Below the pieces are notes generated by a model. That model made no database searches and was not told where the DNA came from. It worked only from the letters and a program-made list of their open reading frames with translations. A stretch of DNA of 64,000 nucleotides, from positions 111,041-175,040 of the forward strand of contig JAWKQV010000015.1 of NCBI GenBank assembly GCA_041389965.1, given 5' to 3'. Made by a program: the position numbers and the translations under genes. This DNA is from Kofleriaceae bacterium. GTDB taxonomy: Bacteria; Myxococcota_A; Polyangia; Haliangiales; Haliangiaceae. This document shows positions 1 through 64,000 of this stretch, one piece after another (within the stretch, counting starts at the first letter, position 1; every line of letters starts with the position of its first letter).

Positions 1-317
1 GGAGGCCGCCACGGCTTGCGCACCACGTAGTGGACACCGCCGCTGTTGACCGCCGCGGTCACCGTGTCGGCGTCGGCGTAGCCGCTTACCAGCACCCGGC
101 GCACGTCGGGCCGCAGCTGCGCTGCCTGGGCCAGCAGCTCGACGCCGTTGCACCCTGGCATCCGGTAGTCGACCATCAGCACCGCGACGTCGGGCCGGGC
201 CGCGAGCACGGCCAGCGCCGCGCTCGGCAACGCCTCGGTGATGACCTCGAATCGCTTGCGCAGCGCCCGGTCGAGCAGGTCGAGGTTGTGGGGTTCGTCG
301 TCGACACACAGCACCAC
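1..317 (-). CDS. Response regulator receiver-domain protein (partial; 3' end continues beyond window start)
   Basis: Reverse-strand translation reads ...PVVLCVDDEPHNLDLLDRALRKRFEVITEALPSAALAVLAARPDVAVLMVDYRMPGCNGVELLAQAAQLRPDVRRVLVSGYADADTVTAAVNSGGVHYVVRKPW..., a typical CheY-like receiver (DDxP, Asp phospho-acceptor context, S/T and K regions). It is not in the ORF track because the frame has no ATG; the likely start is GTG at VVLC and no stop lies in the window. An in-frame TAA lies upstream at about 390. Confidence 0.6.
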   Translation of the reverse strand, partial: MVLCVDDEPHNLDLLDRALRKRFEVITEALPSAALAVLAARPDVAVLMVDYRMPGCNGVELLAQAAQLRPDVRRVLVSGYADADTVTAAVNSGGVHYVVRKPWRP

Positions 318-565
318 CGGTCGCGGCGCGGTGGCGCTGGGCTCGGGCGCGCCGTCAGGCGTCGCGCGGGTATCGTCGAGTACGGCCAATGTGAGCGACC
401 ATTATGCGGACGCCGGGCGCGGCAGCGCAAGCGCAGATCACCCGCGGCGTGTGGCTCGGGACGTTTCCGAGCCCGCGGCGTCGCCGTCGCACCGTCGCGC
501 CGCCGAGATCGATGCGCGCCGACGGCAGCGCCGCGGTGGATTCTGTTACGCTGGTCGGGAGGGCC

Positions 566-1548
<983 letters not shown>

Positions 1549-1552
<4 letters not shown>

Positions 1553-2040
1553 CCGCGCGCGCGGCCTTCACCATCGAGGTCACCGCCGCCGGCGCTGGCG
1601 ACGCGGTCGACCGGGTCGCGATCGGCGGGATCATCGACGAGAACGCCGACCTGGCGCCGCTGACCGCGCTGGGCCAGCGGCCGATCGAGGTGTCGATGCG
1701 CGGCGTCCGCCGCATCAACTCGTTCGGGGTGCGCGCGTGGATCGACGCGGTCCGCAAGGTGCCGACGGCCACGCCGCTCAGGTTCGTGCAGTGCCCACCG
1801 CCGGTGGTCGACCAGTGCAACATGGTCGCCGGGTTCCTCGGCCACGGGGTGCTGGTGTCGTTCTTCGCGCCGATGGTGTGCGCGGAGTGCGACGAGCAGC
1901 TCGACCAGCTGTTCGAGACCGCGGCGTGCCGCGCCAACGGCGGGAAGCTGCCGCCCACGCCGTGCCCTCGGTGCGGACGGGCGATGGAGGTCGACGACCT
2001 CGAAGAGCAGTACCTGCTGTTCGTCCGCGAAGCGCGCTGA
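1549..2040 (+). CDS. STAS-domain protein (anti-sigma-factor antagonist-like) with C-terminal Cys-rich zinc-ribbon-like tail
   Basis: GTG at 1549 overlaps the upstream TGA (GTGA coupling) and is in frame with ORF 979..2040. The STAS-like core is [30 protein letters not shown]...[14 protein letters not shown]. The C-terminal tail reads C..C..CAEC..C..CPRC. Confidence 0.55.
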
Positions 2041-2173
2041 TCGGCGCCGCCGGTGGCGAGCGTGGCCCGGCCGGTCGGACCGCGGTCGGCACGGCACGCC
2101 GGGCACACTGGGGCCGCGCGACCCTATCCCCCTCCGCCGGATCGAAGGGTCGACCCGACAACTCCGGTTCGGC

Positions 2174-2188
2174 GCAGCCTCAGGCTGC
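2174..2188 (+). terminator. Putative GC hairpin downstream of STAS gene (GCAGCC-TCA-GGCTGC)
   Basis: Perfect 6-bp inverted repeat with a 3-nt loop, about 135 nt after the stop at 2040. There is no U-tract, as is common in high-GC genomes. Confidence 0.25.
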
Positions 2189-2259
2189 CAGACGCCTCCG
2201 TGATCGCAGCGTGTTGCGCGTCGTCGTCGGCTGGCCCGCCGTGTGCTTTGCCTCGCCCC

Positions 2260-3702
2260 GTGACTCGCATCTTCCCTCCTCGGAGTCGACCTGCCCGGTC
2301 GGGTGCGCTCGTCCTGGCCCTCGCCACCACCGCCGCCTGCGGCGGTGATGTCGGAGATGAACGGGTCGGCACCGACATCGCGCACCTCCAGCCTGCGCTC
2401 ACCTGCGTGCCGCGTGGCACCGCCCGGCCGGCCGGTGTCACACCCGACGGCGAGCTGTGGATGGTCGGCCCCGGGCAGACCTCGGTGATCGATCTCGACG
2501 GCACCACCGTCGAGGCCCCGTGGGCGCTCGACGACGCCTCGGTGGTGCAGCCGTGGTCGACGCTGACCGCCGCCGCCATCGTCGACGGCGAGGTGTGGAC
2601 CGTGAGCGAGGGCGTCCGCGAGTACGTCCCGACGCCGACCGCCCTGGGCGCGACCGGCGCGCTGTGCGGGTTTCCGTCGGCGCAGCACGGCGCGTTCGTC
2701 GCCACCGCGGGCGGACTGATCGAGCGCTCGTCCGGGCTGTGGTGGCAGTGGACCCCGTCATCCTCGACCAGCTTCGGCACGGTCAAGGACCTGGCGCGCA
2801 TCGACGGCGCGTGCACCGCCGCCGACGGCGCGGTGTGGATGACCAACCAGGACGGCGCGCTGTGGCGGATCACCCGCGAGGCGGCCGAGATCGTGGCCGG
2901 CGCCACCGCGCCGATCAGCGAGGTCGCCATCGTCCCCGGCGAGGGCGCCGCGGTGCGCACCGGCGGCGAGCTGTCGCTCGGTCTGCCGTGGCGCGCCGTG
3001 GTGTTCGACGCCGGCCCGGTCGAGCGGATCGCCAGCGGCGGCGGCCGGCTGTGGGTGGTCGCCGGTGGGATCACCTTCGTACGCACCGCCGGCGCGTGGG
3101 CCATCGTCGACGGCCTGGCCGCGGCGCCGGCCGAGATCTTCCCCGACGCGGCCGGCGCCGCGTGGTTGGCGGTGGGGGATCAGCTGTGCCGCGCCGCCAC
3201 CGATCGCACGGTGCGGGTCGACGGCCTGCTGCCCTTCGAGCAGCGCGTCGCGCCCCTGGCCCAGCTGCGCGTGGTGCCCACCAGCGACGAGACCGAGGTC
3301 ACGATCGATCGCGACGGCGCCACGGTGGCGACCGCGCCGGTGGTCGACGGCGTCGCGACCTTGTCCGACGTCGACCTCGGCGGCGGCGGGTGGCACCAGC
3401 TGACCGTCAAGGCCGGGGCATCGGCGCGCCTGCTCGAGTACAACCTGCTGCAGATCTCGGATCGCACCTGGACCACCGACATCCAGCCGATCTTCGAGGC
3501 CAACTGCGGCGGCACCCGCTGCCACGGGCCGGCGCCGGTGGCCGGCCAGATCGATCTCAGCACCTACGACGGCTGGCGCAGCAAGGCCAGCCGGGTCCGC
3601 GAGCGCCTGCTGGCCGGCACCATGCCGCCCAGCGGGCCGCGCCTCGACAGCGCGACCGTCGACATCGTCCTCGATTGGATCGAAGGAGGCCTCCAGCCAT
3701 GA
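2260..3702 (+). CDS. Lipoprotein with C-terminal planctomycete-cytochrome-like (PSCyt1-like) domain carrying a non-canonical C-X4-CH motif
   Basis: GTG at 2260 is in frame with ORF 2053..3702. The N-terminus MTRIFPPRSRPARSGALVLALATTAACGG is a Lol-type lipoprotein signal with lipobox. The C-terminus IQPIFEANCGGTRCHGP...LAGTMPPSG resembles the PSCyt1 (C..CH ... MPP) signature, but with 4 residues between the cysteines. Confidence 0.6.
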   Translation: MTRIFPPRSRPARSGALVLALATTAACGGDVGDERVGTDIAHLQPALTCVPRGTARPAGVTPDGELWMVGPGQTSVIDLDGTTVEAPWALDDASVVQPWSTLTAAAIVDGEVWTVSEGVREYVPTPTALGATGALCGFPSAQHGAFVATAGGLIERSSGLWWQWTPSSSTSFGTVKDLARIDGACTAADGAVWMTNQDGALWRITREAAEIVAGATAPISEVAIVPGEGAAVRTGGELSLGLPWRAVVFDAGPVERIASGGGRLWVVAGGITFVRTAGAWAIVDGLAAAPAEIFPDAAGAAWLAVGDQLCRAATDRTVRVDGLLPFEQRVAPLAQLRVVPTSDETEVTIDRDGATVATAPVVDGVATLSDVDLGGGGWHQLTVKAGASARLLEYNLLQISDRTWTTDIQPIFEANCGGTRCHGPAPVAGQIDLSTYDGWRSKASRVRERLLAGTMPPSGPRLDSATVDIVLDWIEGGLQP

Positions 3703-4280
3703 ACATCCGTCCCTTGTTGGTCGTGGTCGCCCTCGCCGGGTGCGCCAGCGATGCCTCCGATCCGCCGCCGGGGCGCGATCCCATCGGCCCCACCGATCCC
3801 GCTCCCGGGCGGCGGGTCCGCCGCCTCACCGCCGACCAGTTCGAGCGGTCGCTGGAGATCGCCACCGGCCAGGCTTGGAGCAAGTTCGGCACCTACGCCG
3901 AGGCGCTCGGCCGGCCCGACTTCGGCGAGCTGACCGAGGAGGGCACCGACCTGTCGGTGACGTTCGACAAGCTGGTCCACGACGCCTCGCGCGAGGCCTG
4001 CGGCAAGGCGGTCGACCGCGACCGCACGACCGGCGACACCGTCATCCTCCGCGAGGTCGTGGCGTCGGACCGCGACCACGCCAAGTACGTCGCCAACCTC
4101 AAGTACCTGACCATGCGCTTCCTGGGCGTGGAGGTCGAGGCCGACGACGACGCCCGGCTGGCGCCGTGGCTGGGCCTGCTCGAGGCCGAGCCGGTGCCGA
4201 CCACCGACGTGGCCATGGCGACCCGCTGGAAGGCGGTGTGCGTCGGCCTGGTCACTCACCCCGACTTCCTCACCTACTAG
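3699..4280 (+). CDS. Small lipoprotein of unknown function
   Basis: ATG at 3699 overlaps the upstream stop (ATGA) and follows GGAGG. The N-terminus is MNIRPLLVVVALAGCAS (lipobox). It is in frame with the tail of ORF 2457..4280, whose N-terminal part is Arg-rich junk. Confidence 0.6.
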   Translation: MNIRPLLVVVALAGCASDASDPPPGRDPIGPTDPAPGRRVRRLTADQFERSLEIATGQAWSKFGTYAEALGRPDFGELTEEGTDLSVTFDKLVHDASREACGKAVDRDRTTGDTVILREVVASDRDHAKYVANLKYLTMRFLGVEVEADDDARLAPWLGLLEAEPVPTTDVAMATRWKAVCVGLVTHPDFLTY

Positions 4281-4290
4281 GAGCGCGACC

Positions 4291-5646
4291 ATGACGCGAA
4301 CTCTCTTGAGCCGGCGCTTCTTCATGATGGGCACCAGCCTGGGCCTGGGCCTGGCGGTGACCGGGCTGCGCCGGGTGGGCGGCGCGGCCGCGGCCAGCAC
4401 CGCTGACGAGGTGCGCTTCATCCACGTCTACCTGAACGGCGCGTGGGACACCACGCTCGGCGCCGACCCCCGCGACCCGGCCGGCACCTACGCCGGCATC
4501 GACCTCGGCACCAACCTGCTGGCGCCCGAGTTCCGCGATCCCACCCCGGCGACCATCGGCGGCCAGCCCACGCTGTGGGGCCCCACCATGGCGGCGCTGG
4601 TGCCGCACGCCGACAAGGCCACGGTCTTTCGCGGCGTCAACATGAACACCGTGGCCCACGCCACCGGCCGCGCCTACGTCAACTCGTTCCAGCCACCGTC
4701 GGGCACCGTGACCCGCGGCAGCTCGATCGCCACGGCGGCGGCCGGCATCGGCGACCTCGACGAGAACCTGATCCTGCCCAACGTCACGGTCGGGCTCCCC
4801 AGCTACAACACGGCCTTCTCGAACGAGGTGACCGCGGTGTCGCTGCGGCGCGCGTCCGAGGTGCAGGGGTTGCTCAAGCCGATCACCGCGCAGTACGACG
4901 CCGACACCGAGGGTCTCCTGGCCACCGCCCAGGATCAGGCCCGGTCCTGCGTGTCGGATCACTACCCAGGCCCGCGCCCGGCCGAGCAGCTGGCGTCGAG
5001 CCGCGCCCGCCTGCGCCGGCTCCTGGCCAGCAACCTGTCGGCCGACTTCGACTTCGGCTCGGCGACCTCGGCCGACATGGCCGCGGTCAGGGCCCGCTTC
5101 GGCTTCCCGGCCGACGCCATCACCCGCGACCCGCTCAACGTCGGCATGACCGCGGCCCTGGCGGCCCAGCTGCTCCGGGTCGGCGTCAGCCGGTCGGTGA
5201 CCATCAGCATGACGCCCAGCCTCGACACCCACGGCCCCGAGTGGGCCACCACCCAGCCGACCCGGCAGAAGGCCGCGCTCGACGCGGTGGGCGCGCTCCT
5301 GGCCGACATCCGCGAGGGCGACGACCCCAACCTCGACCGGACGTTGGTGGTGGTGTCGTCGGAGTTCGCCCGCACCGGCAAGCTCAACGGCCGCGGCGGC
5401 CGCGACCACAACTTCTCGAACTCGATCCTGGTGTTCGGCAGCGCGCTCAAGCCGGGCGTGTTCGGCGCGACCCGTGACGACAACTACGGGCTCGAGCAGA
5501 TCGATCTGGCCACCGGCCAGCCGTCCACCAGCGGCACCGTGCTGCTGCCGCAGCACATCGGCGCCACCGTCATCTCGGCCCTCGGCGGCGACCACGCGCC
5601 GTTCCGGGTCTCGCCGATCAACGCGCTCATCCCGGGGAGGTCGTGA
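4291..5646 (+). CDS. DUF1501 family protein (Tat-signal, sulfatase-like fold)
   Basis: Twin-arginine signal LSRRFFMMGTSLGLGLAV. The C-terminal signature VVVSSEFARTGKLNGRGGRDHN is typical of DUF1501 (SEFGRT...GRDH). It sits adjacent to a DUF1549/DUF1553 gene, as is usual. Confidence 0.75.
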   Translation: MTRTLLSRRFFMMGTSLGLGLAVTGLRRVGGAAAASTADEVRFIHVYLNGAWDTTLGADPRDPAGTYAGIDLGTNLLAPEFRDPTPATIGGQPTLWGPTMAALVPHADKATVFRGVNMNTVAHATGRAYVNSFQPPSGTVTRGSSIATAAAGIGDLDENLILPNVTVGLPSYNTAFSNEVTAVSLRRASEVQGLLKPITAQYDADTEGLLATAQDQARSCVSDHYPGPRPAEQLASSRARLRRLLASNLSADFDFGSATSADMAAVRARFGFPADAITRDPLNVGMTAALAAQLLRVGVSRSVTISMTPSLDTHGPEWATTQPTRQKAALDAVGALLADIREGDDPNLDRTLVVVSSEFARTGKLNGRGGRDHNFSNSILVFGSALKPGVFGATRDDNYGLEQIDLATGQPSTSGTVLLPQHIGATVISALGGDHAPFRVSPINALIPGRS

Positions 5647-7271
5647 TGCGTCGCCTCGTGCTCGTCTCCATGCTGGCCGGCCTGGCCGGCCCCTCGCTCG
5701 CCCACGCCGCCTCGCCCGAGGCGTGCGCGCCCGACGCCGCGCCCGACAAGTACCGGATGCTGCGCCAGGTCACCCTCGATCTGTGGGGCCGCATCCCCAC
5801 CTACGACGAGTACCGCGCGCTCGACGATCAGGCCGAGCTCACCGGCGCCGCCATCGACGCGATGTTCACGTCGGAGGAGTACTTCGCCCAGCTCCGGTCG
5901 TACTTCCGCCACCTGATCTGGGGCGGCCTGCCCGACGACTTCGGCGTCACCGGCAGCCAGCGCCGCATGACCCGCCAGGCCACGACCAACCTGTACTTCG
6001 TCGGCAACCTGCGCTCGACGTTCCGCGGCCGGGCCGACGTCACCTGCCTGGACCAGGCGCAGACCAGCTTCGACGCCGACGGCCGGCCGGTGCCGATCTC
6101 TACGTTCGTCGATCCGACCTGCAGCGGCGCCACCCACACCTGCAAGCAGGAGGGGTACGTCATGGTGACGCCGTACTGGAGCGCCACGCCGCTCAAGGTG
6201 TGCGCCTACGACGCCCAGGCCCTGGCGGTCGGGGTCGGCGCCGGCAGCCCGACCTGCACCCCCTACACCATCGACGCCGGCTGCGGCTGTGGCCCCAACC
6301 TGCGCAACTGCACGCCCGGCATCGGCGACGCCAACCACACCGCGATCCGCGACGCCCTGGCCGAGGAGTCGACCCGGATCTTCGACGCGGTGGTCCGGTC
6401 GGGGCGGTCGTACTTCGACACGTTCACGACCCGCGAGACCTACGTCAACGGGCCGCTGGTCCAGTTCTACAAGAACCTGGCCGGCGCCGACATCAAGATC
6501 GAGCAGGGCGGCGCTGTCGGCTACGACCCGCTGATGCCGGCTGCGCTGCCGACGCTGGCGTTCGGCGACGTCGACACCTGGGTGCCGGTCACCCGCCCCG
6601 AGGGCCACGCCGGCGTCCTGACCACCGCCGGGTTCCAGCTGCGGCTGGGCTCGAACCGCGGCCGGGTCAACCGCTGGTACAGCGCGTTCCGGTGCGAGCC
6701 GTTCGTGCCGCCGGCCGGCGGCTTGCCGGCCGACACCGGCGGCGAGCCCGACCCCAACCTACGCACGCGCAACGGCTGCGCGGGCTGTCACAACACCATC
6801 GAGCCGGCCGCCGCGCACTTCGCGCGCTGGCGCACCCAGGGGCAGTTCGGCTTCTTCCCGCCGACGGTGGTGAACGCGTCGGGGCCGCACGCCGGGTGTA
6901 GCACCGGATGTACGTCCGGCGCGTGCAAGTCGTTCTGCGACGCGTACTTCATCACGACCCGCAACTCGACCGCTCAGCAGCAGGCCGACTACATGAGCTG
7001 GCCCCAGGCGAGCCTGTACCTCGACGCCGCCGAGACCGCCGCGATCGACCGCGGCCCGGCCGGCTTGGTCGATGACGCCGACGAGCAGGCCAAGGTCGCG
7101 TCGTGCGCGGTGCGCACCCTGAGCGAGCAGCTGCTGGGCCGCGACCTCACGCCCGACGAGACGCTCAAGTGGCTGCCCGAGGCGACCGCGACCTTCGCGG
7201 CGTCCGGCTACAAGTTCACGTCGCTGTACCGCGCGCTGCTCGACCTGCCGCAGTACCGGCAGACCCGCTGA
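5643..7271 (+). CDS. DUF1549/DUF1553-type secreted protein with CxxCH (c-type haem-binding-like) motif
   Basis: Signal peptide MMRRLVLVSMLAGLAGPSLAHA. LRQVTLDLWGRIPTYDEYRAL matches the DUF1549 (PSCyt2) LDL.G.PPT motif. It also has NGCAGCHNTIEP (CxxCH). Its start overlaps the DUF1501 stop. Confidence 0.7.
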   Translation: MMRRLVLVSMLAGLAGPSLAHAASPEACAPDAAPDKYRMLRQVTLDLWGRIPTYDEYRALDDQAELTGAAIDAMFTSEEYFAQLRSYFRHLIWGGLPDDFGVTGSQRRMTRQATTNLYFVGNLRSTFRGRADVTCLDQAQTSFDADGRPVPISTFVDPTCSGATHTCKQEGYVMVTPYWSATPLKVCAYDAQALAVGVGAGSPTCTPYTIDAGCGCGPNLRNCTPGIGDANHTAIRDALAEESTRIFDAVVRSGRSYFDTFTTRETYVNGPLVQFYKNLAGADIKIEQGGAVGYDPLMPAALPTLAFGDVDTWVPVTRPEGHAGVLTTAGFQLRLGSNRGRVNRWYSAFRCEPFVPPAGGLPADTGGEPDPNLRTRNGCAGCHNTIEPAAAHFARWRTQGQFGFFPPTVVNASGPHAGCSTGCTSGACKSFCDAYFITTRNSTAQQQADYMSWPQASLYLDAAETAAIDRGPAGLVDDADEQAKVASCAVRTLSEQLLGRDLTPDETLKWLPEATATFAASGYKFTSLYRALLDLPQYRQTR

Positions 7272-7295
7272 CCGGCGTGCCGCGCGGCGCCGGCG

Positions 7296-8423
7296 TCACA
7301 GCCCGAGGAGGGTGAGCCCGGCGACGCGCTCGACCAACCACACCGCGCCGAGCCCGGCCAGGACCGCGCCGACGGCCGGCAGCGCCCACCGCCGGTAGCG
7401 CGCAGCACCCAGCGCGCGGGCGGCCAGCCACGCGGTGGGCAGCGCCACGCCGACCACCGCCAGCTGGGCTAGCTCGACGCCGACGTTGAACGCCACCAGC
7501 GGCACCAGCGCGGCGTCGCGGGGCAAGAGCGGCGCCAGCATGCGGGCGAAGCCCAGGCCGTGCATCAACCCGAAGGTGAACGCCACCGGCCACCGCGCCG
7601 CCCGCTCGGGTCGCGCCACCGCGGCGACCGCGGTCCACACGATCGAGCCGGCGATGCCGACCTCGACCAGCCGGGCCGGCAGGCTGACCCAGCCGAGGGC
7701 GGCGGCGATGAGCGTCAGGGAGTGGGCGACGGTGAACGCCGACACCGTGGTCGCCGTGGTGCGCAGCGCCGCCGGCAAGCCGCGGCGTCGCCAGCCGTCG
7801 CCGGCCGGCGCGATGACGATGGCGATGAGCAGCGCCAGCACGAACGCGACGTGGTCGAGCCCGGTGGCCACGTGGTGGACGCCGGCGCGGACGAACGCCA
7901 CCACGTCCGACGGCGGGGGCTGGCCCAGGTCCCACACGAAGCGCGCGGCCTCGGCCACCAGGATGGTGTCGGCCGGCTCCTGGCCCGGCACCGTCACCTG
8001 CAGCGCGGCCTGGTGGGCCGGGTCGAGGTCGAAGAACAGCTGGTACTCGATGGTCAGCTGGGCGATCGGCCGGGCGCAGCGGGCCCGCCACGCGACCACC
8101 GCGCCGTCGCTGTTGGGGTCCGGGCCGGCTTGGACCTCGACCGGCGCGCACGGACCGGCCTCGCTGGCGATGCGGACGTGCGCCGTCACGTAGCGACCGA
8201 CGTCGGCCCAGGTCGTCGGGGTGAACGTCGCCGGCGTGGCCGCGACGTCGGCCGGCAGCCCGGCTGGCTCGGCCAGATCGGCCGCCGCGACCTCGATCTG
8301 GTAGTCGACCTCGTCGCCGACGACCGTCGCGCGGTTGTACGTCACCGAGGCCTGGTGGGCGGCGGCCGGCGTGGCCGCGACCATCAGGACCAGGCCGGCC
8401 AGCGCCACCGCGCGGCCGATCAT
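7296..8423 (-). CDS. HupE/UreJ family metal (Ni/Co-type) transporter-like membrane protein
   Basis: Internal start MIGRAVALAGLVLMVAATPAAAHQ (signal) within ORF 7296..8489. It has the conserved HHVATGLDHVAFVLALLIA (HupE/UreJ_2 GxDH) motif and multiple TM segments. Confidence 0.65.
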   Translation of the reverse strand: MIGRAVALAGLVLMVAATPAAAHQASVTYNRATVVGDEVDYQIEVAAADLAEPAGLPADVAATPATFTPTTWADVGRYVTAHVRIASEAGPCAPVEVQAGPDPNSDGAVVAWRARCARPIAQLTIEYQLFFDLDPAHQAALQVTVPGQEPADTILVAEAARFVWDLGQPPPSDVVAFVRAGVHHVATGLDHVAFVLALLIAIVIAPAGDGWRRRGLPAALRTTATTVSAFTVAHSLTLIAAALGWVSLPARLVEVGIAGSIVWTAVAAVARPERAARWPVAFTFGLMHGLGFARMLAPLLPRDAALVPLVAFNVGVELAQLAVVGVALPTAWLAARALGAARYRRWALPAVGAVLAGLGAVWLVERVAGLTLLGL

Positions 8424-9274
8424 ACGGCCCGGTAGTCGATCCGGAATTCTTGCAGCGCCGCCGGGGTGATGACGTACTGCCGGCCGCACCCGTCGCAGCG
8501 AACCTCGAGCGGGTCGCCCTCGAGCATGGCGTCGATCTCGGGGTCGGGCAGCGTCATGATGCTGGTCATGACCCGGGCCTCGCTGCAGGTGCAGCCGAAC
8601 GTCACCGGCGAGGTGGCCAGCTCCGCGTGCTCGAACCCGGCGAACACCACCTGGGCCAGGTCAGCGGCGGTGCGGCCGCGCCCCTCGAGCAAGAGCCCGA
8701 CTGGCTCGAGGCCACCCAGGTGGTCGGTCATCGCGTCGATGACCTCGCGGGTCGCCTCCGGCAGCAGCTGGACCACGTAGCCGCCCACCGCGCGCACGCC
8801 GCCCGGGCCGGGCAGCGCGGCGATCGCGACCATCGCCACGATCTGTTCGGACTGCTTGAAGTACCGCATCAGCGCGGTCGCCATGTCGTCCCCCTGCGGC
8901 ACCGCCACCACGCCTTGGTGGAGCGATCCGTTGAGCAGGGTGTAGTTCACCTGCAGGCGGTGATCGCCGGAGGTCTTGACCGCGGTGCTCTCGCCCGGGT
9001 TGACCAGGCCGCGGCACACGCCCTCGGGCATGGCGTCGGCGACGAGCGAACCGCCGTTGGCGTCGCGCCACACCAGCTGGACCCGCCGCGACGGCTGGGT
9101 GGTCTCGCGGACCAGGACGGCGGCGGCCAAGAGCTCGGCCAGGTGCAGGCCCAGGTCGTCGCCGGCGCCCTGGGCGGCCAGCGCGCCGCGCGCGGTGTCG
9201 GTCACGACGGCGGAGATCAGGCGGAAGGCGCCATCGAGAGTCATCGCGCGGACGACGCGGTCGGGCTCAGACAT
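8420..9274 (-). CDS. hslO: Hsp33 redox-regulated chaperone
   Basis: From Met72 of ORF 8420..9487 (MSEPDRVVRAMTLDGAFRLIS...) the length is about 284 aa. The C-terminal zinc centre reads FGCTCSEARV...EVRCDGCGRQY (CxC...CxxC), typical of Hsp33. The start is derived by residue counting from the ORF end. Confidence 0.8.
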   Translation of the reverse strand: MSEPDRVVRAMTLDGAFRLISAVVTDTARGALAAQGAGDDLGLHLAELLAAAVLVRETTQPSRRVQLVWRDANGGSLVADAMPEGVCRGLVNPGESTAVKTSGDHRLQVNYTLLNGSLHQGVVAVPQGDDMATALMRYFKQSEQIVAMVAIAALPGPGGVRAVGGYVVQLLPEATREVIDAMTDHLGGLEPVGLLLEGRGRTAADLAQVVFAGFEHAELATSPVTFGCTCSEARVMTSIMTLPDPEIDAMLEGDPLEVRCDGCGRQYVITPAALQEFRIDYRAV

Positions 9275-9600
9275 GGCCGGAGGATATGCGGCGCGGCCAC
9301 CGGCGCAACCTCGCGGGTCGGGTTCCGGTGCTTCGACGCGGCGCGGTGCGCAGGTCGTGCGCAGGTCGTGACGCCGTGTCACGGGCGCGCGCCGGCGCGA
9401 CGCACCCGCGGCGCGGTCCATGCGGCGGCCGGCTTGGCATCGCGCTTGTAACGGTGGGCGGCGTGTCGAGTAGGACCCACCGTGCACGCTCGCCTCGGCC
9501 CGACACGGTGGCGCGACCGGTGCTGGCCGAGGGCGCGATCGCGCCGGTTCGGATCGGCGCTTACCGTCGACGCTGGGGCTGTTCGTGCCGTCCCCGTCCG

Positions 9601-9715
9601 CCTACGAGACTTTCCTGTGGACGCCCGGTTGCAGTGAGGTCGCCAGACCCAGGTAGTTGTCCCCACCGGAGACTTTCTGTGCTACTCGATCGAGTGTCCC
9701 CACTGGAGACTTACG
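9601..9715. repeat. Three direct copies of GGAGACTT(T/A)C-containing motif (two 18-nt copies GTCCCCAC(C/T)GGAGACTT(T/A) 37 bp apart) immediately upstream of the hydrolase gene
   Basis: Read directly: ctacGAGACTTTCctgtgg (9605), GTCCCCACCGGAGACTTTc (9658..9677), GTCCCCACTGGAGACTTAc (9695..9714). The last copy supplies the SD (GGAG) for the ATG at 9716. Confidence 0.5.
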
Positions 9716-11986
9716 ATGCTCAACGACCACGATAGCCAGCCCGACCATGATCAGGACCACGCCGAGGCGCCCGCGCGGGCCGGGGCCAGCGGAGGCGGCG
9801 GGTCGCCCGGCAAGGTGACCCGCACCGGGCGCCTGGCGGCCCCGGCCCGGGCCGACGCGTCGCCTGGTGGCGGCAGCGCGGCGTGGGCTCACCCGACGCC
9901 GGGCGACGAGCCGTTCGGGCTCCATGTCGTCGACGCAGTGCAGCGCCGCGGCGGCGGCACCGGCGCTGGGCCGGGGGAGGTGCGGGCCGCGGCGGCCCAC
10001 GGGCTAGGCGGCGGCGGCGGCGCGTTGCCGTTCGCCAGCCAGATCCAGGCGTCGTTCGGAGCTGCTGCCGACGTGTCGCAGATCACCGCACACGTCGGTG
10101 GGGTCGCGGCCGAGGCATGCGACACCATCGGGGCGACCGCCTACGCCAGCGGCAACCAGGTCGCCTTCGCGGGCAGCCCGGATCTGCACACCGCCGCCCA
10201 CGAAGCTGCCCACGTGGTGCAGCAGGCTCGCGGCGTGAACCTGTACGGTGGCGTGGGCGTCGCCGGCGACGCCTACGAGCGCCACGCCGACGAGGTGGCC
10301 GACCGGGTGGTCGCGGGGCGATCGGCCGAGGACCTGCTCGCGGACCGCCCGAGCGGCGGCGGTCACCGCGCCGCTGATGATGAGCACGGCGACGAGCCCG
10401 ACGACGGGCCCGCGGTCCAGCGCAAGGCCAGCGGCCTGGGCGCCAAGGAGAACCTGCTGGCGCAGTGGAAGCGCGAGATGGTCGAGGTGGCCCACCAGCT
10501 GGCCGGCGAGTTCACTCCGCTCGGCCTGCACTTCCGCCCGCAGATCTTGCTGGCCACCGCGATGCAGGAGGCCGCCGCACGGGATCCGCTGCACGCGGTC
10601 AGCTTCGACAACGGCCTGGGCATCATGCAGATCACGCCGTACCGCGGGAAGCTCGACCCGCAGGTCGCGCGCGCCATCGGCTGGGACAACTCGCGCAGCG
10701 TCAGCGACAACATGCGCAACAGCAACTGGCGCAGCGCCAAGGCCAACCTCCTGGCCGGCGGCTACACCATGCTGTCGAAGGCCAAGGCCATCAAGCGCAT
10801 GGTGCCCAGCGTGTGGGGCCAGATGGACGAGCCCCACAAGTGGCGCGCCGTGCTGTTCGCCTACAACGCCGGCGAGGGCAGCGCGGTGAGCGCGCTGCGC
10901 CGCGGCGGGCCCAACGCCGCCATGATCAGCACGTTCACCGACAAGCGTGGCCGGCGGGTCAGCCACGACTACACCGCCGAGATCAGCGAGAAGATGGACT
11001 ACGTCGATCGCCACGATCCGTTCGGTGGCGCCGGCCACGCGGACGCGCCGCCGGCGCAGCAGGGCAGCGGCGATCACGCGGACGCGCCGCCGGCGCAGCA
11101 GGCCAGCGGCGATCGCGCGGACGCGCCGCCGGCGCAGCAGGGCAGCGGCGATCAGGGCAGCGGCGGGCGGCGCCTGTCCGGGTCGGTCGGCCGCGGCGGC
11201 CGCAACCGTCGCCGCGACGTCAACGCCGTGCAGCAGCACCTGCACCAGCACGGCTTCGCCGCGGTCGGGCGCGTCGACAGCCTGGTCGGCCCCAAGACCA
11301 TCCGCGCCATCGAGGCGTTCCAGCGCGTGGTGCTCGGCATGGTCGACGGCCTGATCCAGCCCGGCAAGAACACCGAGCGGCACCTGTTCGGGGCCGAGCG
11401 TCACCGGCCCCCGGCCGGCGACGAGCACGCACCGACCCCGCCGGCTCACGCCGGCCACGGCGACCGTCCGGGCCAGGCGCCGGCGACGCCGGGCGGTGAT
11501 CACGAGGCGACCCACGGCGCCGCGCCCGCTGCCGCCGGTCACGACGCCGAGCACCCCAGCTGGGCCGCCATCAGCCGCAACTTCGGCGGCCGCATCGGTG
11601 GGTCGCGCTTCACGTGGCACGAGGCGCTGTGGCTGCCGTCGTTCGGCCGCCACGTCCAGCCCAGCGACGTCACCAACATCTCGATCGACACGCTGATCGC
11701 CAACGTCGAGCGCCAGGCCCAGGCGTTGTCGGCGGTGGCCAACGCCCTCGGCAAGTCGATCGTCGTCCACTGCTGGGTGCGCCCGCCGGCGTACAACCGG
11801 CGCATCGGCGGCGCCGGCAACTCGGCCCACCTGCGCGGGATGGCGACCGACTTCCACTGCCCCGGCATGTCGGCCGAGCAGGTGCGGCGGGCGGTCAAGA
11901 GCCAGCATCTGTACCCCGGTGCCGGCGAGAACAACGTGAGCTGGGTCCACCTCGACCTCGAGCACCGCGCCTGGTTCAACCCGTGA
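9716..11986 (+). CDS. Multi-domain secreted-effector-like cell-wall hydrolase: DUF4157 (HExxH metallopeptidase-like) + lytic transglycosylase (SLT) + peptidoglycan-binding (PG_binding_1) + Peptidase M15A-like D-Ala-D-Ala carboxypeptidase domain
   Basis: DUF4157 signature: [26 protein letters not shown]...[32 protein letters not shown] signature: [32 protein letters not shown]-binding signature: [37 protein letters not shown]15-like signature: [13 protein letters not shown]...WVHLDLEH. The protein has no signal peptide and contains three 13-aa repeats ([13 protein letters not shown]). Confidence 0.75.
11036..11152 (+). repeat. 39-bp near-perfect tandem repeat x3 inside hydrolase gene (encodes HADAPPAQQ(G/A)SGD linker repeats)
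   Basis: cacgcggacgcgccgccggcgcagcagggcagcggcgat is repeated three times with 1-2 substitutions. Confidence 0.7.
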
Positions 11987-13161
11987 CCGACGCCGGCGCG
12001 TCGACCGAGGCCGCCGCCGCGCCGCCGTGGCCCGACATGGTGGAGGTCACCGCCCAGGTCGTGGTGGTCCCGGCGACCGCGCTGTGGCCGGTCCACGAGT
12101 CGATCGCGGCGCCGGGCTGGCTGGCGCGGGTCGTGAGCGGCGAGGGCCGGGGCGCGTCGATCGCGCAGCTGGCGGTGGCCGTCGGCGCCGGCCTCATCGC
12201 GGCGCCGGCGGGCGAGCTGACCGCGTCGCGGTTGGGCCTCGACGCGGGCGCGTGGGAGCGCGAGTTTCCGCTGGCCTTCGACGCCGACGGGGCCGTGGTG
12301 CTGGCGCCCGACCGGCCGGGGCCGACCCGCCAGGTGGCGCCCTTGGCCGAGCTGCGCCTGCCGGTCGGGCGGGTGGTGCGGCCGTGCGCTGCGCGGTGGG
12401 GGCGCGGGCCGGCCTGGCCGGTGGTCCGCGCGCTCGGCGGCGAGGGCAGCCGCGGCGAGGCCGACCTGTTCGACCGCGGCGATCGGGTCTACGTGGTGGG
12501 GCGGGTCGACGGCTGGGCGCTGGTCGCCACCTCGTACGACGAGCACCCCCACCGCTGGCTGCCGGCCGCGGTGGTGGCGGCGGCCGACGGCGCGGAACCG
12601 ACCGACGGTGGCGCCGACGACGACGGCGGCGACCCGGCCGACGGCGCCGACCCGGTCGACGCGACCGCGTCCACGCTCGGCCACGACGATCTGGGCGGCA
12701 CCACCGACGCTCCGGTGCTGGAGGCGATGATCGCCCTGGCGATGGCGGCGGTGGCGCGGCGAGCCGACGGCGCCGCGGCCGACGAGGTGGCGGCGGAGGT
12801 GGCGATCCTGCTCGACCGTTGGGCCGACAGCGACCTCGAGGACGATCCGCGGCTGGCGGCGCTGCCGGCCCTCGATCGGGTGGTGTTGGCGCTGGCAGTG
12901 GCGCCGGCGCTCGACCGCGCGGTCGCCCTGGCCTACCGGGCCAGCGCCGGCGAGCTGGCGCCGACGGTCGGCTTCGTGGTCGAGCTGGCGGCGACGTCGC
13001 CGCGCGACCGCATCCGCGCCACCCGCCGCCTCACCGCCGATTGCGCCTTGCGCCAGAGCGGGGCGGTGGTCACCGACGGCGCCGACGTGCCCCGCGCCGA
13101 TTCGCCGGTGGCGGTGGCGGACTGGGTGGTCGCCGCGCTGTACGGCCTGGCCGACCCGTAG
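11983..13161 (+). CDS. Hypothetical protein translationally coupled to the hydrolase (candidate immunity/partner protein)
   Basis: GTG at 11983 overlaps the hydrolase TGA (GTGA) and is in frame with the tail of ORF 11614..13161. About 392 aa, Ala/Asp-rich, with an acidic [16 protein letters not shown] segment. No family recognised. Confidence 0.45.
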
Positions 13162-13170
13162 CGCGCGGCG

Positions 13171-13833
13171 TCAGGTGGCCTTGCGCAGCACGCCGCTCAG
13201 GCCGCGCCCGATCATCCGGTCGGTGAACCCGTCGAGCAGCTCGCGCCGGACCCGGACCCGGCGCGACAGGATCAGGTCGGCCAGGCCGTGCATGGTCGAC
13301 CAGAACCACGCGGCCAGCTCGGTCACGTCGCCGTTCACCAGCTCGCGGCGCCGGCACCCGCGCTCGATCTCGGTCACCAAGATCGCGAAGGCATCGTCGA
13401 CCGCGGTGTCGGTCGTGGGGAACCGGAGGTAGTTGTGGGGGCCGGCCAGGACCTGGTAGCGGCCCGGCTCGGCGAAGGCGAACCGCACGTAGACCCGAGC
13501 GATGGTCAACAGGCGGGTCCGGATCGACGGGCCGGCGTCGACCAACGCCTCGGTGACCAGCCGGTGCAGGTCCCGGTAGCCTTGCTCGGCCACCGCGGCG
13601 AGCACGGCGTCGCGATCGGCGAAGTGCCGGTACGCCGCCCGGTGATCGACCCCGACCAGCCGGGCGGCCTCGCGCAGGGTGAAGCCGGCCACGCCGTGCT
13701 CGCTGATGAGCACCACGGCGGCGTCGATCAACGCGCTGCGCAGGTTGCCGTGGTGGTAGTCGCCGCGGGCCTTGCGCTGGGGCTGCCGCGGGCGCGGCGA
13801 CGTCGTGGCGGTGGAGGCGCGTCGAGCGGTCAC
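13171..13833 (-). CDS. TetR/AcrR family transcriptional regulator
   Basis: N-terminal [50 protein letters not shown], about 220 aa. Confidence 0.8.
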
Positions 13834-13903
13834 GGGTCCACCCTGCCACAGCTCGCGCCCGCCATCGCCGGGGACGGCCGCCAGCGCGAGCGCACGGTCG
13901 GCG

Positions 13904-14458
13904 TCATCGCCAGGTCAACCGGATGCAGCAGCCGTCGGCGCCCCGTCGGCGACACCCCGTCAGCGCGGAGCCGACCTCGCTGCCCCCCGACAGCTCGACC
14001 GAGCGCTCGGCCCAGCCTCGCACCGACTCGCAGTGGGTGCAGTTCGGCGTCGCGACGTCGCGCAGCTCGAGAGTGATGGCGTCGGGCTGCTCGGTCAGCG
14101 TGAGCTTGCCCGTGTCGTAGTGGAGGTGCCACAGGCGGGCCGCGCGTGCCATCACCCAGCGCACGGTGCCGACCTTGTAGAACAGCCGGTAGATGGTGGT
14201 GAGGTGGGCGTCGGCAGCGAACCGGCCCAGCTCGACCACCAGCGCCCCGTCGCCGTCGCCGAACAGCCGATCGATGGTCTCGGACACCTCGATCAGCAGC
14301 TCGAGCGGGTACCAGCGCGCCAGCGTCACCCCCGCGGCGAGGGCCTCGGCCAGCCCGGGCGAGGCCTGGGCCACCAGCCGCTCGAACCCGGCCTGGCCGT
14401 GGTTGAGGCGGACCCAGGTCACCCGGGCTGCGAGCGCGCTTCCCTTCACGTTCGCCAC
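13904..14458 (-). CDS. Hypothetical protein, DUF2378-like (myxobacterial paralogous family) - tentative
   Basis: 184-aa [31 protein letters not shown]... The size and N-terminal pattern resemble the TIGR02265/DUF2378 family. Family assignment is from memory. Confidence 0.4.
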
Positions 14459-14512
14459 GTCATTAGTATACGCCGGCCCGCCGCCGTTCCTGGCGGGTCA
14501 GCAAGGATTCCC

Positions 14513-16066
<1,554 letters not shown>

Positions 16067-16150
16067 GCGGCTGGGGCGGCCGCGCGCCTCACCCGCGGGG
16101 TGTGTCAGGGCGCGATGACCGGATCGTGACGGAATCCCGGCCGGCAGCCG

Positions 16151-16176
16151 GCCGGAGATTTCCTAGAGTCTCCGGG
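16151..16176. promoter_or_regulatory. Inverted repeat CCGGAGA-N10-TCTCCGG abutting the acyltransferase start codon
   Basis: gCCGGAGAtttcctagagTCTCCGGgATG. It may be a hairpin or operator. It shares the GGAGA(T/C)TT(T)CCT core with the repeats at 9601..9715. Confidence 0.3.
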
Positions 16177-17067
16177 ATGCGCCGCGCTGTCCTCGGTGTG
16201 TTCACCTACGTCGGCTTCGCCGTGCTGCTGCTCGTGTGGCTGCCGGTGCTGGGCCTGGTGACCTTGCTCGGTCGTGACGATCTCCGTCGCCGCGGACGGT
16301 GGATGCGCCGGTTCGGCCGGGTGTCGGCGCGGGTGGCGCCGCAGTGGCGGTTCCGCGTCGAGGGGCCGACCCCGCCCGGCATCGCCGAGCAGCCCTACGT
16401 GGTGGTCGCCAACCACCAGTCGACCGCCGATCCGTGGCTCCTGTCGTCGTTGCCGTGGGACATGCGGTGGATCGCCAAGGACTCGCTGTTCCGGGCGCCG
16501 GTGCTCGGCTGGCTGATGCGGCTGGGCGGTGACCTGCCGGTGGTGCGCGGCGACGGCCCCAGCGTGGTGCGCATGATGGCGGCGGCCCGCGCCACCCTGG
16601 CCGGCGGCCTGTCGCTGATGGTGTTCCCCGAGGGCACCCGCTCGCGCGACGGCCAGCTGGGTCCGTTCAAGGATGGCGCGTTCGAGCTGGCCATCGGCGC
16701 CGGCGTGCCCATCGTCCCGGTGGTGGTCGACGGCACCCACAAGTGCCGGCCCAAGGGCTCGCGCTGGTTCGGCGACGCCGACGCGGTGGCGCGGGTGCTC
16801 GCGCCGGTGCCGACCGCCGGGCTGACGGTGGCTGACCTGCCGGCGCTGCGCGAGCGGGTGCGCGACCTCATCGGGGCCGAGCTGGCGCGGATGCGGGCGG
16901 CGGTCCCGGCGGTGGTCGCGCCTCACGGCGAGCTTTCGCTCGACATGTCGCTGCCGGCGGCGGTGGCCGCGGCGGTCTTGTCGGCGGCCAGCGCGGCGCC
17001 GCGCGCGGCCGGCGCCCCCCACGGCACGCGGCCCAGCGCCGACGACACCAGCGCCCCGGGCGCGTGA
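16177..17067 (+). CDS. 1-acyl-sn-glycerol-3-phosphate acyltransferase (PlsC/LPLAT family)
   Basis: ATG at 16177 is in frame with the tail of ORF 14686..17067. N-terminal TM MRRAVLGVFTYVGFAVLLLVWLPVL. HX4D motif: VVANHQSTADPW. PEGTRS motif: MVFPEGTRSRDG. Confidence 0.8.
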   Translation: MRRAVLGVFTYVGFAVLLLVWLPVLGLVTLLGRDDLRRRGRWMRRFGRVSARVAPQWRFRVEGPTPPGIAEQPYVVVANHQSTADPWLLSSLPWDMRWIAKDSLFRAPVLGWLMRLGGDLPVVRGDGPSVVRMMAAARATLAGGLSLMVFPEGTRSRDGQLGPFKDGAFELAIGAGVPIVPVVVDGTHKCRPKGSRWFGDADAVARVLAPVPTAGLTVADLPALRERVRDLIGAELARMRAAVPAVVAPHGELSLDMSLPAAVAAAVLSAASAAPRAAGAPHGTRPSADDTSAPGA

Positions 17068-17111
17068 TCGGGCCGGCCTGCCGGCGCGCCGGGCGGTGCT
17101 AGCCTCCCGCC

Positions 17112-17810
17112 ATGCGGCTGCAGGCACGATATCCGACGGCGGCGGCGCTCGGTGCCGACGTGGCCGAGCAGCTCGGGCGCGGTGGCCTGCTGGTCCGCGG
17201 CCCGGTGCCTGACGGGCTCGAGCTGTTCGCGCCGGTCGAGCTCGAGGTCGTGTGCGGTGGGGCGGCGGTGGTCGTCACCGCCCAGGTGCTGCAGCTGTTT
17301 CCAGGCATCGGGGTCGCGGTCGGCGTCGACGCCGCCGCACGCGACGCCATCGCCGCGTTGGCGCGCGGTGACGAGGCCGAGGCCGACCCGGCGCCGCCCC
17401 CCGACGGCGGCACCGCCACCCGCGCCCGGGCCCACGCGGCCGACATGCTGGCCAAGATCCAGCGGGCGCTCACCGGCGACCGCGACGCCCGCCTGGCGGT
17501 CCTGCGCGATCCCAACCGCACCGTCCACGTCCACATCCTGCGCAACCCCGGCCTGCGAGCCGACGAGGTGGCGGCCATCGCCCGCATGACCACGGTGTCG
17601 ATCGAGCTGCTCACCCAGATCGCCAGCCGCCGTGAGTACGGTCAGCGCCCCGAGATCGCCATCGCCCTGGTGCGCAACCCGACCATGCCCATCCCCGCCG
17701 CCATCGAGCTGCTGCGCTACGTCAGCGAGGGCGACCTCAAGCAGCTGGCCAAGGACAACCGCACCCGGGACCCGATCCAGCGGGCGGCGCGCAAGCGCCT
17801 GGTGCGGTAG
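17112..17810 (+). CDS. PilZ-like domain protein with C-terminal helical-repeat region (putative)
   Basis: N-terminus RLQARYPTAAALGADVAEQLGRGGLLVRGPVPDGLELFAPVELEVV...QVLQLFPGIGVAVGVD resembles the PilZ RxxxR...(D/N)xSxxG pattern. The C-terminus has LRNPGL-type repeats. Confidence 0.45.
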   Translation: MRLQARYPTAAALGADVAEQLGRGGLLVRGPVPDGLELFAPVELEVVCGGAAVVVTAQVLQLFPGIGVAVGVDAAARDAIAALARGDEAEADPAPPPDGGTATRARAHAADMLAKIQRALTGDRDARLAVLRDPNRTVHVHILRNPGLRADEVAAIARMTTVSIELLTQIASRREYGQRPEIAIALVRNPTMPIPAAIELLRYVSEGDLKQLAKDNRTRDPIQRAARKRLVR

Positions 17811-17830
17811 GTGCCGCGCCCGCCGCCGCG

Positions 17831-18184
17831 TCAGCCAAACAGCAACACGACCCCCAGCAAGATGGTGGCGAGCCCGCCCATCACGACGGCGAAGATCGCG
17901 CGCCCCAGGCCGTGCTTGCCGGGCTTGTGCTTGAGGTCGACGATGGCCCAGATGCCGACCGCCAGCGCCAGCGGTCCGAACACCAGGAACAGCGACAGGA
18001 TGCCGAGGTAGCCGGCGATGATCGACAGTGGGGTCCGGCCAACCGGGAGCAGCATCCGCATGGCCGGGTCATCGACGCCGGCGCCGCCGAAGATCTGGCC
18101 GCAGTGGGGACATTGCGGCGTCATGTAGACGACCAGCTGGCGGCAACGCGGGCAGGGATTCATCCTCGGCGACGGCGACGACAC
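17831..18184 (-). CDS. Small membrane protein with N-terminal zinc-ribbon (CPRC...CPHC) and DUF4190-like TM region
   Basis: MSSPSPRMNPCPRCRQLVVYMTPQCPHCGQIF...IIAGYLGILSLFLVFGPLALAVGIWAIVDL. Confidence 0.55.
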   Translation of the reverse strand: MSSPSPRMNPCPRCRQLVVYMTPQCPHCGQIFGGAGVDDPAMRMLLPVGRTPLSIIAGYLGILSLFLVFGPLALAVGIWAIVDLKHKPGKHGLGRAIFAVVMGGLATILLGVVLLFG

Positions 18185-18220
18185 CCGCCGAACCTAGCAC
18201 ACCTCCCTCGCGTCGCGTGA

Positions 18221-18730
18221 TCACTTCGGGAAATGTGGGCCCGGGCCGCGGTCTTGCAGCGGGCGGAGCAGGTCGCCCCACCACCGGCCCAGGTTGGCCA
18301 AGAACGCCGCGGCGGCCTGGCCATGGCGCGCCGGGTGATCGGCACGGATCGTCGCCCAGCCGCGGTGCTCGACGGTGACGCGGGTCCCACGCCGGGTCGG
18401 CGCGAACTCGACCGCCACCTCGGTGACCTCCCCGGGCGCGAAGTTGCGGGCGCGCCACGTGAAGGCCAGGCGGTGCGGCGGTGCCCAGGTGGTGATCGTG
18501 CCGATGACGTGCACCTGGCGGCCGGCCGCGCTGGCGTACTCCTCGAACAGCCGGCCACCGGCGCGGGGCTCGAACGCCAGCGTGCCGGGCGCGTCGCCGG
18601 CGTTGCGGTAACGTGGGCCGCGGCGCCACCACAGCTCGGTCTCGCGGGTGAACACGTCGAACGCGACCTCGACCGGGACGTCGACCGCGATGGTCACCCG
18701 GACCCGATCGTCGGCCGGCCCGGCGGTCAC
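18221..18730 (-). CDS. SRPBCC family protein (AHSA1/activator-of-Hsp90-ATPase-like)
   Basis: 169 aa: VRVTIAVDVPVEVAFDVFTRETELWW... This fold is a typical ArsR-adjacent partner. Confidence 0.7.
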   Translation of the reverse strand: MTAGPADDRVRVTIAVDVPVEVAFDVFTRETELWWRRGPRYRNAGDAPGTLAFEPRAGGRLFEEYASAAGRQVHVIGTITTWAPPHRLAFTWRARNFAPGEVTEVAVEFAPTRRGTRVTVEHRGWATIRADHPARHGQAAAAFLANLGRWWGDLLRPLQDRGPGPHFPK

Positions 18731-19104
18731 GCCCGGCCTCCCCGCGGGCGGCGGCGGGGCGCGGCGCGGTGCGGTGCGGGCGCGGCGGTCCGCTCGGCGT
18801 GGGCCTTGAACGCGGCCAGCTGATCGACCCAGAACGCCTCGACCTCGTCGAGCCAGCCGCGCACGTCGGCGAACGGCTGGGGCTCGAGCCGGTAGACCCG
18901 GACCCGGGCGTCGTCGGCGACGGCGTCGTCGGTCACCACGCCAGCCCGGCGCAGCACCCGCAGGTGACGCGACAGGGCCGGGGCGCTGACGCCCAGGTGC
19001 GCGGCCAGCTCGCCGGCGCGGCGCGGCCCGCGCCGCAGGGTGTCGATGACCGCGCGCCGGGTGGGGTCGGCCAGCGCCGCCAGGGTGTCATCGAGCGTGG
19101 TCAC
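18727..19104 (-). CDS. ArsR/SmtB family transcriptional regulator
   Basis: LADPTRRAVIDTLRRGPRRAGELAAHLGVSAPALSRHLRVLRRAGVV (winged HTH). Its stop overlaps the SRPBCC start. Confidence 0.85.
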   Translation of the reverse strand: MTTLDDTLAALADPTRRAVIDTLRRGPRRAGELAAHLGVSAPALSRHLRVLRRAGVVTDDAVADDARVRVYRLEPQPFADVRGWLDEVEAFWVDQLAAFKAHAERTAAPAPHRAAPRRRPRGGRA

Positions 19105-19610
19105 GCCGGCTGGGTCCCGCGCGGCGGCGGCTTGCTCGGCGAGCGCACCCGCTGCACGAACCAGAAGCGGTGGCCCTCGAGATCGACCGCCTCGTAGGCG
19201 CGATCGCTCCAGTAGTCTTCACCGTAGTCGCTGGTGGTCGGCGCCATCGTGACCTGGCCGCCCTCGGCCCGGACGTGGGCGCAGTGGGCGTCGGCGTCGT
19301 CGACGAACAGCATCAGGCTCTGGGTGTTGCCGCCATCGACGTCGCGCGGGCTGCGGCGGTGGGAGGCGTCGGGGCGCTCGGCCGACCGCACCGCGCCGAC
19401 CATCACCAGCGCGTCGGGGCCGAAGGTCAGCTCGGAGTGGACGATGGCGCCGTCGGCGGCCTCGATCCGGAGCCGCACCTCGAAGCCGAACACCCGGCAC
19501 AGCCAGTCGATGGCGGCGGCCGGGTCACGGTAGAACAGCGCGCTCGACAGGCGCGGCCAGTCGTGGGGCGCGGGGACGGCGGTGAAGTCGGGTGGGGCAT
19601 CGATGGACAT
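19101..19610 (-). CDS. VOC family protein (glyoxalase/bleomycin-resistance fold)
   Basis: Likely starts at the internal Met (MSIDAPPDFTAV...) of ORF 19101..19646; the upstream extension starts with TTG. FYRDPAAAIDWLCRVFGFEV...LMLFVDDADAHCAHVRAEGG. Its stop overlaps the arsR start. Confidence 0.65.
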   Translation of the reverse strand: MSIDAPPDFTAVPAPHDWPRLSSALFYRDPAAAIDWLCRVFGFEVRLRIEAADGAIVHSELTFGPDALVMVGAVRSAERPDASHRRSPRDVDGGNTQSLMLFVDDADAHCAHVRAEGGQVTMAPTTSDYGEDYWSDRAYEAVDLEGHRFWFVQRVRSPSKPPPRGTQPA

Positions 19611-19700
19611 GACAATTTTATTAACTCGGAGGTTAATGATTGTCAAGAATGGAAATAATTGGCGATGGGGAGAATCACTCCAGTCCCGAGGCCGGTGGTA
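19600..19700. promoter_or_regulatory. AT-rich promoter island with inverted repeat TTAAC-N6-GTTAA (candidate ArsR operator) between divergent VOC-ArsR-SRPBCC operon and TPR gene
   Basis: gacaattttatTAACtcggagGTTAAtgattgtcaagaatggaaataattgg stands out against the ~70% GC background. Confidence 0.45.
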
Positions 19701-19710
19701 GGCTGGCGGC

Positions 19711-21705
19711 GTGCGCTGCGCGGTCGTGACCTGCGTGCTGGTCGGGCTCGCCGCCTGCGCGCCGCCGCCGCGGCCGCTGGCGCCGTTGCCGAGCGCCGCC
19801 TACGCCCACTACCTGCGCGGCCGCGCCGCGTTCTTCGAGGGCGACTACCGGCTGGCCATCCCCGAGCTCGAGCTGGCCCGCGCCGCGGCGCCCGATCAGG
19901 CCGGCATCGTCATCGCCCTGGCCCAGGCCCAGGCGCGCGATGGCCGCGCCGAGGCTGCGCGCGCGACCATCGCCGCCGCGGTGGCGCGCTTCCCGGGCTC
20001 CCCCGAGGCGTGGCTGGCCGCCGGCGAGCTGCACGCGCAGCAGCGGCGCCCGGCTGCCGCCGTCGCGGCGTTCGCGCGCGCGCGGGCCCTCGATCCCGCC
20101 CTGGTGCCGGCGTACCTGGGGCTGGCGGCGGCCCAGACCCAGGCCGGCGATCCGGCGGCAGCGGAGCGGACCTACCGCTCGCTCGTGGCCCAGGTGCCCG
20201 ACCGCCCCGAGGGTCACTGGCAGCTCGCGCAGCGGGCGCTGGCGGCCGGCGCCGACGCCGCTGCCGAGCCCCACCTGATCCGCGTGGTCGAGCTCGACCG
20301 CGATCACCTCGAGGCGCGCCGCGCGCTGGCTGCGCTCGACGCCCGCACCGGCCGCTTGCCGGCGGCCATCGCCGAGGCCCAGGCGGCCTTCGGTCGCAGC
20401 GGCGCCGATCTGGCCGTCGGCGAGGATCTGTTCTGGCTGTACCTCGAGGCCGGCGACCGGCCGGCCGCCCTGGCGGTGCTCGAACCCTACGGCGGCGGCG
20501 ACCGGCTCGACGACCGGCTGCGCGTGGCGGCGCTGTGGGCCGCCGTCGGCGAGGTCGACCAGGCGCGGGCGATCGTCGTCGGCGCGGCGCGAGATGGCGC
20601 CGGGGCCGCCGGCGCGCGGGTCGCGGCCGAGGCGGCGCTGGCGGCGGGGCGGCTGGCCGAGGCGATCGCCACCGCGGACGGCGCGGCGGCTGGCGCCAGC
20701 CGCGACGACCGGGTCGGGCTGACGGCGGTGGCGGCCTGGGCCGAGCTGGCCGACGGCGCGCGGCGGGCCGACGCGGTGGCGGCGCGGCTCCGCCAGGCGC
20801 TGGCCCAGGCCCCCACGGCGCCTGCCCTGGTCGAGCTCGAGGCCGAGCGGCTGCGGCGGACCGGGGCGGTCGCCCAGGGTCGGGCGGTGCTGGTCGCCGC
20901 GGTGCGCCGCCAGCCACGCTCGTCGGCGCTGGTGCTGGCCTGGGCCGACTTCGAGCGTCGCGCCGGCGACCTGGCGCGGGCCCGCGCGCTCCTCGACAAG
21001 GTGCTGGCCGCCACCCCGGCGGAGCCCGAGGTCCAGGCCCGCGCCGCCGCGGTGCGGGTCGAGGCCGGGGTCGAGCTGGCCCGGGCCGGGGCGCTGCTCC
21101 TCGCGGCCCGTCGGCAGGCGCCGGGCGACCCGACGATCCTCGACGGGTGGGGCTGGTTCCGTCGGGCCATCGGCGATCGCGCCGGGGCCCAGCGCGCGAT
21201 CGGGCGCGCGCTGCTGATCGCCCCGCTCGATCCGGTGATCCTCGATCACGCCGCCACCCTGGCCCTGGAGCGCGGCCAGCGCGCCACCGCGGCGCGCTTG
21301 TGGACCCGCGCGCTGGCGGTGCCGACGCCGCCCGAGCTGGCCGCCCGCGTGCGCGCGCAGCTGGCCCCGATCGGCGCGACCCCGTGTTACCTTGACCCGA
21401 CCATGACGATGACCTGGCTGGCCCGTTTCGCCGTCGGCAGCGTGTTCGTCACCGCGGCGTGCGCGAAGACCCCGAGCAAGGGCGACTGCGAGAAGCTGCT
21501 GTCCCACCTGATCGACCTCGAGGCCAAGGCGGGCGGCGCCGACAAGCAGCCCAAGGCCGAGCTCGACAAGCAGAAGCAGGCCATCTCCGACTACGCGGTG
21601 GGCCAGAAGTTCATCGAGAACTGCACCCAGAAGACGCCGCGCAAGGTGGTCGCCTGCGGCCTGGCCGCCCAGGACGCCGACGCGGTCGCCGCGTGTGACA
21701 AGTAG
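19711..21705 (+). CDS. TPR-repeat lipoprotein (Ala-rich); C-terminal ~100 aa resemble an independent small lipoprotein
   Basis: GTG start with MRCAVVTCVLVGLAACAPP (lipobox), then many Ala-rich TPR-like repeats. An in-frame internal sequence MTMTWLARFAVGSVFVTAACAKTP at 21402 looks like a second lipoprotein signal followed by a Lys-rich domain. No stop separates the two. Confidence 0.55.
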   Translation: MRCAVVTCVLVGLAACAPPPRPLAPLPSAAYAHYLRGRAAFFEGDYRLAIPELELARAAAPDQAGIVIALAQAQARDGRAEAARATIAAAVARFPGSPEAWLAAGELHAQQRRPAAAVAAFARARALDPALVPAYLGLAAAQTQAGDPAAAERTYRSLVAQVPDRPEGHWQLAQRALAAGADAAAEPHLIRVVELDRDHLEARRALAALDARTGRLPAAIAEAQAAFGRSGADLAVGEDLFWLYLEAGDRPAALAVLEPYGGGDRLDDRLRVAALWAAVGEVDQARAIVVGAARDGAGAAGARVAAEAALAAGRLAEAIATADGAAAGASRDDRVGLTAVAAWAELADGARRADAVAARLRQALAQAPTAPALVELEAERLRRTGAVAQGRAVLVAAVRRQPRSSALVLAWADFERRAGDLARARALLDKVLAATPAEPEVQARAAAVRVEAGVELARAGALLLAARRQAPGDPTILDGWGWFRRAIGDRAGAQRAIGRALLIAPLDPVILDHAATLALERGQRATAARLWTRALAVPTPPELAARVRAQLAPIGATPCYLDPTMTMTWLARFAVGSVFVTAACAKTPSKGDCEKLLSHLIDLEAKAGGADKQPKAELDKQKQAISDYAVGQKFIENCTQKTPRKVVACGLAAQDADAVAACDK

Positions 21706-21756
21706 CGGCGTGTGACAGTAGCGGCGTGTGACACGTAGCGGCGGGGCGTCGGGCCG

Positions 21757-22815
21757 CTACGCCGGCGCGCGCAGCGGCGGGGCGGCGAGCGCGCAGGCCG
21801 CGGCCGCTTGCCCGATGGCCGCGCTGGCGGTGACGCCGTGGCCGCCGAGCCCGGCCACCCACAGCCACCACGGGCGGTCCGGGTCGAGCGCGATGAGCGG
21901 CAGCCCGCCGTCGGCGTACGTGCGCTGACAGGCCCAGGCCCGCTCGATCGGCACCGCGGCCAAGGTCGCCGGCAGCCGGGCCCGCAGCCGCACGCGCACC
22001 TCGGGATCGACGGTGACGTCGCCGGGCGCGGTCGCGTCGTGGTCGCACGCGCTGGCCATGACGCCGCCCGGCGCCGGCCGCACGTACCACTCGCCGGCGT
22101 CGACGTGCCACACGATCGGCGCGTCGTCGACGGTGAGCCGCAGGGAGAACAGGTGGCGGCGCCGGGCGGTGAAGGCACCGGCCACGCCGGCCAGCGCGCC
22201 CAGCGCTCCCGACCACGCGCCGCCGGCGGCGATCACCAGCGCGGCGGACAGCGGGCCGCGCGCGGTGGCCAGGTGGGCCCGGTCGCCGTCGTGGCGGATC
22301 GCGGTCACGCCGGCGTCGCACAGGTAGCGCACCCCGCGCCGGCGCCCGCCGTCGACGTAGCCGGCGGTGAGCGCGTCGAGATCGATGCAGCCGTCGTCGG
22401 GGAACCACAGCCCGCCGTGGTCGACCTCGAGGCCGGGCCACCGGGCCGCCACCTCGGCCGCGGTCACCGGGACGCACCGCAGCTGGTGCCGGGCCGCCAG
22501 CGCGGCCAGCGCCGCCGGGGCCTGGGTCAGCAAGATCGCGCCGCGGTCGTCGACCAGCGGGCGGGGCGAGAAGCCGGTCGGCGGTTGGCGCAGCCAGCGG
22601 GCGCCGGCGCTGGTCCAGGCGGTCCAGGCGTCGTCCTCGGCCAGGGCCCGGCACATCGCCGCGTTGTGGCTCGACGCGTGGGCGGCCAGCCGCGACTCCC
22701 GCTCGAGGACCACCACGTCGCGGCAGCCGGCCTCGGCCAGCGCCCACGCCGTGGCCAGGCCGGCGAAGCCGCCGCCGACGATGGCGACGCGGGCGTGGGG
22801 CGGGAGGTCATCCAC
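21757..22815 (-). CDS. FAD-dependent oxidoreductase (DAO / glycine-oxidase-like family)
   Basis: GTG start at residue 237 of ORF 21757..23523 gives MDDLPPHARVAIVGGGFAGLATAWALAEAG (Rossmann GxGxxG). The upstream 236 aa of the ORF are antisense junk to the LTD gene. Confidence 0.6.
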   Translation of the reverse strand: MDDLPPHARVAIVGGGFAGLATAWALAEAGCRDVVVLERESRLAAHASSHNAAMCRALAEDDAWTAWTSAGARWLRQPPTGFSPRPLVDDRGAILLTQAPAALAALAARHQLRCVPVTAAEVAARWPGLEVDHGGLWFPDDGCIDLDALTAGYVDGGRRRGVRYLCDAGVTAIRHDGDRAHLATARGPLSAALVIAAGGAWSGALGALAGVAGAFTARRRHLFSLRLTVDDAPIVWHVDAGEWYVRPAPGGVMASACDHDATAPGDVTVDPEVRVRLRARLPATLAAVPIERAWACQRTYADGGLPLIALDPDRPWWLWVAGLGGHGVTASAAIGQAAAACALAAPPLRAPA

Positions 22816-22932
22816 GGGCGCGGCTTTACCGCGGACGATCGCCCACGGCAACGCCCGGGCGACATCGCCGCGGCGGCGCTGCGGCAACCCAGGCGTTGAA
22901 CCGGGGCGGCCGGCACCGTACAGTGACCCGCA

Positions 22933-23535
22933 GTGCAAAGGCGCCTCCTCGTGTTCGCCCTGGCCAGCCTCGCGAGCGCCTGCGTCGCCGAGGTCGAGCC
23001 CGAGATCTGTCCTGCGGTCGGGGCCGGCGACCTGGTGGTGTCGGAGCTGCGCGGCAACCAGAGCGGCACCTACGGCGAGTGGATCGAGCTGTACAACCAC
23101 GGCGCCCAGGCCATCGACCTGCGCGGCCTGCACCTCGAGGTCCGCGCCCTCGACGGCAGCGGTCTGGTCACCATCCTGGTGCGCCGGCCGCTCACCGTGG
23201 CCGCCGGCGACTACGTGGTGCTCGGCGCGTTCCCCGACGACCAGCGGCCGGCCCACGTCGACTACGGCTGGCACCCCGACGTGCTCAACTCCGACGGCAG
23301 CATCAAGCACCTGCCCGACGCCGGCGCGCTGGCGGTCACCGCGTGCGGCGCCGTGGTCGACCGCGTGGTGTGGAACGACCTGCCGTCCGATGGCACCTAC
23401 GCGCTGGGCCTGATGCCGCCCGACGCCACCGGCAACGACGCGGCCACCGCCTGGTGCACCGACGCCGTCGACGACGATCCCACCGCCCCCGGCCTGCCCG
23501 GCACCCCTGGCGCGAGCAACCACCCATGCCCATGA
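22933..23535 (+). CDS. Lamin-tail-domain (LTD) lipoprotein
   Basis: Lipoprotein signal VQRRLLVFALASLASAC. LTD signature GEWIELYNHGAQAIDLRGLHLEV, ending ...GTPGASNHPCP. Confidence 0.7.
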   Translation: MQRRLLVFALASLASACVAEVEPEICPAVGAGDLVVSELRGNQSGTYGEWIELYNHGAQAIDLRGLHLEVRALDGSGLVTILVRRPLTVAAGDYVVLGAFPDDQRPAHVDYGWHPDVLNSDGSIKHLPDAGALAVTACGAVVDRVVWNDLPSDGTYALGLMPPDATGNDAATAWCTDAVDDDPTAPGLPGTPGASNHPCP

Positions 23536-24620
23536 TCACCCGCCCCGCGCACCCGCCCGGACGCCTCCGCCCGCTGGTCGCCGCCCTGGCGCTGACCTTC
23601 GTCGCGTGCCAGCCCCCCGGCGCCGCGCGCTACAGCCGGGCCCAGGCCCAGTCCTCGCTCAAGAAGCTCAGCGCCCCCGGCGTGGTGCTGGGCGAGTTCC
23701 ACCTGACCAAGGTGGTCGACGGCGACACCATCCGGGTCGACGGACTCGACAGCTCGCTGCGCCTGCTGGGCATCGACACCGAGGAGACGTTCAAGAACGA
23801 CGCCGATCGGCGCGGCGCCGAGGGCGACTTCCTCGCCTACCTGGCGGACAAGCGCCACGGCGGCAAGCACCCGGTCAAGGCCGCCACCCCGCTGGGCGAG
23901 GACGCCAAGCACTTCGCCATGGCGTTTTTCGGCGAGCACCAGAAGGTCCGCATCGAGCGCGACATCCCCCAGGAGATCCGCGACCGCTACGACCGCTACC
24001 TGGCCTACGTGTTCGTCGAGAAGGGCGGCAGGTGGGTCAACTACAACGTCGAGTGCGTGCGGGCCGGCATGTCGCCGTACTTCACCAAGTACGGTTTCTC
24101 GCAGCGCTTCCACGCCGACTTCCTGGCCGCCGAGGCCGAGGCCAAGGCCGCCGGGATCGGGATCTGGGATCCCACCAAGCAGCACTACCCGGACTACGCC
24201 GAGCGCGCGCCGTGGTGGAACGCCCGCGGCGAATTCTTGGCCCGGTTCCAGCCCCAGATCGATCACGACCCCGACTTCATCGTGCTCACCCACTGGGACT
24301 CGATGAAGAAGATCGAGGACCGGCTCGGCAAGGAGGTCGCCATCCTGGCCACCGTCGGTGACGTCAAGCTGGGCGATCGCGGGCCGACCAAGGTCATGCT
24401 GTCGCGCAAGCAGCGCGGCGACTTCCCGCTGGTGTTCTTCGACAAGGACGTGTTCGCCAGCTCGGGCATCGCCGACTGGAAGGGCGAGTTCGTCGTCGCC
24501 AAGGGCGTCGTGACGACGTATGTCAACAAGTACACGAAACGGAAACAATTCCAGATCGTCGTCGATCGCCCGGGCCAGATCATCCTATCTCCGATCCCTG
24601 GGCTGACGCTGCCGCAGTGA
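23526..24620 (+). CDS. Thermonuclease (staphylococcal-nuclease/SNase-like) lipoprotein with C-terminal extension
   Basis: ATG at 23526 overlaps the LTD gene end and is in frame with ORF 22896..24620. N-terminus MPMITRPAHPPGRLRPLVAALALTFVAC (lipobox). SNase motifs: KVVDGDTIRVDGLDSSLRLLGIDTEE. Confidence 0.75.
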   Translation: MPMITRPAHPPGRLRPLVAALALTFVACQPPGAARYSRAQAQSSLKKLSAPGVVLGEFHLTKVVDGDTIRVDGLDSSLRLLGIDTEETFKNDADRRGAEGDFLAYLADKRHGGKHPVKAATPLGEDAKHFAMAFFGEHQKVRIERDIPQEIRDRYDRYLAYVFVEKGGRWVNYNVECVRAGMSPYFTKYGFSQRFHADFLAAEAEAKAAGIGIWDPTKQHYPDYAERAPWWNARGEFLARFQPQIDHDPDFIVLTHWDSMKKIEDRLGKEVAILATVGDVKLGDRGPTKVMLSRKQRGDFPLVFFDKDVFASSGIADWKGEFVVAKGVVTTYVNKYTKRKQFQIVVDRPGQIILSPIPGLTLPQ

Positions 24621-24654
24621 CCACGGTCATCGCCACCGGGCCCGGGTCCGTGCG

Positions 24655-26391
24655 ATGATTCCGGCCATGCGTCGTCTCGCCTGGTCTCGCTCGCGCTTCC
24701 TCCTCGCCGCGCTGGTCCTGGGAGGCGGCGGCGCCTGCGGCCCCAGCGATCCCGCCCCGACCTGCGACGGGCTGGTGGCTGGCTCGCTGGTGATCTCCGA
24801 GATCCAGGCCGACTACGACGCGCCCACCGGGGCCAGCGGGGCCGACACCGGCCACGAGTGGTTCGAGCTGTACAACGCGTCGTCGGCGCCGATCGAGCTC
24901 GAGGGCGTCGTCCTCGAGCACATGCGCCCCAGCGAGGTGGTCGGCAAGACCCACACCATGGGCCCGGTGTCGATCCCGGCCGGTGGTTACCTGGTCCTGG
25001 GCAACGTCATCACCGAGACCGCGCCGGCCTACGTCGACTACGGCTACGGCGCCGACCTGGGCGACCTGTTCAACACCAACGGCGGCAAGCTGCGGGTGTC
25101 GTGCGGCGGCGCGGTCGTCGACGAGGCCATCTACGACAGCGTCTCGCCCGGCCACACCCGCCAGCTCGACGGCAAGCAGGCGCCCGACTACCTGACCAAC
25201 GACTCCCAGACCGCCTGGTGCGACGCGGCCGAGGTCGCCGCCGACGAGTACGACCCGGCCAACTTCGGCACGCCGGGCGCCGCCAACCAGGAGTGCATGA
25301 ACGTCATCCCTGGCCAGTGCGACGACAACGGCACGCCGCGGCCGACGGTGGCGCCGGTCCCGGGCGACCTGGTCATCACCGAGGTGATGCCAGATCCGGC
25401 GGCGGTGGGCGACGCCACCGGGGAGTGGATCGAGGTGCTGGTCAACCGCGACGTCGACCTCAACGACGTCGGCGTGGCCACCGCGACCGGCACCCCGGTG
25501 CTGGTGTCGTCGTCGACCTGCGTGCGGGCCACCGCCGGCACCTACCTGGTGTTCGCCCGGTCGGCCGATCCGGCCATGAACGGCGGCCTGCCCCGGGTCG
25601 ATGGGACCACCGTCGCCCTGGCCAACACTGGCGGCGCCGTGCGCCTGGTCATGGGCGCCACCGAGCTCGACTCGATCGCCTGGCCCAGCGCGCGCAGCGG
25701 CAAGTCCATCCAGCTGTCGGCCGGCCTGTCGACGCCGGCCGACAACGACGTCGCCACCAACCTGTGCGACGGCGCGGCCGCCTACGGCGCCGGCGACCTC
25801 GGCAGCCCCGGCGCCGCCAACCGCGACTGCGGCGCCACCATGGCCAACATGTGCCTCGACGCCGGCACCGGCCAGATGCGCCCCATCGTCAAGCCCACCG
25901 CCGGCCAGCTGGTCATCAACGAGTGGATGCCGGACCCGATGCACGTCGGTGACACCGCCGGCGAGTGGTTCGAGGTGAAGGCCCTCGCCGACGTCGACCT
26001 CAACGGCCTCCAGGCCGGCGGCGCTTCGCTGGGCGCGACGCCGATCGTCCCGGCCAGCGGCGCCTGTGTGCCCCTGGCGACCGGTGGCCTGGCTGTGTTC
26101 GCCCGCGCCGCCGTGGCCAATGGTCTGCCGCCCATGGTCACCCTGGCCGGGACCTTCAGCTTCGGGTTGACCAACGGTCCGTCGAGCTTCCAGATCGGCA
26201 TCGACAACACCAACCTGTCGACCGCGACCTGGGCGGCGACCTCCACGCCTGGCGCGTCGTGGATGCTGGACACCGACGGTACGCAATGCACGGCGGCCGC
26301 GGCGGGCGTGACGGCGTACGCGAACGGGGCCATGCCTGGCTCCGACCGTGGCTCGCCGGGGGCGGTGAACAGCCCGCCCGAGTGCCCGTGA
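24655..26391 (+). CDS. Lipoprotein with three tandem lamin-tail domains (LTD x3)
   Basis: Lipoprotein signal LLAALVLGGGGAC. The three LTD cores are GHEWFELYNASSAPIELEGVVL, GEWIEVLVNRDVDLNDVGV and GEWFEVKALADVDLNGLQ, each followed by ...GSPGA(A/V)N..C. Confidence 0.75.
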   Translation: MIPAMRRLAWSRSRFLLAALVLGGGGACGPSDPAPTCDGLVAGSLVISEIQADYDAPTGASGADTGHEWFELYNASSAPIELEGVVLEHMRPSEVVGKTHTMGPVSIPAGGYLVLGNVITETAPAYVDYGYGADLGDLFNTNGGKLRVSCGGAVVDEAIYDSVSPGHTRQLDGKQAPDYLTNDSQTAWCDAAEVAADEYDPANFGTPGAANQECMNVIPGQCDDNGTPRPTVAPVPGDLVITEVMPDPAAVGDATGEWIEVLVNRDVDLNDVGVATATGTPVLVSSSTCVRATAGTYLVFARSADPAMNGGLPRVDGTTVALANTGGAVRLVMGATELDSIAWPSARSGKSIQLSAGLSTPADNDVATNLCDGAAAYGAGDLGSPGAANRDCGATMANMCLDAGTGQMRPIVKPTAGQLVINEWMPDPMHVGDTAGEWFEVKALADVDLNGLQAGGASLGATPIVPASGACVPLATGGLAVFARAAVANGLPPMVTLAGTFSFGLTNGPSSFQIGIDNTNLSTATWAATSTPGASWMLDTDGTQCTAAAAGVTAYANGAMPGSDRGSPGAVNSPPECP

Positions 26392-26876
26392 ACCTCGTCT
26401 GGCGCGCGGCAGCGGTGGTTGTCGTCGCGGCCACCGCGGCGTGTGGTAGCCCGGCCCCGACCTGCGGGCCGTCGTCGGGCGTGGTGGCGCGCGTGATCGA
26501 CGGTGACACCATCGACCTGGCCTCGGGAGAGCGCGTCCGCTACCTGCTCATCGACACCCCGGAGTCGACCAACGGCGCCACCGACTGCTACGGCGTCAAC
26601 GCGGCCCAGGCCAACCACGACCTGGTGCTGGGCAAGACCGTCGACCTGGTCTACGACGACGCCCAGTGCACCGACCGGTTCGGGCGCCTGCTGGCCTACG
26701 TCTCGGTCGACGGGGTCGAGGTCAACTCGCTCCTGGTCGAGCGGGGCTACGCCTGCTTCCTGTACATCCCGCCGGCCGGCACCGACCGCGAGCTGGAGTT
26801 CGAGAACCTCGAGCTCGCGGCCCGGACCTCGGGCCGCGGCATGTGGTCTGCTTGCGCGGTGGTGACATGCGACTAG
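26388..26876 (+). CDS. Thermonuclease (SNase-like) lipoprotein, second copy
   Basis: GTG at 26388 overlaps the upstream TGA and is in frame with the tail of ORF 25965..26876. N-terminus VNLVWRAAAVVVVAATAAC (lipobox). SNase motifs: VIDGDTIDLASGERVRYLLIDTPE. Confidence 0.7.
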   Translation: MNLVWRAAAVVVVAATAACGSPAPTCGPSSGVVARVIDGDTIDLASGERVRYLLIDTPESTNGATDCYGVNAAQANHDLVLGKTVDLVYDDAQCTDRFGRLLAYVSVDGVEVNSLLVERGYACFLYIPPAGTDRELEFENLELAARTSGRGMWSACAVVTCD

Positions 26877-29053
26877 TCCGTCTGCTGACGACCTGCACCG
26901 TCCTGGCCGCGCTGGCGGCGCCCGCGCTGGCGGCGCCCTACGAGGCCTTCATCGACGTCGAGACCCAGGAGGATCTCGACGACCTGTTGGCCAGCGGCGA
27001 GATCTCATCGGACACCTACGACGCGCTCACCGAGCTGCTGGGCCGCGGCGTCGATCTCGATCGCGCCACCCGCGAGGACCTCTACGCGCTGCCCAACCTC
27101 ACCTACGGCGAGGTCGACGCCATCTTGGCCTACCGCGAGCTGCAGAGGTTCGTGGCCAACCCGATCGATCTGGTCGCGGCCGGCGCGCTGTCCGAGCAGA
27201 AGCTCTTGGCCATCTCGGCGTTCTTGGTGGTCGGCGATCGTAGCCGTGGCGAGTACGCGCCGCGCGGCTGGGTGCGCGCCAACCTGCGCGCCGCCCAGGG
27301 CGACGATCGGCCGCCGCCGGTCGGCGTGCGGGCCCGGGTCATGCTCGGGCGCCGCATCACGGTGGGCGCCGCCGCCACCGACACCCGGCTGCGGCTGGGC
27401 CAGGTGGCGTGGGATCCCAACCGCGACGGGCTGGTGGTCGACGACGTCCACACCTCGCTCCACGTGCCCAAGCTGTTCGCGCGCTACCGCGGCGACACCG
27501 TCGACGTCATCGCCGGCACCTACCGGGTCGGTTTCGGCGAGCGCCTGACCTTCGACAACAGCAACGACTACACGCCCGACGGCATCTACTTCGACGACCA
27601 GCTGCACTACACGCCCGACCTGGCCCTGGCCTGCCGCGAGTCGACCGGCGAGCTGGCCGGCTCGCCGTGCAGCGGCGCGTTCGACTACGTCACGCCGGAC
27701 AACAAGTGGAGCGACGGGCTGACCGGCGTCGCCGCCGGCTCGAGCCACATCAGCGTCGGCGGCGGCTACCTGCAGGCCTACGGCTGGGGCAGCTACCAGC
27801 CCAAGAGCCTGTACCAGTACCAGCTGCTCGACCGCGCCGCCTGCGCCGACCCCTACGACGCCACCGATCCGGCCTGCGCCGCGCCGCCGGTGTTCGTGCG
27901 GCCGACCGGCGGCGACGCGCTGGCGCCGGCCGCCGCGGCGTCCTACCAGACGCTTCCCAACATGTACGCCGAGTCGCTGGTCGGCGGCCACCTGGCGTTC
28001 CACGCCGCCCGCCGCGACTACGTCGGGGTGACCGCCTACGGCGCGACCACCCGGTGGCTGGCCGCGGTGCCGCCCGACGTGCGGCTCGACTTCCAGGACT
28101 GGGCCCGGACGCCCATCGGCGGCCGCTACGGCGCCATCGGCGTCAACGCCAGCCTCGGCCGGGGCATCTACGACGCCACCGTCGAGGTGACCCGCAGCTT
28201 CGATCGTTCGCCCGACCGCACCGGCGCCATCGACGGCGGCGGCGGCTTCGGCGCGATCGCCCGGTTCACCCGGTCGGTGCGCAAGCGCGAGCTGGAGCTG
28301 TCGGCGCGTTACTACGACGCCAACTTCGACAACCCCTACGCCGGGCCGATCGCCGCCGACGACATCGTCGACGGGGTGCGGGCCCGCGGCGAGCACGGGG
28401 TCCGGGCCCGCTACACCGGCGTCCACGGCGTCGCCACCATCCGCGCCTCGCTCGATCTGTGGCGGGCCTACGTGCCCGAGCTCGACGGCTATCTGGCGCG
28501 GATCGACACCTACGCCCACCTCGACGTCCAGGGCTCGGACCAGCTCCGCTACGGCCTGTGGCTCGACTTCGCCGACAAGGACCTGGGCCAGAACGGGCTC
28601 GGCGAGTGCTACAGCATCCTCGTCGAGGACAACCAGCTGGCCAAGCAGTACGCCTGCCGCGGCATGCGGCTCAAGACCACGGCGCGGGTGCGCTACCAGC
28701 CGGCGCGGCGCCTGAGCCTGTTCGGCCAGGTCCAGCACGCCTGGCTCGACGACGCGCGCTACGACAGCAAGCGCCGGAGCGATCTGTCCGCCACCGTCGA
28801 GGCCACCTGGCGACAGGCCGACGACCTGCGGCTCAAGGCCCGGGCCCGCTACCTGTTCCAGGACGTCTCGGACAACACCTACCTCGAGCAATCGATCTGG
28901 GTCTACGGCGAGGCGGTCAAGCGCCTGCGCGAGAAGGACGCGCTCACCGTCCGCCTCGACCTGTTCACGTGGCTCGACGACCGCACCCGCACCGGCCTGC
29001 GCAGCCCGTCACCCGAGCTGCGCGGCCTGCTCGGCTACGTCGCGAAGTTCTGA
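26867..29053 (+). CDS. Outer-membrane beta-barrel-like protein with N-terminal ComEA-like helix-hairpin-helix DNA-binding motifs
   Basis: ATG at 26867 (MRLVRLLTTCTVLAALAAPALAAP, signal peptide) is in frame with ORF 26666..29053. HhH motif: ATREDLYALPNLTYGEVDAILAYRE. The long alternating amphipathic beta-strand-like C-terminal region ends in Phe (...LLGYVAKF), typical of OMPs. Confidence 0.55.
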   Translation: MRLVRLLTTCTVLAALAAPALAAPYEAFIDVETQEDLDDLLASGEISSDTYDALTELLGRGVDLDRATREDLYALPNLTYGEVDAILAYRELQRFVANPIDLVAAGALSEQKLLAISAFLVVGDRSRGEYAPRGWVRANLRAAQGDDRPPPVGVRARVMLGRRITVGAAATDTRLRLGQVAWDPNRDGLVVDDVHTSLHVPKLFARYRGDTVDVIAGTYRVGFGERLTFDNSNDYTPDGIYFDDQLHYTPDLALACRESTGELAGSPCSGAFDYVTPDNKWSDGLTGVAAGSSHISVGGGYLQAYGWGSYQPKSLYQYQLLDRAACADPYDATDPACAAPPVFVRPTGGDALAPAAAASYQTLPNMYAESLVGGHLAFHAARRDYVGVTAYGATTRWLAAVPPDVRLDFQDWARTPIGGRYGAIGVNASLGRGIYDATVEVTRSFDRSPDRTGAIDGGGGFGAIARFTRSVRKRELELSARYYDANFDNPYAGPIAADDIVDGVRARGEHGVRARYTGVHGVATIRASLDLWRAYVPELDGYLARIDTYAHLDVQGSDQLRYGLWLDFADKDLGQNGLGECYSILVEDNQLAKQYACRGMRLKTTARVRYQPARRLSLFGQVQHAWLDDARYDSKRRSDLSATVEATWRQADDLRLKARARYLFQDVSDNTYLEQSIWVYGEAVKRLREKDALTVRLDLFTWLDDRTRTGLRSPSPELRGLLGYVAKF

Positions 29054-29080
29054 CCGGGCGCCGCGCGGGCGTGGCCCGGA

Positions 29081-29671
29081 TCAGGCGGCCGGCGCCGGCG
29101 GCCCCTCGTCCTTGAGGCGGATGGGCCCGAAGTCGGCCGGCTTGTGGGGCACCGGGTGGTGCTCGGCGTAGAACGTCCGGATCCGATCCATGTCGGCGCG
29201 CACGTCGCCGGTCAGGTGGATGGGCGCGCCCATGCCCAGGCGCTTGCGCTTGTAGTCCATGTAGCCGGGGACCACCGGGACGTCGGCGCCGCGGGCGATG
29301 TGGTAGAAGCCCGACTTCCAGTGGGTCGACAGGCTGCGCGTCCCCTCGGGTGGGATGACCAGCCACAGGCGGTCGTGGGTGCGGAAGGCCTCGACCATGG
29401 TGTCGACGACGTTGTTGGCCTTGGACCGGTCGATGCCGATCGCGCCCAGCCGCTGCATGATCGGCCCCATCGGGCCGCGCAGCCAGTCGTCTTTGATCAT
29501 GAACGACATGTCGATGCCGGCGCTGGCCGCCATGGCCAGCATCAGCACCCCGTCCCAGTTGCTGGTGTGGGGCACGCCGAGGGCCACGCACTTGGCGACC
29601 GGCGGCACGGTGCCTTCGAGCTCCCAGCCGGCGAGACGGAGCAGGCGGGTGGCGAGCGGGTGCGGCTTCAT
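29081..29671 (-). CDS. Lysophospholipid acyltransferase (PlsC/YihG-like family)
   Basis: Internal Met (MKPHPLATRLLRLAGW...) of ORF 29081..30451 gives 196 aa. HX4D motif: VPHTSNWDGV. PEGTR motif: VIPPEGTRS. Confidence 0.7.
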   Translation of the reverse strand: MKPHPLATRLLRLAGWELEGTVPPVAKCVALGVPHTSNWDGVLMLAMAASAGIDMSFMIKDDWLRGPMGPIMQRLGAIGIDRSKANNVVDTMVEAFRTHDRLWLVIPPEGTRSLSTHWKSGFYHIARGADVPVVPGYMDYKRKRLGMGAPIHLTGDVRADMDRIRTFYAEHHPVPHKPADFGPIRLKDEGPPAPAA

Positions 29672-30076
29672 GGACCGGGATTGTGCCGGTCCGGGCCGGG
29701 CAGGCACGCCCCGGTGGCAACAATCTGCAAGCGCCGCCCGGTGGCCACACCGGGCCCCACGGCCGTGGCAGAGTCGACCTGGTCGGGCCACGCCGCCGGT
29801 CCATTGGTGGACCGAAGGATTTTCAGCCGGACGGAAATCCTGAACCATCGCAACGCTTCGGCACTTCCGGCGTGTCGCGCGGAGACCTACCCAGATGGAT
29901 GAGCTGACCACATCCGTCGTACCCATCGGCCGCCGCACCCGCGTCGGCGATCTGCCTGGCGAGCCCGCACCCGCGGCCGCGGGGCCCGCACCGATCCGCG
30001 GTGCCGGCCGGCGTGTCGCGCCGGCGCGGCCCGGCCCGGCTCGCGATCCGTCCACCCTCTGCACCGGGAGGTCCGC

Positions 30077-30835
30077 GTGACCCTGTTCGATGCCTCGCTG
30101 CAGTTCCCCACGGTGCTGTTCACCATCGGCCTGCTCATCGCGCTGGTGTACTGGCTGTTCGTGATCCTCGGCGCGCTCGACGTCGACCTGCTGGGCGGGG
30201 CCGACGACGTCACCGGCGCGCTCAAGGGCGGCGGCGAGGCGCTCACCGGCGGCGTCAAGGGCGCGGCCGAGATCGCGGGCGGCCACGCCGACGCCGGCGA
30301 CGCGCTGACCGGGGCCGCCAAGGGCAGCGGCGAGGCGGTCACCTCGGGCGCCGGTCTGTGGGCCTGGCTCGGGCTGACCTCGGTGCCGGTGACGGTATCG
30401 GCCTCGCTCATCATGCTGCTGGGCTGGTCGGGATCGGTGCTGCTGATGCACTACGGCACCGGCGCGGTGGGCCCGGTGCTGGGGGCGGTGCTGGCGCTGG
30501 CGGTGGTGCTAGCGGTGCTGCCGGTCGTCGGGCTGCTGGTGCGCCCGCTCAAGCCGGTGTTCGAGGTCAAGGTCGGCAAGCGCAACCGCGAGTACGTCGG
30601 CTCGACCTGCACCATCACCACCGGCCACGTCGACGACGGGTTCGGACAGGCCGTCCTCGAGGAGGGCGCCACCGTGCTGGTCATCCCGGTCCGGTGCGAC
30701 CGCGGCGGCGTGCTGCCGCGTGGGGCCCGGGCGCTGATCATCGACTTCGACGCCGCCCGCCACGCCTACCTGGTCGAGCCGGTCACCGAGCTTCTGGGCG
30801 CGCCGCCCGCCGGTGACGCCGGTGATGCCTCATAG
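30077..30835 (+). CDS. YqiJ/NfeD-like inner-membrane protein (DUF1449-like; OB-fold C-terminus)
   Basis: GTG start. TM helices (VLFTIGLLIALVYWLFVILG; LIMLLGWSGSVLL; VLGAVLALAVVLAVLPVVGLLV) are followed by a soluble domain VGSTCTITTGHVDDGFGQAVLEEGATVLVIPVRC, typical of NfeD/YqiJ partners of flotillins. Confidence 0.6.
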   Translation: MTLFDASLQFPTVLFTIGLLIALVYWLFVILGALDVDLLGGADDVTGALKGGGEALTGGVKGAAEIAGGHADAGDALTGAAKGSGEAVTSGAGLWAWLGLTSVPVTVSASLIMLLGWSGSVLLMHYGTGAVGPVLGAVLALAVVLAVLPVVGLLVRPLKPVFEVKVGKRNREYVGSTCTITTGHVDDGFGQAVLEEGATVLVIPVRCDRGGVLPRGARALIIDFDAARHAYLVEPVTELLGAPPAGDAGDAS

Positions 30836-30922
30836 CCGTCGGCCGACCGCACGGTCGTCGCGTCGTCTCGTCGTCTCGGGGGTCACGTTCGTGGCCGGCG
30901 CTGGCCGGCCGAGGAGTCTCGC

Positions 30923-33079
30923 ATGGACAAGCAGCTGCTCATCGCCGTCGTCGGCATCTCCGTGGTCGTCCTGTTCGGACTGATGGTGCTGATCGCCCGC
31001 ACCTTCCGCCAGGTCGAACAGGGTCGCGCCATGATCATCAACCGCCTGCGCGGCGAGCCCAAGGTGACCTTCTCGGGGTCGGTGGTGCTGCCGGTGGTCA
31101 ACAAGGCCGAGATCATGGACCTGTCGGTCAAGACCATCGACGTCGCCCGCCGCGGCAAGGACGGCCTGATCTGCGCCGACAACATCCGCGCCGACATCAA
31201 GGTCACGTTCTTCGTCCGGGTCAACAAGACCGTCGACGACGTGCTGCGGGTCGCGCAGTCGATCGGGTGCGCCCGGGCTTCGCAGCAGTCGACCCTCGAG
31301 GAGCTGTTCGCCGCCAAGTTCTCGGAGGCGCTCAAGACCGTCGGCAAGAAGATGGAGTTCGAGCAGCTCTACACCCAGCGCGACGTGTTCAAGGACCAGA
31401 TCATCGCGGTCATCGGCAAGGACCTCAACGGCTACGTCCTCGACGACGCCGCCATCGACTACCTCGAGCAGACGCCGATCGAGATCCTCGATCCCAACAA
31501 CGTCCTCGACGCGCTGGGCATCCGCAAGATCACCGACATCACCACGTCGGCCGCCATCGACACCAACCAGCTCAAGCAGAAGGAGCGGATGGAGCTGGGC
31601 AAGCAGAACCTGACCTCCGACGAGGCCATCTTCCGCTTCGAGCAGCAGCGGTCCGAGGCCGAGGCCAAGAAGAACAAGGAGATCGCGATCGCCAACGCCC
31701 GCGAGGAGAACGAGGCCAGCCGGTTCCGGCTCGAGGAGGAGAAGCGCACCCACGTCGACCGCCAGCGCGCCGAGGAGGCCATCCAGATGGCCGAGCAGGC
31801 CAAGCTGCGCGCGGTCCAGGTCAGCGAGCAGGGCCGGGTCCGCGAGGTCGAGGTCGAGAAGGTCCGCGTGGCCAAGGCCCACGATCTCGAGGAGGTCGTG
31901 CGCCGCCGCGAGGTCGAGCTGGGCCAGATCGAGATGGCCAAGGTGGTCGAGGCCGAGAAGCGCTCGATCGCCGACATCGTGCGGGCCCGGGTCGCGGTCG
32001 ACAAGACCGTCGCGGTCGAGGAGGAGGCCATCAAGGACCTGCGCACCGACGCCGAGGCCAAGCGCCACAAGCACGTCACCATCGTCAACGCCGAGGCGGC
32101 GGCCCAGGAGATCTTCATCAAGGACATCAAGAAGGCCGAGGCCGAGCAGCAGGTGGCGTCGGCCCACGCCAAGAAGCAGCTGATCCTGGCCGAGGCGGCC
32201 ATGGAGGCGTCCGACAAGGAGGCCCGCGCGGCGATCCGGCGCAGCGAGGGCACCCAGGCCGAGCACGCCGCGCCGGGCCTGGCCGCGGTGCGGGTCAAGG
32301 AGGCCGACGCGATCGCGCTGGAGAAGACCGGCATGGCCCAGGCCAAGGTCAAGGAGGCCCAGGTCCAGGTGGCCGACCGCGAGGGCGTGGTCGTGGCCGA
32401 GAACGTGCGGCGCAAGGCCATGGCCGAGGCGGCCGGGCGCGAGGCCGAGGCCGCGGCCATCGAGAAGACCGGCCTGGCCGAGGCGGTCGGGCTGCGCGAG
32501 AAGTTGTTGGCCGAGGTCACCGCCAAGGAGGCCGAGGCCGGCGCCATCGAGAAGCGCATGCTGGCCGAGGCCCACGGCCTGGCCCAGAAGGCCGAGGCGA
32601 TGCGCGCGCTCGAGGGCTCGGCCCGGGAGCACGAGGAGTTCCGGCTGCGGCTGGCCAACGAGCGCGAGATCGCGCTCGAGCAGATCAAGGCGCGGGTCGC
32701 GGTGTCCGACTCCCAGGCCAAGGTCATGGCCGAGGCCATGGGCAAGGCCGACATCAAGATCGTCGGCGGCGACGGCCAGTTCTTCGACCGCTTCGTGCGG
32801 GCGGTGTCCCTGGGCCAGGCGATCGACGGCGTGGTCGACAGCTCCGAGGTGGTGCGCGGCGCGCTGGGCGACCGGCTCACCAGCGGCTCGGGCGCGCTGG
32901 TGCAAGACCTGAAGGACGTGGTCGGCGCCGTCGGTGGCTCGGCGGCGAACCTGCAGCACCTGTCGGTGGCGGCCGCGCTGGCCGGGCTGATGGCCAAGGC
33001 CGATGAGCCGACCCGGGCCAAGCTGGCGAGCCTGCTCGAGCAGGCCAAGCAGCTGGGCCTCGACGCACCGACCCGGTGA
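30923..33079 (+). CDS. Flotillin family protein (SPFH/band-7 domain; YqiK/FloT-like) with long coiled-coil C-terminus
   Basis: N-terminal TM MDKQLLIAVVGISVVVLFGLMVLIA, then an SPFH core (RAMIINRLRGEPKVTFSGSVVLPVV...DNIRADIKVTFFVRV). It has extensive EA-rich coiled-coil repeats. GAGGAG RBS. Confidence 0.85.
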   Translation: MDKQLLIAVVGISVVVLFGLMVLIARTFRQVEQGRAMIINRLRGEPKVTFSGSVVLPVVNKAEIMDLSVKTIDVARRGKDGLICADNIRADIKVTFFVRVNKTVDDVLRVAQSIGCARASQQSTLEELFAAKFSEALKTVGKKMEFEQLYTQRDVFKDQIIAVIGKDLNGYVLDDAAIDYLEQTPIEILDPNNVLDALGIRKITDITTSAAIDTNQLKQKERMELGKQNLTSDEAIFRFEQQRSEAEAKKNKEIAIANAREENEASRFRLEEEKRTHVDRQRAEEAIQMAEQAKLRAVQVSEQGRVREVEVEKVRVAKAHDLEEVVRRREVELGQIEMAKVVEAEKRSIADIVRARVAVDKTVAVEEEAIKDLRTDAEAKRHKHVTIVNAEAAAQEIFIKDIKKAEAEQQVASAHAKKQLILAEAAMEASDKEARAAIRRSEGTQAEHAAPGLAAVRVKEADAIALEKTGMAQAKVKEAQVQVADREGVVVAENVRRKAMAEAAGREAEAAAIEKTGLAEAVGLREKLLAEVTAKEAEAGAIEKRMLAEAHGLAQKAEAMRALEGSAREHEEFRLRLANEREIALEQIKARVAVSDSQAKVMAEAMGKADIKIVGGDGQFFDRFVRAVSLGQAIDGVVDSSEVVRGALGDRLTSGSGALVQDLKDVVGAVGGSAANLQHLSVAAALAGLMAKADEPTRAKLASLLEQAKQLGLDAPTR

Positions 33080-33209
33080 CCCGGCGCTCGGCCCGCGCGA
33101 GGCGGGGTGGCCGGTGGCCCCACGGCGCCGGCGCCCCCCTCGGTCGTCCCCGAACTTCCGTGCCCGACGGCGCCTGCGCCATCGGCGCGCTCGTCCCTGC
33201 GAGGTCCCC

Positions 33210-36200
33210 ATGGCTGATGTCGACGCCGCCCTGACCGGTGGCAACTACCAGGTGCTCCGGCAACGGCTGGCCGCGGCCGGCGCCGAGCTGGCGCGCCGCG
33301 CCGAGGCGCTCAACCAGCGCCGCAAGACGCTGTTCGGGGCGACCGAGCCGCAGCTCTTGGCCACCGAGCGGGTGCGCTCGGCCCACAACTGCGCGCCGGT
33401 CGATATCGTCGCGGTGGGCGACGAGCTGTTGCTCGGCTTCAACGTGTTCCTCGGGCTCAAGAGCGAGACCCAGGTCAGCGACGTGCTGGCGCGCCACCGG
33501 TTCGAGCCGACCGAGGGCGGCGGCTTCGACACCGCGCCGGTGGCGGCCGGCGGCCCCGACGACTTCCTGGCCGGGCCCGACCTGGCCCGAGACTTCGCCA
33601 ACCTGTACCGCTACTACCGCGACGCCCGCCTGATCCAGCTCATCAAGCGCGACACCCTGCTGTTGGCGGTGTTCCAGGCCGGCGCCACCTGGCGCGACCA
33701 CAAGGTGCTGCGCTGGCGCATCGAGCCCGACGGCCGGGTGGTCTACGTCGACGACCGCGGCGACCGCGACCTGGCCGGGCTGTACCCGCCGGCCTACGAC
33801 TTCGCGTGGCGCGAGGTCACCCGCGACGACCAGGTGGCCGGACGCCACCCGCACTACAACCTGCTCGACCAGGTGTTCGTCGAGACCGTCGGCGGCGACC
33901 TGACCATCAAGGTCGAGGACAACACCGAGACCGGCCGCGGCATCTACCGCGAGCCGGTCGAGGACGCCAACCAGTCGCTCGACGACGCCCGCATCTGGTA
34001 CGCGCCCATCGGCAAGCCGGGCGGGCTGATCGTGATCAAGGTGCTGCCGTTCCGGGAGACCACCTGGCGCTACCTGGTGTTCGACGCCCGCTCGCGCACG
34101 GTGGTGCGGGCCGACGGCATCGGCCAGGGCTGCCGCTCGTTGCCCGAGGACCACGGCGTGGTGTTCCCGGGTGGCTACGTGCTGGTCGGCGGCGCCCACA
34201 AGACCTTCGACGGCGACGCCACCGACTACGTGCTCAAGCGCGAGCTGCGCTCGCCCAACGGCGAGGACGTGCTGTACGTCTACCACCGCGGCCGCGACGG
34301 CACCTACCTGCTGTACCCGTACAACCTGATCGACAAGGCGGTGGCCACGCCGATCACCTGCCACGGCTACTCGCTGTTCGCCGACGGCCGGATGGTGGTG
34401 CTGCGGGCCGGCTCGGCCGAGCCGACCCGGGTCCACCCGATGCAGGTGTGGCGCACGCCGTTCACCTCGGCCGAGCACGCGGCGTCGGCGCCCACTGACG
34501 GCAGCTACCTGGCCAAGGTCGGCAACGCCGAGCTGGTGCGCGGGCTGTCGGACGCGCTGTCGATCGCCCGGCTGGCCGCCAGCGACCGGCCCCAGCGCTC
34601 GACCTTCGAAGACCTGCTGGCGCTGGCGACCAAGGCCGGCGACGCCTACTACTGGCTGGGCCACCCCGACGCCGGCGAGCTGAGCGGCGCGGTGGCCGAC
34701 GTCAAGGCCGCTGCGAAGCTTATCCTCGACGAGTACGACAAGGTGCTGGCGCTGGAGGCGGCCGCCGCGGTGGCGGTCACCGAGGCCGAGGCCGCGGTGG
34801 CCGAGCGGCTGCGAGCGACCCGGTCCGAGGGCTGGGACACGGTCGAGCCGTTCCTCGACGCGCTGACCGGGCTGCGCGGGCTGCGCGGGCTGCTCATCAG
34901 CCAGCGCGAGCTGCGGTTCGTCGACGTGGCGCGCCTGGCCGCGCTCGAGGCCGAGGTGGTGGCGGCGTTCGACCGCGTCACCGCGGACTGTGTGACGCTC
35001 TTGGCGCGCGGCGACGCCTTCGGGGCGCTGGTGGCGCGGGCCGCGGACCTGGCCGCGCAGGCCGGCCAGCTGACCACGGCGGCGGCGGTGGCGCCGCTGC
35101 GGGCCCAGATCGACGAGGTGGCCGGCGGGCTCGACCTGCTGGGCTCGGTGATCGGCTCGCTGGCCATCGCCGACACCACCCGCCGCACCGCGATCCTCGA
35201 GAACATCACCGACGCGTTCGCCGCGGTGAACCGCGGCCGGGCGGTGGTCGAGGGCCGCCACCGCGAGCTGGCCACCCACGAGGGCCGGGCCGAGTTCGGC
35301 GCCCAGGTGAAGCTGCTCGGCCAGACCGTGGCGTCGGCGCTGGCCCAGTGCGACACGCCCGAGCGGTGCGACCAGGAGCTGGCCCGGCTGTTGGTCTCGC
35401 TCGAAGAGCTGGAGGGCCGGTTCGCCGAGCTCGACGAGCTGGCCGCGGAGCTGGCCACCAAGCGTGAGGAGATCGTCGACGCGGTCGGGGCCAGAAAGCA
35501 GCTCCTGGCGGCCGAGCGGCAACGCCGGACCGCCAACCTGCACAAGGCGGCGCAGCGGATCCTCGACGGCGTCGCCCGCCGGGCCGGTGCGCTGACCAGC
35601 GCCGACGAGATCAACGCGTACTTCGCGTCCGACGCGATGATCGCCAAGCTGCGCGACGTGGTCGCCGAGCTGGCGGCGCTGGGCGACGCGGTCAAGGCCG
35701 ACGAGCTGGAGGCCCGCCTCAAGGCCGCGCGCCAGGACGCGCTGCGCGGGCAGCGCGACGCCGCCGACCTGTTCGAGGACGGCGGCGGGTTGATCCGGTT
35801 GGGCGACCACCGCTTCCCGGTCAACCAGCAGCCGCTCGAGCTGATGATCGTGCCCCACGACGACGGGCTGGCGATCCACCTGGCCGGCACCGACTACTAC
35901 GAGGCGGTGACCGACCCGCGGCTGGTCGCGGCCCGCGCGCTGTGGGATCAGGACCTGCCGTCGGAGTCGGCCACGGTCTACCGCGGCGAGTACCTGGCGG
36001 CGGCGGTGCTGGCCGAGGCCGAGGCCGGCGCCGGCGGGCTGACGGTGGCGGCGCTCCACGACCAGGTCCGGGCCGGCACGCTCGAGGCGACGCTGCGCCA
36101 GCTAGCCCAGGCCCGCTACGACGAGGGCTACGAGCGCGGCGTGCACGACCACGACGCGGCCCGCATCCTCGAGAAGCTGTTGGCCATGCGCGACGGCGCC

Positions 36201-38516
36201 GGGCTGCTCGGCTTCGCCGGGCCGGCCCGGGCCCTGGCGGTGGTGGCCTGGGTCGGGCTGGTCGACGACGGCGCCCGCGCCCGCTGGCACCGCGCGGCCC
36301 AGAGCCTGGGCCGGCTGGCCGAGACCCTGGGCGATCGCGGCGCCCAGGCCCAGCTGGCGGTCGAGCTGACCCGGGCCATCGAGCGGCGCCTGGCCGACGA
36401 CCCGGCGCTGGCCGGCGCGGGCCTGGTGGCGGCCGACGCGCCGACCGCCGCGGCCTACCTGGTGCGCGAGCTGGCGGCGCCCCACCCGCGGTGGGTGGTC
36501 AGCGGCGCCGCGGTGGCGCTGCGCGACGCGCTGTACGCCGAGCTCGACGGCCGCGGCGCGCGGGCGACCTTCGACGACGACCTGGCGGCGATGGGGGCCG
36601 GGTCGGGGGCCGCGCTGACCCTGGCGCGGGCGTGGATCGACGGCGTCGTGGCGCGCCGCCCCGAGCTGGCCGCGGCCGCGGTCGAGGCGGCGGCGCTGGT
36701 GGCCACGCCCGGGCTGGCGCGCGAGCCATCGAGCGCGATCGTCGAGGCCGAGGTGGCCGGCTTGTACGGCCGCCACCCGCGCATCGTCGGCGGGGTGTTG
36801 CCGGTGCGGCTCGACGAGCTGGTGGCGCGGCTGGCCCGGTTCCGCGCCGACACCGTGCCGGCGTTCCGCGCCTACCGTGCGGCCCGGGCCGAGGTCGCCG
36901 AGCGTGAGCGGGCCCGGCTGCGGCTGGGCGAGCTGACGCCGCGGGTCATGTCGTCGTTCGTGCGCAACCGCCTCATCGATCAGGTCTACCTGCCGCTGGT
37001 CGGCGCCAACCTGGCCAAGCAGCTGGGCGCGGCCGGGGCGGCGAAGCGCACCGATCAGATGGGCCTGTTGCTATTGGTGTCGCCGCCCGGGTACGGCAAG
37101 ACCACGCTCATGGAGTACGTGGCGGCGCGGCTGGGCCTGGCCTTCGTCAAGGTCAACGGCCCGGCGCTGGGCCACGCCGTGACCTCGCTCGATCCGGCCG
37201 ACGCCGGCAACGCCACCGCCCGCCAGGAGGTCGAGAAGGTGAACCTGGCGCTCGAGCTGGGCACCAACGTGATGCTCTACCTCGACGACATCCAGCACAC
37301 CTCGCCCGAGCTGCTGCAGAAGTTCATCTCGCTGTGCGACGCGCAGCGCAAGATCGAGGGCGTGTGGCGGGGCCGGACCCGCACCTACGATCTGCGCGGC
37401 AAGAAGTTCTGCGTGGTGATGGCCGGCAACCCGTACACCGAAAGCGGCGAGCAGTTCCGCATCCCCGACATGCTGGCCAACCGCGCCGACGTCTACAACC
37501 TGGGCGACGTGCTGGCCGGGCAGGGCGACGCCTTCGCGCTGTCGTTCCTGGAGAACGCGCTGACCGCCAACCCGGTGCTGGCGCCGTTGGCCGGGCGCGA
37601 CCTGGCCGACGTCGGCAAGCTCATCCGCCTGGCCGCCGGCGAGCCGGTGCCGACCACCGAGCTGTCCCACGGCTACGCCGCGGTCGAGCTGGAGGAGCTC
37701 TTGCTGGTCATCCGCCACCTGGTCACCGTCCAGGGCACCCTCCTCAAGGTCAACGCCGCGTACATCCACTCGGCGGCCCAGGCCGACGCGTTCCGCACCG
37801 AGCCGCCGTTCAAGCTGCAGGGCAGCTACCGCAACATGGGCAAGATCGCCGAGCGGGTGGTCGCGGCGATGACCGCCGACGAGCTCGAGCGGCTCATCGA
37901 TGATCACTACCGCGGCGAGGCCCAGACGCTGACCTCCGCGGCCGAGCAGAACCTGCTCAAGCTGGCCGAGCTGCGCGGGCGGCTCGACGCCGCCGGGGCG
38001 GCGCGGTGGGCCGAGATCAAGGCCGAGTACCAGCGCCAGCGGCGCATGGGCGGCGCGGCCGACGATCCGGTGGCGCGCCTGGTCGGCACGTTGGGTGGCC
38101 TGGGCGCCGAGCTGGCCGCGATCCGCGCAGCGCTGGCCGGCGCGGCGTCGACCGCGGAGCTGGGCGGTGAGGTGCGCGCGCTTCGCCAGGCCGTGGTGGC
38201 GGCGGCCCAGCGCGCGACCGCCGACGGGGCGGCCCGGGACCCCGAGGCGTGGTTGGGGCCGCGGCTCGACGCGCTGGCCGCCAGCCTGGCCAGCCCCCGC
38301 GCGGCCGGGCCGGGGCCGCGCACCGACGGGGCCGCGGTCGACGCCGAGCGGCTCTTGGGCCAGATCCGGCGCATCGAGGATTCGCTGGTGCCGGTCATCG
38401 GCGCCGCGGTCGATCAGCGCGCCGGCGATCAGGTGCTGGCGATGAAGATGGTGCAGATCATCGAGCTGCTCGAGCAGCTCGACGCCCGCCTGGCGCTGGG
38501 CGACCGGCGGGGCTGA
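33210..38516 (+). CDS. Very large (1768 aa) protein with C-terminal MoxR-like AAA+ ATPase domain, encoded directly downstream of the NfeD-like/flotillin pair
   Basis: ATG at 33210 is in frame with ORF 33003..38516. Walker A: LLLVSPPGYGKTTLMEY. Walker B: VMLYLDDIQHTSPE. Sensor/MoxR-like: FCVVMAGNPYTESGEQFRIPDMLANRADVYNL. The ~1300-aa N-terminal region matches no family I recognise. Confidence 0.65.
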   Translation: MADVDAALTGGNYQVLRQRLAAAGAELARRAEALNQRRKTLFGATEPQLLATERVRSAHNCAPVDIVAVGDELLLGFNVFLGLKSETQVSDVLARHRFEPTEGGGFDTAPVAAGGPDDFLAGPDLARDFANLYRYYRDARLIQLIKRDTLLLAVFQAGATWRDHKVLRWRIEPDGRVVYVDDRGDRDLAGLYPPAYDFAWREVTRDDQVAGRHPHYNLLDQVFVETVGGDLTIKVEDNTETGRGIYREPVEDANQSLDDARIWYAPIGKPGGLIVIKVLPFRETTWRYLVFDARSRTVVRADGIGQGCRSLPEDHGVVFPGGYVLVGGAHKTFDGDATDYVLKRELRSPNGEDVLYVYHRGRDGTYLLYPYNLIDKAVATPITCHGYSLFADGRMVVLRAGSAEPTRVHPMQVWRTPFTSAEHAASAPTDGSYLAKVGNAELVRGLSDALSIARLAASDRPQRSTFEDLLALATKAGDAYYWLGHPDAGELSGAVADVKAAAKLILDEYDKVLALEAAAAVAVTEAEAAVAERLRATRSEGWDTVEPFLDALTGLRGLRGLLISQRELRFVDVARLAALEAEVVAAFDRVTADCVTLLARGDAFGALVARAADLAAQAGQLTTAAAVAPLRAQIDEVAGGLDLLGSVIGSLAIADTTRRTAILENITDAFAAVNRGRAVVEGRHRELATHEGRAEFGAQVKLLGQTVASALAQCDTPERCDQELARLLVSLEELEGRFAELDELAAELATKREEIVDAVGARKQLLAAERQRRTANLHKAAQRILDGVARRAGALTSADEINAYFASDAMIAKLRDVVAELAALGDAVKADELEARLKAARQDALRGQRDAADLFEDGGGLIRLGDHRFPVNQQPLELMIVPHDDGLAIHLAGTDYYEAVTDPRLVAARALWDQDLPSESATVYRGEYLAAAVLAEAEAGAGGLTVAALHDQVRAGTLEATLRQLAQARYDEGYERGVHDHDAARILEKLLAMRDGAGLLGFAGPARALAVVAWVGLVDDGARARWHRAAQSLGRLAETLGDRGAQAQLAVELTRAIERRLADDPALAGAGLVAADAPTAAAYLVRELAAPHPRWVVSGAAVALRDALYAELDGRGARATFDDDLAAMGAGSGAALTLARAWIDGVVARRPELAAAAVEAAALVATPGLAREPSSAIVEAEVAGLYGRHPRIVGGVLPVRLDELVARLARFRADTVPAFRAYRAARAEVAERERARLRLGELTPRVMSSFVRNRLIDQVYLPLVGANLAKQLGAAGAAKRTDQMGLLLLVSPPGYGKTTLMEYVAARLGLAFVKVNGPALGHAVTSLDPADAGNATARQEVEKVNLALELGTNVMLYLDDIQHTSPELLQKFISLCDAQRKIEGVWRGRTRTYDLRGKKFCVVMAGNPYTESGEQFRIPDMLANRADVYNLGDVLAGQGDAFALSFLENALTANPVLAPLAGRDLADVGKLIRLAAGEPVPTTELSHGYAAVELEELLLVIRHLVTVQGTLLKVNAAYIHSAAQADAFRTEPPFKLQGSYRNMGKIAERVVAAMTADELERLIDDHYRGEAQTLTSAAEQNLLKLAELRGRLDAAGAARWAEIKAEYQRQRRMGGAADDPVARLVGTLGGLGAELAAIRAALAGAASTAELGGEVRALRQAVVAAAQRATADGAARDPEAWLGPRLDALAASLASPRAAGPGPRTDGAAVDAERLLGQIRRIEDSLVPVIGAAVDQRAGDQVLAMKMVQIIELLEQLDARLALGDRRG

Positions 38517-38540
38517 TCGCCGCCGGGGCGCCCACCGCGG

Positions 38541-39065
38541 TCACGGCGCGATGGTGAACACGAAGTCGCGCGGCGCGTGGCTGTGGCAGTCGACGCAGAT
38601 GGTGTTGGGCGGGCCGCTGCCGCCGGTGCCGTCGGCCACCACGGTGCCGTCGGCCACCTCGTACCAGTACCAGTTGCTGCCGTCGGTCCCGTCGGCGTCC
38701 TTGCGGTACACCGCGTACCCGATGATGGCGTCGGCGGGGTCGCGCAGCTCCTTGACCGAGGCCGCCCCGATCGGGAACGGCCCGGCGGTCGAGCCGTGGA
38801 GCGCGTCGTTGTTGCAGATGCGGTTGCGCCCGTGGGGTGACGGGGCGCGGGCGTCGTGGGGCGCGGCCTCGCAGTTCCAGCTCAGGTAGTGGCCGGCTGC
38901 GATCCAGGCGTCGACGTTGGCGGCGCCGCTGGGTGGGGTCTGGGCGACCTGGGCTGCATCGGTGCCGGGGGCGGCGTCGATGGTCGCGGCGGTGCCGTCG
39001 TCGCCGCCGCACGCGGCCAGGAAGGCCATCGCGATGGCCAGTGGGATCAGGGGTTCGGTTTCCAT
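38541..39065 (-). CDS. Lipoprotein with CxxCH motif (putative c-type cytochrome-like)
   Basis: Internal Met of ORF 38541..39965: METEPLIPLAIAMAFLAACGGDD (lipobox), then ...NTICVDCHSHAP. RBS GGAGGA. Confidence 0.55.
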   Translation of the reverse strand: METEPLIPLAIAMAFLAACGGDDGTAATIDAAPGTDAAQVAQTPPSGAANVDAWIAAGHYLSWNCEAAPHDARAPSPHGRNRICNNDALHGSTAGPFPIGAASVKELRDPADAIIGYAVYRKDADGTDGSNWYWYEVADGTVVADGTGGSGPPNTICVDCHSHAPRDFVFTIAP

Positions 39066-39127
39066 GAGAGTCCTCCGCCGGCAGTACGGCAGCCGGGGAC
39101 CTGGGTAACTCGCAATGTTCACATCGA

Positions 39128-39150
39128 ATCGTTGCGCTTGTAGCAACGAT
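39128..39150. promoter_or_regulatory. Perfect inverted repeat ATCGTTGC-N7-GCAACGAT (LysR-type T-N11-A box) in divergent lysR/lipoprotein intergenic region
   Basis: Read directly; it sits 16 bp upstream of the proposed LysR GTG start. Confidence 0.55.
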
Positions 39151-39165
39151 ACGCCAGCCTGGGGC

Positions 39166-39993
39166 GTGGACCGTGCGCTTCGCCTGACCGCGTTCTGGAA
39201 CTGGCTGCCGGCGTTTCGCGCGGTGGCCGAGACCGAGCACCTGCCGACCGCCGCCGCCCTGCTGCACGTGTCGCCCTCGGCGCTGTCGCGCACCGTGCGG
39301 CAGCTGGAGGCGGCCCTGGGCGAGCGCCTGTTCGAGCGCGCCCACCGCGCCATGCGGCTCACCGCGGCCGGCCGCGAGGTGCTGGTGGCGGTGCGCGACG
39401 CCATGCGCGGGCTCGACGATCGACTCGGCCAGGTGGGGACCTCGGTGGCCAACCGCGCGCCGGTGCGGATCGGCGGGGCCGCGGCGTGGCTGCCGGTGCT
39501 GGTCGTCCCGGCGGTCCTCGACTGCTGCGTGGTCCAGCACGCGGAGGTGCCGGCGGCGGCGGCCCCGGCCCTGCTGCACCGGGGCGAGCTGGACTTGTGG
39601 ATCGGCGCCGCGCCGGCCAGCACCGAGCGGCTGGTGGTCGAGCGCCTGGGCCTGGTCGGCAACGGCGTCGTCGGTCGTCCCAGCGCGCGACCGCTCACCG
39701 AGCGCAGCTTCGCGGTGTGGACCGGCGGCGACGACGGCTGGCCGGTCGAGCGCGCTCGCCAGGTCGTGGTGCGTTCGCCGTCGCTGGCCGCGGTGCTCGA
39801 GGCCTGCGTCGGGACCGATCTGGTGGCGGCGGCGCCGCGGGTGCTGGCCAAGGCCCGGGGCCTGCGCCAGGCGTCGCGCATGTCGCTGGCGTCGACGCCG
39901 TTGCACCTGCTGCGGCGCCCGCCGCTGGGCCCGGGGCCGCTCGACGAGGTGGCGGCGCGGATCACCGCCGCGGCGGCGCGCGCGCTGGCCTGA
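39166..39993 (+). CDS. LysR family transcriptional regulator
   Basis: GTG within ORF 39115..39993. HTH: LRLTAFWNWLPAFRAVAETEHLPTAAALLHVSPSALSRTVRQLEAALGERLFER. Confidence 0.75.
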   Translation: MDRALRLTAFWNWLPAFRAVAETEHLPTAAALLHVSPSALSRTVRQLEAALGERLFERAHRAMRLTAAGREVLVAVRDAMRGLDDRLGQVGTSVANRAPVRIGGAAAWLPVLVVPAVLDCCVVQHAEVPAAAAPALLHRGELDLWIGAAPASTERLVVERLGLVGNGVVGRPSARPLTERSFAVWTGGDDGWPVERARQVVVRSPSLAAVLEACVGTDLVAAAPRVLAKARGLRQASRMSLASTPLHLLRRPPLGPGPLDEVAARITAAAARALA

Positions 39994-40011
39994 ACCCGGC
40001 CGGCCCTGGCG

Positions 40012-41037
40012 TCAGCGGGCCCGGGCGGGGCGCCCGCGCGCGGGGGGCGCGAACAGCGGCGTGGCCAGCCCCGCGCGATCGTAGAACCGCCAGCGGCGTC
40101 GGATCTGCCCGCGCTGGAACAGCGCGATCTCGGCCACCGTCACCGTGGCCGGCCCGACGGTGAGCCGGGCCAGCGACACCACGAAGTCGCCCGCGCCCCA
40201 CAGCGTCAGCGGCGCGCGGATCAGGTCGGGGTGGCGCGCGAACAGCCCGCGCAGCCCCGGCGCGATCGCCGCGACGCCGCCCAGGTCGGCCGGCAGGGTC
40301 TGGTCGCTGTCGGTGGTGTGCTCGGTCAGCGCGGCGGTGGCCGCGGCGACGTCGCGCCGCGCGAACCCGGCCGCGGCCTGCTCGACGGTGGCCAGGTTGG
40401 CCCGCTCGAGCCCCGACGCCGCCGACACCTCGACGGTGGTGGTGGCGGGGACCGCGGGTAACGCCGGACGCACCGGGCCGGGGGCCTGCCCCAGCTGGCC
40501 GCGCACCGTGGCGTGGTCGAGCAGGCTCCACTCGTCGGCGATCTGGTTGGCGTCGTCGAAGGTGGCCTGGTGGAACCACAGCACGCCGAGCGGCGTGGCG
40601 GTGGCCGGGGCGCCGGGGCCCGCCGGCGGGGCGGTGCCGACCACCCGCACGATGGCGGCCACTGTGCGCTGGTTGACCAGCACAAGCATGGGCTCGGCCA
40701 CCGCGTCGGGCACGTCCGCGCGCAGCGCCCAGGCGGCGGCCACCACCGCGTCGCGGCCGCGCCGCTCGTCGTCGGCGCCGGTGGCGGCGTGACCGACCAC
40801 GTCGGCGGCGTAGCGGCGGGCGAACCCGGCGCGATCGCCGTGGCTCCACGCGGTCCACCCGTCGACGTAGGCCGCGGCCAGCTCGTCGCCGACCAGCGGG
40901 GTCGGCGTCACCGGCACCGCGGTGATCTCGCGCGGCGGTGGCGGCGGCGTGGCGGTCCCGGCCGGAGCCGGCGCGGGGTCCTTGCAGGCGGCCGCGGCGG
41001 CCACGATCACCAGCAGCGCGCGGCGCGGGACGACCAT
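40012..41037 (-). CDS. Lipoprotein of unknown function (two NTF2/SnoaL-like-looking halves)
   Basis: MVVPRRALLVIVAAAAACKD lipobox, 341 aa, no recognised motif. Confidence 0.5.
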   Translation of the reverse strand: MVVPRRALLVIVAAAAACKDPAPAPAGTATPPPPPREITAVPVTPTPLVGDELAAAYVDGWTAWSHGDRAGFARRYAADVVGHAATGADDERRGRDAVVAAAWALRADVPDAVAEPMLVLVNQRTVAAIVRVVGTAPPAGPGAPATATPLGVLWFHQATFDDANQIADEWSLLDHATVRGQLGQAPGPVRPALPAVPATTTVEVSAASGLERANLATVEQAAAGFARRDVAAATAALTEHTTDSDQTLPADLGGVAAIAPGLRGLFARHPDLIRAPLTLWGAGDFVVSLARLTVGPATVTVAEIALFQRGQIRRRWRFYDRAGLATPLFAPPARGRPARAR

Positions 41038-41080
41038 CGGCGCGATCTAGCCCGAGCGTCGGCGGCGGCGCAAGCGCTGG

Positions 41081-42316
<1,236 letters not shown>

Positions 42317-43078
42317 CGGCGGTGGCGAAGAAGGTCCGCACCGCGGTCTGGTGGAAGTGGATGAGCGTGGCGTGCACCAGCGGCAGCGCGCGCGCCAGCA
42401 GCGGCGCGGCGGTGGCCGCCGGCAGGTCGCCGAAGCGCTCGAGCAGGACGCGGGTCTCGTGGGCCACCAGGCGATCGGCCAGCTCGACGAAGATGGCCAG
42501 GTCGGCCGGCTCGAAGCCGCGCTCGGCGGTGAAGCCGAGCCCGCGCCACTGGCTCCACAGCGCCAGCACCCGCTCGCTGTCGGCCGCCAGCTCCCGGTCG
42601 CCGCCGACGCCGCGCACCGGCACCAGGCCCAGCTCGATCAGCCGCTCGGCGTCGGCGGCGTCGACCCCGTGGCGGGCCAGCGCGTCGTCGAGCCGCACCG
42701 CACGGGCGTGGTCGCCGATGACGTCGGCCGGCAGCCGCGCGGCGATCTCGGCCAGCAGGCTCTGCTGGCTGGCCGGCAGCGCGGTCGTGTCGTCGGCCAG
42801 CATGGCGCGGATGGCGTGGAGCGGCAGGAACCGCTCCTCCTGCAGGCGGCGGATCAGGCGCAGCCGCTCGACGTGGGCCGGGCTGTACCAGGCCATGTTG
42901 CGGCCGGTCTTGGTGCCCTCGTCGACCAGGCCCTGCTGGATGTAGAAGTGGATGGCCTGGCGCGACAGGCCAGTGGCCGCGCACAGGTCTTTCATGCGCA
43001 GGCGATCGGTGCCAGCGGCCGGCGCGGTCGTCGGGGCGGCGGTGGCGCGGCCGGGGCGGCCGGCGCGCGCGGCGGGCT

Positions 43079-44215
43079 TCACGCGGGCGCCTCGACGGTG
43101 CACGGCGCGGTGGGCCGGGCCACGCACGCCAGCACCAGGCCGCGCGCGCGCTCGGCCGCGGTCAGGCAGTTGGGCTCATCCATGGTCACCGCGCCGTCGA
43201 CCAGCGTCACCGCGCACGCGCCGCAGCCGCCCATCGCGCACGACAGCTTGAGCGGCACGCCCGCGGCCAGGCCCGCCTCGAGGACGGTGTCGCCGGGACG
43301 GACGATGGCGCGGGTGGTGACGCCGCCGCGGCGGATCGTCACCGGCTGCGCGGCGGTCACCGCGGCGGCGCGCGGCGCGAAGAACCGCTCCTCCCGGATC
43401 TGGGCCGGGGCGACGTCGCGCGCGGCCAAGGCCCCGCGGGCCGCGGCCATCATCGGCTCGGGCCCGCACACCAGGAACTCGACGGCGGCGTCGAGCGAGT
43501 CGGCCGGGGCGAGCTGGTCGAGCTGGGCCGCCAGCCGCGGCGCGGTCAGCGGCCCGCCGGCGTCGTCGAGCACGTGGACCACCTGGAGCCGGTCCGGGTG
43601 GCGCGCGGCCAGGTCGGCCAGCGCGTCGGCGAAGATGATCGCGGCGCGATCGCGGTTGCCGTAGAGCAGCGCGACGCGGGTGGCGGCGTCGGTGGCCAGG
43701 GTGGCGCGGATGATCGCCATGATGGGCGTGATGCCGCTGCCGCCGGCGATGGCCACGACGTGGCGCGGCCCAGCGGCGGGGGGCAGCGTGAAGTCGCCCG
43801 ACGGGCCCAGCAGGCGGAGCACGTCGCCGACCCCGACCGTCGTCGTGAGGTAGGTCGACATGCGGCCACCCGGCACCCGCTTGACGGTGATCGCGGCGCG
43901 GGCCGGGTCGCGCCCGTCGGACGAGGCCGAGTAGGCGCGGCGCACCCGCTGGCCGGCGATGGTGGCCTCGATGGTGAAGAACTGGCCCGGCGTGAACGCC
44001 AGCGCGCCGCCGGCGGGATCGCGCAGCCACAGGGTCACGGCGTCGGCGGTCTCGCGAGTGATCGCGTCGATCACCACGTGGCGAGCGGCGTCGGCCCGGG
44101 GCGGCGCCGCGGCCGGGCGCGGCGGCCGGGTGACGAGCGGCGGCGGTGTTCTGCCGGTCAGGCCCCGGAGCAACATGGCGACGTCGCGCCGGGCCTGGGT
44201 GAATCGCGGGACCAT
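43079..44215 (-). CDS. Ferredoxin-NAD(P)+ reductase-type oxidoreductase with C-terminal plant-type [2Fe-2S] ferredoxin domain (PaaE/phthalate-dioxygenase-reductase-like)
   Basis: Within ORF 43079..44953, starting MVPRFTQARRDVAMLL. FAD RxYS motif: RRAYSAS. NAD motif: AIAGGSGITP. 2Fe-2S motif: SCAMGGCGACAV...C. Confidence 0.7.
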   Translation of the reverse strand: MVPRFTQARRDVAMLLRGLTGRTPPPLVTRPPRPAAAPPRADAARHVVIDAITRETADAVTLWLRDPAGGALAFTPGQFFTIEATIAGQRVRRAYSASSDGRDPARAAITVKRVPGGRMSTYLTTTVGVGDVLRLLGPSGDFTLPPAAGPRHVVAIAGGSGITPIMAIIRATLATDAATRVALLYGNRDRAAIIFADALADLAARHPDRLQVVHVLDDAGGPLTAPRLAAQLDQLAPADSLDAAVEFLVCGPEPMMAAARGALAARDVAPAQIREERFFAPRAAAVTAAQPVTIRRGGVTTRAIVRPGDTVLEAGLAAGVPLKLSCAMGGCGACAVTLVDGAVTMDEPNCLTAAERARGLVLACVARPTAPCTVEAPA

Positions 44216-44240
44216 GAGGGCAGCATGCTCGGCTAGATGA

Positions 44241-44300
44241 AAAGTGTCAAGTGACACTTTACGTAACGCCGATGAAGGGTGCAAATATCCTAAATATTTA
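44241..44300. promoter_or_regulatory. AT-rich promoter island with two palindromes: AAAGTGTCA-AG-TGACACTTT (44241..44260) and TAAATATTTA (44291..44300)
   Basis: Read directly. It lies between the divergent reductase (-) and ompA-like (+) genes. The 9-bp perfect arms are in a region that is otherwise ~70% GC. Confidence 0.5.
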
Positions 44301-44435
44301 TAGAAAATGGCATGGATGTGCGTTTGCGCGGGGAGGAATGCCGGCCGCACACCGCGGCCCGCCGATCGATCTCGCCCCGCGATCCGCGGCCGGAAGCCAT
44401 CGGTGCAGCGCCGGGCCTTGGGTAGGCTCGCCTCC

Positions 44436-45242
44436 ATGGCACCTCGCGTCACCTCCTTGAGCGCCGCCGTGCTCGGCCTCGGCCTCGCCACCGGCTGCGT
44501 GGTCAAGCAGTCCACCCACGACAAGGCGCTCGCGCACATCGCCGACATCGAGCAGCAGCTCGAGGCCAGCAAGCGCGCGGTCGCCGCCGACGAGGCCCGG
44601 CTGCGCGATCTCGACGCCGCGTTGGCGAAGGAGCGGGCCGAGCGCGCGGCCGCGACCGCGTCGACCGACGCCGAGCTGGCCCGGATCCGCGGCGAGAAGG
44701 AGGCCACGGTCGCCGAGGTCGAGGACCTGCGCCGGCAGCGCGACGCCCAGGAGCAGCGCCTGGCCGCGTACCGGCAGCTGCAGGAGCGGTTCCGCGCGCT
44801 GGTCGACAGCGGCAAGCTGCAGATCGGCTTCCGCAACGGCCAGATGGTGGTGAAGCTGCCGTCGTCGATCTTGTTCCCCAGCGGCTCGGACCGGCTGTCG
44901 AAGGCCGGCGAGGCGGCGCTGGCGGAGGTGGCGGCGGTGCTGGTCGAGTTCAAGGACCGCCGGTTCCTGATCGCCGGTCACACCGACAACGTGCCGATCA
45001 AGACCCGCACCTTCCGCAACAACTGGGTGCTGTCGACGGCGCGCGCGGTCGCGGTGCTGGAGTCGATGATCGCCCACGGCATGCCGGCCGGGGCGGTGGC
45101 CGCCGCCGGCTACGGCGCCGAGGATCCGGTGGCGTCCAACGACAGCGAGGCCGACCGCGAGCTCAACCGCCGGATCGAGATCATCCTGGTGCCCAACCTG
45201 TCGGAGCTGCCCCAGCTCACCGTCGACCCGCCGGCGGCATGA
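44436..45242 (+). CDS. OmpA-family lipoprotein (coiled-coil + OmpA/MotB C-terminal peptidoglycan-binding domain)
   Basis: Internal Met: MAPRVTSLSAAVLGLGLATGCVV (lipobox). OmpA_C signature: FPSGSDRLSKAGEAALAEVAAVL...FLIAGHTDNVP...NRRIEI. Confidence 0.8.
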   Translation: MAPRVTSLSAAVLGLGLATGCVVKQSTHDKALAHIADIEQQLEASKRAVAADEARLRDLDAALAKERAERAAATASTDAELARIRGEKEATVAEVEDLRRQRDAQEQRLAAYRQLQERFRALVDSGKLQIGFRNGQMVVKLPSSILFPSGSDRLSKAGEAALAEVAAVLVEFKDRRFLIAGHTDNVPIKTRTFRNNWVLSTARAVAVLESMIAHGMPAGAVAAAGYGAEDPVASNDSEADRELNRRIEIILVPNLSELPQLTVDPPAA

Positions 45243-45664
45243 CCGACGGCGGCCCGTTCCGCACGCCGGGCGCCGACCGCCTGGGCGCCGTGGCGCAGAC
45301 GTTCTCGACGCCGCCGCGCCAGCGCTTCGTGGGCAGCGCCCGGGTGGTGCAGCGGGCGGGGTTGTTGCGCCTGGGCGCCATGGCGGTGCCGACCGCGCGG
45401 TCGACCACCCTGTCGGTGACCCGCGGCCGTCCGGGCGACACCGTCGAGGTGCGCGCCGGCGGGCTGCGCGTGCGGACCCGGCCGATGGTGCTCGAGCTGG
45501 CGTGGGACCAGATCGTGGGCTGGACCAAGGTCGAGCACGCCGGGCAGGTGGTGGCGATCGAGCTGCGCGGCAGCCACGGCGAGCAGGTGCGCTTCGATCG
45601 CAACCTGCGCGGCCTCGACGACCTGTACGCGCTGGTGGCGGCGCGCCGCGCCAGCCCGCCGTGA
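45239..45664 (+). CDS. Hypothetical protein
   Basis: ATG overlaps the ompA stop (ATGA). 141 aa, no recognised family. Confidence 0.4.
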   Translation: MTDGGPFRTPGADRLGAVAQTFSTPPRQRFVGSARVVQRAGLLRLGAMAVPTARSTTLSVTRGRPGDTVEVRAGGLRVRTRPMVLELAWDQIVGWTKVEHAGQVVAIELRGSHGEQVRFDRNLRGLDDLYALVAARRASPP

Positions 45665-45665
45665 G

Positions 45666-47930
45666 CTACTGGCCCCAGGTGGTCGGGGCGTCGGCCATGG
45701 TGAAGGTGATGGTGCGGGCGCGGGCCAGCTGGGCCTGGGTCAGCCGGGGCGCGGTGACGGCGACGCCGTCGACGGTGACCCCGGCCACGTAGCGCCGGAC
45801 CGACGACGCGCCCGGGGCGTCGATGACCAAGGCGTGGCCGGCGACCACGACGCGGGCTCGCTCGAAGATCGGCGTGGCGATGATGTAGTCGGCCGTGCCC
45901 GGGATCGGGTACAGGCCCAGCGCGGCCAGCACGTACCACGCGCCCAGGGTGCCGCCGTCGTCGTTGCCGGCCAGGCCGGCTGGGGTGTCGGCGTAGTGGG
46001 TGTCGATGATCCAGCGCGCCCAAGTCTGGGTCAGATCGGGCCGGCCGAGCTGGGCGAACAGGAACGCGGCGTTGAGGTCGGGCTCGTTGCCGTGCCAGTA
46101 GTACGGACGCGGGAAGGTGGCCCCTGATGGGTCGCCCTCGTCCCAGTCGCGCCGCGCCTCGGTGAAGAAGGTCTCGAGCTTGGCGACGGCGGCGGCGCGG
46201 TCGCCGAGCAGGCCGGCCAGGCCGTCGGGATCGTGGATGCCGGCCATCCACAGCGAGTGCCAGGCGTTGGCCTCGGCGTAGTCGTCCGACAGCGCGAGCG
46301 GGTCGAAGTCGCCGACCCCGAAGGTGCCGTCGGCGTTGCGCGCGCGCAGAAAGCCCACCGCCGGATCGAACAGCATGCGCCAGCCGTGGCTGCGGGCCCG
46401 CAGCGTCGCGGCGTCGGCCGGGGCGCCCAGCGCGTCGGCCAGGTTGGCCAGCGCGACGTCGTCGTGGGCGTACTCGGTGGTGTGGCTGACCGAGCGGCCG
46501 ATCGCCGCCGGCACGTAGCCGTGCTGCATGTACGGCTCGACCTGATCGCGCCCGCCGCGGCCCTCGGGCGGCGCCACCGGATCGAGCGCGGCCGCCCGCA
46601 GGTGCGGCCACAGCCGGCCGGCCAGGTCGCGCGCGCCGGGCACGTCGCGGACCACGGCGTCGGCGACCACCACGTCACAGCTGGCGCCCAGCATGGTGCC
46701 GCTCTCGCCGACGGCGATCGGCCAGCGCGGGCACCCGCCCAGGTCGGCGAAGGCGGCCAGCGAGCCCACCGCGTCGCGGGCGCTGGTCGGCGCCAGCCAG
46801 GCGTACAGCGGATGGACCGTGCGGTAGGTGTCCCACAGCGAGAAGTCCGACAGCTGGTGGTAGCCGACCGCGGTCGCCGGCGCCGGCATGCCGTGCAGCT
46901 GGTAGCGGTGGTCGGCGTCGTCGATCACCGTCGGCATCAGGAACGCATGGTACAGGCTGGTGTAGAAGACGCGGCGCTCGGCGGTGGTGCCGCCGGTGAC
47001 CGCCACCACGCCCAGGCGCTCGCGCCAGGCCGCCTCGGCGGCGGCCAGGGTGGCCGAGGTGTCCCACGCCGGCAACTCGGCGGCGAGGTTGGCGTCGGCG
47101 CCGGCCGCGTCGACCAGCGACACGCCCACCTGCAGCTCCACCGTGGCGTCCGCGAAGGTCAGGGCCGCGCCGACCTCGGTCCCGGCCGCGTCGAGCGCGT
47201 CGGTGGCGGGTTGACCGTTGGCCCAGACCCGGGCGGTGCGCCACGGGTGCCAGGTGCGCGCGGTGAAGAACAGATCGTAGCCGCCGTAGTGGCCCGACAT
47301 GCCGCCGCGGTGGTGCAGCCGGCCGCGCACCGTGTGGGTGGCCGGGTCGAGGTGGAGCTCGGCGTCGGTGACGTCGTCGCCGTCGAGGGCCTTGCCCAGA
47401 TCGAGCACCACGGCGCCGGCGCCGCCCGGGAAGCGGTAGACGTGGTGGGCGGCGCGCGCGGTGGCGTACAGGTCGGCGGTGATGCCGCTGGCCAGGGTCA
47501 CGGCGTAGTGGCCGGGGCGGGCGTGCTCGTCGGCCTTGGCGAAGCGCGCGCGGTAGTCGGCGGCGTGGCGCCGGGCCGGATCGAACGCGCCGGTCGGCAT
47601 CACCGCCAGCACGCCGTAGTCGGCCACCCCGGCGCCGTGGAGGTGCAGGTGCGTGAACGCCTCGACGGTGTCGTCGTCGGCGAAGTAGCCCGAGAAGTGC
47701 TGGAACGCGACGGTGCCGAACGCGCCGCTGGTGTCGGGCCCGAGCTTGATCAGCCCGTGCGGCACCGCGGCCCCCACGAAGCTGGCCCCGTAGCTGAAGC
47801 CGAGGCCGCCGGTGCCGATGGTGGGATCGACCAGCGGCAGCGGATCGATGACCTCGGGCAGCGGCGCGGGGTCGTCGCCGCCGCAGGCGCCGGCGAGCAG
47901 CAGGCTGGCCACGACCAGGGGAGCGCGCAT
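45666..47930 (-). CDS. GH92 family alpha-mannosidase, lipoprotein
   Basis: Lipoprotein signal MRAPLVVASLLLAGACGG. GH92 hallmarks: DPTIGTGG...GNEPDLNAAFLFAQLG, about 754 aa. Confidence 0.8.
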   Translation of the reverse strand: MRAPLVVASLLLAGACGGDDPAPLPEVIDPLPLVDPTIGTGGLGFSYGASFVGAAVPHGLIKLGPDTSGAFGTVAFQHFSGYFADDDTVEAFTHLHLHGAGVADYGVLAVMPTGAFDPARRHAADYRARFAKADEHARPGHYAVTLASGITADLYATARAAHHVYRFPGGAGAVVLDLGKALDGDDVTDAELHLDPATHTVRGRLHHRGGMSGHYGGYDLFFTARTWHPWRTARVWANGQPATDALDAAGTEVGAALTFADATVELQVGVSLVDAAGADANLAAELPAWDTSATLAAAEAAWRERLGVVAVTGGTTAERRVFYTSLYHAFLMPTVIDDADHRYQLHGMPAPATAVGYHQLSDFSLWDTYRTVHPLYAWLAPTSARDAVGSLAAFADLGGCPRWPIAVGESGTMLGASCDVVVADAVVRDVPGARDLAGRLWPHLRAAALDPVAPPEGRGGRDQVEPYMQHGYVPAAIGRSVSHTTEYAHDDVALANLADALGAPADAATLRARSHGWRMLFDPAVGFLRARNADGTFGVGDFDPLALSDDYAEANAWHSLWMAGIHDPDGLAGLLGDRAAAVAKLETFFTEARRDWDEGDPSGATFPRPYYWHGNEPDLNAAFLFAQLGRPDLTQTWARWIIDTHYADTPAGLAGNDDGGTLGAWYVLAALGLYPIPGTADYIIATPIFERARVVVAGHALVIDAPGASSVRRYVAGVTVDGVAVTAPRLTQAQLARARTITFTMADAPTTWGQ

Positions 47931-47992
47931 CCCCGCATGCTACCCCCGGGCCGGTCGTCGTGCTCGAGGAACGTGGTAGCGTCCGCGGCCCC

Positions 47993-49099
47993 ATGGAGCT
48001 CGCCTTCGCCATCGCGATCGGCGCGGTCGTGACCGGTGTGGTCGCGGCGGTGGTCGCCGACGCCCGCCTGTGGGTGCTGGCGCCGGTGCGGGCGTTCGCG
48101 GTGGCGGCGGTGGCGATGGCCATCACCATCCACATCCTGCCCGAGGCCATCGAGGGCGGCGGCTGGGTGGTGCTGGTGGTCGCGGTGGTCGGCCTGATCG
48201 CGCCGATCCTCCTCGGGCGCGCCACCGCGAACCTGGGCGCCCGGCACCGCCGGCTGTCAGTCGAGCTGGGCTACGGCGCGGTGCTCATGCACCAGCTGTC
48301 CGACGGGCTGGCGCTGGGGGCCGCCACCGGCGGCCACGGCGACGTCCGCCACTGGGACCTGCTGATCGGGGTCGGCGCCCACACCGTGCCGCTGGTCGCG
48401 ATGCTCACCCTCACCTTCGTCGAGCTGGGCGGCCGGCGCGGCGCGGTGGTGCGGGCGGTCGGCATGGCGGTGGCGACCATGGCCGGCATCCTCCTCACGC
48501 GGCTCGACGACACCTGGCTGCCGTCGGCGGAGCCGTGGCTCAACGCGGCGGTCAGCGGCCTCCTCTTGCACGTCCTGTTGCACGACAGCGGCGATCGGGC
48601 GGTGCCGGCGGCGACCCGCCCGCTCGAGGCCATCGGCGTGGCGGTCGGCGTCGCGCTGCCGTTCGTGACCGGCGGCCACGAGCACGGCGGCGTCACCCAC
48701 GCGCTGCGCGACAACCTGGCCACCGTCGCCGTCGCCGCCGCCCCGTGGCTCGTCCTCGGCGGCGGGCTGGCCACCGCGGTCGCGGCCGCGCGGGGCCGCG
48801 GCGCGGCGGGCCTGGTGGCGACGGTGACCGGCCCGCTCACCGCGCTGGGCCTCATCGTCGCCGCCTACGCCGCCACCGCGCTGACCGACGTCGATGGGGT
48901 CCACTCGATCGGCGAGGCGCTGGCTGCCACCGCCGACGGCGTGCCGCGGCCGGTGGCCGTGGTGTGCGCCGGGCTGCTCGCAGCCGCGGCCCTGGCGCAG
49001 ATCGCCCGCGGGGGCCTCTTGGCCTGGCTCGGCACCAGCCACGCCCACGGCCCGGCCGGCGCCGACGCCCACGATCACGGCCACGCCCACCACCACTGA
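47993..49099 (+). CDS. ZIP-family-like divalent metal transporter with His-rich C-terminus
   Basis: Internal Met of ORF 47960..49099. TM-rich. ZIP-like motifs: HILPEAIEGG and LLHVLLHDSGD. C-terminus HAHGPAGADAHDHGHAHHH. Confidence 0.55.
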   Translation: MELAFAIAIGAVVTGVVAAVVADARLWVLAPVRAFAVAAVAMAITIHILPEAIEGGGWVVLVVAVVGLIAPILLGRATANLGARHRRLSVELGYGAVLMHQLSDGLALGAATGGHGDVRHWDLLIGVGAHTVPLVAMLTLTFVELGGRRGAVVRAVGMAVATMAGILLTRLDDTWLPSAEPWLNAAVSGLLLHVLLHDSGDRAVPAATRPLEAIGVAVGVALPFVTGGHEHGGVTHALRDNLATVAVAAAPWLVLGGGLATAVAAARGRGAAGLVATVTGPLTALGLIVAAYAATALTDVDGVHSIGEALAATADGVPRPVAVVCAGLLAAAALAQIARGGLLAWLGTSHAHGPAGADAHDHGHAHHH

Positions 49100-49124
49100 C
49101 GCCGCCGCGCGTCGACGGCGTCCG

Positions 49125-50335
<1,211 letters not shown>

Positions 50336-50339
<4 letters not shown>

Positions 50340-51436
50340 CGGGCACCTCCGGCCTGCTCGACCTGCAGCCGCGACGGCCGGCTGTCGTTGGCCCACGGCT
50401 GGATGTCGATGGTCACGCCCTTGAGGCGCTCGCCCAGGCGCTCCATCACCCGCTCGACCGGCTGGACCCGGAACGCGTCGATCTCGGCCTTCTTCGAAGT
50501 GTACTGGGCCTGGAGCTGGCCGGTCAGCTCGATCGCCCGCTGGCGCGCCGCCGACAGCGCCGCCTCGCCGCCGGCGACCTTCTCGATCTTGTCGGTGTCG
50601 ACCTGGCGGTGGGTCTCGGTCTGGGCCGCCACCGCGGTGGCCAGCTGGCCCTCCATCGCCGCGCGCTTCTCCTGCATGACCTTGTTCTGGTCGCGGTCGA
50701 CCTCGGCCAGCCGGCGGCTGCGCTCGGTCTCGGCCCGCTCGAGGTTGGAGTCGATGACCGACAGCTCGTTCTCGGTCTGGTTGCGGGCCTCGATCAGCTC
50801 CTCGTACTCGTTGGAGAACCGCGGCCGCGGCGTGACGATGCTGGTGACCTCGAGCCCGTGCTGGTTGAGCAGCTCGTTGATGCGGCGGCGGGCCCGCTCG
50901 GTGGCCTGGCCGAAGGTGGTCGGGTTGGACACGCTGATGGTCGACTCCTTGCCGAACTCGTCGCGCAGGATCGAGCGGGCGTACGGCAGCATCCACATCC
51001 GGTAGCGCTCCCCCTCGCCGGCGTCGGTGATGACCCGGGCCGCCGCGCCGGGGATGACCCGGAACAAGATGGTCGTGTCGTTGAACACGAAGTTGGACCC
51101 GTCCGACGCGCGGACCGTCAGCTCGTCGACGGTGAGCGGGTCGACGTACTTGTCGCCCCGCATGTGGAAGGTCTGCGGCGCGGCCTCCAGGGTGTAGACC
51201 GTGTGGATGCCGAACGGCAGGCGCACGATCAGGCCGGGCTGGGTGATGGTCTCGACCGCGCCGGTCAGGTTGTTGACGCGGACCGCGACGTGGCCCGGCT
51301 CGATGGTGACGCACGACCGGGTGGCGATGATCAGCGTCACCACCGCGGCCGCGACCAACCACAGGCGCGTGCGGTCTCCGCGCATCGAAGCCAGCGCGGC
51401 CTCGGCGCGCCCGCGGACGGTTCTCGAACTCGACAT
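50336..51436 (-). CDS. SPFH/band-7 family protein (HflK/HflC-like, first of pair)
   Basis: [38 protein letters not shown] (TM) then SPFH: [52 protein letters not shown]. Confidence 0.7.
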
Positions 51437-51546
51437 GGCGTAGCCTTTCCCGGCCAACGCGGCCGGCCCCTGGCCCCAGTGTACGTCAGCCGGGGCCGGG
51501 CTGTCGGCTTGCGCGGGCGCGCCGGCTCGGGCACCCTGCCGCCCCG

Positions 51547-52737
51547 GTGTTCGCGCGCTTGTCGTCGGTCCGACGCAGCCTGCCCGACGCGTTCTGGTTG
51601 GTGTGGCTCGGCACGCTGGTCAACCGCGCCGGCGGCTTCGTCATGCCGTTGCTCGGGTACTACCTGACCGACGCGCGCGGGCTGACCCGCGGCACCGCGG
51701 TCGCGGTGGCGACCTGCTACGGCGTCGGGCTGCTGGCCTCGGGGCTGGTCGGCGGGGTGCTGGCCGATCGCCTGGGCCGGCGCCGCACCATGCTGGCGTC
51801 GCTGTTCGGCGGCGCGGCGATGCTGGTGGCGCTGTCGGAGGCGCGCGGGGTGTACCCCATCGGCGCCGCGGCGCTGGCGCTGGGGTTCCTGGGCGAGCTG
51901 TACCGGCCGGCGGTGATGGCGTACGTCACCGACGTGGTGCCGGCGCCGGATCGCGCCCGCGCGTTCGCGTACCAGTACTGGGCCATCAACCTCGGCTTCA
52001 CCATCGCCCCGGTGGTCGGCGGCGCGCTGGCCGACTGGTCCTACCGGGCGGTGTTCTTGGGCGACGCGGCGACCATGGCGGCCTACGGCGTGCTGGTCGC
52101 GGCGCGGGTGCCGGAGTCGCGCCCGGCGCCGGCGGCGCTCGACGCCGGGCCGCCGTCGACGCTGCGCACGGTGCTGACCGACCGGGTGTTCCTGACCTTC
52201 GTCGGGCTGTGCCTGGTGGTGGGCCTGATGTTCTTCCAGACCACGATGACGCTGTCGCTCCACCTCGAGCACCTGGGCCTGTCGGCGTCGACCTACGGGC
52301 TGGTGATCGGGGTCAACGGCGGGCTGATCGTGCTGGCGCAGCCGTGGCTGGCGGCGCGGGTGACCTCGCTCGACGGCACCCGGGTGCTGGCGGTGTCGGC
52401 GGTGCTGGCCGGGCTCGGCCTGGCCCTGCACGGGCTGCCCGGCGGCGTCGCCATCCACGTCGGCGCGGTGGCGGTGTGGACCGTCGGCGAGATCATCCAG
52501 TCGCCGTTCTTCTCGTCGACGGTGGCCGCGCTGGCCCCGGCCGACGCCCGCGGCCGGTACCAGGGCGTGTTCGGCATGTCGTTCGGCGCCGCCGCCATGC
52601 TGGCGCCGCTGGCCGGCCAGGCGTTGGTGGCGGCGTTCGGCCCGCGCGGCCCGTGGCTGGTGTGCGGCGGCCTGGGGCTGGTGGTGGCGGCCGGCTTCAT
52701 CGTCACCGGGCCGGCCCGCCGGGCCCGCGGCGCCTGA
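51547..52737 (+). CDS. MFS transporter
   Basis: 12-TM pattern, with MFS motif [14 protein letters not shown] between TM2 and TM3. Confidence 0.8.
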
Positions 52738-52750
52738 GCCGCCACCAAAG

Positions 52751-54067
52751 TTGCGCCCGGGCGGGCTTCCCGCCGATGCTGCGTCGATGCCGGCCCTGGT
52801 CCGCCGCGGACTCGAGACGTTGATCCGCCCCGCGCCGTCCGCCGCGGTCACCACCGTCGCCGCCGAGGACGAGCCGGCCGCGGCCGGCGTCGACCGGGCC
52901 AGCGTCGACGCGATCTGGCGCGCCGCCGAGGCGGCCTACCAGACCGGGCTGTACCCGGCGCTGGCGCTGTGCGTGCGCCGACGCGGCCGGGTCGTCCTCG
53001 ATCGTGCCATCGGCCACCTGCGCGGCAACAGCCCCACCGACGGTGCCGACGTGCGCAAGGTGCCGGCTCGGCCCGACAGCCTGTACTGCATGTTCTCGGC
53101 TTCGAAGATGGTGACCGCGATGCTGGTCCACCTGCTCGACGAGCGGCACCTGATCCACCTCGACGATCCCGTCGCCCACTACCTGCCGGCGTTCGGCACC
53201 AAGGGCAAGCACCGCATCACCATCCGCCACGTGCTCACCCACCGGGCCGGCGTGCCGCGCATCCCGGCCGAGCTGGCCGACCCCAACCTGCTGGGCCGGC
53301 CCGACGAGATCCTGAGCCTCTTGTGCGCGCAGGCCCCGGTGTGGCGGCCGGGGCGGCGGCTCGGCTACCACGCGCTGACCGGCGGGTACCTGCTGGCGGC
53401 GGTGATCGAGCAGGTGGTCGGCAAGGACGTGCAGGCGTTCCTCCACGACGAGATCGCCGCCCCGCTGGGGCTGGCGCATTTTCGCTACGGCGCCAGCCCG
53501 GCCCGCATGAAGGACGTGGCCGAGAACGCCTTCACCGGGCCGCCGGTGGTGCCGCCGCTGGCCACGGTGATCAAGCGCGCGCTGTCGGTCGACTTCACCG
53601 ACGCGGTGCGCATCTCCAACGACCCGCGCTTCCTCGGCGCGGTCATCCCCGCGGGTAACATCTGCACCAGCGCCGGCGACGCCGCGCGCTTCATGGAGCT
53701 GCTCCTCGACGGCGGTGTCGCCGGTGGCCAGCGCATCTTCTCGCCCCGCACCATCGCCCACGCCATCGCCGAGCAGAGCTACCTGGAGCTCGACCTGACG
53801 GTGGGCGCGCCGGTCCGCTACGGCGCGGGCTTCTTGCTGGGCGCCAAGCTCACCAGCCCGTTCGGGCTGGGCACGCCCAAGGCGTTCGGTCACCTCGGCT
53901 TCACCAACGTGTTCGTGTGGGCCGACCCCGAGCGCGATCTGGCCGCGGCGCTGATGACCACGGGCAAGCCGGCGCTGTCGCCGGGGCTAGCCCGGCTGTG
54001 GTGGCTCCTGACGACGATCGCCCGGCGGATCCCCAGCGACGGTCGCCGGCACATCGCCGGGGCGTGA
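52751..54067 (+). CDS. Serine hydrolase, beta-lactamase/transpeptidase-like (class C/esterase family)
   Basis: SxxK motif: MFSASKMV. Y motif: HALTGGY. HxG motif: GHLGFTN. The start might be the internal Met (MPALVRRG). Confidence 0.7.
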   Translation: MRPGGLPADAASMPALVRRGLETLIRPAPSAAVTTVAAEDEPAAAGVDRASVDAIWRAAEAAYQTGLYPALALCVRRRGRVVLDRAIGHLRGNSPTDGADVRKVPARPDSLYCMFSASKMVTAMLVHLLDERHLIHLDDPVAHYLPAFGTKGKHRITIRHVLTHRAGVPRIPAELADPNLLGRPDEILSLLCAQAPVWRPGRRLGYHALTGGYLLAAVIEQVVGKDVQAFLHDEIAAPLGLAHFRYGASPARMKDVAENAFTGPPVVPPLATVIKRALSVDFTDAVRISNDPRFLGAVIPAGNICTSAGDAARFMELLLDGGVAGGQRIFSPRTIAHAIAEQSYLELDLTVGAPVRYGAGFLLGAKLTSPFGLGTPKAFGHLGFTNVFVWADPERDLAAALMTTGKPALSPGLARLWWLLTTIARRIPSDGRRHIAGA

Positions 54068-54136
54068 CGCGCGCATCGCCGGGGCGTGACGCGCGCCGCG
54101 GTTGACGCGGTGCGGGGGATGACGCATAGTCGGAGC

Positions 54137-54526
54137 ATGCGCCGGCCACGTCTGCTCCTGCCGCTGATCGCGGCGACGGCGTTGCTGGCGCTGCTGGTCG
54201 GTCAGCGCGGCTGGGCCCAGGCGGCGTGCATCGACGCCGGGATGGTGCGGACCGCGGACGGGTGTCGGTGCTGTCGCACCGCGGCGGCCCACCAGCCGCC
54301 GGCCGAGGCGCAGCTCACCGGGCGTTGCTGCTCGCTGGACGAGTCGGCACCCCTGGTGTCGGCACCGGCGGCCACCCAGGGCACGGCGCCGGCGGTGGTG
54401 ACGGTCGACCCGGTCGCGATCCGTGTCGCGGTGGCCCGGCCCCGGGCGCTGGTCGCCGCGGCGCCGCCCCGGCCGGTCGAGACCGGTCCGCCGATCTGGC
54501 TGGCGACGCTCGTGCTGCGCTTGTGA
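54137..54526 (+). CDS. Small secreted Cys-rich hypothetical protein
   Basis: Internal Met: MRRPRLLLPLIAATALLALLVGQRGWAQA signal, then CIDAGMVRTADGCRCCRT...CC. Confidence 0.4.
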   Translation: MRRPRLLLPLIAATALLALLVGQRGWAQAACIDAGMVRTADGCRCCRTAAAHQPPAEAQLTGRCCSLDESAPLVSAPAATQGTAPAVVTVDPVAIRVAVARPRALVAAAPPRPVETGPPIWLATLVLRL

Positions 54527-54628
54527 TCCAGCGTCGGTGACGTCCCGCCTCGCCGTCGGGTGAGGCTCGTGTGGTCGCGACCTGGTCGCGGCCGCGTCGC
54601 TGCGTCGATCGATCGCTGGAGTTACCTG

Positions 54629-55174
54629 ATGCGCAACCGCTGCTTGGTCTCTGTCTTGTCCGTGTCCCTGTCGCTGGCCGTCGCCTGCGGCGGCTCGTCC
54701 TCGCCCACTCCGACCACCCCCGCGGCCGCGGCCGCCGCCGATCCGGGCGGGCCCCTGTGCCCGATGACGGTCCCCGGTACCTCGGTCGCCGAGGTCGACG
54801 CCGATACCGGCGGCGCCTTGGTGTTCACCACCACGGGTGATCCGTCGGTGCTGCGCGCCCGCGTGGCCGGCTGGGCCGAGCGCCACAACGCTCGGCACGG
54901 GGCCATGGGCCTGCTGCCTACCGGCGACGAGGCCGCGCCGGCGATGGAGGGCCACCACCACCACCACCATGGCGGCGCCGGCGACGCGCCCGCCGCCAGC
55001 ACCGCCGCCGACCCCGCCGAGCTGGTGCAGACCCACTCGAGCGCGACCGCGGTCGACGTCGACGGCGGCGCCCGGCTCGAGTTCAAGACCTTCCCCGACC
55101 AGGTCGGCGCGCTCCAGGGCGAGCTGCGCGGCCACGCCGCGCACCTGGCCACCGTCGGCTGTGGTGGGCGCTAG
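54629..55174 (+). CDS. Lipoprotein with His6 tract (putative metal-binding), first gene of metal/copper cluster
   Basis: MRNRCLVSVLSVSLSLAVACGG lipobox; MEGHHHHHHGG. Confidence 0.5.
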   Translation: MRNRCLVSVLSVSLSLAVACGGSSSPTPTTPAAAAAADPGGPLCPMTVPGTSVAEVDADTGGALVFTTTGDPSVLRARVAGWAERHNARHGAMGLLPTGDEAAPAMEGHHHHHHGGAGDAPAASTAADPAELVQTHSSATAVDVDGGARLEFKTFPDQVGALQGELRGHAAHLATVGCGGR

Positions 55175-55184
55175 CGTGCGCGCC

Positions 55185-55349
55185 ATGATCATCACGGCGG
55201 GTCTGGTCGTCGCCGCCCTGGTGGCCGCCTGCCGCGCCCCGGTCCCGACCCGCGGACCGCAGCATCCGGCGCGCGCCGACGCGCCCGCCGGCAGGCTGGC
55301 AGGCGCCCCGGCGATCCTGGTCGGCGTGCCGCCGGTGGAGGCGCCGTGA
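55185..55349 (+). CDS. Small (54 aa) putative lipoprotein
   Basis: MIITAGLVVAALVAACRAP... Its stop overlaps the tolC-like start. It lies within a longer spurious ORF, so the call is weak. Confidence 0.3.
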   Translation: MIITAGLVVAALVAACRAPVPTRGPQHPARADAPAGRLAGAPAILVGVPPVEAP

Positions 55350-56710
55350 TGCGCCGGCTGGTCCTGGTGGGAACGCTGGCCACCGCCGCGTGCGTGCCGG
55401 CCACGGCCACCGTCGAGGCGCCGGTGCGGCGGCTGGTCGACCAGCGGGCCGGCCTCGAGCTCGACGCCGACGCGACCGCGCTGCTCGACGCGCCGCTGAC
55501 CCAGGCCTCGGCCGCCCGCCTGGCGGCGGTCCATCACCCGCGCGCCGCGGCGGCGCTGGCCGAGCTGGGCCTGGCCGCCGGCGAGCTGGGCCTGCGGCGC
55601 GGCCTGGGCCACACCGACCTCGATGTCGAGGCGCGGCTGATCGGCCGCGAGCCGTCCTTCGACGTGGCGGTGGTGCAGGATCTGATGGAGCTACTCACCG
55701 TGGCGCCGCGCCGCGCCGCTGGCGACGCGATGGTGGCGGCGGCCCAGGCCCGGGCCAGCGCCACGCTCCTCGAGCTGGCGGCCCGCGCCGAGCTGGCGTG
55801 GCTCGACGTCGCGGCCGCCACCGAACAGCTGGCCCTGGCCCGCGACGCCTTCGATACCCTGGCCGCCAGCGCCGATCTGACCGAGCGCATCCGCGCCGCC
55901 GGCGGCACCACCGCGCTGGCCCAGGCCCGGGCCCAGACCGCGCGTGAGCTGGCGCGCCTCGACGTGGCCCAGGCTGAGACCGCGCTCGAGCTGGCGCGCA
56001 CCAGCCTCGACGGCGCGCTCGGCCTTTCGGGCGCGGCCACCCAGTGGCAGCTGGGCGCGGCGCTGCCGGCCGACGCCGGCCCGGCCCCGTCGGTCGACGA
56101 TCTCGAGACCGCGGCGGTGGCGGCGAGCCTCGAGCTGGCCGCGCTCGACGCCGATCAGCGCGCGCTGCGCAACGACGCCCGGGCCGCCTCGGTGGCGCGG
56201 TGGCTGCCCGGCCTGGGCGTCGGTGTCGCCGCCGAGCACAGCGAGGCCGGGTGGACCGCGGGGCCGGCGCTGCGGATCGGGCTGCCGCTGGTGACCGGCG
56301 GCGGCGGCGCGGTGGTCCGGGCTCGGGCCGCGGTGAGTGTGAGCGAGCACCGCCTGACCGCGACCGCGGTCGAGCTGCGGGCCGCGGCCCGGGCCGCGCG
56401 GGTCGAGCTGCTCGGCGCGCGGGCGGCGGTGATCCACCTGGCCACCGTGGTGGTGCCGCTGGCCCGCCAGGTGGTGGCCGACAGCGTGCTGCAGTACAAC
56501 GCGATGAACGTCAGCCCGTTCGAGCTGCTGACCGCCCGCCGCGATCAAGCGATGGCCGAGCAGGCGCTGGTGGCAGCGCGGCTGCGGTTGGCCAGGGCCG
56601 AGGTCGTGGTGCGCGCGCTGCGCCACGGCGTCGTCGTGGCAAGCCCCTCGTCCTCGTCATCGGCCGCGACCTCGTCGCGCGCCGCGTCCGCCCACGGCGG
56701 GCACCCGTGA
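55346..56710 (+). CDS. TolC-family outer-membrane efflux protein (CusC/CzcC-like)
   Basis: Signal/lipobox MMRRLVLVGTLATAAC, then two Ala-rich coiled-coil/beta-barrel repeats typical of OEP. Confidence 0.7.
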   Translation: MMRRLVLVGTLATAACVPATATVEAPVRRLVDQRAGLELDADATALLDAPLTQASAARLAAVHHPRAAAALAELGLAAGELGLRRGLGHTDLDVEARLIGREPSFDVAVVQDLMELLTVAPRRAAGDAMVAAAQARASATLLELAARAELAWLDVAAATEQLALARDAFDTLAASADLTERIRAAGGTTALAQARAQTARELARLDVAQAETALELARTSLDGALGLSGAATQWQLGAALPADAGPAPSVDDLETAAVAASLELAALDADQRALRNDARAASVARWLPGLGVGVAAEHSEAGWTAGPALRIGLPLVTGGGGAVVRARAAVSVSEHRLTATAVELRAAARAARVELLGARAAVIHLATVVVPLARQVVADSVLQYNAMNVSPFELLTARRDQAMAEQALVAARLRLARAEVVVRALRHGVVVASPSSSSSAATSSRAASAHGGHP

Positions 56711-56720
56711 AGGAGTCCTC

Positions 56721-58058
56721 ATGCGTCGCCGCGATCTGATCTCGACCTCCCTGGCCGCCGGCGTCGCGACCGCGTTCGCGCGGCGCGCCGTGGCTCAGCC
56801 GCACAACCACACGATGCCGATGCCGCCGACGCCCGCGCCGGCGCCGCCCGCGGTCACCGCGCCGGCCACCGCGCGCGCCTCGACCGCCGCGGCCGCGACC
56901 TCGCGCCTGGTGGTCCCCAACGGCCGCGTCCTGCCCGGGCGCGTCGTCGGTGGCGTGCGGGTCTACCACCTGACCGCCGAGCCCATCCGTCACGAGGTCG
57001 CCCCCGGCCTGGTGATCGACACCTGGGGCTATAGCGGCGGCACGCCGGGGCCGGTGCTCGAGGCCACCGAGGGCGAGGAGGTCCGCATCTACGTCACCAA
57101 CAAGCTGCCCGAGCCGACCACCGTCCACTGGCACGGCGTGATCTTGCCGAGCGGCATGGACGGCGTGGCCGGCCTGACCCAGGCCCCGATCCCGCCCGGC
57201 GCGACCTGGCGCTACCAGTTCACGTTCAAGCACGCGGGCACGTTCATGTACCACCCGCACATCGACGAGATGACCCAGATCGCGCTGGGCATGGTCGGCA
57301 TGATCGTGGTGCACCCGAAGGCGCCGCCGCGCGCGACCCGACCGGTGCGCGACTACGTGCTGATGGCCCACGAGTGGAAGATCGTCCCCGGTGCGCGTCG
57401 ACCGGACCCGCTGGCCATGAACGACTTCAACCAGCTGGTGTTCAACGGCAAGGGCTTCCCGGCCACGGCGCCGCTGGTGGCCGAGGTCGGCGACCTGGTG
57501 CGCATTCGGCTGGGCAACCTGGGGCCGATGGACACTCACCCGATCCACCTCCACGGCTACGCCTTCAAGGTGGTCGAGACCGACGGCGGGCCGATCCCGC
57601 CGTCGGCGCGGTGGCCCGAGACCACGGTGCTGGTGCCGGTGGGCGGCGTGCGGGTGATCGAGTTCATCGCCGACGCGCCGGGCGACTGGCCGCTGCACTG
57701 CCACATGACCCACCACGTCATGAACCAGATGGGCCACGACGTGCCCAACCTGATCGGCGCCGACGTGCGCGGCGTCGACGCCCGCATCGGCCGGCTGACC
57801 CCGGGCTACATGACCATGGGCCACACCGGCATGGCCGACATGGCGAGCATGGGCATGCCGCTGCCCGACAACTCGATCTCGATGGTAGGCGGCCCCGGTC
57901 CGTTCGGCCCGATCGACATGGGCGGCATGTTCACGATCGTGAAGGTGCGCGACAAGCTCGCCGGCGACGGCGACCCGGGCTGGTACCAGCAGCCGGCGGG
58001 CACCGCGGTGCAGGCGGCGACCGCGGCCGAGCTGGCCGCCGACGGCATCGAGGTCTGA
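56721..58058 (+). CDS. Multicopper oxidase (CopA/CueO-like), Tat-secreted
   Basis: Tat signal MRRRDLISTSLAAGVATAFARRAVAQ. T2/T3 Cu motifs HWHGVILPSGMDGVAG and HCHMTHHVMNQMGH. T1 motif HLHGYAF. Confidence 0.85.
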   Translation: MRRRDLISTSLAAGVATAFARRAVAQPHNHTMPMPPTPAPAPPAVTAPATARASTAAAATSRLVVPNGRVLPGRVVGGVRVYHLTAEPIRHEVAPGLVIDTWGYSGGTPGPVLEATEGEEVRIYVTNKLPEPTTVHWHGVILPSGMDGVAGLTQAPIPPGATWRYQFTFKHAGTFMYHPHIDEMTQIALGMVGMIVVHPKAPPRATRPVRDYVLMAHEWKIVPGARRPDPLAMNDFNQLVFNGKGFPATAPLVAEVGDLVRIRLGNLGPMDTHPIHLHGYAFKVVETDGGPIPPSARWPETTVLVPVGGVRVIEFIADAPGDWPLHCHMTHHVMNQMGHDVPNLIGADVRGVDARIGRLTPGYMTMGHTGMADMASMGMPLPDNSISMVGGPGPFGPIDMGGMFTIVKVRDKLAGDGDPGWYQQPAGTAVQAATAAELAADGIEV

Positions 58059-58103
58059 CCCGCGCGCGGGCCGCTCAGCGCGCGCCGGCCGGGCCGGGGC
58101 GGC

Positions 58104-58904
58104 TCACGGGCCGCCCAGGTAGTCGACCTTGGCCTCGACGTGGAAGTGGTCGTAGTGGCTCTTGGGATCGTTGCGCGGGGTCAGCACGGTGCGGAAGCCG
58201 CCCGAGTCGTTGAGGTAGTCCTCGACCCGGAGTAGCAGCGGATCGTCCTTGAGGTAGTCGTCCTGCACCACCGCCTTGTGGCCGGTGTCGTCGACGATCG
58301 CGCGGATGTCGATGGCCAGGCCCAGCGCGTGGCGCGACAGCGCGCGCTTGGTCGTTCCGCCGGTGCGGACCTGCGTGTAGCCGTAGATGCGCGAGAAGTA
58401 GAGCTCGCGGACGCCGCGCGCATACAGCTCGCGGCCGTGGAGCGTGAGCGCCACCGCCAGCTCGCAGTCCATGATGAACGGCGGCCGGCGGAAGGTCGGG
58501 ATGACCTTGAGGCCGCCGAACTCCATCGCCGCCACGGTGATCGGCGTGGCGATCTTGCGCTGCTTGGGCGCCGGCTTCCAGGACACCCCGAGCTGGTCGA
58601 GCTGCGTGGTGCAGGCGACGCCCTGCTTGCGCATCGCCGGCGTCGGCGGCCAGGCCCACCCCGACGGCATGTTGGCAGGGCGGGCCGACGGCCGGGCCGC
58701 GCGCGAGGCGCGCTTGCCCTTGCGCTTGCGGGTGCCCTTGCGATTGCGCTTGCGCTTGCCCTTCGGCTTGCGCGTGGCCTTGGTCGACGGCTTGGCCTGG
58801 GTCGTGGCGTGGGGCGGGCCGGCTTGGGGCGGGGCAGCCGCCGCCACGTCGGGCGCGCACAGGGCGAGCGCGCCGACCAGGACCGCGAGCAGACGACAGG
58901 ACAC
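58104..58904 (-). CDS. Secreted protein with Lys/Arg-rich linker and extensin-like C-terminal domain (tentative family)
   Basis: Signal MSCRLLAVLVGALALCAP, then a KPKGKRKRNRKGTRKRKGKR stretch. The C-terminus ...FSRIYGYTQVR...SRHALGLAIDIR resembles bacterial Extensin-like_C proteins. Confidence 0.5.
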   Translation of the reverse strand: MSCRLLAVLVGALALCAPDVAAAAPPQAGPPHATTQAKPSTKATRKPKGKRKRNRKGTRKRKGKRASRAARPSARPANMPSGWAWPPTPAMRKQGVACTTQLDQLGVSWKPAPKQRKIATPITVAAMEFGGLKVIPTFRRPPFIMDCELAVALTLHGRELYARGVRELYFSRIYGYTQVRTGGTTKRALSRHALGLAIDIRAIVDDTGHKAVVQDDYLKDDPLLLRVEDYLNDSGGFRTVLTPRNDPKSHYDHFHVEAKVDYLGGP

Positions 58905-58946
58905 CGCCGGACGGTACTACGCCTGCGCCGGGGAGCCACCCGCTTC

Positions 58947-58966
58947 GCCCCCGGTGTACACCGGGG
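58947..58966. promoter_or_regulatory. Perfect 20-bp palindrome CCCCCGGTGTACACCGGGGG in divergent intergenic region
   Basis: Read directly. It lies between the extensin-like gene (-, start 58904) and the giant ORF (+, 59014). Confidence 0.5.
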
Positions 58967-59013
58967 GCTCACGGCGGCGGCGCGCGCCCCGGCCGCGCGG
59001 TACCTTCGGCGCC

Positions 59014-62000
59014 ATGGAGATCGAGCAGCTCGAAGGCCTGGCGTTGTCGACGGATCGAGGCCCGGCGCTGGCGCGCCTGGTGGCGGGCAGCGAAGACCAC
59101 GACTACTGGACCGCCATCGATCACCAGCACCACGGGCGCCTCGACGCGGTCGATGCGCTGTTGCGCGGCTGGGCCAACCGCCACGGCGACACCGCGCGGC
59201 GCCAGCGGCTGGTGCGGCGCCAGCGCCTGCTGCGCGCGTCGGTGGACCTGTCGGCCCACGCCGCCGCCCTGGCCGACGAGCTCGACGTCAACTTCGACCA
59301 CCAGCCCGAGACCGTCGACGCCGCGGCCGCCTATCCGACCGCGCTCGATCCCGCGCTGCTCGAGCCGCGCCGGGTCATCGCCCAGGCGGTGGCCCGCGGC
59401 GACGGGCTGGCCCTGGTCACCCCGGCCGGCCTGGCCACCCTCGATCCGGCCGCGCTCGACAGCCACCAGCGGCGCCAGCTGCTGGAGCGGCTCGAGCACG
59501 TCGACGGGCCCGGCCTGGTGGCCGCGGTCGCCGCCGAGCTGACCGAGCGCGGCACCCGCGGCTTCGGCGCGCTAGCCATCCACGGCCGGCTCACGCTGGC
59601 CCAGCTCGAAGCGCTGGTGGCGCGGGTGCCGGCGCTGCGCCAGGACCCGGCGTGGGTGGGGGCGGTGTTGACCCGCCGCCAGCCGCCGTTCGACGTCGAG
59701 TGGACCGACGACCTGGATGCCCGGGTCGGCTACCTCGACGCCACCCAGGCCTTCGTCGACGGTCTGCCGACCGTGTTCGCGCCGCTGCAAGCGCTGGTGC
59801 GCTACCACCGGCTGGCCGCCATGCTGCGCCGGGGCCGGGTCGACGGCGCCGAGCTGCGGACCTACCTGGCGTCGCCACGCCCGAGCGGCGGGGCCAGCGC
59901 CAGCGCCGCGGTGGTCGAGCGGTGGCGGGGCGCCAGCCTGATCTCCGTCGACGGCGCGCTGGCGCGGGCGGTGGCGCTGGCCCCGATCGGCGACGACGAG
60001 CCGCTGGTGCGCGCGTGCGTGCACGCGCTCCTCGCCGACGGCCCGGGCGACGAGCTGGCCGAGGTGGTCGACGCCGCGTGGCTGACCCGGCAGCGGGCCG
60101 AGGTGCGGCTGCTCGCCGGCGACGTCGACCCGCGCTGGGCCAGCCACCTGGGGCCGGTCGCCACCGCCGCCTTGCGCGAGCGGGTCGATCTGTCGTTCGC
60201 GCCGACCAACCCGCCGGTGTGGCCGCGCGATCAGCCGGTGGTGCTCGAGGTCGACGTCAAGCACGTGCCGTCGCTGCGGGTCCGGGTGTTCCGCATCGAC
60301 GAGGCCGCCTGGATCCTGGCCCGCGGCCAGGAGGTGGATCCGGCCATCGACCTCGACGGTCTGGCTGCCGGCTGGGAGGAGGTGCGCGAGCTGACCGCCG
60401 CGCCCATGGTGCGGCAACGGCTGCGGCTGGCCCTCGACGCGTGCGCGCGCGCGGGCACCTACGTGGTCGAGCTGATCGGCGGCGGCCAGGCCAGCCGGGC
60501 CTTGATCCGCCGCGGGCGGCTGGCGTGCATCAGCCGGACGACCGCCGCGGGGGCCGCGGTGCGGGTGGTCGACGAGCGCGGGCGCGCGTGCCCGACCGCG
60601 CGGCTGATCCGGGCCGGCCACGAGTTCTCGGCCGACGAGCGCGGCGAGATCCACGTGCCGTTCTCGACCGAGCCGCGGCCGACGCCGGTGGTGCTGTGCG
60701 ACGGCGACGTGGCGTCGCCAGCGTGGCTCGACCGCGCCGACGAGCGCTACCAGCTCACCACCCGGTGGCAGCTCGATCGCCAGAGCCTGCGCGAAGGGCA
60801 GGTGGCCCAGGCGGTGGTGCGGCTCGACCTCCGGGTCGGCGACCGCCCGGCGTCACTCGACCTCCTCGAGGAGCCGTACCTGGAGCTGGTCACCACCGAT
60901 CGGCGCGGCGTCACCGCCCAGCGGCGCACGCCGGTGACCGTGGCCGACGGCCTCGACCTCGAGGTCGAGCTGGCGGTGCCGGCCCACCTGCGGTCGGTGG
61001 TGGCCGCCATCGGCGGTCGGGTCCGCTCGCTGTCGCAGCAGCAGCCCATCGAGCTGCGCAGCGAGCGCAGCTTCGAGGTCGCCACCATCCGCGATCACGA
61101 CGTGACCGCCGCGTTCCACCTGCGCGGCGACGGGCGTCGGCGCTGGCTGGCGCTGCTCGGCACGTCGGGCGAGCCGCGGGCCGGCCGGGCGGTGACCCTC
61201 GAGGTCTCGACCGCGCTGACCACCGTGCCGGTCGAGGCCACGGTGGCGACCGACGCCGCCGGCCAGGTGGACCTGGGCGAGCTGGCCGGCGTCACCGCGG
61301 TGATCGCCACCGCCGGTGACGTCACCGCGCGGTTCGAGCTGGTCCCCGAGGTCGCCGTCACGCGGCGCCACCAGACGGTCACCGTCGGCGACGAGGTGGT
61401 GATCCCGGTCGCGGTCGATCACCAGGGCGGCGCGCTGCCACCGACTCGCTGGTCGGTGGTGGAGCTGCGCGGCGACGCGCCATGCCGGAGCTGGGCCGGC
61501 CAGGTGATCGCCGAGCCCGGGCGGCTGCGGGTGCGCGACCTGCCGGTCGGCGTGTACGAGGTGCGGGCCGCCGGCGCGGTCACCGGCCTGTGGGTGGCCC
61601 CGGCCAGCGCCGCGCCGGGCCTGGCGGTGTCCTCGCGTCGCCTCGCCGCGGTGCGGGCCGGCCCGCCGACCACGGCCCAGGTCGAGGTCGACGCCGACGA
61701 CGCGGTGGTGGTGCGGGTCGACGCCGCCACCGCCGCGACCCGGGTCCACGTGGTGGTGACCGCGCTGTGGCCGACCCCGGCCCTCGACGATGATCTCGCG
61801 GGCCCCCCGACGCCCGCACCCGAGGCTCAGCTCACGCCGGCTCCCACGGTCTACCTGTCGGGCCGCGACATCGGCGACGAGTACCGCTACGTGCTCGACC
61901 GCCAGCGTCAGCCGCGGCGCCCGGGCGTCCTCCTCGACAAGCCGGCGCTGCTGCTCAACCCGTGGGCGCTGCGCACCACGCAGACGTCGACGCAGACCGC

Positions 62001-64000
62001 GCGTGGCGGCGGCGGCTACGGCGCCGCGGGCGCGCCGGCGGCGTTCGCCAGCGCGCTGGGTGGCTCGGCGGGGTACCGCGGCGACAAGGAGCGGGCCGCC
62101 GGCGCGCTGCTGCCGGGTCACGACTTCCTGGTCGACGAGGTCCGGGTCTTCGCCAACCTGGCGCTCGACGCCGATGGCGAGATCCGGCTGACGGCGGCCG
62201 AGCTGGGCGGCGGCGCCCACGTCGTGGTCCACGTGGTCGATCCCAGCGCCACCTCGCGCCACCTGATCGTGCGCGCGGCCGCGACCCCGACGGTGCGCGA
62301 CCTGCGCCTGGCCGCGGCGCTGCCGGTCGAGCTGCACCTGCGCGAGGATCGCCGGCTGGTGGCCGCGCCGGCGGGCACGCCCATCGTCGTGGCCGATCGC
62401 ACCACCGCGCGGGTCGAGCTGCTCGACACCGTCGACAAGCTGTACCGCGCGCTGTGCGCGCTGTCGGGGGACGCCACGCTCGCCGGCTGGGACTTCCTGC
62501 CGCGGTGGGCCAGCCTGCCCGAGGCCGAGCGCCTGCGGCTCTACACCCGCCACGCCTGCCACGAGCTGGCCCTGTTCATCTACGGCAAGGACCGCCCGCT
62601 GTTCGACCGCGCGCTGGCGCCGTACCTGCGCAGCAAGCTGCACCCGACGTTCATCGATCGCTGGCTCCTGGGCGACGATCTGACTGAGTTCCTCGAGCCG
62701 TGGCGCCTCGATCGCCTGAACGCCCTCGAGCTGGCGCTGCTGGCGCGCCGGCATCGCGAGGTCGGCCCGGCGCTGCACCGGCGCCTGGCCGACGCGGTGG
62801 CCCTGACCGAGCCCGATCCCGGCGCCGACGATCGCCTGGTCGACACCATCATCGCCGGCGGCGCGCTGGCCGGCGACGCGCTGGCCATGCCGCAGGCGGA
62901 GGCCGCGCCGGTGGAGCTGGCCGACGAGGCGCTGGCCGAGCCGACGCGCAGCGCGAGCTTCGGCGCGATGGCGCCGCGCCCGGCGCCGGCCCCGGCGCCC
63001 AAGGCCAAGAAGCGGGCCAACCGCCCGGCCGACGAGACCGACGACGAAGGCGGCGACCTGCGGCGCGAGGCCCGGCGCGAGCGCGCCGCCGCGGTGCCGC
63101 TGTACCGCGCCGTCGATCGCACCGAGGAGCTGGCCGAGCACAACTGGTGGCACCGGCGGGTCGGCGACGTCGGCCCCGACCTCATCGGCGCGGCCCGGCT
63201 GTGGCGCGACCTCGCGGCCCACACCGAAGGCCGGTTCCTCAGCCCGCACGTGGTCGACGCCGCCACCAGCCTGCCGGCGGCCATGGCGGCCCTGGCGTTG
63301 CTCGACCTGCCGTTCACTACCACGGCGCCGACGGTGGTCGCCACCGAGGCCGGCGCCACCGTCACGCCCGCGCGCGACGCGGTCGCCGCGGTGATCGAGC
63401 TGGCGCCGGTGCCGGGGCCCGCGCTCGGCTCGCTCCAGGTCAGCCAGCACTACCTCCGCCACGACGATCGCCTGCGCTGGGACGGCAGCGATCAGGTCGA
63501 AAACTACGTGACCGGCGAGCTGGTGACCGGCGCGGTGTACGCCTGCCAGCTGGTCCTGACCAACCCGACCAGCCGGACGCTGCGGGTGTCGGTGCTGCAC
63601 CAGATCCCGGCCGGCGCCATCGCGGTCGGCGGCTCCATCGCCACCGCCACCACCCGGTGCCAGCTGGCCGCCCACCACACCACCACCATCGAGTACCGCT
63701 TCTACCTGCCGCACCCGGGCGTGTTCACCCACTACGGCGCGCAGATCACCGGCATCGTCGACGGCGCGCCCGCGCTGCTAGCGGCGGTGCCGGCCCGCGC
63801 GCTGACCGCGGTGGCCACGCCGACCGAGATCGATCCCGACTCCTGGCCGCACCTGGTGGCCCACGGCTCGTTGGCCCAGGTGTGCGCGTACCTGGCCGAC
63901 AAGCCGCTCGGCCGGGTCGCGCTGGCTGACCTGGCGTGGCGCTGTCGCGATCGCGCCGCGTTCGAGGCGATCACCGACACGCTCGCCGCGCGCTGCCAGG
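59014..64000 (+). CDS. Very large hypothetical protein (>=1662 aa in window; no stop before window end) - absent from supplied ORF track
   Basis: Translated manually from ATG 59014 (MEIEQLEGLALSTDRGPALARLVAGSEDHDYW...). Frame continuity was checked codon by codon at 59521, 60001, 61021, 62041, 63001 and 63961, all in phase with no stops. Third positions are strongly G/C. No signal peptide or family recognised. Confidence 0.6.
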   Translation, partial: MEIEQLEGLALSTDRGPALARLVAGSEDHDYWTAIDHQHHGRLDAVDALLRGWANRHGDTARRQRLVRRQRLLRASVDLSAHAAALADELDVNFDHQPETVDAAAAYPTALDPALLEPRRVIAQAVARGDGLALVTPAGLATLDPAALDSHQRRQLLERLEHVDGPGLVAAVAAELTERGTRGFGALAIHGRLTLAQLEALVARVPALRQDPAWVGAVLTRRQPPFDVEWTDDLDARVGYLDATQAFVDGLPTVFAPLQALVRYHRLAAMLRRGRVDGAELRTYLASPRPSGGASASAAVVERWRGASLISVDGALARAVALAPIGDDEPLVRACVHALLADGPGDELAEVVDAAWLTRQRAEVRLLAGDVDPRWASHLGPVATAALRERVDLSFAPTNPPVWPRDQPVVLEVDVKHVPSLRVRVFRIDEAAWILARGQEVDPAIDLDGLAAGWEEVRELTAAPMVRQRLRLALDACARAGTYVVELIGGGQASRALIRRGRLACISRTTAAGAAVRVVDERGRACPTARLIRAGHEFSADERGEIHVPFSTEPRPTPVVLCDGDVASPAWLDRADERYQLTTRWQLDRQSLREGQVAQAVVRLDLRVGDRPASLDLLEEPYLELVTTDRRGVTAQRRTPVTVADGLDLEVELAVPAHLRSVVAAIGGRVRSLSQQQPIELRSERSFEVATIRDHDVTAAFHLRGDGRRRWLALLGTSGEPRAGRAVTLEVSTALTTVPVEATVATDAAGQVDLGELAGVTAVIATAGDVTARFELVPEVAVTRRHQTVTVGDEVVIPVAVDHQGGALPPTRWSVVELRGDAPCRSWAGQVIAEPGRLRVRDLPVGVYEVRAAGAVTGLWVAPASAAPGLAVSSRRLAAVRAGPPTTAQVEVDADDAVVVRVDAATAATRVHVVVTALWPTPALDDDLAGPPTPAPEAQLTPAPTVYLSGRDIGDEYRYVLDRQRQPRRPGVLLDKPALLLNPWALRTTQTSTQTARGGGGYGAAGAPAAFASALGGSAGYRGDKERAAGALLPGHDFLVDEVRVFANLALDADGEIRLTAAELGGGAHVVVHVVDPSATSRHLIVRAAATPTVRDLRLAAALPVELHLREDRRLVAAPAGTPIVVADRTTARVELLDTVDKLYRALCALSGDATLAGWDFLPRWASLPEAERLRLYTRHACHELALFIYGKDRPLFDRALAPYLRSKLHPTFIDRWLLGDDLTEFLEPWRLDRLNALELALLARRHREVGPALHRRLADAVALTEPDPGADDRLVDTIIAGGALAGDALAMPQAEAAPVELADEALAEPTRSASFGAMAPRPAPAPAPKAKKRANRPADETDDEGGDLRREARRERAAAVPLYRAVDRTEELAEHNWWHRRVGDVGPDLIGAARLWRDLAAHTEGRFLSPHVVDAATSLPAAMAALALLDLPFTTTAPTVVATEAGATVTPARDAVAAVIELAPVPGPALGSLQVSQHYLRHDDRLRWDGSDQVENYVTGELVTGAVYACQLVLTNPTSRTLRVSVLHQIPAGAIAVGGSIATATTRCQLAAHHTTTIEYRFYLPHPGVFTHYGAQITGIVDGAPALLAAVPARALTAVATPTEIDPDSWPHLVAHGSLAQVCAYLADKPLGRVALADLAWRCRDRAAFEAITDTLAARCQ

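Follow-up and report, generated by a model that had tools for sequence, protein, structure and literature searches.

The analyzed window, a 64-kb stretch of a Kofleriaceae metagenome-assembled genome (MAG; Myxococcota, Haliangiales), contains two adjacent open reading frames, here called ORF1 and ORF2, which are flanked by Hsp33 (divergent) and TetR (convergent) genes, with HupE/UreJ and carboxyltransferase genes as further neighbors (Table 1). ORF1 begins at ATG 9716, the first start codon past the upstream stop, with a GGAG sequence 8 nt upstream, and its stop codon occupies positions 11984–11986. Its GC3 is 0.93, and the encoded protein is identical to one from an NCBI Kofleriaceae MAG. ORF2 is clearly coding on the same strand (GC3 0.96, GC2 0.58). 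Since the conserved PPWP motif of its product (residues 14–17) precedes the next in-frame methionine (residue 19), translation has to start before residue 14, and GTG 11983 is the sole start codon identified ahead of this motif. The GTGA overlap with ORF1, the length of ORF2 and its acidic nature, as given in a preliminary description of this DNA, were all confirmed. The second copy of a 26-nt direct repeat spans the ribosome-binding site and ATG of ORF1. This repeat was not found upstream of ORF1 homologs and may represent a regulatory element or merely a local duplication.

Table 1. Features of the ORF1/ORF2 locus, in window coordinates.
Feature	Position	Strand	Evidence
26-nt direct repeat, 2 copies (TGTCCCCACYGGAGACTT...)	9658..9720	+	Repeat search
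ORF1, 756 aa, leader-DUF4157-SLT-PG_binding_1-M15	9716..11986	+	ORF call, Pfam, AF2
ORF1 leader, residues 1–106, disordered, hydrophilic, Gly/Pro/Ala/Asp-rich	9716..10033	+	pLDDT, hydropathy
DUF4157/eCIS_core, residues 107–215, HEAAH + 11-residue motif	10034..10360	+	Pfam PF13699
Acidic linker, residues 216–240, junction of N-module and hydrolase	10361..10435	+	Homology edge, pLDDT
Family-1 lytic transglycosylase (SLT/goose-lysozyme fold), residues 241–438	10436..11029	+	Motifs, AF2, Foldseek
39-bp x 3.1 tandem repeat, encoding a 13-residue unit x3, SLT-PGB linker	11036..11154	+	TRF
PG_binding_1 (PGB), residues 489–560	11180..11395	+	Pfam, PDB profiles, PHROG
M15 zinc peptidase (Peptidase_M15_3), residues 611–756	11546..11983	+	Pfam, PHROG, Foldseek, conservation
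GTGA, ORF2 start over ORF1 stop	11983..11986	+	Sequence
ORF2, 392 aa, pI 4.39	11983..13161	+	ORF call, coding statistics, homologs
ORF2 N-domain, residues 11–200, beta-rich	12013..12582	+	AF2
ORF2 acidic disordered linker, residues 203–238	12589..12696	+	pLDDT <50, alignment
ORF2 C-domain, residues 243–390, helical/winged-helix (PF22977 WHD)	12709..13152	+	Pfam, hhalign

The leader of ORF1, which carries the motifs PGKVTRT (residues 31–37) and DEPFGLH (residues 63–69), has a mean Kyte-Doolittle value of -1.0 over its first 50 residues, and residues 1–119 were modeled by AF2 with a pLDDT <50. The DUF4157/eCIS_core domain was recognized by Pfam at residues 107–173 (E 9e-12, 45.4 bits, cutoff 22), with HEAAH at residues 162–166 (nt 10199–10213). 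Residues 210–237 again have a pLDDT <50, and homology to the short homologs begins at residue 240 (median). For the transglycosylase, the Pfam SLT match (PF01464, residues 274–395, E 9.5e-4) scored 19.2 bits and thus below the gathering score of 21.3. The assignment was kept despite this score because the motifs E285, GLGIMQ (Q305) and AYNAG (Y383-N384-A-G386) are invariant in 25/25 homologs and the domain, modeled with a pLDDT >90, matched MltE, MltF, MltC and g-type lysozyme in Foldseek with a probability of 0.98–1.0; many ORF1 homologs have precomputed PF01464 matches. A further linker (residues 439–483, pLDDT <50) leads to the PG_binding_1 domain (Pfam residues 499–537, E 2e-5), for which PDB profiles of the PG-binding domains of SleB, 1lbu and phiKZ gp144 as well as PHROG endolysins were found. 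The M15 peptidase was identified by Pfam (PF08291, residues 664–747, E 7e-13, 49.1 bits against a gathering score of 23.2), by a PHROG endolysin family (E 3e-17) and by Foldseek (1lbu, probability 1.0), and its zinc ligands, SxHxxGxAxD (H705, D712) and H745, are in place and conserved among homologs. Pfam, motifs and folds therefore agree with the DUF4157-SLT-PG_binding-M15 layout and the coordinates reported before. Calling all four modules cell-wall-directed was overstated, as the domains are present but wall action of DUF4157 is without support.

By hydropathy, ORF1 contains neither a signal peptide (maximal 15-residue Kyte-Doolittle value of 0.17 in the first 80 aa) nor a TM-like segment along the entire protein, in agreement with the claimed lack of a Sec or lipoprotein signal. 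The window was equally confirmed to be free of a visible secretion apparatus: searches of its ~55 ORFs against Pfam, with an additional PHROGs scan of those without a Pfam match, yielded no sheath, tube, baseplate, DUF4255, contractile injection system (CIS) ATPase or T6SS genes, and CIS genes are missing over at least 9.7 kb on the upstream side of the pair and 50 kb on its downstream side. The same applies to the related loci examined, none of which has CIS, T6SS or other apparatus genes within +/-10 kb; this includes L004 and L010, where CIS genes are likewise missing near the hydrolase locus. ORF1 was not found within ~10 genes of a CIS operon, the range in which 88% of the eCIS toxins of a published training set are located (PMC11297309), and this orphan position counts against reading it as CIS cargo.

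Two parts of different origin can be told apart in ORF1. Residues ~25–240, comprising leader and DUF4157, are 47–68% identical to DUF4157 proteins with Lipase_3, M23, VanY and other C-terminal ends, so that one N-module is found on varied C-termini, the pattern by which polymorphism is recognized, whereas residues 241–756 correspond to the full length of a free-standing, signal-less SLT-PGB-M15 family. These homology boundaries, drawn from sequence comparison, mark ORF1 as a chimera that arose by grafting leader and DUF4157 onto this pre-existing protein. The SLT module occurs elsewhere fused to a WHH/colicin-DNase nuclease. A PGKxxxT motif is located at positions 21–31 in 19/120 homologs, some of them without DUF4157; no support for this motif was found in the literature. 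It is missing in the DUF4157 proteins of an archaeal CIS locus, which, like the tail-less cassette of relatives described below, is a point against a CIS-cargo reading.

ORF2 belongs to a rare family, which accounts for ~12 clusters (50% identity) in a set of 1.84 billion representatives. Its N-domain contains the motifs PPWP, ALWxxHE and RPCxPRxGRG and an SH3-like barrel with WALVA and RWLP; structural matches to SH3 and FGE-like folds were weak and none was significant. In L013 this domain is encoded as its own gene of 210 aa. The linker varies in length among homologs and coincides with 18-bp repeats at 12581–12661. The C-terminus matched the PF22977 winged-helix domain (WHD; E 3.7e-8, 33.7 bits against a gathering score of 27) and, with an hhalign probability of 94%, the N-domain of the Afp15-type CIS AAA+ ATPase. 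ORF2 had been described as unrecognized, which still applies to its N-domain but no longer to its C-domain. The WHD match is strong for the window ORF2 only, its relatives reaching E values of 2e-3 to 6e-3. No AAA/Walker domain was found in ORF2, which stops at the WHD, and since its N-half is moreover an unrelated SH3-like domain, ORF2 is neither an ATPase nor a member of the Afp15 family. A signal peptide, an N-terminal hydrophobic region and a lipobox were not found in ORF2; the protein is cytoplasmic.

In related loci, the SLT-PGB-M15 hydrolase is usually flanked by a PF22977 winged-helix protein. This neighbor is an Afp15-type CIS AAA+ ATPase (WHD+AAA) in 11/19 metagenome loci and also in L001 and L002, and an ORF2-like protein in a smaller hydrolase clade. 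On plasmids, the neighboring ATPase is matched best by ATPases that Halogeometricum and Streptomyces encode within bona fide CIS clusters, where they adjoin sheath, tube, DUF4255 and DUF4157 genes. Five other loci keep an ORF2-like gene beside the hydrolase module, and ORF2 is therefore considered a real partner. It adjoins the hydrolase in L005, L006/7, L008 and L009; in L013-15 it is split into two genes that follow another, PGB+VanY-like effector. The junctions differ, with a 4-nt overlap in L006, a 24-nt gap in L008 and a 200-nt gap in L005, and GTGA coupling is not universal across the ORF2 family. Synteny of the downstream gene holds for the five loci mentioned but not for L004 or the ATPase-type loci. 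L004, the closest full-length relative and only other DUF4157 fusion, has intact SLT and M15 motifs and no ORF2, so the DUF4157 fusion can be kept without ORF2. ORF2-like genes are also absent from L016, from L001/L002 and from the 11 ATPase-type metagenome loci with the same hydrolase module. Loci of the ORF2 type and of the ATPase type exclude each other and differ in their leaders.

Taken together, we give about even chances to ORF1 being an orphan CIS/eCIS cargo encoded away from its machine, with ORF2 as an accessory adaptor or chaperone. The locus represents a variation on a known class and not a new kind of system. CIS cargo is known to combine a disordered domain at the N-terminus (NTD), DUF4157 and a variable C-terminal domain (PMC8213781), and for the AlgoCIS cargos Cgo1/Cgo2, which have this layout, the NTD is needed for loading via the AAA+ protein Alg15 (bioRxiv 10.64898/2026.05.27.728243). 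DUF4157 itself marks eCIS toxins (PMC8213781, PMC11297309), and reports of CIS clusters exist for MAGs of Haliangiales and Myxococcota (bioRxiv 10.1101/2024.12.19.629468; PMC11937823). The earlier suggestion that ORF1, lacking a signal, is an effector exported by a dedicated injection route is supported by four concordant lines of evidence: this layout, the shared leader and DUF4157, the hydrolase-ATPase linkage in relatives and the lack of phage relatives. The disordered leader of ~100 aa (PGKxxxT...DEPFGLH) would then act as a system-specific loading sequence and DUF4157 as a cargo-marker domain, with chaperoning or self-processing as possible functions. The C-terminal 520 aa would constitute the payload against the wall of a target bacterium, predicted from its domains to bind peptidoglycan (PGB) and to cleave glycan strands (E285) and peptide stems (H705/D712/H745). 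ORF2 would serve the hydrolase module specifically, as a cytoplasmic accessory protein in which the SH3-like N-domain would hold the basic hydrolase and the winged-helix C-domain, a putative copy of the CIS loader ATPase's N-domain, would couple the cargo to the loading machinery; ORF2 may additionally hold the enzyme inactive. This adaptor role is suggested by the domain homology and the complementary distribution of ORF2-like and ATPase genes. The weak WHD scores in ORF2 relatives, the unmatched N-domain and the lack of ORF2 in L004 are points against it. It appears unlikely, though conceivable, that ORF2-like proteins form an undescribed class of stand-alone "loader N-domain" adaptors, made of a detached ATPase WHD and an SH3-like cargo-binding domain, either fused or, as in L013, adjacent, which would route one peptidoglycan-hydrolase cargo to the loader.

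The overlapping start had previously been taken as effector-immunity coupling. In such a toxin-immunity pair, for which we see a rather low probability, ORF2 would be a cytoplasmic inhibitor guarding the producer, for instance against an M15 domain that, while not yet exported, would break down D-Ala-D-Ala or UDP-MurNAc-pentapeptide precursors. ORF2 indeed lies directly downstream on the same strand with overlapping start and stop codons, it is acidic (pI 4.4) as opposed to the basic hydrolase domains (pI 9.3–11.5), and adjacent immunity genes exist for some eCIS toxins. Immunity genes usually track the toxin domain, and ORF2 follows the hydrolase payload and not leader and DUF4157, being also located behind the PGB+VanY-like effector in L013. 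Peptidoglycan hydrolases, however, act in the periplasm, and the known immunity proteins against such effectors are periplasmic (T6SS Tsi proteins), whereas ORF2 has neither signal peptide nor lipobox. L004 retains the hydrolase with visibly intact motifs yet no ORF2, the 11 ATPase-type metagenome loci and L001 and L002 contain the module without an ORF2-like gene, the sole recognizable domain of ORF2 is the N-domain of a CIS ATPase, and ORF2 matches no known immunity or defense family. Hence, ORF2 stands as a real, conserved partner directly downstream of ORF1, but its reading as an immunity protein is not supported, and a classical toxin-immunity pair is, on the best reading, less likely than cargo plus adaptor.

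It is also quite improbable that ORF1 is an endolysin-like autolysin which lyses the producer, be it for the release of tail-like particles or during myxobacterial developmental lysis, with ORF2, or the AAA+ ATPase in relatives, setting the timing. The signal-less SLT+PGB+M15 arrangement resembles modular phage endolysins, PGB and M15 match PHROG "endolysin" families, and the cassette of relatives occupies a core-gene-like, conserved chromosomal site between carA and purN/purM. In addition, eCIS particles are freed by producer lysis, to which toxins may contribute according to the discussion in PMC8213781. Yet holin, spanin and prophage genes were not found near ORF1/ORF2, no relatives of ORF1 were detected among 2.9 million viral contigs (IMG/VR), nuclease toxin domains are another fusion partner of the SLT module, and the sharing of leader and DUF4157 with lipase, M23 and VanY proteins points to a delivered cargo. 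Delivery by a T6SS or by a myxobacterial contact-dependent killing apparatus instead of a CIS seems very unlikely. Some T6SS effectors are said to have DUF4157-like domains (stated in PMC11297309, citing Wood et al., 2019), both T6SS and a Tad-like killing apparatus are in use among Myxococcota (stated in bioRxiv 10.1101/2024.12.19.629468), and no CIS genes are visible in the window; VgrG, PAAR, Hcp and T6SS adaptor domains are, however, equally missing in ORF1, ORF2 and the window, and the PF22977 partner domain and the ATPase of relatives are of the CIS Afp15 type and not ClpV.

Among known systems, the DUF4157 EATs ("PVC-metallopeptidase" toxins; Geller 2021, Danov 2024; Cgo1/Cgo2) share with ORF1 the order of leader, DUF4157 (HExxH), linker and variable C-terminus, the lack of a Sec signal and the reuse of the N-module on different C-termini. 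Unlike these, ORF1 has Hsp33 and TetR/carboxyltransferase genes around it and no CIS nearby, its triple SLT+PGB+M15 payload also exists as a free-standing family, and it is accompanied by a WHD-bearing partner undescribed for EATs. EAT10 of Pseudoalteromonas luteoviolacea is a peptidoglycan-hydrolase eCIS toxin that is 10^4-fold more toxic in the periplasm (PMC8213781). Both EAT10 and ORF1 are predicted eCIS-delivered antibacterial wall hydrolases for the periplasm with no obvious immunity gene; EAT10 lacks DUF4157 and lies inside an eCIS operon. The Afp15/Pvc15/Alg15 ATPases (PF22977 WHD + AAA) have an N-terminal winged helix homologous to the ORF2 C-domain and take, in relatives, the position beside the same hydrolase that ORF2 takes here. 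As a small acidic cytoplasmic protein beside its effector, ORF2 resembles T6SS adaptors (DUF4123, DUF1795/EagR, DUF2169), and its position directly downstream of a wall-degrading toxin is that found in the T6SS pairs Tse1/Tsi1 and VgrG3/TsiV3; it has no homology to the adaptor or Tsi families. Phage endolysins and the Streptomyces albus Zn DD-peptidase (1lbu) have the PG_binding_1 + M15 arrangement and fold of ORF1, and modular phage endolysins also contain SLT/goose-lysozyme-type catalytic domains, but ORF1 is much larger, with an additional leader and DUF4157 and long disordered linkers. Membership in the phage endolysins is not supported, as phage or holin context and IMG/VR relatives are lacking and the PHROG matches are at the domain level only.

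The choice and loading of CIS cargo are an open question which limits the engineering of these particles for protein delivery. The locus and its relatives represent a natural experiment, in which one peptidoglycan-hydrolase payload is found in four states: with an adjoining loader ATPase, with ORF2, with DUF4157 and ORF2 as in the window, and with DUF4157 without ORF2 as in L004. An adaptor role of ORF2 would pinpoint the cargo-recognizing part of the ATPase and suggest overlapping chaperone-like roles for DUF4157 and ORF2; if ORF2 is a plain inhibitor, the locus would only be another effector pair. For the little-studied Haliangiales myxobacteria, ORF1 is a candidate predation weapon, predicted to be a double-acting wall hydrolase.

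A widespread cassette of Haliangiales consists of a Cys-rich 273-aa protein, the CIS-type ATPase, SLT-PGB-M15 and a 700–856-aa protein, and is devoid of tail genes. Because the ATPase and the hydrolase occur together in this tail-less context as well, the cassette ATPase may serve a non-CIS process. It is conceivable, though improbable, that the cassette needs no contractile tail and acts as a module for AAA+-driven export of the hydrolase or for lysis.

Both genes of the pair lie in a window with a G+C content of 74% and have identical counterparts among the proteins of a Kofleriaceae (Myxococcota, Haliangiales) MAG. An actinobacterial source, which this G+C content would have suggested, was rejected on that basis. 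NCBI labels ORF1 as 'D-Ala-D-Ala carboxypeptidase family metallohydrolase' and ORF2 as 'hypothetical protein R3B06_24960'. Since their neighbours are a divergent gene for Hsp33 on one side and, on the other, a convergent TetR gene followed by carboxyltransferase and acyltransferase genes, ORF1 and ORF2 form a two-gene unit, and the previously noted GTGA overlap is confirmed by the position of the ORF2 start codon (see table). Codon-position G+C supports the plus frame of ORF2 (GC3 0.96, GC2 0.58), and an overlapping minus-strand ORF was therefore dismissed as a true gene. The direct repeat at the ORF1 start was ruled out as a conserved operator, as it is missing upstream of all homologs. A phage or prophage origin of the pair and a role in anti-phage defence were also checked and rejected.

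Coordinates of the features in the window and in related loci (L numbers).
Feature	Position	Strand	Remarks
ORF1	9716-11986	+	ATG 9716 is the first start past the upstream stop; preceded by GGAG
ORF2 start	11983	+	GTG within the GTGA closing ORF1
eCIS_core/DUF4157	ORF1 residues 107-173		Pfam, E 9e-12
SLT	ORF1		Pfam, 19.2 bits, under the cutoff of 21.3
PG_binding_1 (PGB)	ORF1 residues 499-537		Pfam
Peptidase_M15_3	ORF1 residues 664-747		Pfam, E 7e-13
26-nt direct repeat	9658-9683 and 9695-9720		Second copy spans the ORF1 RBS and start; a third, incomplete one lies around 9603
39-bp tandem repeat (3.1 copies)	11036-11154		95% matches; encodes a 13-residue unit three times in the SLT-PGB linker of ORF1
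18-bp repeats	12581-12661		Acidic linker of ORF2
Dismissed ORF	11539-13170	-	
Three-gene cluster	29903-38516	+	
Long ORF	58402-63999		Continues past the window end
ATPase cassette, L001	6818-13799		
ATPase cassette, L002	7034-14210		
Place of ORF2 in L004	3190-3550		
ORF2-like gene, L009	8001-9264		
DUF4157 genes and putative partners, L011	9493-13469 and 26354-29725		
Effector and split ORF2 genes, L013	7257-10573		

The preliminary description had read ORF1 as a signal-less fusion of DUF4157, SLT, PGB and M15 domains, and this architecture was confirmed by Pfam, with one match below threshold. Despite this score the SLT assignment is sound, because the motifs of family-1 lytic transglycosylases (E285 as catalytic residue, GLGIMQ and AYNAG) are invariant across 25 ORF1 homologs and an AlphaFold model based on these homologs yields matching domains. 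The three confidently modelled domains (residues 240-438, 489-560 and 611-735) resemble MltE, MltF, MltC, goose-type lysozyme, phiKZ gp144 and the PGB-containing M15 zinc DD-peptidase 1lbu. The M15 zinc ligands (SxH705xxGxxxD712 ... H745) are found in ORF1 and conserved among its homologs; residues 1-119 and three linkers are predicted to be disordered. A hydropathy scan detected neither a hydrophobic N-terminal segment nor a membrane segment, in agreement with the proposed lack of a signal. A PDB sequence search with ORF1 yielded no matches, and the family profile retrieved PG-binding domains only. Of the four modules previously described as directed against the cell wall, this holds for SLT, PGB and M15, whereas nothing indicates such a role for DUF4157.

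Homologs of ORF1 are numerous (approximately 1,780). The best 80 are nearly all 520-600 aa long, cover ORF1 from residue ~240 to its C-terminus and comprise SLT-PGB-M15 behind short hydrophilic leaders, without DUF4157 and without signal peptides. Among the homologs found, only P0002 (61% identity) displays the full four-domain architecture. Residues ~25-240 of ORF1 share 47-68% identity with the N-termini of Kofleriaceae-type DUF4157 proteins, the C-termini of which carry Lipase_3, M23, VanY or unknown domains. Judged by these alignments, ORF1 is chimeric, joining two modules that are each reused in other proteins. The SLT(+PGB) module is elsewhere fused with glucosaminidase, NlpC/P60 and WHH/colicin-DNase domains; in the metagenomic protein P0099 (830 aa), an SLT module with 68% identity to ORF1 residues 241-438 is combined with WHH and colicin-DNase-like nuclease domains, so that in some relatives the transglycosylase may help other toxins to penetrate the wall. 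The same modular and polymorphic behaviour has been described for eCIS-associated toxins (PMC8213781; PMC11297309). ORF1 also shares the order of disordered N-terminal domain, DUF4157 and variable C-terminal domain with the cargo of AlgoCIS, for which the N-terminal domain, and not DUF4157, is required for loading via the AAA+ protein Alg15 (bioRxiv 10.64898/2026.05.27.728243). ORF1, P0002, twelve further DUF4157 proteins and five DUF4157-less hydrolases have in common a PG[KR]xx[LR]T motif (positions 21-31) with DDPFxLH behind it. No literature on the PGKxTLT motif was found, and it was dismissed as a universal CIS signal, since it is missing from archaeal CIS DUF4157 proteins.

When 1.84 billion representatives were scanned in full with HMMER, ORF2 had 16 relatives, of which approximately six span the full length (43-47% identity); the family is real but rare. 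These relatives were recovered by the full scan only; word-indexed searches returned ORF2 alone or two fragments of the winged-helix domain (WHD), probably owing to Ala-rich low complexity, and a metagenome scan with the ORF2 alignment yielded zero matches. Its members share an N-domain (motifs PPWP, ALWxxHE and RPCxPRxGRG; an SH3-like segment) and a conserved C-domain, joined by an acidic linker that varies. In the AlphaFold model (pLDDT 76, pTM 0.68), the N-domain is rich in beta strands, the linker disordered and the C-domain helical with pLDDT ~90; structure searches gave weak SH3, FGE-like and winged-helix matches and nothing stronger. The C-domain matches PF22977 in Pfam (E 3.7e-8) and, in profile-profile comparison, the N-domains of eight CIS-type ATPases (94% probability, E 1.5e-7, 99 columns). 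This relationship is visible to profile methods only; a BLASTP comparison between ORF2 and the WHD-AAA ATPases was negative.

Such ATPases accompany the hydrolase module in its relatives. L001 and L002 carry the gene for the short hydrolase directly downstream of the gene for a ~700-aa protein containing the PF22977 WHD and an AAA domain, and upstream of that for an unknown 700-856-aa protein. A metagenome scan for the hydrolase retrieved 19 loci, and the WHD-AAA ATPase was adjacent in 11 of these, i.e., in most loci with enough flanking sequence. Among 72,556 plasmids, its best matches include the ATPases of Halogeometricum borinquense and of a Streptomyces plasmid, both encoded beside sheath, tube, DUF4255, baseplate and DUF4157 genes in bona fide CIS clusters. 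Because these ATPases carry PF22977 (E 8e-31 and 2e-22), this domain is the N-domain of Afp15-type CIS ATPases; no literature on PF22977, or on Pvc15 with a winged helix, was found. The conserved Haliangiales cassette (L001, L002 and L018-L025) consists of a Cys-rich protein of 273 aa that may bear a lipobox (IATC), the ATPase, the SLT-PGB-M15 hydrolase and the 700-856-aa protein, and is positioned between carA and purN/purM. In direct comparisons, the N- and C-domains of ORF2 were unrelated to the 273-aa and 700-856-aa proteins. In the CIS locus of H. borinquense pHBOR03 (L011), DUF4157/HELAH-bearing genes alternate with four mutually similar genes for hypothetical proteins of ~300-320 aa, which suggests DUF4157-partner pairs in this archaeal CIS.

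ORF2 homologs are situated immediately behind hydrolase genes devoid of DUF4157 in L005, L006/L007 (4-nt overlap), L008 (a Kofleriaceae MAG) and L009 (a long-read Myxococcales MAG). In L009, the ORF2-like gene matches in two frames, owing to a frameshift (pseudogene) or to an indel in the assembly. In L013-L015, the counterpart is split into overlapping genes for a 210-aa N-domain and a 190-aa WHD, which follow a different signal-less effector of 709 aa; in L013, this effector comprises a DDPFGLH leader, acidic repeats, PGB, an unknown middle domain and a VanY-like end, and genes for a large Ser/Thr kinase and an FHA-sigma54 activator lie beyond. The ATPase is absent from ORF2-type loci and ORF2 from ATPase-type loci, and the leaders of the two clades differ. 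In L004, the one further locus of the DUF4157-SLT-PGB-M15 type, the ORF1 homolog occupies the syntenic position next to the carboxyltransferase and acyltransferase genes; where ORF2 would be expected, there are simple repeats of the hexanucleotide type and, on the minus strand, an unrelated gene for 184 aa.

All in all, the best reading of ORF1 is that of an orphan cargo of CIS type with a predicted double-acting peptidoglycan hydrolase as payload, which adds a new member to the class of DUF4157-tagged effectors. A peptidoglycan-hydrolase eCIS toxin has a precedent in EAT10, whose toxicity is 10^4-fold higher in the periplasm (PMC8213781), and CIS clusters, some escaping standard HMMs, were reported from MAGs of Haliangiales and other Myxococcota (bioRxiv 10.1101/2024.12.19.629468; PMC11937823). 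However, as already stated in the preliminary description for the window, no CIS or T6SS gene was found within the 64 kb, nor within 10 kb of any related locus examined, and the ATPase cassette of the relatives is also devoid of tail genes.

ORF2 is a genuine partner of the hydrolase payload. The effector part of the effector-immunity interpretation proposed before holds, but classical immunity fits poorly: ORF2 has no export signal, is dispensable in L004 and all ATPase-type loci, and its sole recognisable domain is a copy of the loader ATPase N-domain. The 273-aa cassette protein would be a better candidate for periplasmic immunity. For the same three reasons, a cargo-specific adaptor or chaperone is the favoured assignment for ORF2, which may also hold the enzyme inactive. 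It is possible, too, that ORF2 is a cytoplasmic inhibitor, which would be plausible if precursors containing D-Ala-D-Ala are open to attack by the M15 domain inside the producing cell's cytoplasm. The novelty of the pair, which merits modest follow-up, lies in a partner protein that carries a WHD and is distributed in a pattern complementary to that of the CIS-type ATPase.

Elsewhere in the window, a three-gene cluster without a matching PADLOC model encodes a 310-aa protein, a 747-aa SPFH/Band_7 protein and a 1841-aa giant ATPase (DUF3686, DUF7902 and AAA). An ORF of more than 1866 aa, with zero Pfam matches, has a GC3 of 0.96.

Follow-up and report, generated by a model that had tools for sequence, protein, structure and literature searches.

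Proteins in which lamin-tail domains (LTDs) are fused to nucleases have been described. ExeM joins an LTD, an OB region, a nuclease and a C-terminal sorting tail, and the roles of ExeM and Xds include extracellular DNA (eDNA) degradation, biofilm and nutrient acquisition; ExeM can clear extracellular DNA without its LTD (PMC6085458). A Ca. Izemoplasma protein likewise fuses nucleic-acid-binding, nuclease and LTD domains (PMC8289736). ComEA, the DNA receptor of natural transformation, binds DNA that has entered the periplasm (PMC3879209).

The window, meaning the whole stretch of 64,000 nucleotides of a Kofleriaceae (myxobacterial) genome that was analysed, carries five co-oriented, overlapping or abutting genes (g1 to g5) at 22933-29053 on the + strand. 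We found no publication describing this five-gene module. The gene order (LTD, SNase, 3xLTD, SNase, HhH-barrel), the common strand and the junctions are as the original prediction had them, and the features are as follows.

g1, 22933..23535, + strand: 200 aa, predicted LTD lipoprotein with one LTD at aa 31-148
g2, 23526..24620, + strand: 364 aa, predicted lipoprotein combining an SNase domain with an OB-like domain at the C-terminus
g3, 24655..26391, + strand: 578 aa, predicted 3xLTD lipoprotein
g3 LTD repeat 1, 24739-25299, + strand: from internal alignment with g1
g3 LTD repeat 2, 25300-25848, + strand: from the same alignment
g3 LTD repeat 3, 25849-26388, + strand: from the same alignment
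g4, 26388..26876, + strand: 162 aa, predicted minimal SNase lipoprotein
g5, 26867..29053, + strand: 728 aa, predicted outer-membrane protein with an HHH_3/ComEA-like domain and a beta-barrel
HHH_3/ComEA-like domain of g5, 27044-27226, + strand: aa 60-120

The start of g2 at 23526 lies upstream of the g1 stop at 23535, with a second candidate ATGA start at 23532, and a GC3 of 0.95 supports the g1 coding frame. Spacing between g2 and g3 is 34 nt, the GTG start of g4 at 26388 overlaps the g3 stop (GTGA), and the ATG of g5 at 26867 precedes the end of g4 at 26876. No nucleotidase, phosphatase or nucleoside transporter genes were found near the module within the window.

The predicted lipoproteins g1 to g4

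The products of g1 to g4 are predicted to be exported lipoproteins, lipid-anchored via a conserved Cys. Lipobox-like signals are present in g1 (LASAC, followed by VAEVE), g2 (FVAC), g3 (GGAC) and g4 (TAAC), and the lipobox Cys is kept in 41/45, 42/49, 55/57 and 63/66 of the respective homologues, as scored with a simple lipobox pattern; C28 of g2 is invariant in the g2 alignment. The four proteins may face the periplasm instead of the cell surface.

Both g1 and g3 are composed solely of lamin-tail Ig-like domains. The g1 LTD scores 37.6 bits against Pfam PF00932, above the GA of 34.3, and g3 scores 62.1 bits in two stretches. In isolation, g3 repeat 2 reaches only 24 bits, and repeat 3 is without a Pfam match and is recognised only through its alignment to the other repeats; in the internal alignment each g3 repeat terminates in G[TS]PGAxN..C. 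The repeat alignment shows three LTD copies in g3 against one in g1, as anticipated.

SNase matches (Pfam PF00565, GA 21) are 51.9 bits for g2 and 65.8 bits for g4. In g2, the SNase domain (aa ~57-215) is interrupted behind the catalytic Glu by an insertion of 25 aa and is followed by a long helix (224-247) and an OB-like C-terminal domain (aa ~250-354) of five strands plus a helix. Alignment to staphylococcal nuclease, checking the Ca2+ ligands D21, D40 and T41 and the catalytic residues R35, E43 and R87, gives a complete active site for g4 (DGDT, R-YLLI-DTPE, GR-LLAY) and for g2 (DGDT, LR-LLGI-DTEE, DR-YLAY), the latter invariant in 26 g2 homologues. Substitution of the catalytic Arg or Glu had been proposed as the mark of inactive nucleases, and both proteins keep all of these residues; g2 and g4 are predicted to be catalytically intact, Ca2+-type staphylococcal-nuclease enzymes. 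In some g4 homologues from relatives the D40 position is occupied by N, and in most relatives the barrel gene directly follows g4.

The two LTD-SNase pairs had been regarded as tandem duplicates, but close paralogy is confined to the LTD half of each pair. The LTD of g1 is clearly paralogous to the first repeat of g3 (34% identity, E 6e-24), but g2 and g4 align over 65 residues only, with 28% identity and E 0.002, and are no more than remote paralogues, such that a recent tandem duplication is not supported. Any duplication would be ancient, because g1 to g4 are each separately conserved across the family.

The g5 barrel and conservation of the module

An SPase-I signal (aa 1-22, ALA/A) begins g5, followed by an acidic SHOCT-like bihelix (aa ~33-59), the HhH-like domain, and a predicted barrel (aa 132-727, nt 27260-29050) with about 24-25 beta-strands. 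The protein ends in ...GYVAKF, and the final F is present in every relative examined, consistent with the original description of a barrel body ending in Phe. With a signal peptide, an antiparallel barrel fold and a C-terminal aromatic residue, g5 is modelled as an outer-membrane beta-barrel of the BAM type with roughly 24 strands. Its long loops bear three invariant Cys pairs, the N-terminal domain is strongly acidic (K+R 7 vs D+E 21), and lumen-facing positions in strands 1, 2, 19 and 22, as placed by a crude parity assignment, are Arg/Lys-rich, with many conserved. The best Foldseek matches of the barrel are the translocation-size barrels FimD, MtrB and SlpA. The features that mark TonB-dependent transporters or SusC (Plug domain, TonB box, TonB_dep_Rec barrel profile) were sought in g5; Pfam gives neither a Plug domain nor a TonB-dependent receptor, and a SusD partner is missing. 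At the sequence level g5 also bears no resemblance to the Slam/DUF560, BamA/POTRA or usher families.

The assignment of ComEA-type HhH motifs to g5 holds better for its family than for g5 itself. HHH_3 (PF12836) scores 16.6 bits in the whole protein and 21.7 bits in the isolated domain, both under the GA of 27, and the canonical G-hydrophobic-G hairpins are not seen; the first hairpin is LPNLT, not LPGIG, and is invariant in the close family. However, many close homologues pass HHH_3 in precomputed Pfam, more distant relatives score 42-55 bits and have LPG[IVM]T as the first hairpin, and a 61-residue alignment (E 0.0012) links the family profile to structure 8dss, a ComEA of the B. subtilis type. 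PsbU and T2SS GspK models are among the weaker matches, and the HHH_3 fold also occurs in non-DNA-binding proteins.

A search returned 796 representative g5-type barrel proteins (50% clustering), and synteny was assessed in 51 genome loci having at least 6.5 kb upstream of the g5 homologue. Homologues of g1 to g4 are all near the g5 homologue in 44 of the 51 loci, mostly in the same order; in four loci (L046, L049, L058 and L077) the g1-g4 block is inverted yet adjacent, and in 5/51 genomes the barrel gene has no partners within 10 kb. The carriers include Kofleriaceae, Nannocystaceae, Sandaracinaceae, Haliangiales and Enhygromyxa salina, and the flanking genes are conserved among close relatives only. 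Linkage of g1 to g5 is beyond chance, and the module is conserved across Myxococcota.

A second, marine Myxococcota clade encodes a PLDc_2/NucT-like lipoprotein, an HhH-barrel and a multi-LTD protein, in that order and with overlapping boundaries, in five distinct genomic contexts. Its nuclease, for which NucT-like is the best NCBIfam match, is non-homologous to SNase and occupies the SNase position, and its multi-LTD protein is homologous to g3 (BLASTP E 7e-15). Because this clade carries a different nuclease, the constant core consists of a nuclease, an LTD protein and the HhH-barrel; one further locus (L082) has barrel, LTD and SNase in that order. The multi-LTD protein is the most constant partner of the barrel, being adjacent in all arrangements seen. 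The synteny in 44/51 loci and the second clade with its unrelated nuclease strengthen the idea, present from the start, that the five genes make up a single system directed at DNA. We note that the multi-LTD proteins of the second clade have tails that are hydrophobic and then RRRR, matching TIGR03901 (MYXO-CTERM) exactly C-terminally at 16.6 and 15.9 bits vs a cut-off of 20; these MYXO-CTERM-like tails concern the second clade, and g1 and g3 of the window are predicted N-terminal lipoproteins.

Proposed function and alternative explanations

We propose that g1 to g5 probably form a co-transcribed envelope module that captures and degrades extracellular (or periplasmic) nucleic acid and is conserved across Myxococcota. 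In every case the partner enzymes are nucleases, drawn from two unrelated families, pointing to DNA as the shared substrate, and the inference that the module degrades DNA outside the cytoplasm is well supported. The LTD proteins and the barrel would constitute a constant membrane platform, on which interchangeable nucleases of the SNase or PLD/NucT type would cut the DNA held there to oligo- or mononucleotides. The products could supply phosphorus, nitrogen, carbon or nucleotides and would plausibly derive from prey or from eDNA of sediment or sludge. The barrel might either hand DNA fragments to the periplasm, where its HhH domain would take them over, or hold its lipoprotein partners and expose them on the cell surface. 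In soils, sediments and sludge, where Myxococcota are abundant predators, extracellular DNA makes up a large reserve of phosphorus and nitrogen. To our knowledge, it is poorly understood how DNA or its breakdown products cross the outer membrane of diderms by routes other than the competence pilus machinery. The module offers a defined and widespread genetic handle on DNA acquisition by diderms, with an uncharacterised family of barrels bearing ComEA-like domains encoded together with LTD proteins and a nuclease; moreover, the LTD partners are conserved as stand-alone proteins and not as enzyme appendages, and provide a way to learn the role of the bacterial lamin-tail domain.

The part played by the barrel can be read in two further ways, both possible and both unlikely in our estimation. 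It could act chiefly as a platform or export device that anchors or flips the LTD and nuclease lipoproteins to the surface (cf. Slam, usher, SusC), leaving the HhH-like domain for protein contacts. The constancy of the multi-LTD neighbour, the suggestion of surface display in the MYXO-CTERM-like tail of the second clade, the fold similarity of the barrel to ushers, the hairpin Gly lost in g5 and the known HHH_3-type folds of non-DNA proteins are all consistent with such a device, but the HhH is canonical in distant relatives, the enzymes are invariably nucleases, and similarity to the Slam, BamA and usher sequence families is lacking. Rather unlikely also is a role as a nucleic-acid conduit, with its own periplasmic ComEA-like domain as a ratchet or receptor, giving pilus-independent import of oligonucleotides or DNA. 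The large barrel with its FimD, MtrB and SlpA matches, the ComEA-type HhH domain and the Arg/Lys-rich lumen-facing positions argue for a conduit, as does a locus (L083) in which a separate ComEA-like gene with 2xHHH_3 is immediately upstream of the barrel. There is also a precedent in Riemerella, where transformation without a pilus depends on a beta-barrel together with a lipoprotein and an HhH protein of the periplasm (PMC8459023). However, the odd predicted strand count (25) leaves the topology ambiguous, the lumen may be obstructed by the disulfide-bearing long loops or by the acidic N-terminal domain, non-specific nucleases would leave mainly small products for transport, and the TonB-dependent receptor encoded immediately downstream in locus L086 could be the importer. 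The conduit spells out what the original prediction called a DNA-binding porin. In its strongest form, which we consider doubtful, the HhH-barrel family would be an outer-membrane nucleic-acid translocon not recognised before, working without a type IV pilus or secretin, fed by LTD proteins and interchangeable surface nucleases and importing DNA or oligonucleotides with a periplasmic ComEA-like ratchet.

The same biochemistry could have a purpose other than the nutritional one proposed, namely remodelling of the cells' own eDNA matrix (in biofilm, swarm or fruiting-body dispersal), destruction of foreign DNA at the envelope, or preparation of DNA for natural transformation, although we think this improbable. 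The second-clade enzyme best matches NucT-like nucleases, which are linked to transformation in Helicobacter, and RecBCD genes are immediately upstream in loci L091 and L092. Envelope nucleases of the SNase and ExeM/Xds types have documented functions in biofilm and NET escape (PMC6085458). Yet the RecBCD neighbourhood is limited to a single context, no competence genes (comEC, dprA, pil) adjoin any locus examined, and non-specific endo- or exonucleases disfavour delivery of intact DNA. Far less credible is that the genes are chance neighbours or serve anti-phage defence in the cytoplasm. The defence reading is suggested by PADLOC, whose candidate model PDLC01096, 'SNc+LTD', matches g2 (58.9 bits) and g4 (52.9 bits) and by its name also offers a precedent for the fusion of the two domains, but no further PADLOC family was matched; chance association and defence alike are contradicted by the synteny in 44/51 genomes and by the second clade with its different nuclease. 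All five proteins have predicted export signals (lipobox Cys or SPase-I sites) and g5 is a predicted outer-membrane barrel, and therefore they would not be expected to act on cytoplasmic phage DNA.

Comparison with known systems

Several described systems share components or organisation with the proposed nucleic-acid-degrading module. In fold, Ca2+ ligands and catalytic Arg/Glu/Arg, g2 and g4 resemble the staphylococcal nuclease/thermonuclease family (Nuc, NucI, EcnA, YncB), but they score 57-62 bits vs equivalog cut-offs of 180-250, are predicted lipoproteins within a conserved five-gene module, and in g2 include the insertion and OB-like domain. ComEA shares the HHH_3 domain with g5 but is a small soluble or inner-membrane-anchored protein, whereas in g5 the domain is at the N-terminus of a barrel of ~600 residues and is preceded by the acidic SHOCT-like segment. 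The FimD/PapC ushers, MtrB and Deinococcus SlpA give TM-scores of only 0.3-0.4 with g5, have no sequence similarity to it and carry other accessory domains.

At the level of gene sets, Sus-like loci also group binding and hydrolytic lipoproteins with an outer-membrane barrel for one polymer, and L086 even adds a TonB-dependent receptor; this likeness is organisational and not homology, as g5 lacks a Plug, a TonB-dependent-receptor match and a SusD partner. In Riemerella anatipestifer, the outer-membrane barrel RA0C_RS04915, the adjacent lipoprotein RS04920 and the HhH protein RS02645 similarly handle external DNA, but the barrel is of the CarboxypepD_reg type, DUF5689 is present, the HhH protein is separate, there are no nucleases in the operon, and the mechanism proposed there is speculative (PMC8459023).

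ExeM of Shewanella oneidensis and Xds of Vibrio cholerae share with the module an envelope LTD, an OB-type region, a sugar-non-specific nuclease and a lipid or sorting anchor (PMC6085458). The ExeM NCBIfam model NF033680 matches the g1 LTD region only, at 12.2 bits vs a cut-off of 1300, and Pfam finds no EEP domain in the module proteins. ExeM and Xds are single polypeptides that contain a nuclease of the EEP family and carry a GlyGly-CTERM tail, whereas the module consists of separate, predicted N-terminally lipidated proteins whose nuclease is SNase, or PLD in the sister clade, always accompanied by a dedicated barrel of the outer membrane.

Gene set, flanking regions and conservation

The original prediction of a co-oriented series of genes with overlapping or abutting junctions is confirmed, with five plus-strand genes arranged as follows.

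22933-23535, + strand: g1, lipoprotein with a lamin-tail domain (LTD), 200 aa
23526-24620, + strand: g2, SNase lipoprotein, 364 aa
24655-26391, + strand: g3, lipoprotein with three LTDs, 578 aa
26388-26876, + strand: g4, small SNase lipoprotein, 162 aa, GTG start
26867-29053, + strand: g5, predicted outer-membrane barrel with a ComEA-like helix-hairpin-helix (HhH) domain, 728 aa

Three of the junctions overlap (g1/g2 by 10 nt, g3/g4 by 4 nt, and g4/g5 by 10 nt), and g2 and g3 are spaced by 34 nt. The left neighbor is a divergent FAD-dependent oxidoreductase gene and the right neighbor a convergent acyltransferase gene, and g1-g5 therefore form a self-contained co-oriented unit. The window is ∼74% G+C, true reading frames in this genome have a GC3 of 0.89-0.95, and the long antisense ORFs across the g1-g5 region were rejected as compositional artefacts on the basis of third-codon-position G+C. 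We note that a 588-aa minus-strand ORF over g1 (21757-23523) is such a high-G+C artefact, and that the true FAD-oxidoreductase (DAO, 164.7 bits) begins near 22860, leaving a short divergent intergenic stretch before g1. A promoter and terminator scan of 22500-29400 gave no promoter-like sites and a single terminator-like site, inside g2, which is the level seen with shuffled sequence, and an Rfam search over 21500-30000 gave no families. PADLOC reported no defence systems, its sole match being a candidate model named 'SNc+LTD'. Pfam searches of the flanking genes in the window found none tied to nucleotide catabolism or competence, nor are there nucleotidase, phosphatase, or transporter genes among the flanking genes near g1-g5.

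Two other regions of the window were noted. Past the convergent acyltransferase gene, on the same strand as g1-g5, lie three genes that look like a separate conserved trio, and which are not kept beside the nuclease module in its relatives; the other region encodes one protein.

within 30077-38516, + strand: NfeD-like membrane protein, no Pfam match
within 30077-38516, + strand: SPFH/flotillin-like protein, 718 aa
within 30077-38516, + strand: ∼1770-aa protein with DUF3686 ('ATPase involved in DNA repair', 608 bits), DUF7902, and AAA
9716-11986, + strand: 756-aa protein with eCIS_core, SLT transglycosylase, PG_binding_1, and Peptidase_M15 domains

From its domain content, this last protein has a predicted architecture that is unusual, that of a multi-domain cell-wall hydrolase or toxin-like protein.

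Searching one genome per species gave 276 g5 relatives, and the top 80 of these 276 loci all belong to Myxococcota (Kofleriaceae, Nannocystaceae, Sandaracinaceae, Haliangiales, and the isolate Enhygromyxa salina SWB005). Homologues of all four partners are present in 44 of the 51 loci that have at least 6.5 kb upstream of the g5 homologue, mostly in the order and on the strand seen in the window; in 4 of the 51 the block formed by g1-g4 has been inverted, or shifted by a few kilobases, yet is still adjacent, and in 5 of the 51 partners are absent within 10 kb. Flanking genes are common to the closest relatives only. In 37 of the 80 loci (e.g., L004, 13054-13983) the barrel gene is followed, ∼1 kb away, by a tandem Usp gene, and ferredoxin and uncharacterised genes also recur downstream; all are absent from the window, and we take them as lineage synteny, not as module parts. 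One close relative (L001, 7701-9926, minus strand) has an unrelated lipoprotein gene between the 3xLTD and small SNase genes, which shows that an insertion need not disperse the module. When HMMER was run in full on 1.84 billion representatives, 796 g5 family members were returned (E ≤ 0.001).

The LTD and SNase lipoproteins

Each of g1-g4 has an N-terminal signal peptide and a lipobox-like motif, and the Cys at the end of this motif is kept in nearly all homologues from other genomes, in agreement with their original description as lipoproteins. The Pfam matches likewise bear out the domain assignments, with g1 and g3 being LTD proteins (37.6 and 62.1 bits) and g2 and g4 being SNase family members (51.9 and 65.8 bits). 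Internal alignment of g3 recovers the three predicted LTD repeats, each closed by G[TS]PGAxN..C, and g1 is similar to the first of these. The proposal that the LTD and SNase genes are tandemly duplicated pairs holds only in part: the LTD genes g1 and g3 are the clearer paralogues (34% identity), but g2 and g4 share 28% identity over 65 residues and are remote paralogues only, and a recent duplication of the pairs was therefore rejected. Any tandem duplication is thus at most ancient.

Alignment of g2 and g4 with staphylococcal nuclease shows that DGDT, Arg35, Asp40-Thr41, Glu43, and Arg87 are all present, and the Ca2+-ligand and catalytic positions are invariant in 26 g2 homologues. The catalytic Arg and Glu, whose substitution would have suggested inactive enzymes, are intact in both proteins. 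In other lineages (loci L016, L022, L033, L034, L046, and others), g4 homologues have Asn in place of the Ca2+-ligand Asp40 (RYLLVNAPE or RYLMVNTPE), which may reflect changed metal dependence or lower activity; the g4 of the window retains Asp. Two additional features of g2 are a 25-residue insertion after the catalytic Glu and a C-terminal part of ∼150 residues that matches no Pfam family. The AlphaFold model of this C-terminal part (pLDDT 79.4) has a long helix followed by a beta1-3/helix/beta4-5 unit, a predicted OB-fold topology.

The HhH-barrel protein

A hypothetical protein from the MAG of a Kofleriaceae bacterium (phylum Myxococcota) matches the g5 product at 100% identity. The g5 protein starts with an SPase-I type signal (ALA|A) and continues with an N-terminal domain that is acidic and helical, and then with beta-strands up to a C-terminal Phe. 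The AlphaFold model (23-sequence alignment, pLDDT 76.7, pTM 0.75) has 25 strands in residues 132-727, a count based on DSSP and strand parity in a predicted model, and ambiguous. The best Foldseek matches among PDB structures are the largest barrels (SlpA, FimD, and MtrB), yet with TM scores of 0.3-0.4, and therefore the fold class is clear with no close solved relative. These results favor the predicted beta-barrel ending in Phe over a soluble or periplasmic protein, and Pfam searches of the barrel part gave no family. Three invariant Cys pairs (256/268, 326/337, and 581/597) are within long loops of the model. By a crude strand-parity assignment, the lumen-facing residues include 29 K+R versus 21 D+E, with Arg/Lys runs on strands 1, 2, 19, and 22, which is no more than suggestive. 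The N-terminal domain (aa 24-125) is acidic, with 7 K+R and 21 D+E, and we speculate that it could plug the Arg-rich lumen until displaced by DNA.

The ComEA-type HhH assignment of this domain does not stand for g5 alone, where HHH_3 scores 16.6 and 21.7 bits, below the Pfam gathering score of 27, but it is supported at the family level. The g5 family profile matches ComEA structure 8dss (E 0.0012, positions 60-120), many close homologues have a precomputed PF12836 match, and distant family members score 42-55 bits for HHH_3. The first hairpin is LPNLT in g5, LPG[IVM]T in distant members, and LPGIG in ComEA; a hairpin glycine is lost in g5. The HHH_3 fold occurs also in proteins without DNA binding. 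A weak SHOCT-like bihelix (19.1 bits versus a gathering score of 27; aa ∼33-59, window 26966-27043) precedes the HhH domain; this segment is strongly acidic, and its motif, E-Y-E-V/A-x-I ... G-x-I-S-x-x-x, is still found in low-GC relatives as distant as P0352.

Nuclease exchange, proposed role, and known systems

The most informative result is the contexts of distant g5 members. In MAGs of a second clade, of marine Myxococcota, the order is PLDc_2 lipoprotein, HhH-barrel, and multi-LTD protein (600-700 aa), with overlapping gene boundaries, and this arrangement recurs in five different genomic neighborhoods. Among NCBIfam models the PLDc_2 lipoprotein best matches the nuclease NucT, and the multi-LTD protein, a g3 homologue (E 7e-15), ends in a hydrophobic stretch and RRRR scoring slightly below the MYXO-CTERM cut-off. 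Other orders are barrel, LTD, and SNase (L082), and barrel and LTD with no more (L088). The constant core is therefore the barrel, an LTD protein, and a nuclease of either of two unrelated families. Exchange of the nuclease for a non-homologous one while the context stays fixed is strong evidence that the whole module acts on nucleic acid. Three single neighborhoods are also noted: a 174-aa ComEA-like protein with two strong HHH_3 matches (140 bits) directly upstream of a distant HhH-barrel homologue (L083, 1793-2317) and, in the second clade, a TonB-dependent receptor directly downstream of the module (L086, 8726-10687) and co-oriented recC-recB-recD directly upstream of the genes for the PLD nuclease, the barrel, and the LTD protein (L091/L092, 1-7457).

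Sequence and structural models show, in conserved co-location, four lipoproteins predicted to be exported and lipidated, intact SNase active sites, LTD repeats, and a predicted barrel with a ComEA-like domain. In the role we propose, the LTD proteins and the barrel would together make up a platform in the membrane where the nucleases would degrade DNA, and possibly RNA, with the products feeding the cell. Nutrition is the default purpose, over matrix remodelling or transformation, because competence genes are absent beside the loci examined and the enzymes are non-specific. The barrel may let fragments through and carry its own periplasmic receptor for them, or, about equally likely, may hold or export the lipoproteins, and g1-g4 could face the periplasm. 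A DNA role for these parts is weakened by the acidic N-terminal domain of g5 with its one lost hairpin glycine, and by ExeM, where DNA clearing proceeds without the LTD (PMC6085458).

In the tests made, g5 did not group with the ComEA, TonB-dependent transporter, usher, or ExeM families, and literature searches gave no published account of either an HhH-barrel protein or the five-gene set; a minority possibility for the barrel is a new kind of outer-membrane channel for nucleic acid. The module reading fits known envelope nucleases: in ExeM/Xds a single polypeptide has LTD, OB folds, nuclease, and a lipid-sorting tail (PMC6085458), nucleic-acid-binding, nuclease, and LTD domains come together in a protein of Ca. 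Izemoplasma from 'DNA-degradation loci' (PMC8289736), and the PADLOC model has the same pairing of SNase with LTD. We therefore class the module with envelope eDNA-nuclease systems, as a variant of them.

Follow-up and report, generated by a model that had tools for sequence, protein, structure and literature searches.

A conserved three-gene locus for a YqiJ-like membrane protein, a flotillin and a giant AAA+ ATPase in a Kofleriaceae bacterium

We find that a giant ATPase encoded in a 64-kb (64,000-nucleotide) stretch of DNA from a Kofleriaceae bacterium (hereafter, the window) is a genuine conserved partner of a YqiJ-like/flotillin pair, and that the locus is a further instance of a known but uncharacterised kind of operon. 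In our preferred reading, to which we assign a probability of about 0.5, the trio is a self-contained three-gene operon that serves as a membrane-maintenance module, in which the ATPase would use ATP to remodel membrane assemblies of flotillin (and PspA). The initial annotation took this arrangement to be undescribed; the same flotillin/YqiJ/AAA+ operon had in fact been presented by Ravi et al. 2024 (mSystems 9:e00847-23; PMC11237479; preprint 2020), in one paragraph of comparative genomics without experiment. Those authors describe a full form, which adds a CesT/Tir (YjfI, DUF2170)-PspA dyad to the operon, as well as widespread abbreviated operons without PspA, and they propose chaperone-like, ESCRT-like sub-membrane dynamics; their account is silent on the connection to DUF3686 and the name 'DNA repair ATPase', on the DD in Walker B and on the AAA_5 affinity, all of which we describe below. 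Our locus matches theirs in all three proteins and in their domain architectures, and it represents the abbreviated form: a tblastn search of the 64-kb window returned no match to PspA or YjfI. Our literature search found no experiments on any member of the ATPase family.

Organisation of the locus

The coordinates (Table 1) verify that the three genes are co-oriented and that the third follows after 130 bp, as first annotated; the gap between the YqiJ-like and flotillin genes is 87 bp. The mechanical ORF of the ATPase extends back to 33003, and this extension overlaps the flotillin gene. GC3 is 0.95-0.98 for all three genes (0.95 for the YqiJ-like gene) in a genome of ~74% GC, so we consider the three ORFs to be genuine coding sequence. 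The motifs GGAGG, GAGGAG and GAGG lie 5-8 nt 5' of the three respective starts, with GGAGG placed 5 nt before the GTG start of the YqiJ-like gene. On one side the trio is bordered by an acyltransferase gene in divergent orientation, and on the other by a lipoprotein gene in convergent orientation. A small possible upstream ORF that had been suggested for this region is unsupported: neither protein nor DNA comparison revealed an equivalent of the sole separate candidate (29895-30080; 61 codons, GC3 ~82% by eye) ahead of the module at any of 80 related loci. No ORF of at least 20 aa lies wholly inside the 130-bp gap, and the two short plus-strand ORFs found there (33076-33234 and 33107-33217) cross the start codon of the ATPase.

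Table 1. Genes of the trio and domains of the ATPase, in window coordinates
Feature	Position	Strand	Extent	Basis or remark
YqiJ/YuaF-type (NfeD-like) 3-TM small inner-membrane protein, gene	30077-30835	+	252 aa	Predicted from hydrophobic segments, family profile and conserved position
Flotillin (SPFH/Band 7) scaffold protein, gene	30923-33079	+	718 aa	Band_7 match, YqiK homology
Giant soluble ATPase, gene	33210-38516	+	1768 aa from MADVD...	'DNA repair ATPase' in databases
DUF3686 domain (PF12458)	33285-34652	+	residues 26-481	E 8.8e-183; beta-rich, propeller-like
DUF7902 (PF25472)	35013-35267	+	residues 602-686	E 1e-20; within helical bundles ~430-700
AAA+ core	37059-37529	+	residues ~1284-1440	AAA_5 match, motifs

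The YqiJ-like protein and the flotillin

The first gene had been annotated as NfeD/YqiJ-like, and it is the second half of that name that stands: by profile comparison, the protein is YqiJ/DUF1449-like and not a canonical NfeD. Its family profile aligns with E. coli YqiJ at an hhalign probability of 93.5% (E 2.4e-7). Canonical NfeD (PF01957) was rejected after a Pfam search gave no match at E <= 0.01; NCBIfam and PADLOC searches were also without match. The three hydrophobic segments (residues 6-42, 96-124 and 126-162) agree with the 3-TM YqiJ/YuaF-type protein of the operon of Ravi et al., and the protein further has a variable linker rich in Gly, Asp and Ala and, at its C-terminus, a soluble domain of ~70 aa (residues ~165-235). 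The latter aligns with the soluble domain of B. subtilis YuaF (2K14); the alignment falls where expected, at a non-significant E of 0.77.

The identification of the second gene product as a flotillin was borne out by a Band_7 match (PF01145; E 1e-5, over its cutoff) and by similarity to E. coli YqiK (BLASTP E 2e-31). This protein comprises an N-terminal TM segment (residues 1-31), an SPFH domain (30-238), a long coiled-coil region rich in Glu, Ala, Lys and Arg (~240-600; EAKRQ-rich) and a C-terminal domain, a layout that again matches the flotillin of the operon of Ravi et al. It is ~165 aa longer than E. coli YqiK, chiefly in the coiled-coil region. A PADLOC search with the flotillin gave no match. 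TM segments within the trio are confined to these two proteins.

Conservation of the trio

We surveyed the linkage of the three genes at 80 related loci, which belong to Myxococcota, Actinomycetota, Gammaproteobacteria, Planctomycetota and Acidobacteriota. At 76 of the 78 informative loci (those with upstream sequence), which span at least five phyla, the gene immediately 5' of the ATPase gene encodes a flotillin on the same strand; a YqiJ-like homologue lies upstream of the flotillin gene at 73/80; when ORFs were clustered over all 80 loci, these three genes were the only ones conserved throughout. The trio is also kept in all five distant members that we looked up (six loci; 30-32% identity in the N-terminal domain) and is present in Deinococcus. 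Two loci (L047 and L010) encode a 1927-1929-aa version of the ATPase that is uncoupled from flotillin, as would be anticipated if the ATPase merely followed a yqiJ-yqiK-type pair by chance in one genome; that explanation is nevertheless refuted by the retention of gene order and strand at the other 76 loci and in the distant members. The initial annotation had named homologues found mostly apart from SPFH genes as evidence against the partnership, and the survey clearly shows the opposite. As for the ATPase itself, an identical protein is present in a Kofleriaceae MAG, there are more than 5277 homologues of the same architecture, and the N-terminal domain forms 735 clusters at 50% identity, with full-length members of 1600-1900 aa.

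The yqiJ-yqiK unit of E. coli and the yuaF-floT unit of B. subtilis have the same gene order and homologous proteins, but unlike the trio they lack the ATPase gene. We verified directly, in E. coli K-12, the adjacency of yqiJ and yqiK on which the initial annotation had drawn; it is sibD/ibsD that come after yqiK. DNA encoding the Xenorhabdus ATPase matched no E. coli genome.

Association with membrane-stress genes

The trio is associated with membrane-stress genes. YjfI (DUF2170) and PspA/IM30 are encoded directly upstream in ten or eleven gammaproteobacterial loci, and genes for PLD, peptidase M50B or rhomboid lie downstream at some loci; we thereby recovered independently, in Pseudomonas and other Gammaproteobacteria, the full form of the operon of Ravi et al. 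(YjfI-PspA upstream, PLD downstream). Plasmid pQBR103 has a complete yjf-like cluster (YjfI, PspA, rhomboid, DUF2491, DUF350, DUF1190 and a glutathionylspermidine-synthase-like gene) fused to the trio, and of the five distant members, three have TelA encoded close by. These extra conserved neighbours are membrane-stress genes, not defence genes.

This neighbourhood bears upon the suggestion, made at first inspection, that the trio might be a defence-like machine, i.e., a membrane-associated abortive-infection or other anti-phage conflict module. A patchy distribution that includes megaplasmids (13 plasmid records) would suit such a role, as would a HipA toxin-antitoxin pair and RNA-repair-like genes that adjoin one distant locus (L089), and PspA/TelA-type genes respond to envelope damage of a kind that phage can inflict. 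On the other hand, the only PADLOC-DB 2.0 matches to the ATPase were IetA and mad8, at the level of noise (E 0.002-0.007 over ~30 residues at Walker A); 50,697 phage records gave no match; genes of ordinary metabolism and regulation surround the trio within the window; and the trio has no conserved nuclease, protease or other effector domain. We consider a defence function to be unlikely.

Domain architecture of the ATPase

From N- to C-terminus, the ATPase consists of a helix, a beta-propeller-like domain, spectrin-like helical bundles, a long helical middle region, an AAA+ module and a helical tail; it has one P-loop only and no TM segments. This architecture, with its beta-rich DUF3686 domain, helical bundles and single C-terminal AAA+ module, is that of the ATPase in the operon of Ravi et al. 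The initial annotation saw no recognisable N-terminal family over ~1300 aa, which proved wrong: a Pfam search identified both DUF3686 and DUF7902 in this region (Table 1). Two AF2 models of pieces of the ATPase are of moderate confidence (pLDDT 64 and 74). In the modelled DUF3686 domain there are ~22 strands (residues 48-415; pLDDT mostly 70-90 save residues 303-383), and nearly all of its Foldseek matches in the PDB are to beta-propellers, albeit weak ones (E 1e-3 to 1e-2): LRRK2 WD40, CyRPA, GH43/GH32, prolyl oligopeptidase and the clathrin N-terminal domain. We presume that DUF3686 is a partner- or substrate-recognition module.

The motifs to which the initial annotation drew attention in the AAA+ core are all present, and are invariant in the family even among members whose N-terminal domains share only 30% identity. 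They comprise Walker A (SPPGYGKTT), Walker B (LYLDD, within LYLDDIQH) and a sensor-1 Asn in GNPYTE (within VVMAGNPYTE); a candidate Arg finger lies in PDMLANR. This invariance argues for an active enzyme. The Walker B motif has DD, without a Glu, and ATP may therefore be hydrolysed slowly or in an unusual manner. Furthermore, as read directly from the sequence, the loop after strand beta-2 (VNGPALGH) is without the aromatic-hydrophobic-Gly motif of threading translocases, and classic substrate threading is therefore not assured. By its motifs and profile matches, the core is of AAA_5 type with a non-canonical DD Walker B: AAA_5 (30.3 bits vs a cutoff of 22, full model length) is the sole Pfam AAA model that so covers it, whereas the Pfam AAA model covers its N-terminal half alone, and AAA_3 reaches 14.4 bits, short of its cutoff of 27. 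In the core model (pLDDT 70-90) a hairpin (piece residues 201-214) precedes the sensor-1 strand and, at this moderate confidence, there is no clear helix-2 hairpin. Foldseek matches to NorQ, RuvB, ClpX, Lon, ClpA, FtsH and Vps4 all fall at E 1e-6 to 1e-5; NorQ, of the MoxR family, is the best solved-structure match, marginally above RuvB, ClpX and Lon, and the AAA+ clade is not separated by these scores.

The original description of the core as MoxR/dynein-related-like is thus upheld with respect to the AAA_5-type core, which is shared with the MoxR family (NorQ, RavA), and to the narrow lead of NorQ; in our own reading, GNP...IPDMLANR resembles the sensor-1/Arg-finger region of MoxR. A bona fide MoxR assignment was rejected: AAA_3 is sub-threshold and there is no VWA partner gene, either among the conserved neighbours of the 80 loci or in the window. 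The DD Walker B is a further difference from MoxR proteins, as are the fivefold greater size of the ATPase and its unrelated N-terminal domains.

Another issue concerns the name 'DNA repair ATPase', which is carried by every NCBI-named homologue among the best 120 of more than 5277. Were the name apt, DNA would be the target of the large protein, and the genes around it would have no bearing on its role. The sole basis of the name is the label itself (Pfam calls DUF3686 'ATPase involved in DNA repair', and the NCBI name follows), together with a weak, P-loop-level similarity to RuvB (RuvB_N). However, that similarity extends over ~50 residues around Walker A and stays far under the family cutoffs (25.6 bits vs 282); we found no DNA-binding, nuclease or helicase domains in the ATPase; there are no conserved repair genes nearby, the invariant neighbours being membrane proteins; and our literature search found no supporting paper for the name. 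We regard a role in DNA repair as very improbable, and the label on DUF3686 ATPases as probably wrong; their genomic context points to the membrane.

A model for ATP-driven remodelling at the membrane

On the observed domain architecture, gene linkage and association with membrane-stress genes we build a mechanism for membrane maintenance; that the ATPase forms a ring, which components touch one another and in which direction remodelling runs are what we infer. The flotillin, anchored by one TM segment, would, to judge from other SPFH proteins, oligomerise into a scaffold or cage at the inner membrane, on its cytoplasmic side. The 3-TM YqiJ/YuaF-type protein would be its NfeD-like membrane partner, with the C-terminal soluble domain touching flotillin. 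The soluble 1768-aa protein would be the part that consumes energy, with a single AAA+ module that presumably forms a ring, and its beta-propeller, borne on long spectrin-like helical arms, could recognise the flotillin assembly or the proteins it holds. ATP turnover would then cause sub-membrane polymers to be assembled, remodelled or dismantled and, in the extended gammaproteobacterial operons, would act likewise on the co-encoded PspA (ESCRT-III-like) polymer. The initial suggestion of a membrane-anchored remodelling machine remains the best reading; the ATPase itself has no TM segment.

SPFH cages with AAA+ machine partners are well established, HflK/C-FtsH being the example. Here, too, an SPFH scaffold and an AAA+ machine would meet at the inner membrane, and the analogy is one of principle: FtsH, a protease of the classical AAA clade, has TM segments and carries an M41 domain, whereas our ATPase is soluble, lacks a protease domain, and has an AAA_5-type core with a modelled pre-sensor-1 hairpin, a propeller and helical arms. 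This precedent also lends itself to a second, somewhat doubtful explanation, in which the flotillin/YqiJ-like platform or cage concentrates damaged or unassembled membrane proteins, and the ATPase extracts, unfolds or assembles these clients instead of acting on the scaffold, much as FtsH does inside the HflK/C cage but minus a protease domain. Genes for intramembrane proteases (rhomboid, M50B) 3' of the ATPase gene at some loci are consistent with client processing, and a beta-propeller typically binds clients or adaptors. Furthermore, S. aureus FloA-NfeD is reported to be an ATP-independent holdase for unfolded proteins (cited in PMC13086221), which leaves room for an ATP-driven partner. The ATPase nevertheless has no protease domain, TM domain or aromatic pore-loop motif, and the present data do not separate action on clients from action on the scaffold.

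Returning to remodelling of the scaffold, we tentatively raise a more specific possibility: that the DUF3686 AAA+ protein is the missing bacterial remodeller of sub-membrane scaffolds, an independently evolved, functional analogue of Vps4 with an AAA_5-type core, which might take apart or recycle flotillin cages and also, at loci that encode them alongside, PspA/ESCRT-III polymers. In archaea and eukaryotes, Vps4 is an ATPase dedicated to remodelling the sub-membrane ESCRT-III polymer, and PspA, an ESCRT-III relative, is co-encoded in extended operons of the ATPase described here. The likeness is purely analogical: our ATPase has no MIT domain and belongs to a non-classical AAA clade, and Vps4 fares no better in Foldseek than RuvB, ClpX or NorQ. 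According to a 2025 review, bacteria have no known Vps4-like ATPase for PspA. The trio bears both on how PspA-type polymers are regulated without one and on the function of bacterial flotillins. The ATPase is large, highly conserved, nearly always encoded with flotillin and an NfeD-like partner and sometimes with PspA, and it thus offers an experimental entry point; if the Vps4 analogy were true, bacterial flotillins would have an energy supply of their own, and their function would become more tractable.

A discrete three-gene unit

The window has ~74% GC. For the three plus-strand ORFs of the YqiJ-like/flotillin/ATPase trio, GC3 values are 0.95-0.98, and the GC content of their codon positions follows the pattern typical of real genes. 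The intergenic gaps are 87 and 130 bp. The mechanical ORF of gene 3 opens at 33003, within the flotillin gene; we place the ATPase start at 33210, as alignments with homologues begin at residue 1 of the resulting protein and GAGG lies just before this codon. The trio is enclosed by a divergent acyltransferase gene on one side and, 24 bp past the ATPase stop codon, by a convergent lipoprotein gene on the other; it is therefore a discrete unit. The acyltransferase gene and the trio have a 405-bp upstream region in common. A scan for promoters and terminators, in this high-GC DNA, returned nothing informative.

The initial annotation described these three genes largely correctly, with two exceptions: its account of the ATPase N-terminus (see below), and a small possible uORF. 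The stop codon of the candidate for the latter overlaps with the GTG from which the YqiJ-like gene starts (GTGA); the candidate was dropped because it is conserved in none of the related loci.

Coordinates of the features discussed, in the window or in related loci fetched for comparison
Feature	Location	Coordinates	Strand	Remarks
YqiJ-like gene (gene 1)	window	30077-30835	+	252 aa
Flotillin gene (gene 2)	window	30923-33079	+	718 aa
ATPase gene (gene 3)	window	33210-38516	+	1768 aa; starts MADVD...
PlsC-type acyltransferase gene (PF01553)	window	29081-29671	-	divergent; upstream border of trio
Predicted lipoprotein gene	window	38541-39065	-	174 aa; convergent; downstream border; signal peptide with LAAC lipobox
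Candidate uORF (rejected)	window	29895-30080	+	61 codons; Pro/Ala/Arg-rich; GC3 below that of real genes
eCIS_core protein gene	window	9716-11986	+	756 aa
Two large genes	window	24655-29053	+	upstream of trio
SnoaL/MerR cluster	window	40012-43127	-	
Longer ATPase gene	L047	9914-15703		
Longer ATPase gene	L010	9926-15709		
Ten-gene cluster, pQBR103	L085	1-13091	+	ends with trio
TelA gene	L082	13001-14221		near trio
TelA gene	L083	13502-14608		near trio
TelA gene	L089	12176-13303		near trio

The ATPase gene is linked to a flotillin gene across phyla

Scanning a single genome for each species, we found at least 571 loci encoding relatives; of these we fetched the best 80, i.e., the closest relatives, with 10-kb flanks. 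These 80 span Myxococcota, Actinomycetota, Gammaproteobacteria, Planctomycetota and Acidobacteriota. Using the window proteins as tblastn queries, we found a same-strand flotillin gene directly upstream of the ATPase in 76 of the 78 that have upstream sequence; clearly, then, the homologues do not lie mostly away from SPFH genes. A YqiJ-like gene precedes the flotillin gene in most of those loci, again among the best 80 of at least 571. Furthermore, unsupervised clustering of the ORFs in the best 80 loci kept exactly three families throughout: YqiJ-like (73), flotillin (77) and ATPase (80). Chance adjacency of the ATPase to the flotillin pair is excluded, and the initial annotation was right to interpret the ATPase as a conserved machine coupled to flotillin.

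The two exceptions (L047 and L010) encode a 1927-1929-aa version of the ATPase with unrelated genes upstream. Both belong to Labilithrix-like genomes in which flotillin is not adjacent: OmpA, DUF11, LamG and CopD genes separate it from the longer ATPase in L010, and L047 has no flotillin within 10 kb. The longer ATPase may be a paralogue, or it may mark a disrupted operon.

Bearing in mind that the best 80 loci represent the closest relatives only, we also sampled five distant members (six loci) at 30-32% identity. At all six, a ~200-aa gene and a ~650-aa gene are followed by the ATPase; homology of both partner genes was confirmed for one of the five members. The ATPase N-terminal domain forms 735 clusters at 50% identity, and all full-length members are 1600-1900 aa long. 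A Deinococcus plasmid also carries the trio; a DNA-level comparison of the Xenorhabdus ATPase with E. coli genomes gave no match.

The partner proteins

The gene 2 product is a flotillin, with an above-threshold match to Band_7 and a BLASTP E-value of 2e-31 against E. coli YqiK; it has a single N-terminal transmembrane segment followed by a long Glu/Ala-rich coiled-coil region. The gene 1 product, which contains three hydrophobic segments, has no match in Pfam, NCBIfam or PADLOC. Nevertheless, by profile comparison it is YqiJ-like: a 26-member family profile aligned with E. coli YqiJ at an hhalign probability of 93.5% (E 2.4e-7), across the last two transmembrane segments and the C-terminal soluble domain. 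The profile's C-terminal domain also aligned, non-significantly (E 0.77), with the soluble domain of B. subtilis YuaF (2K14). We checked directly that yqiJ adjoins yqiK in E. coli K-12.

Architecture of the ATPase

The ATPase is 100% identical to a protein of a Kofleriaceae (Myxococcota) MAG. Its N-terminal ~1300 residues, initially thought to lack any recognisable family, contain Pfam DUF3686 (residues 26-481, E 8.8e-183) and DUF7902 (602-686). An AF2 model of residues 1-700 (pLDDT 73.6) predicts an N-terminal helix, about 22 β-strands across residues 48-415 (303-383 being poorly defined) and helical bundles at 430-700. Residues 700-1180 have no Pfam match; their composition favours helix. 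A second, degenerate AAA domain considered for this region was rejected: the sequence offers neither a second P-loop nor a Pfam match. The protein has one P-loop only and no transmembrane segment.

For residues 1181-1768, a second AF2 model (pLDDT 63.7 overall, 70-90 in the core) predicts a standard AAA+ α/β core in which a β-hairpin separates helix 3 from the sensor-1 strand; a lid and a tail, both helical, come after the core. Foldseek matched this model to NorQ (MoxR family), RuvB, ClpX, Lon, ClpA, FtsH and Vps4 with nearly equal E-values, and we therefore assign the ATPase to no AAA+ clade. In a Pfam scan of the AAA region alone, AAA_5 spans the whole core (30.3 bits versus a cutoff of 22), whereas the MoxR model AAA_3 scores 14.4 bits, under its cutoff of 27; a sequence search of the PDB with the ATPase gave matches at the Walker-A level only. 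The motifs SPPGYGKTT, hhhhDDIQH, GNPYTE and PDMLxNR are invariant even where N-terminal domains share only 30% identity. Two further features are read directly from the sequence: Walker B is hhhhDD (LYLDDIQH) rather than the usual DE, invariantly across the family (window and L001-L089), and the loop after strand 2 (VNGPALGH) lacks the aromatic pore-loop motif.

Extended operons and prior description

Ten or eleven gammaproteobacterial loci carry genes for YjfI (DUF2170) and PspA/IM30 immediately upstream of the trio, and their downstream genes include a PLD-family hydrolase, a peptidase M50B and a rhomboid. On pQBR103, a P. fluorescens SBW25 megaplasmid, the trio closes a ten-gene cluster: YjfI - PspA - rhomboid - DUF2491 - DUF350 - DUF1190 - glutathionylspermidine-synthase-like - YqiJ-like - SPFH - ATPase. 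A complete yjf-like set is here joined directly to the trio, and this well-studied megaplasmid would be a convenient experimental system. Of the five most distant members, three have a gene for TelA (toxic anion resistance, PF05816) no more than a few kb from the trio; where checked, these genomes are low in GC (L082, 36%; L083, 40%). These neighbours are, without exception, genes of envelope or membrane stress, with no DNA-repair or defence gene among them. There is no PspA gene in the 64-kb window.

The arrangement, which the initial annotation had believed undescribed, was already reported by Ravi et al. 2024 (mSystems; PMC11237479; preprint 2020): an operon uniting CesT/Tir(YjfI)-PspA with a flotillin, an AAA+ ATPase and a 3-TM YqiJ/YuaF protein, and sometimes a PLD too. 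These authors proposed that it acts in sub-membrane dynamics in a chaperone-like and ESCRT-like manner. An SPFH survey of P. aeruginosa PA14 (PMC13086221) mentions no such ATPase, and a 2025 review still states that a Vps4-like ATPase appears absent from bacteria. Our literature searches turned up no experimental study of the ATPase. The window locus is a further case of a described, experimentally untouched arrangement.

Possible functions of the trio

On the best-supported reading, the trio is a module for membrane maintenance: using ATP, its soluble AAA+ protein would remodel the flotillin scaffold and, in loci that have one, the PspA polymer. On the main rival reading, the ATPase would process client proteins collected by that scaffold, much as in HflK/C-FtsH, with the difference that the trio's ATPase comes without a protease. 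The present data fit both client processing and scaffold remodelling.

Two other roles have little or no support. A part in DNA repair has a database label as its sole basis: NCBI's name "DNA repair ATPase" appears to come from the Pfam description of DUF3686 ("ATPase involved in DNA repair"), and literature searches on this domain (PF12458) and on flotillin in connection with the name turned up no supporting paper. The defence-like machine that was initially suggested was not borne out either: PADLOC was negative, a phage collection gave no match, and the neighbouring genes are ordinary.

Other genes in the window

Of two large genes upstream of the trio, one encodes a lamin-tail-domain (LTD) protein of 578 aa; the 795-aa product of the other matches no Pfam family. 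Further away, an eCIS_core domain is combined with SLT, PG_binding_1 and Peptidase_M15_3 domains in one protein; peptidoglycan hydrolases are unusual companions for a contractile-injection-system core domain. On the minus strand, a cluster encoding a SnoaL-like cyclase-fold protein, a MerR regulator and a weak, below-threshold match to an AurF-like di-iron oxygenase may form a small unit for tailoring or secondary metabolism.
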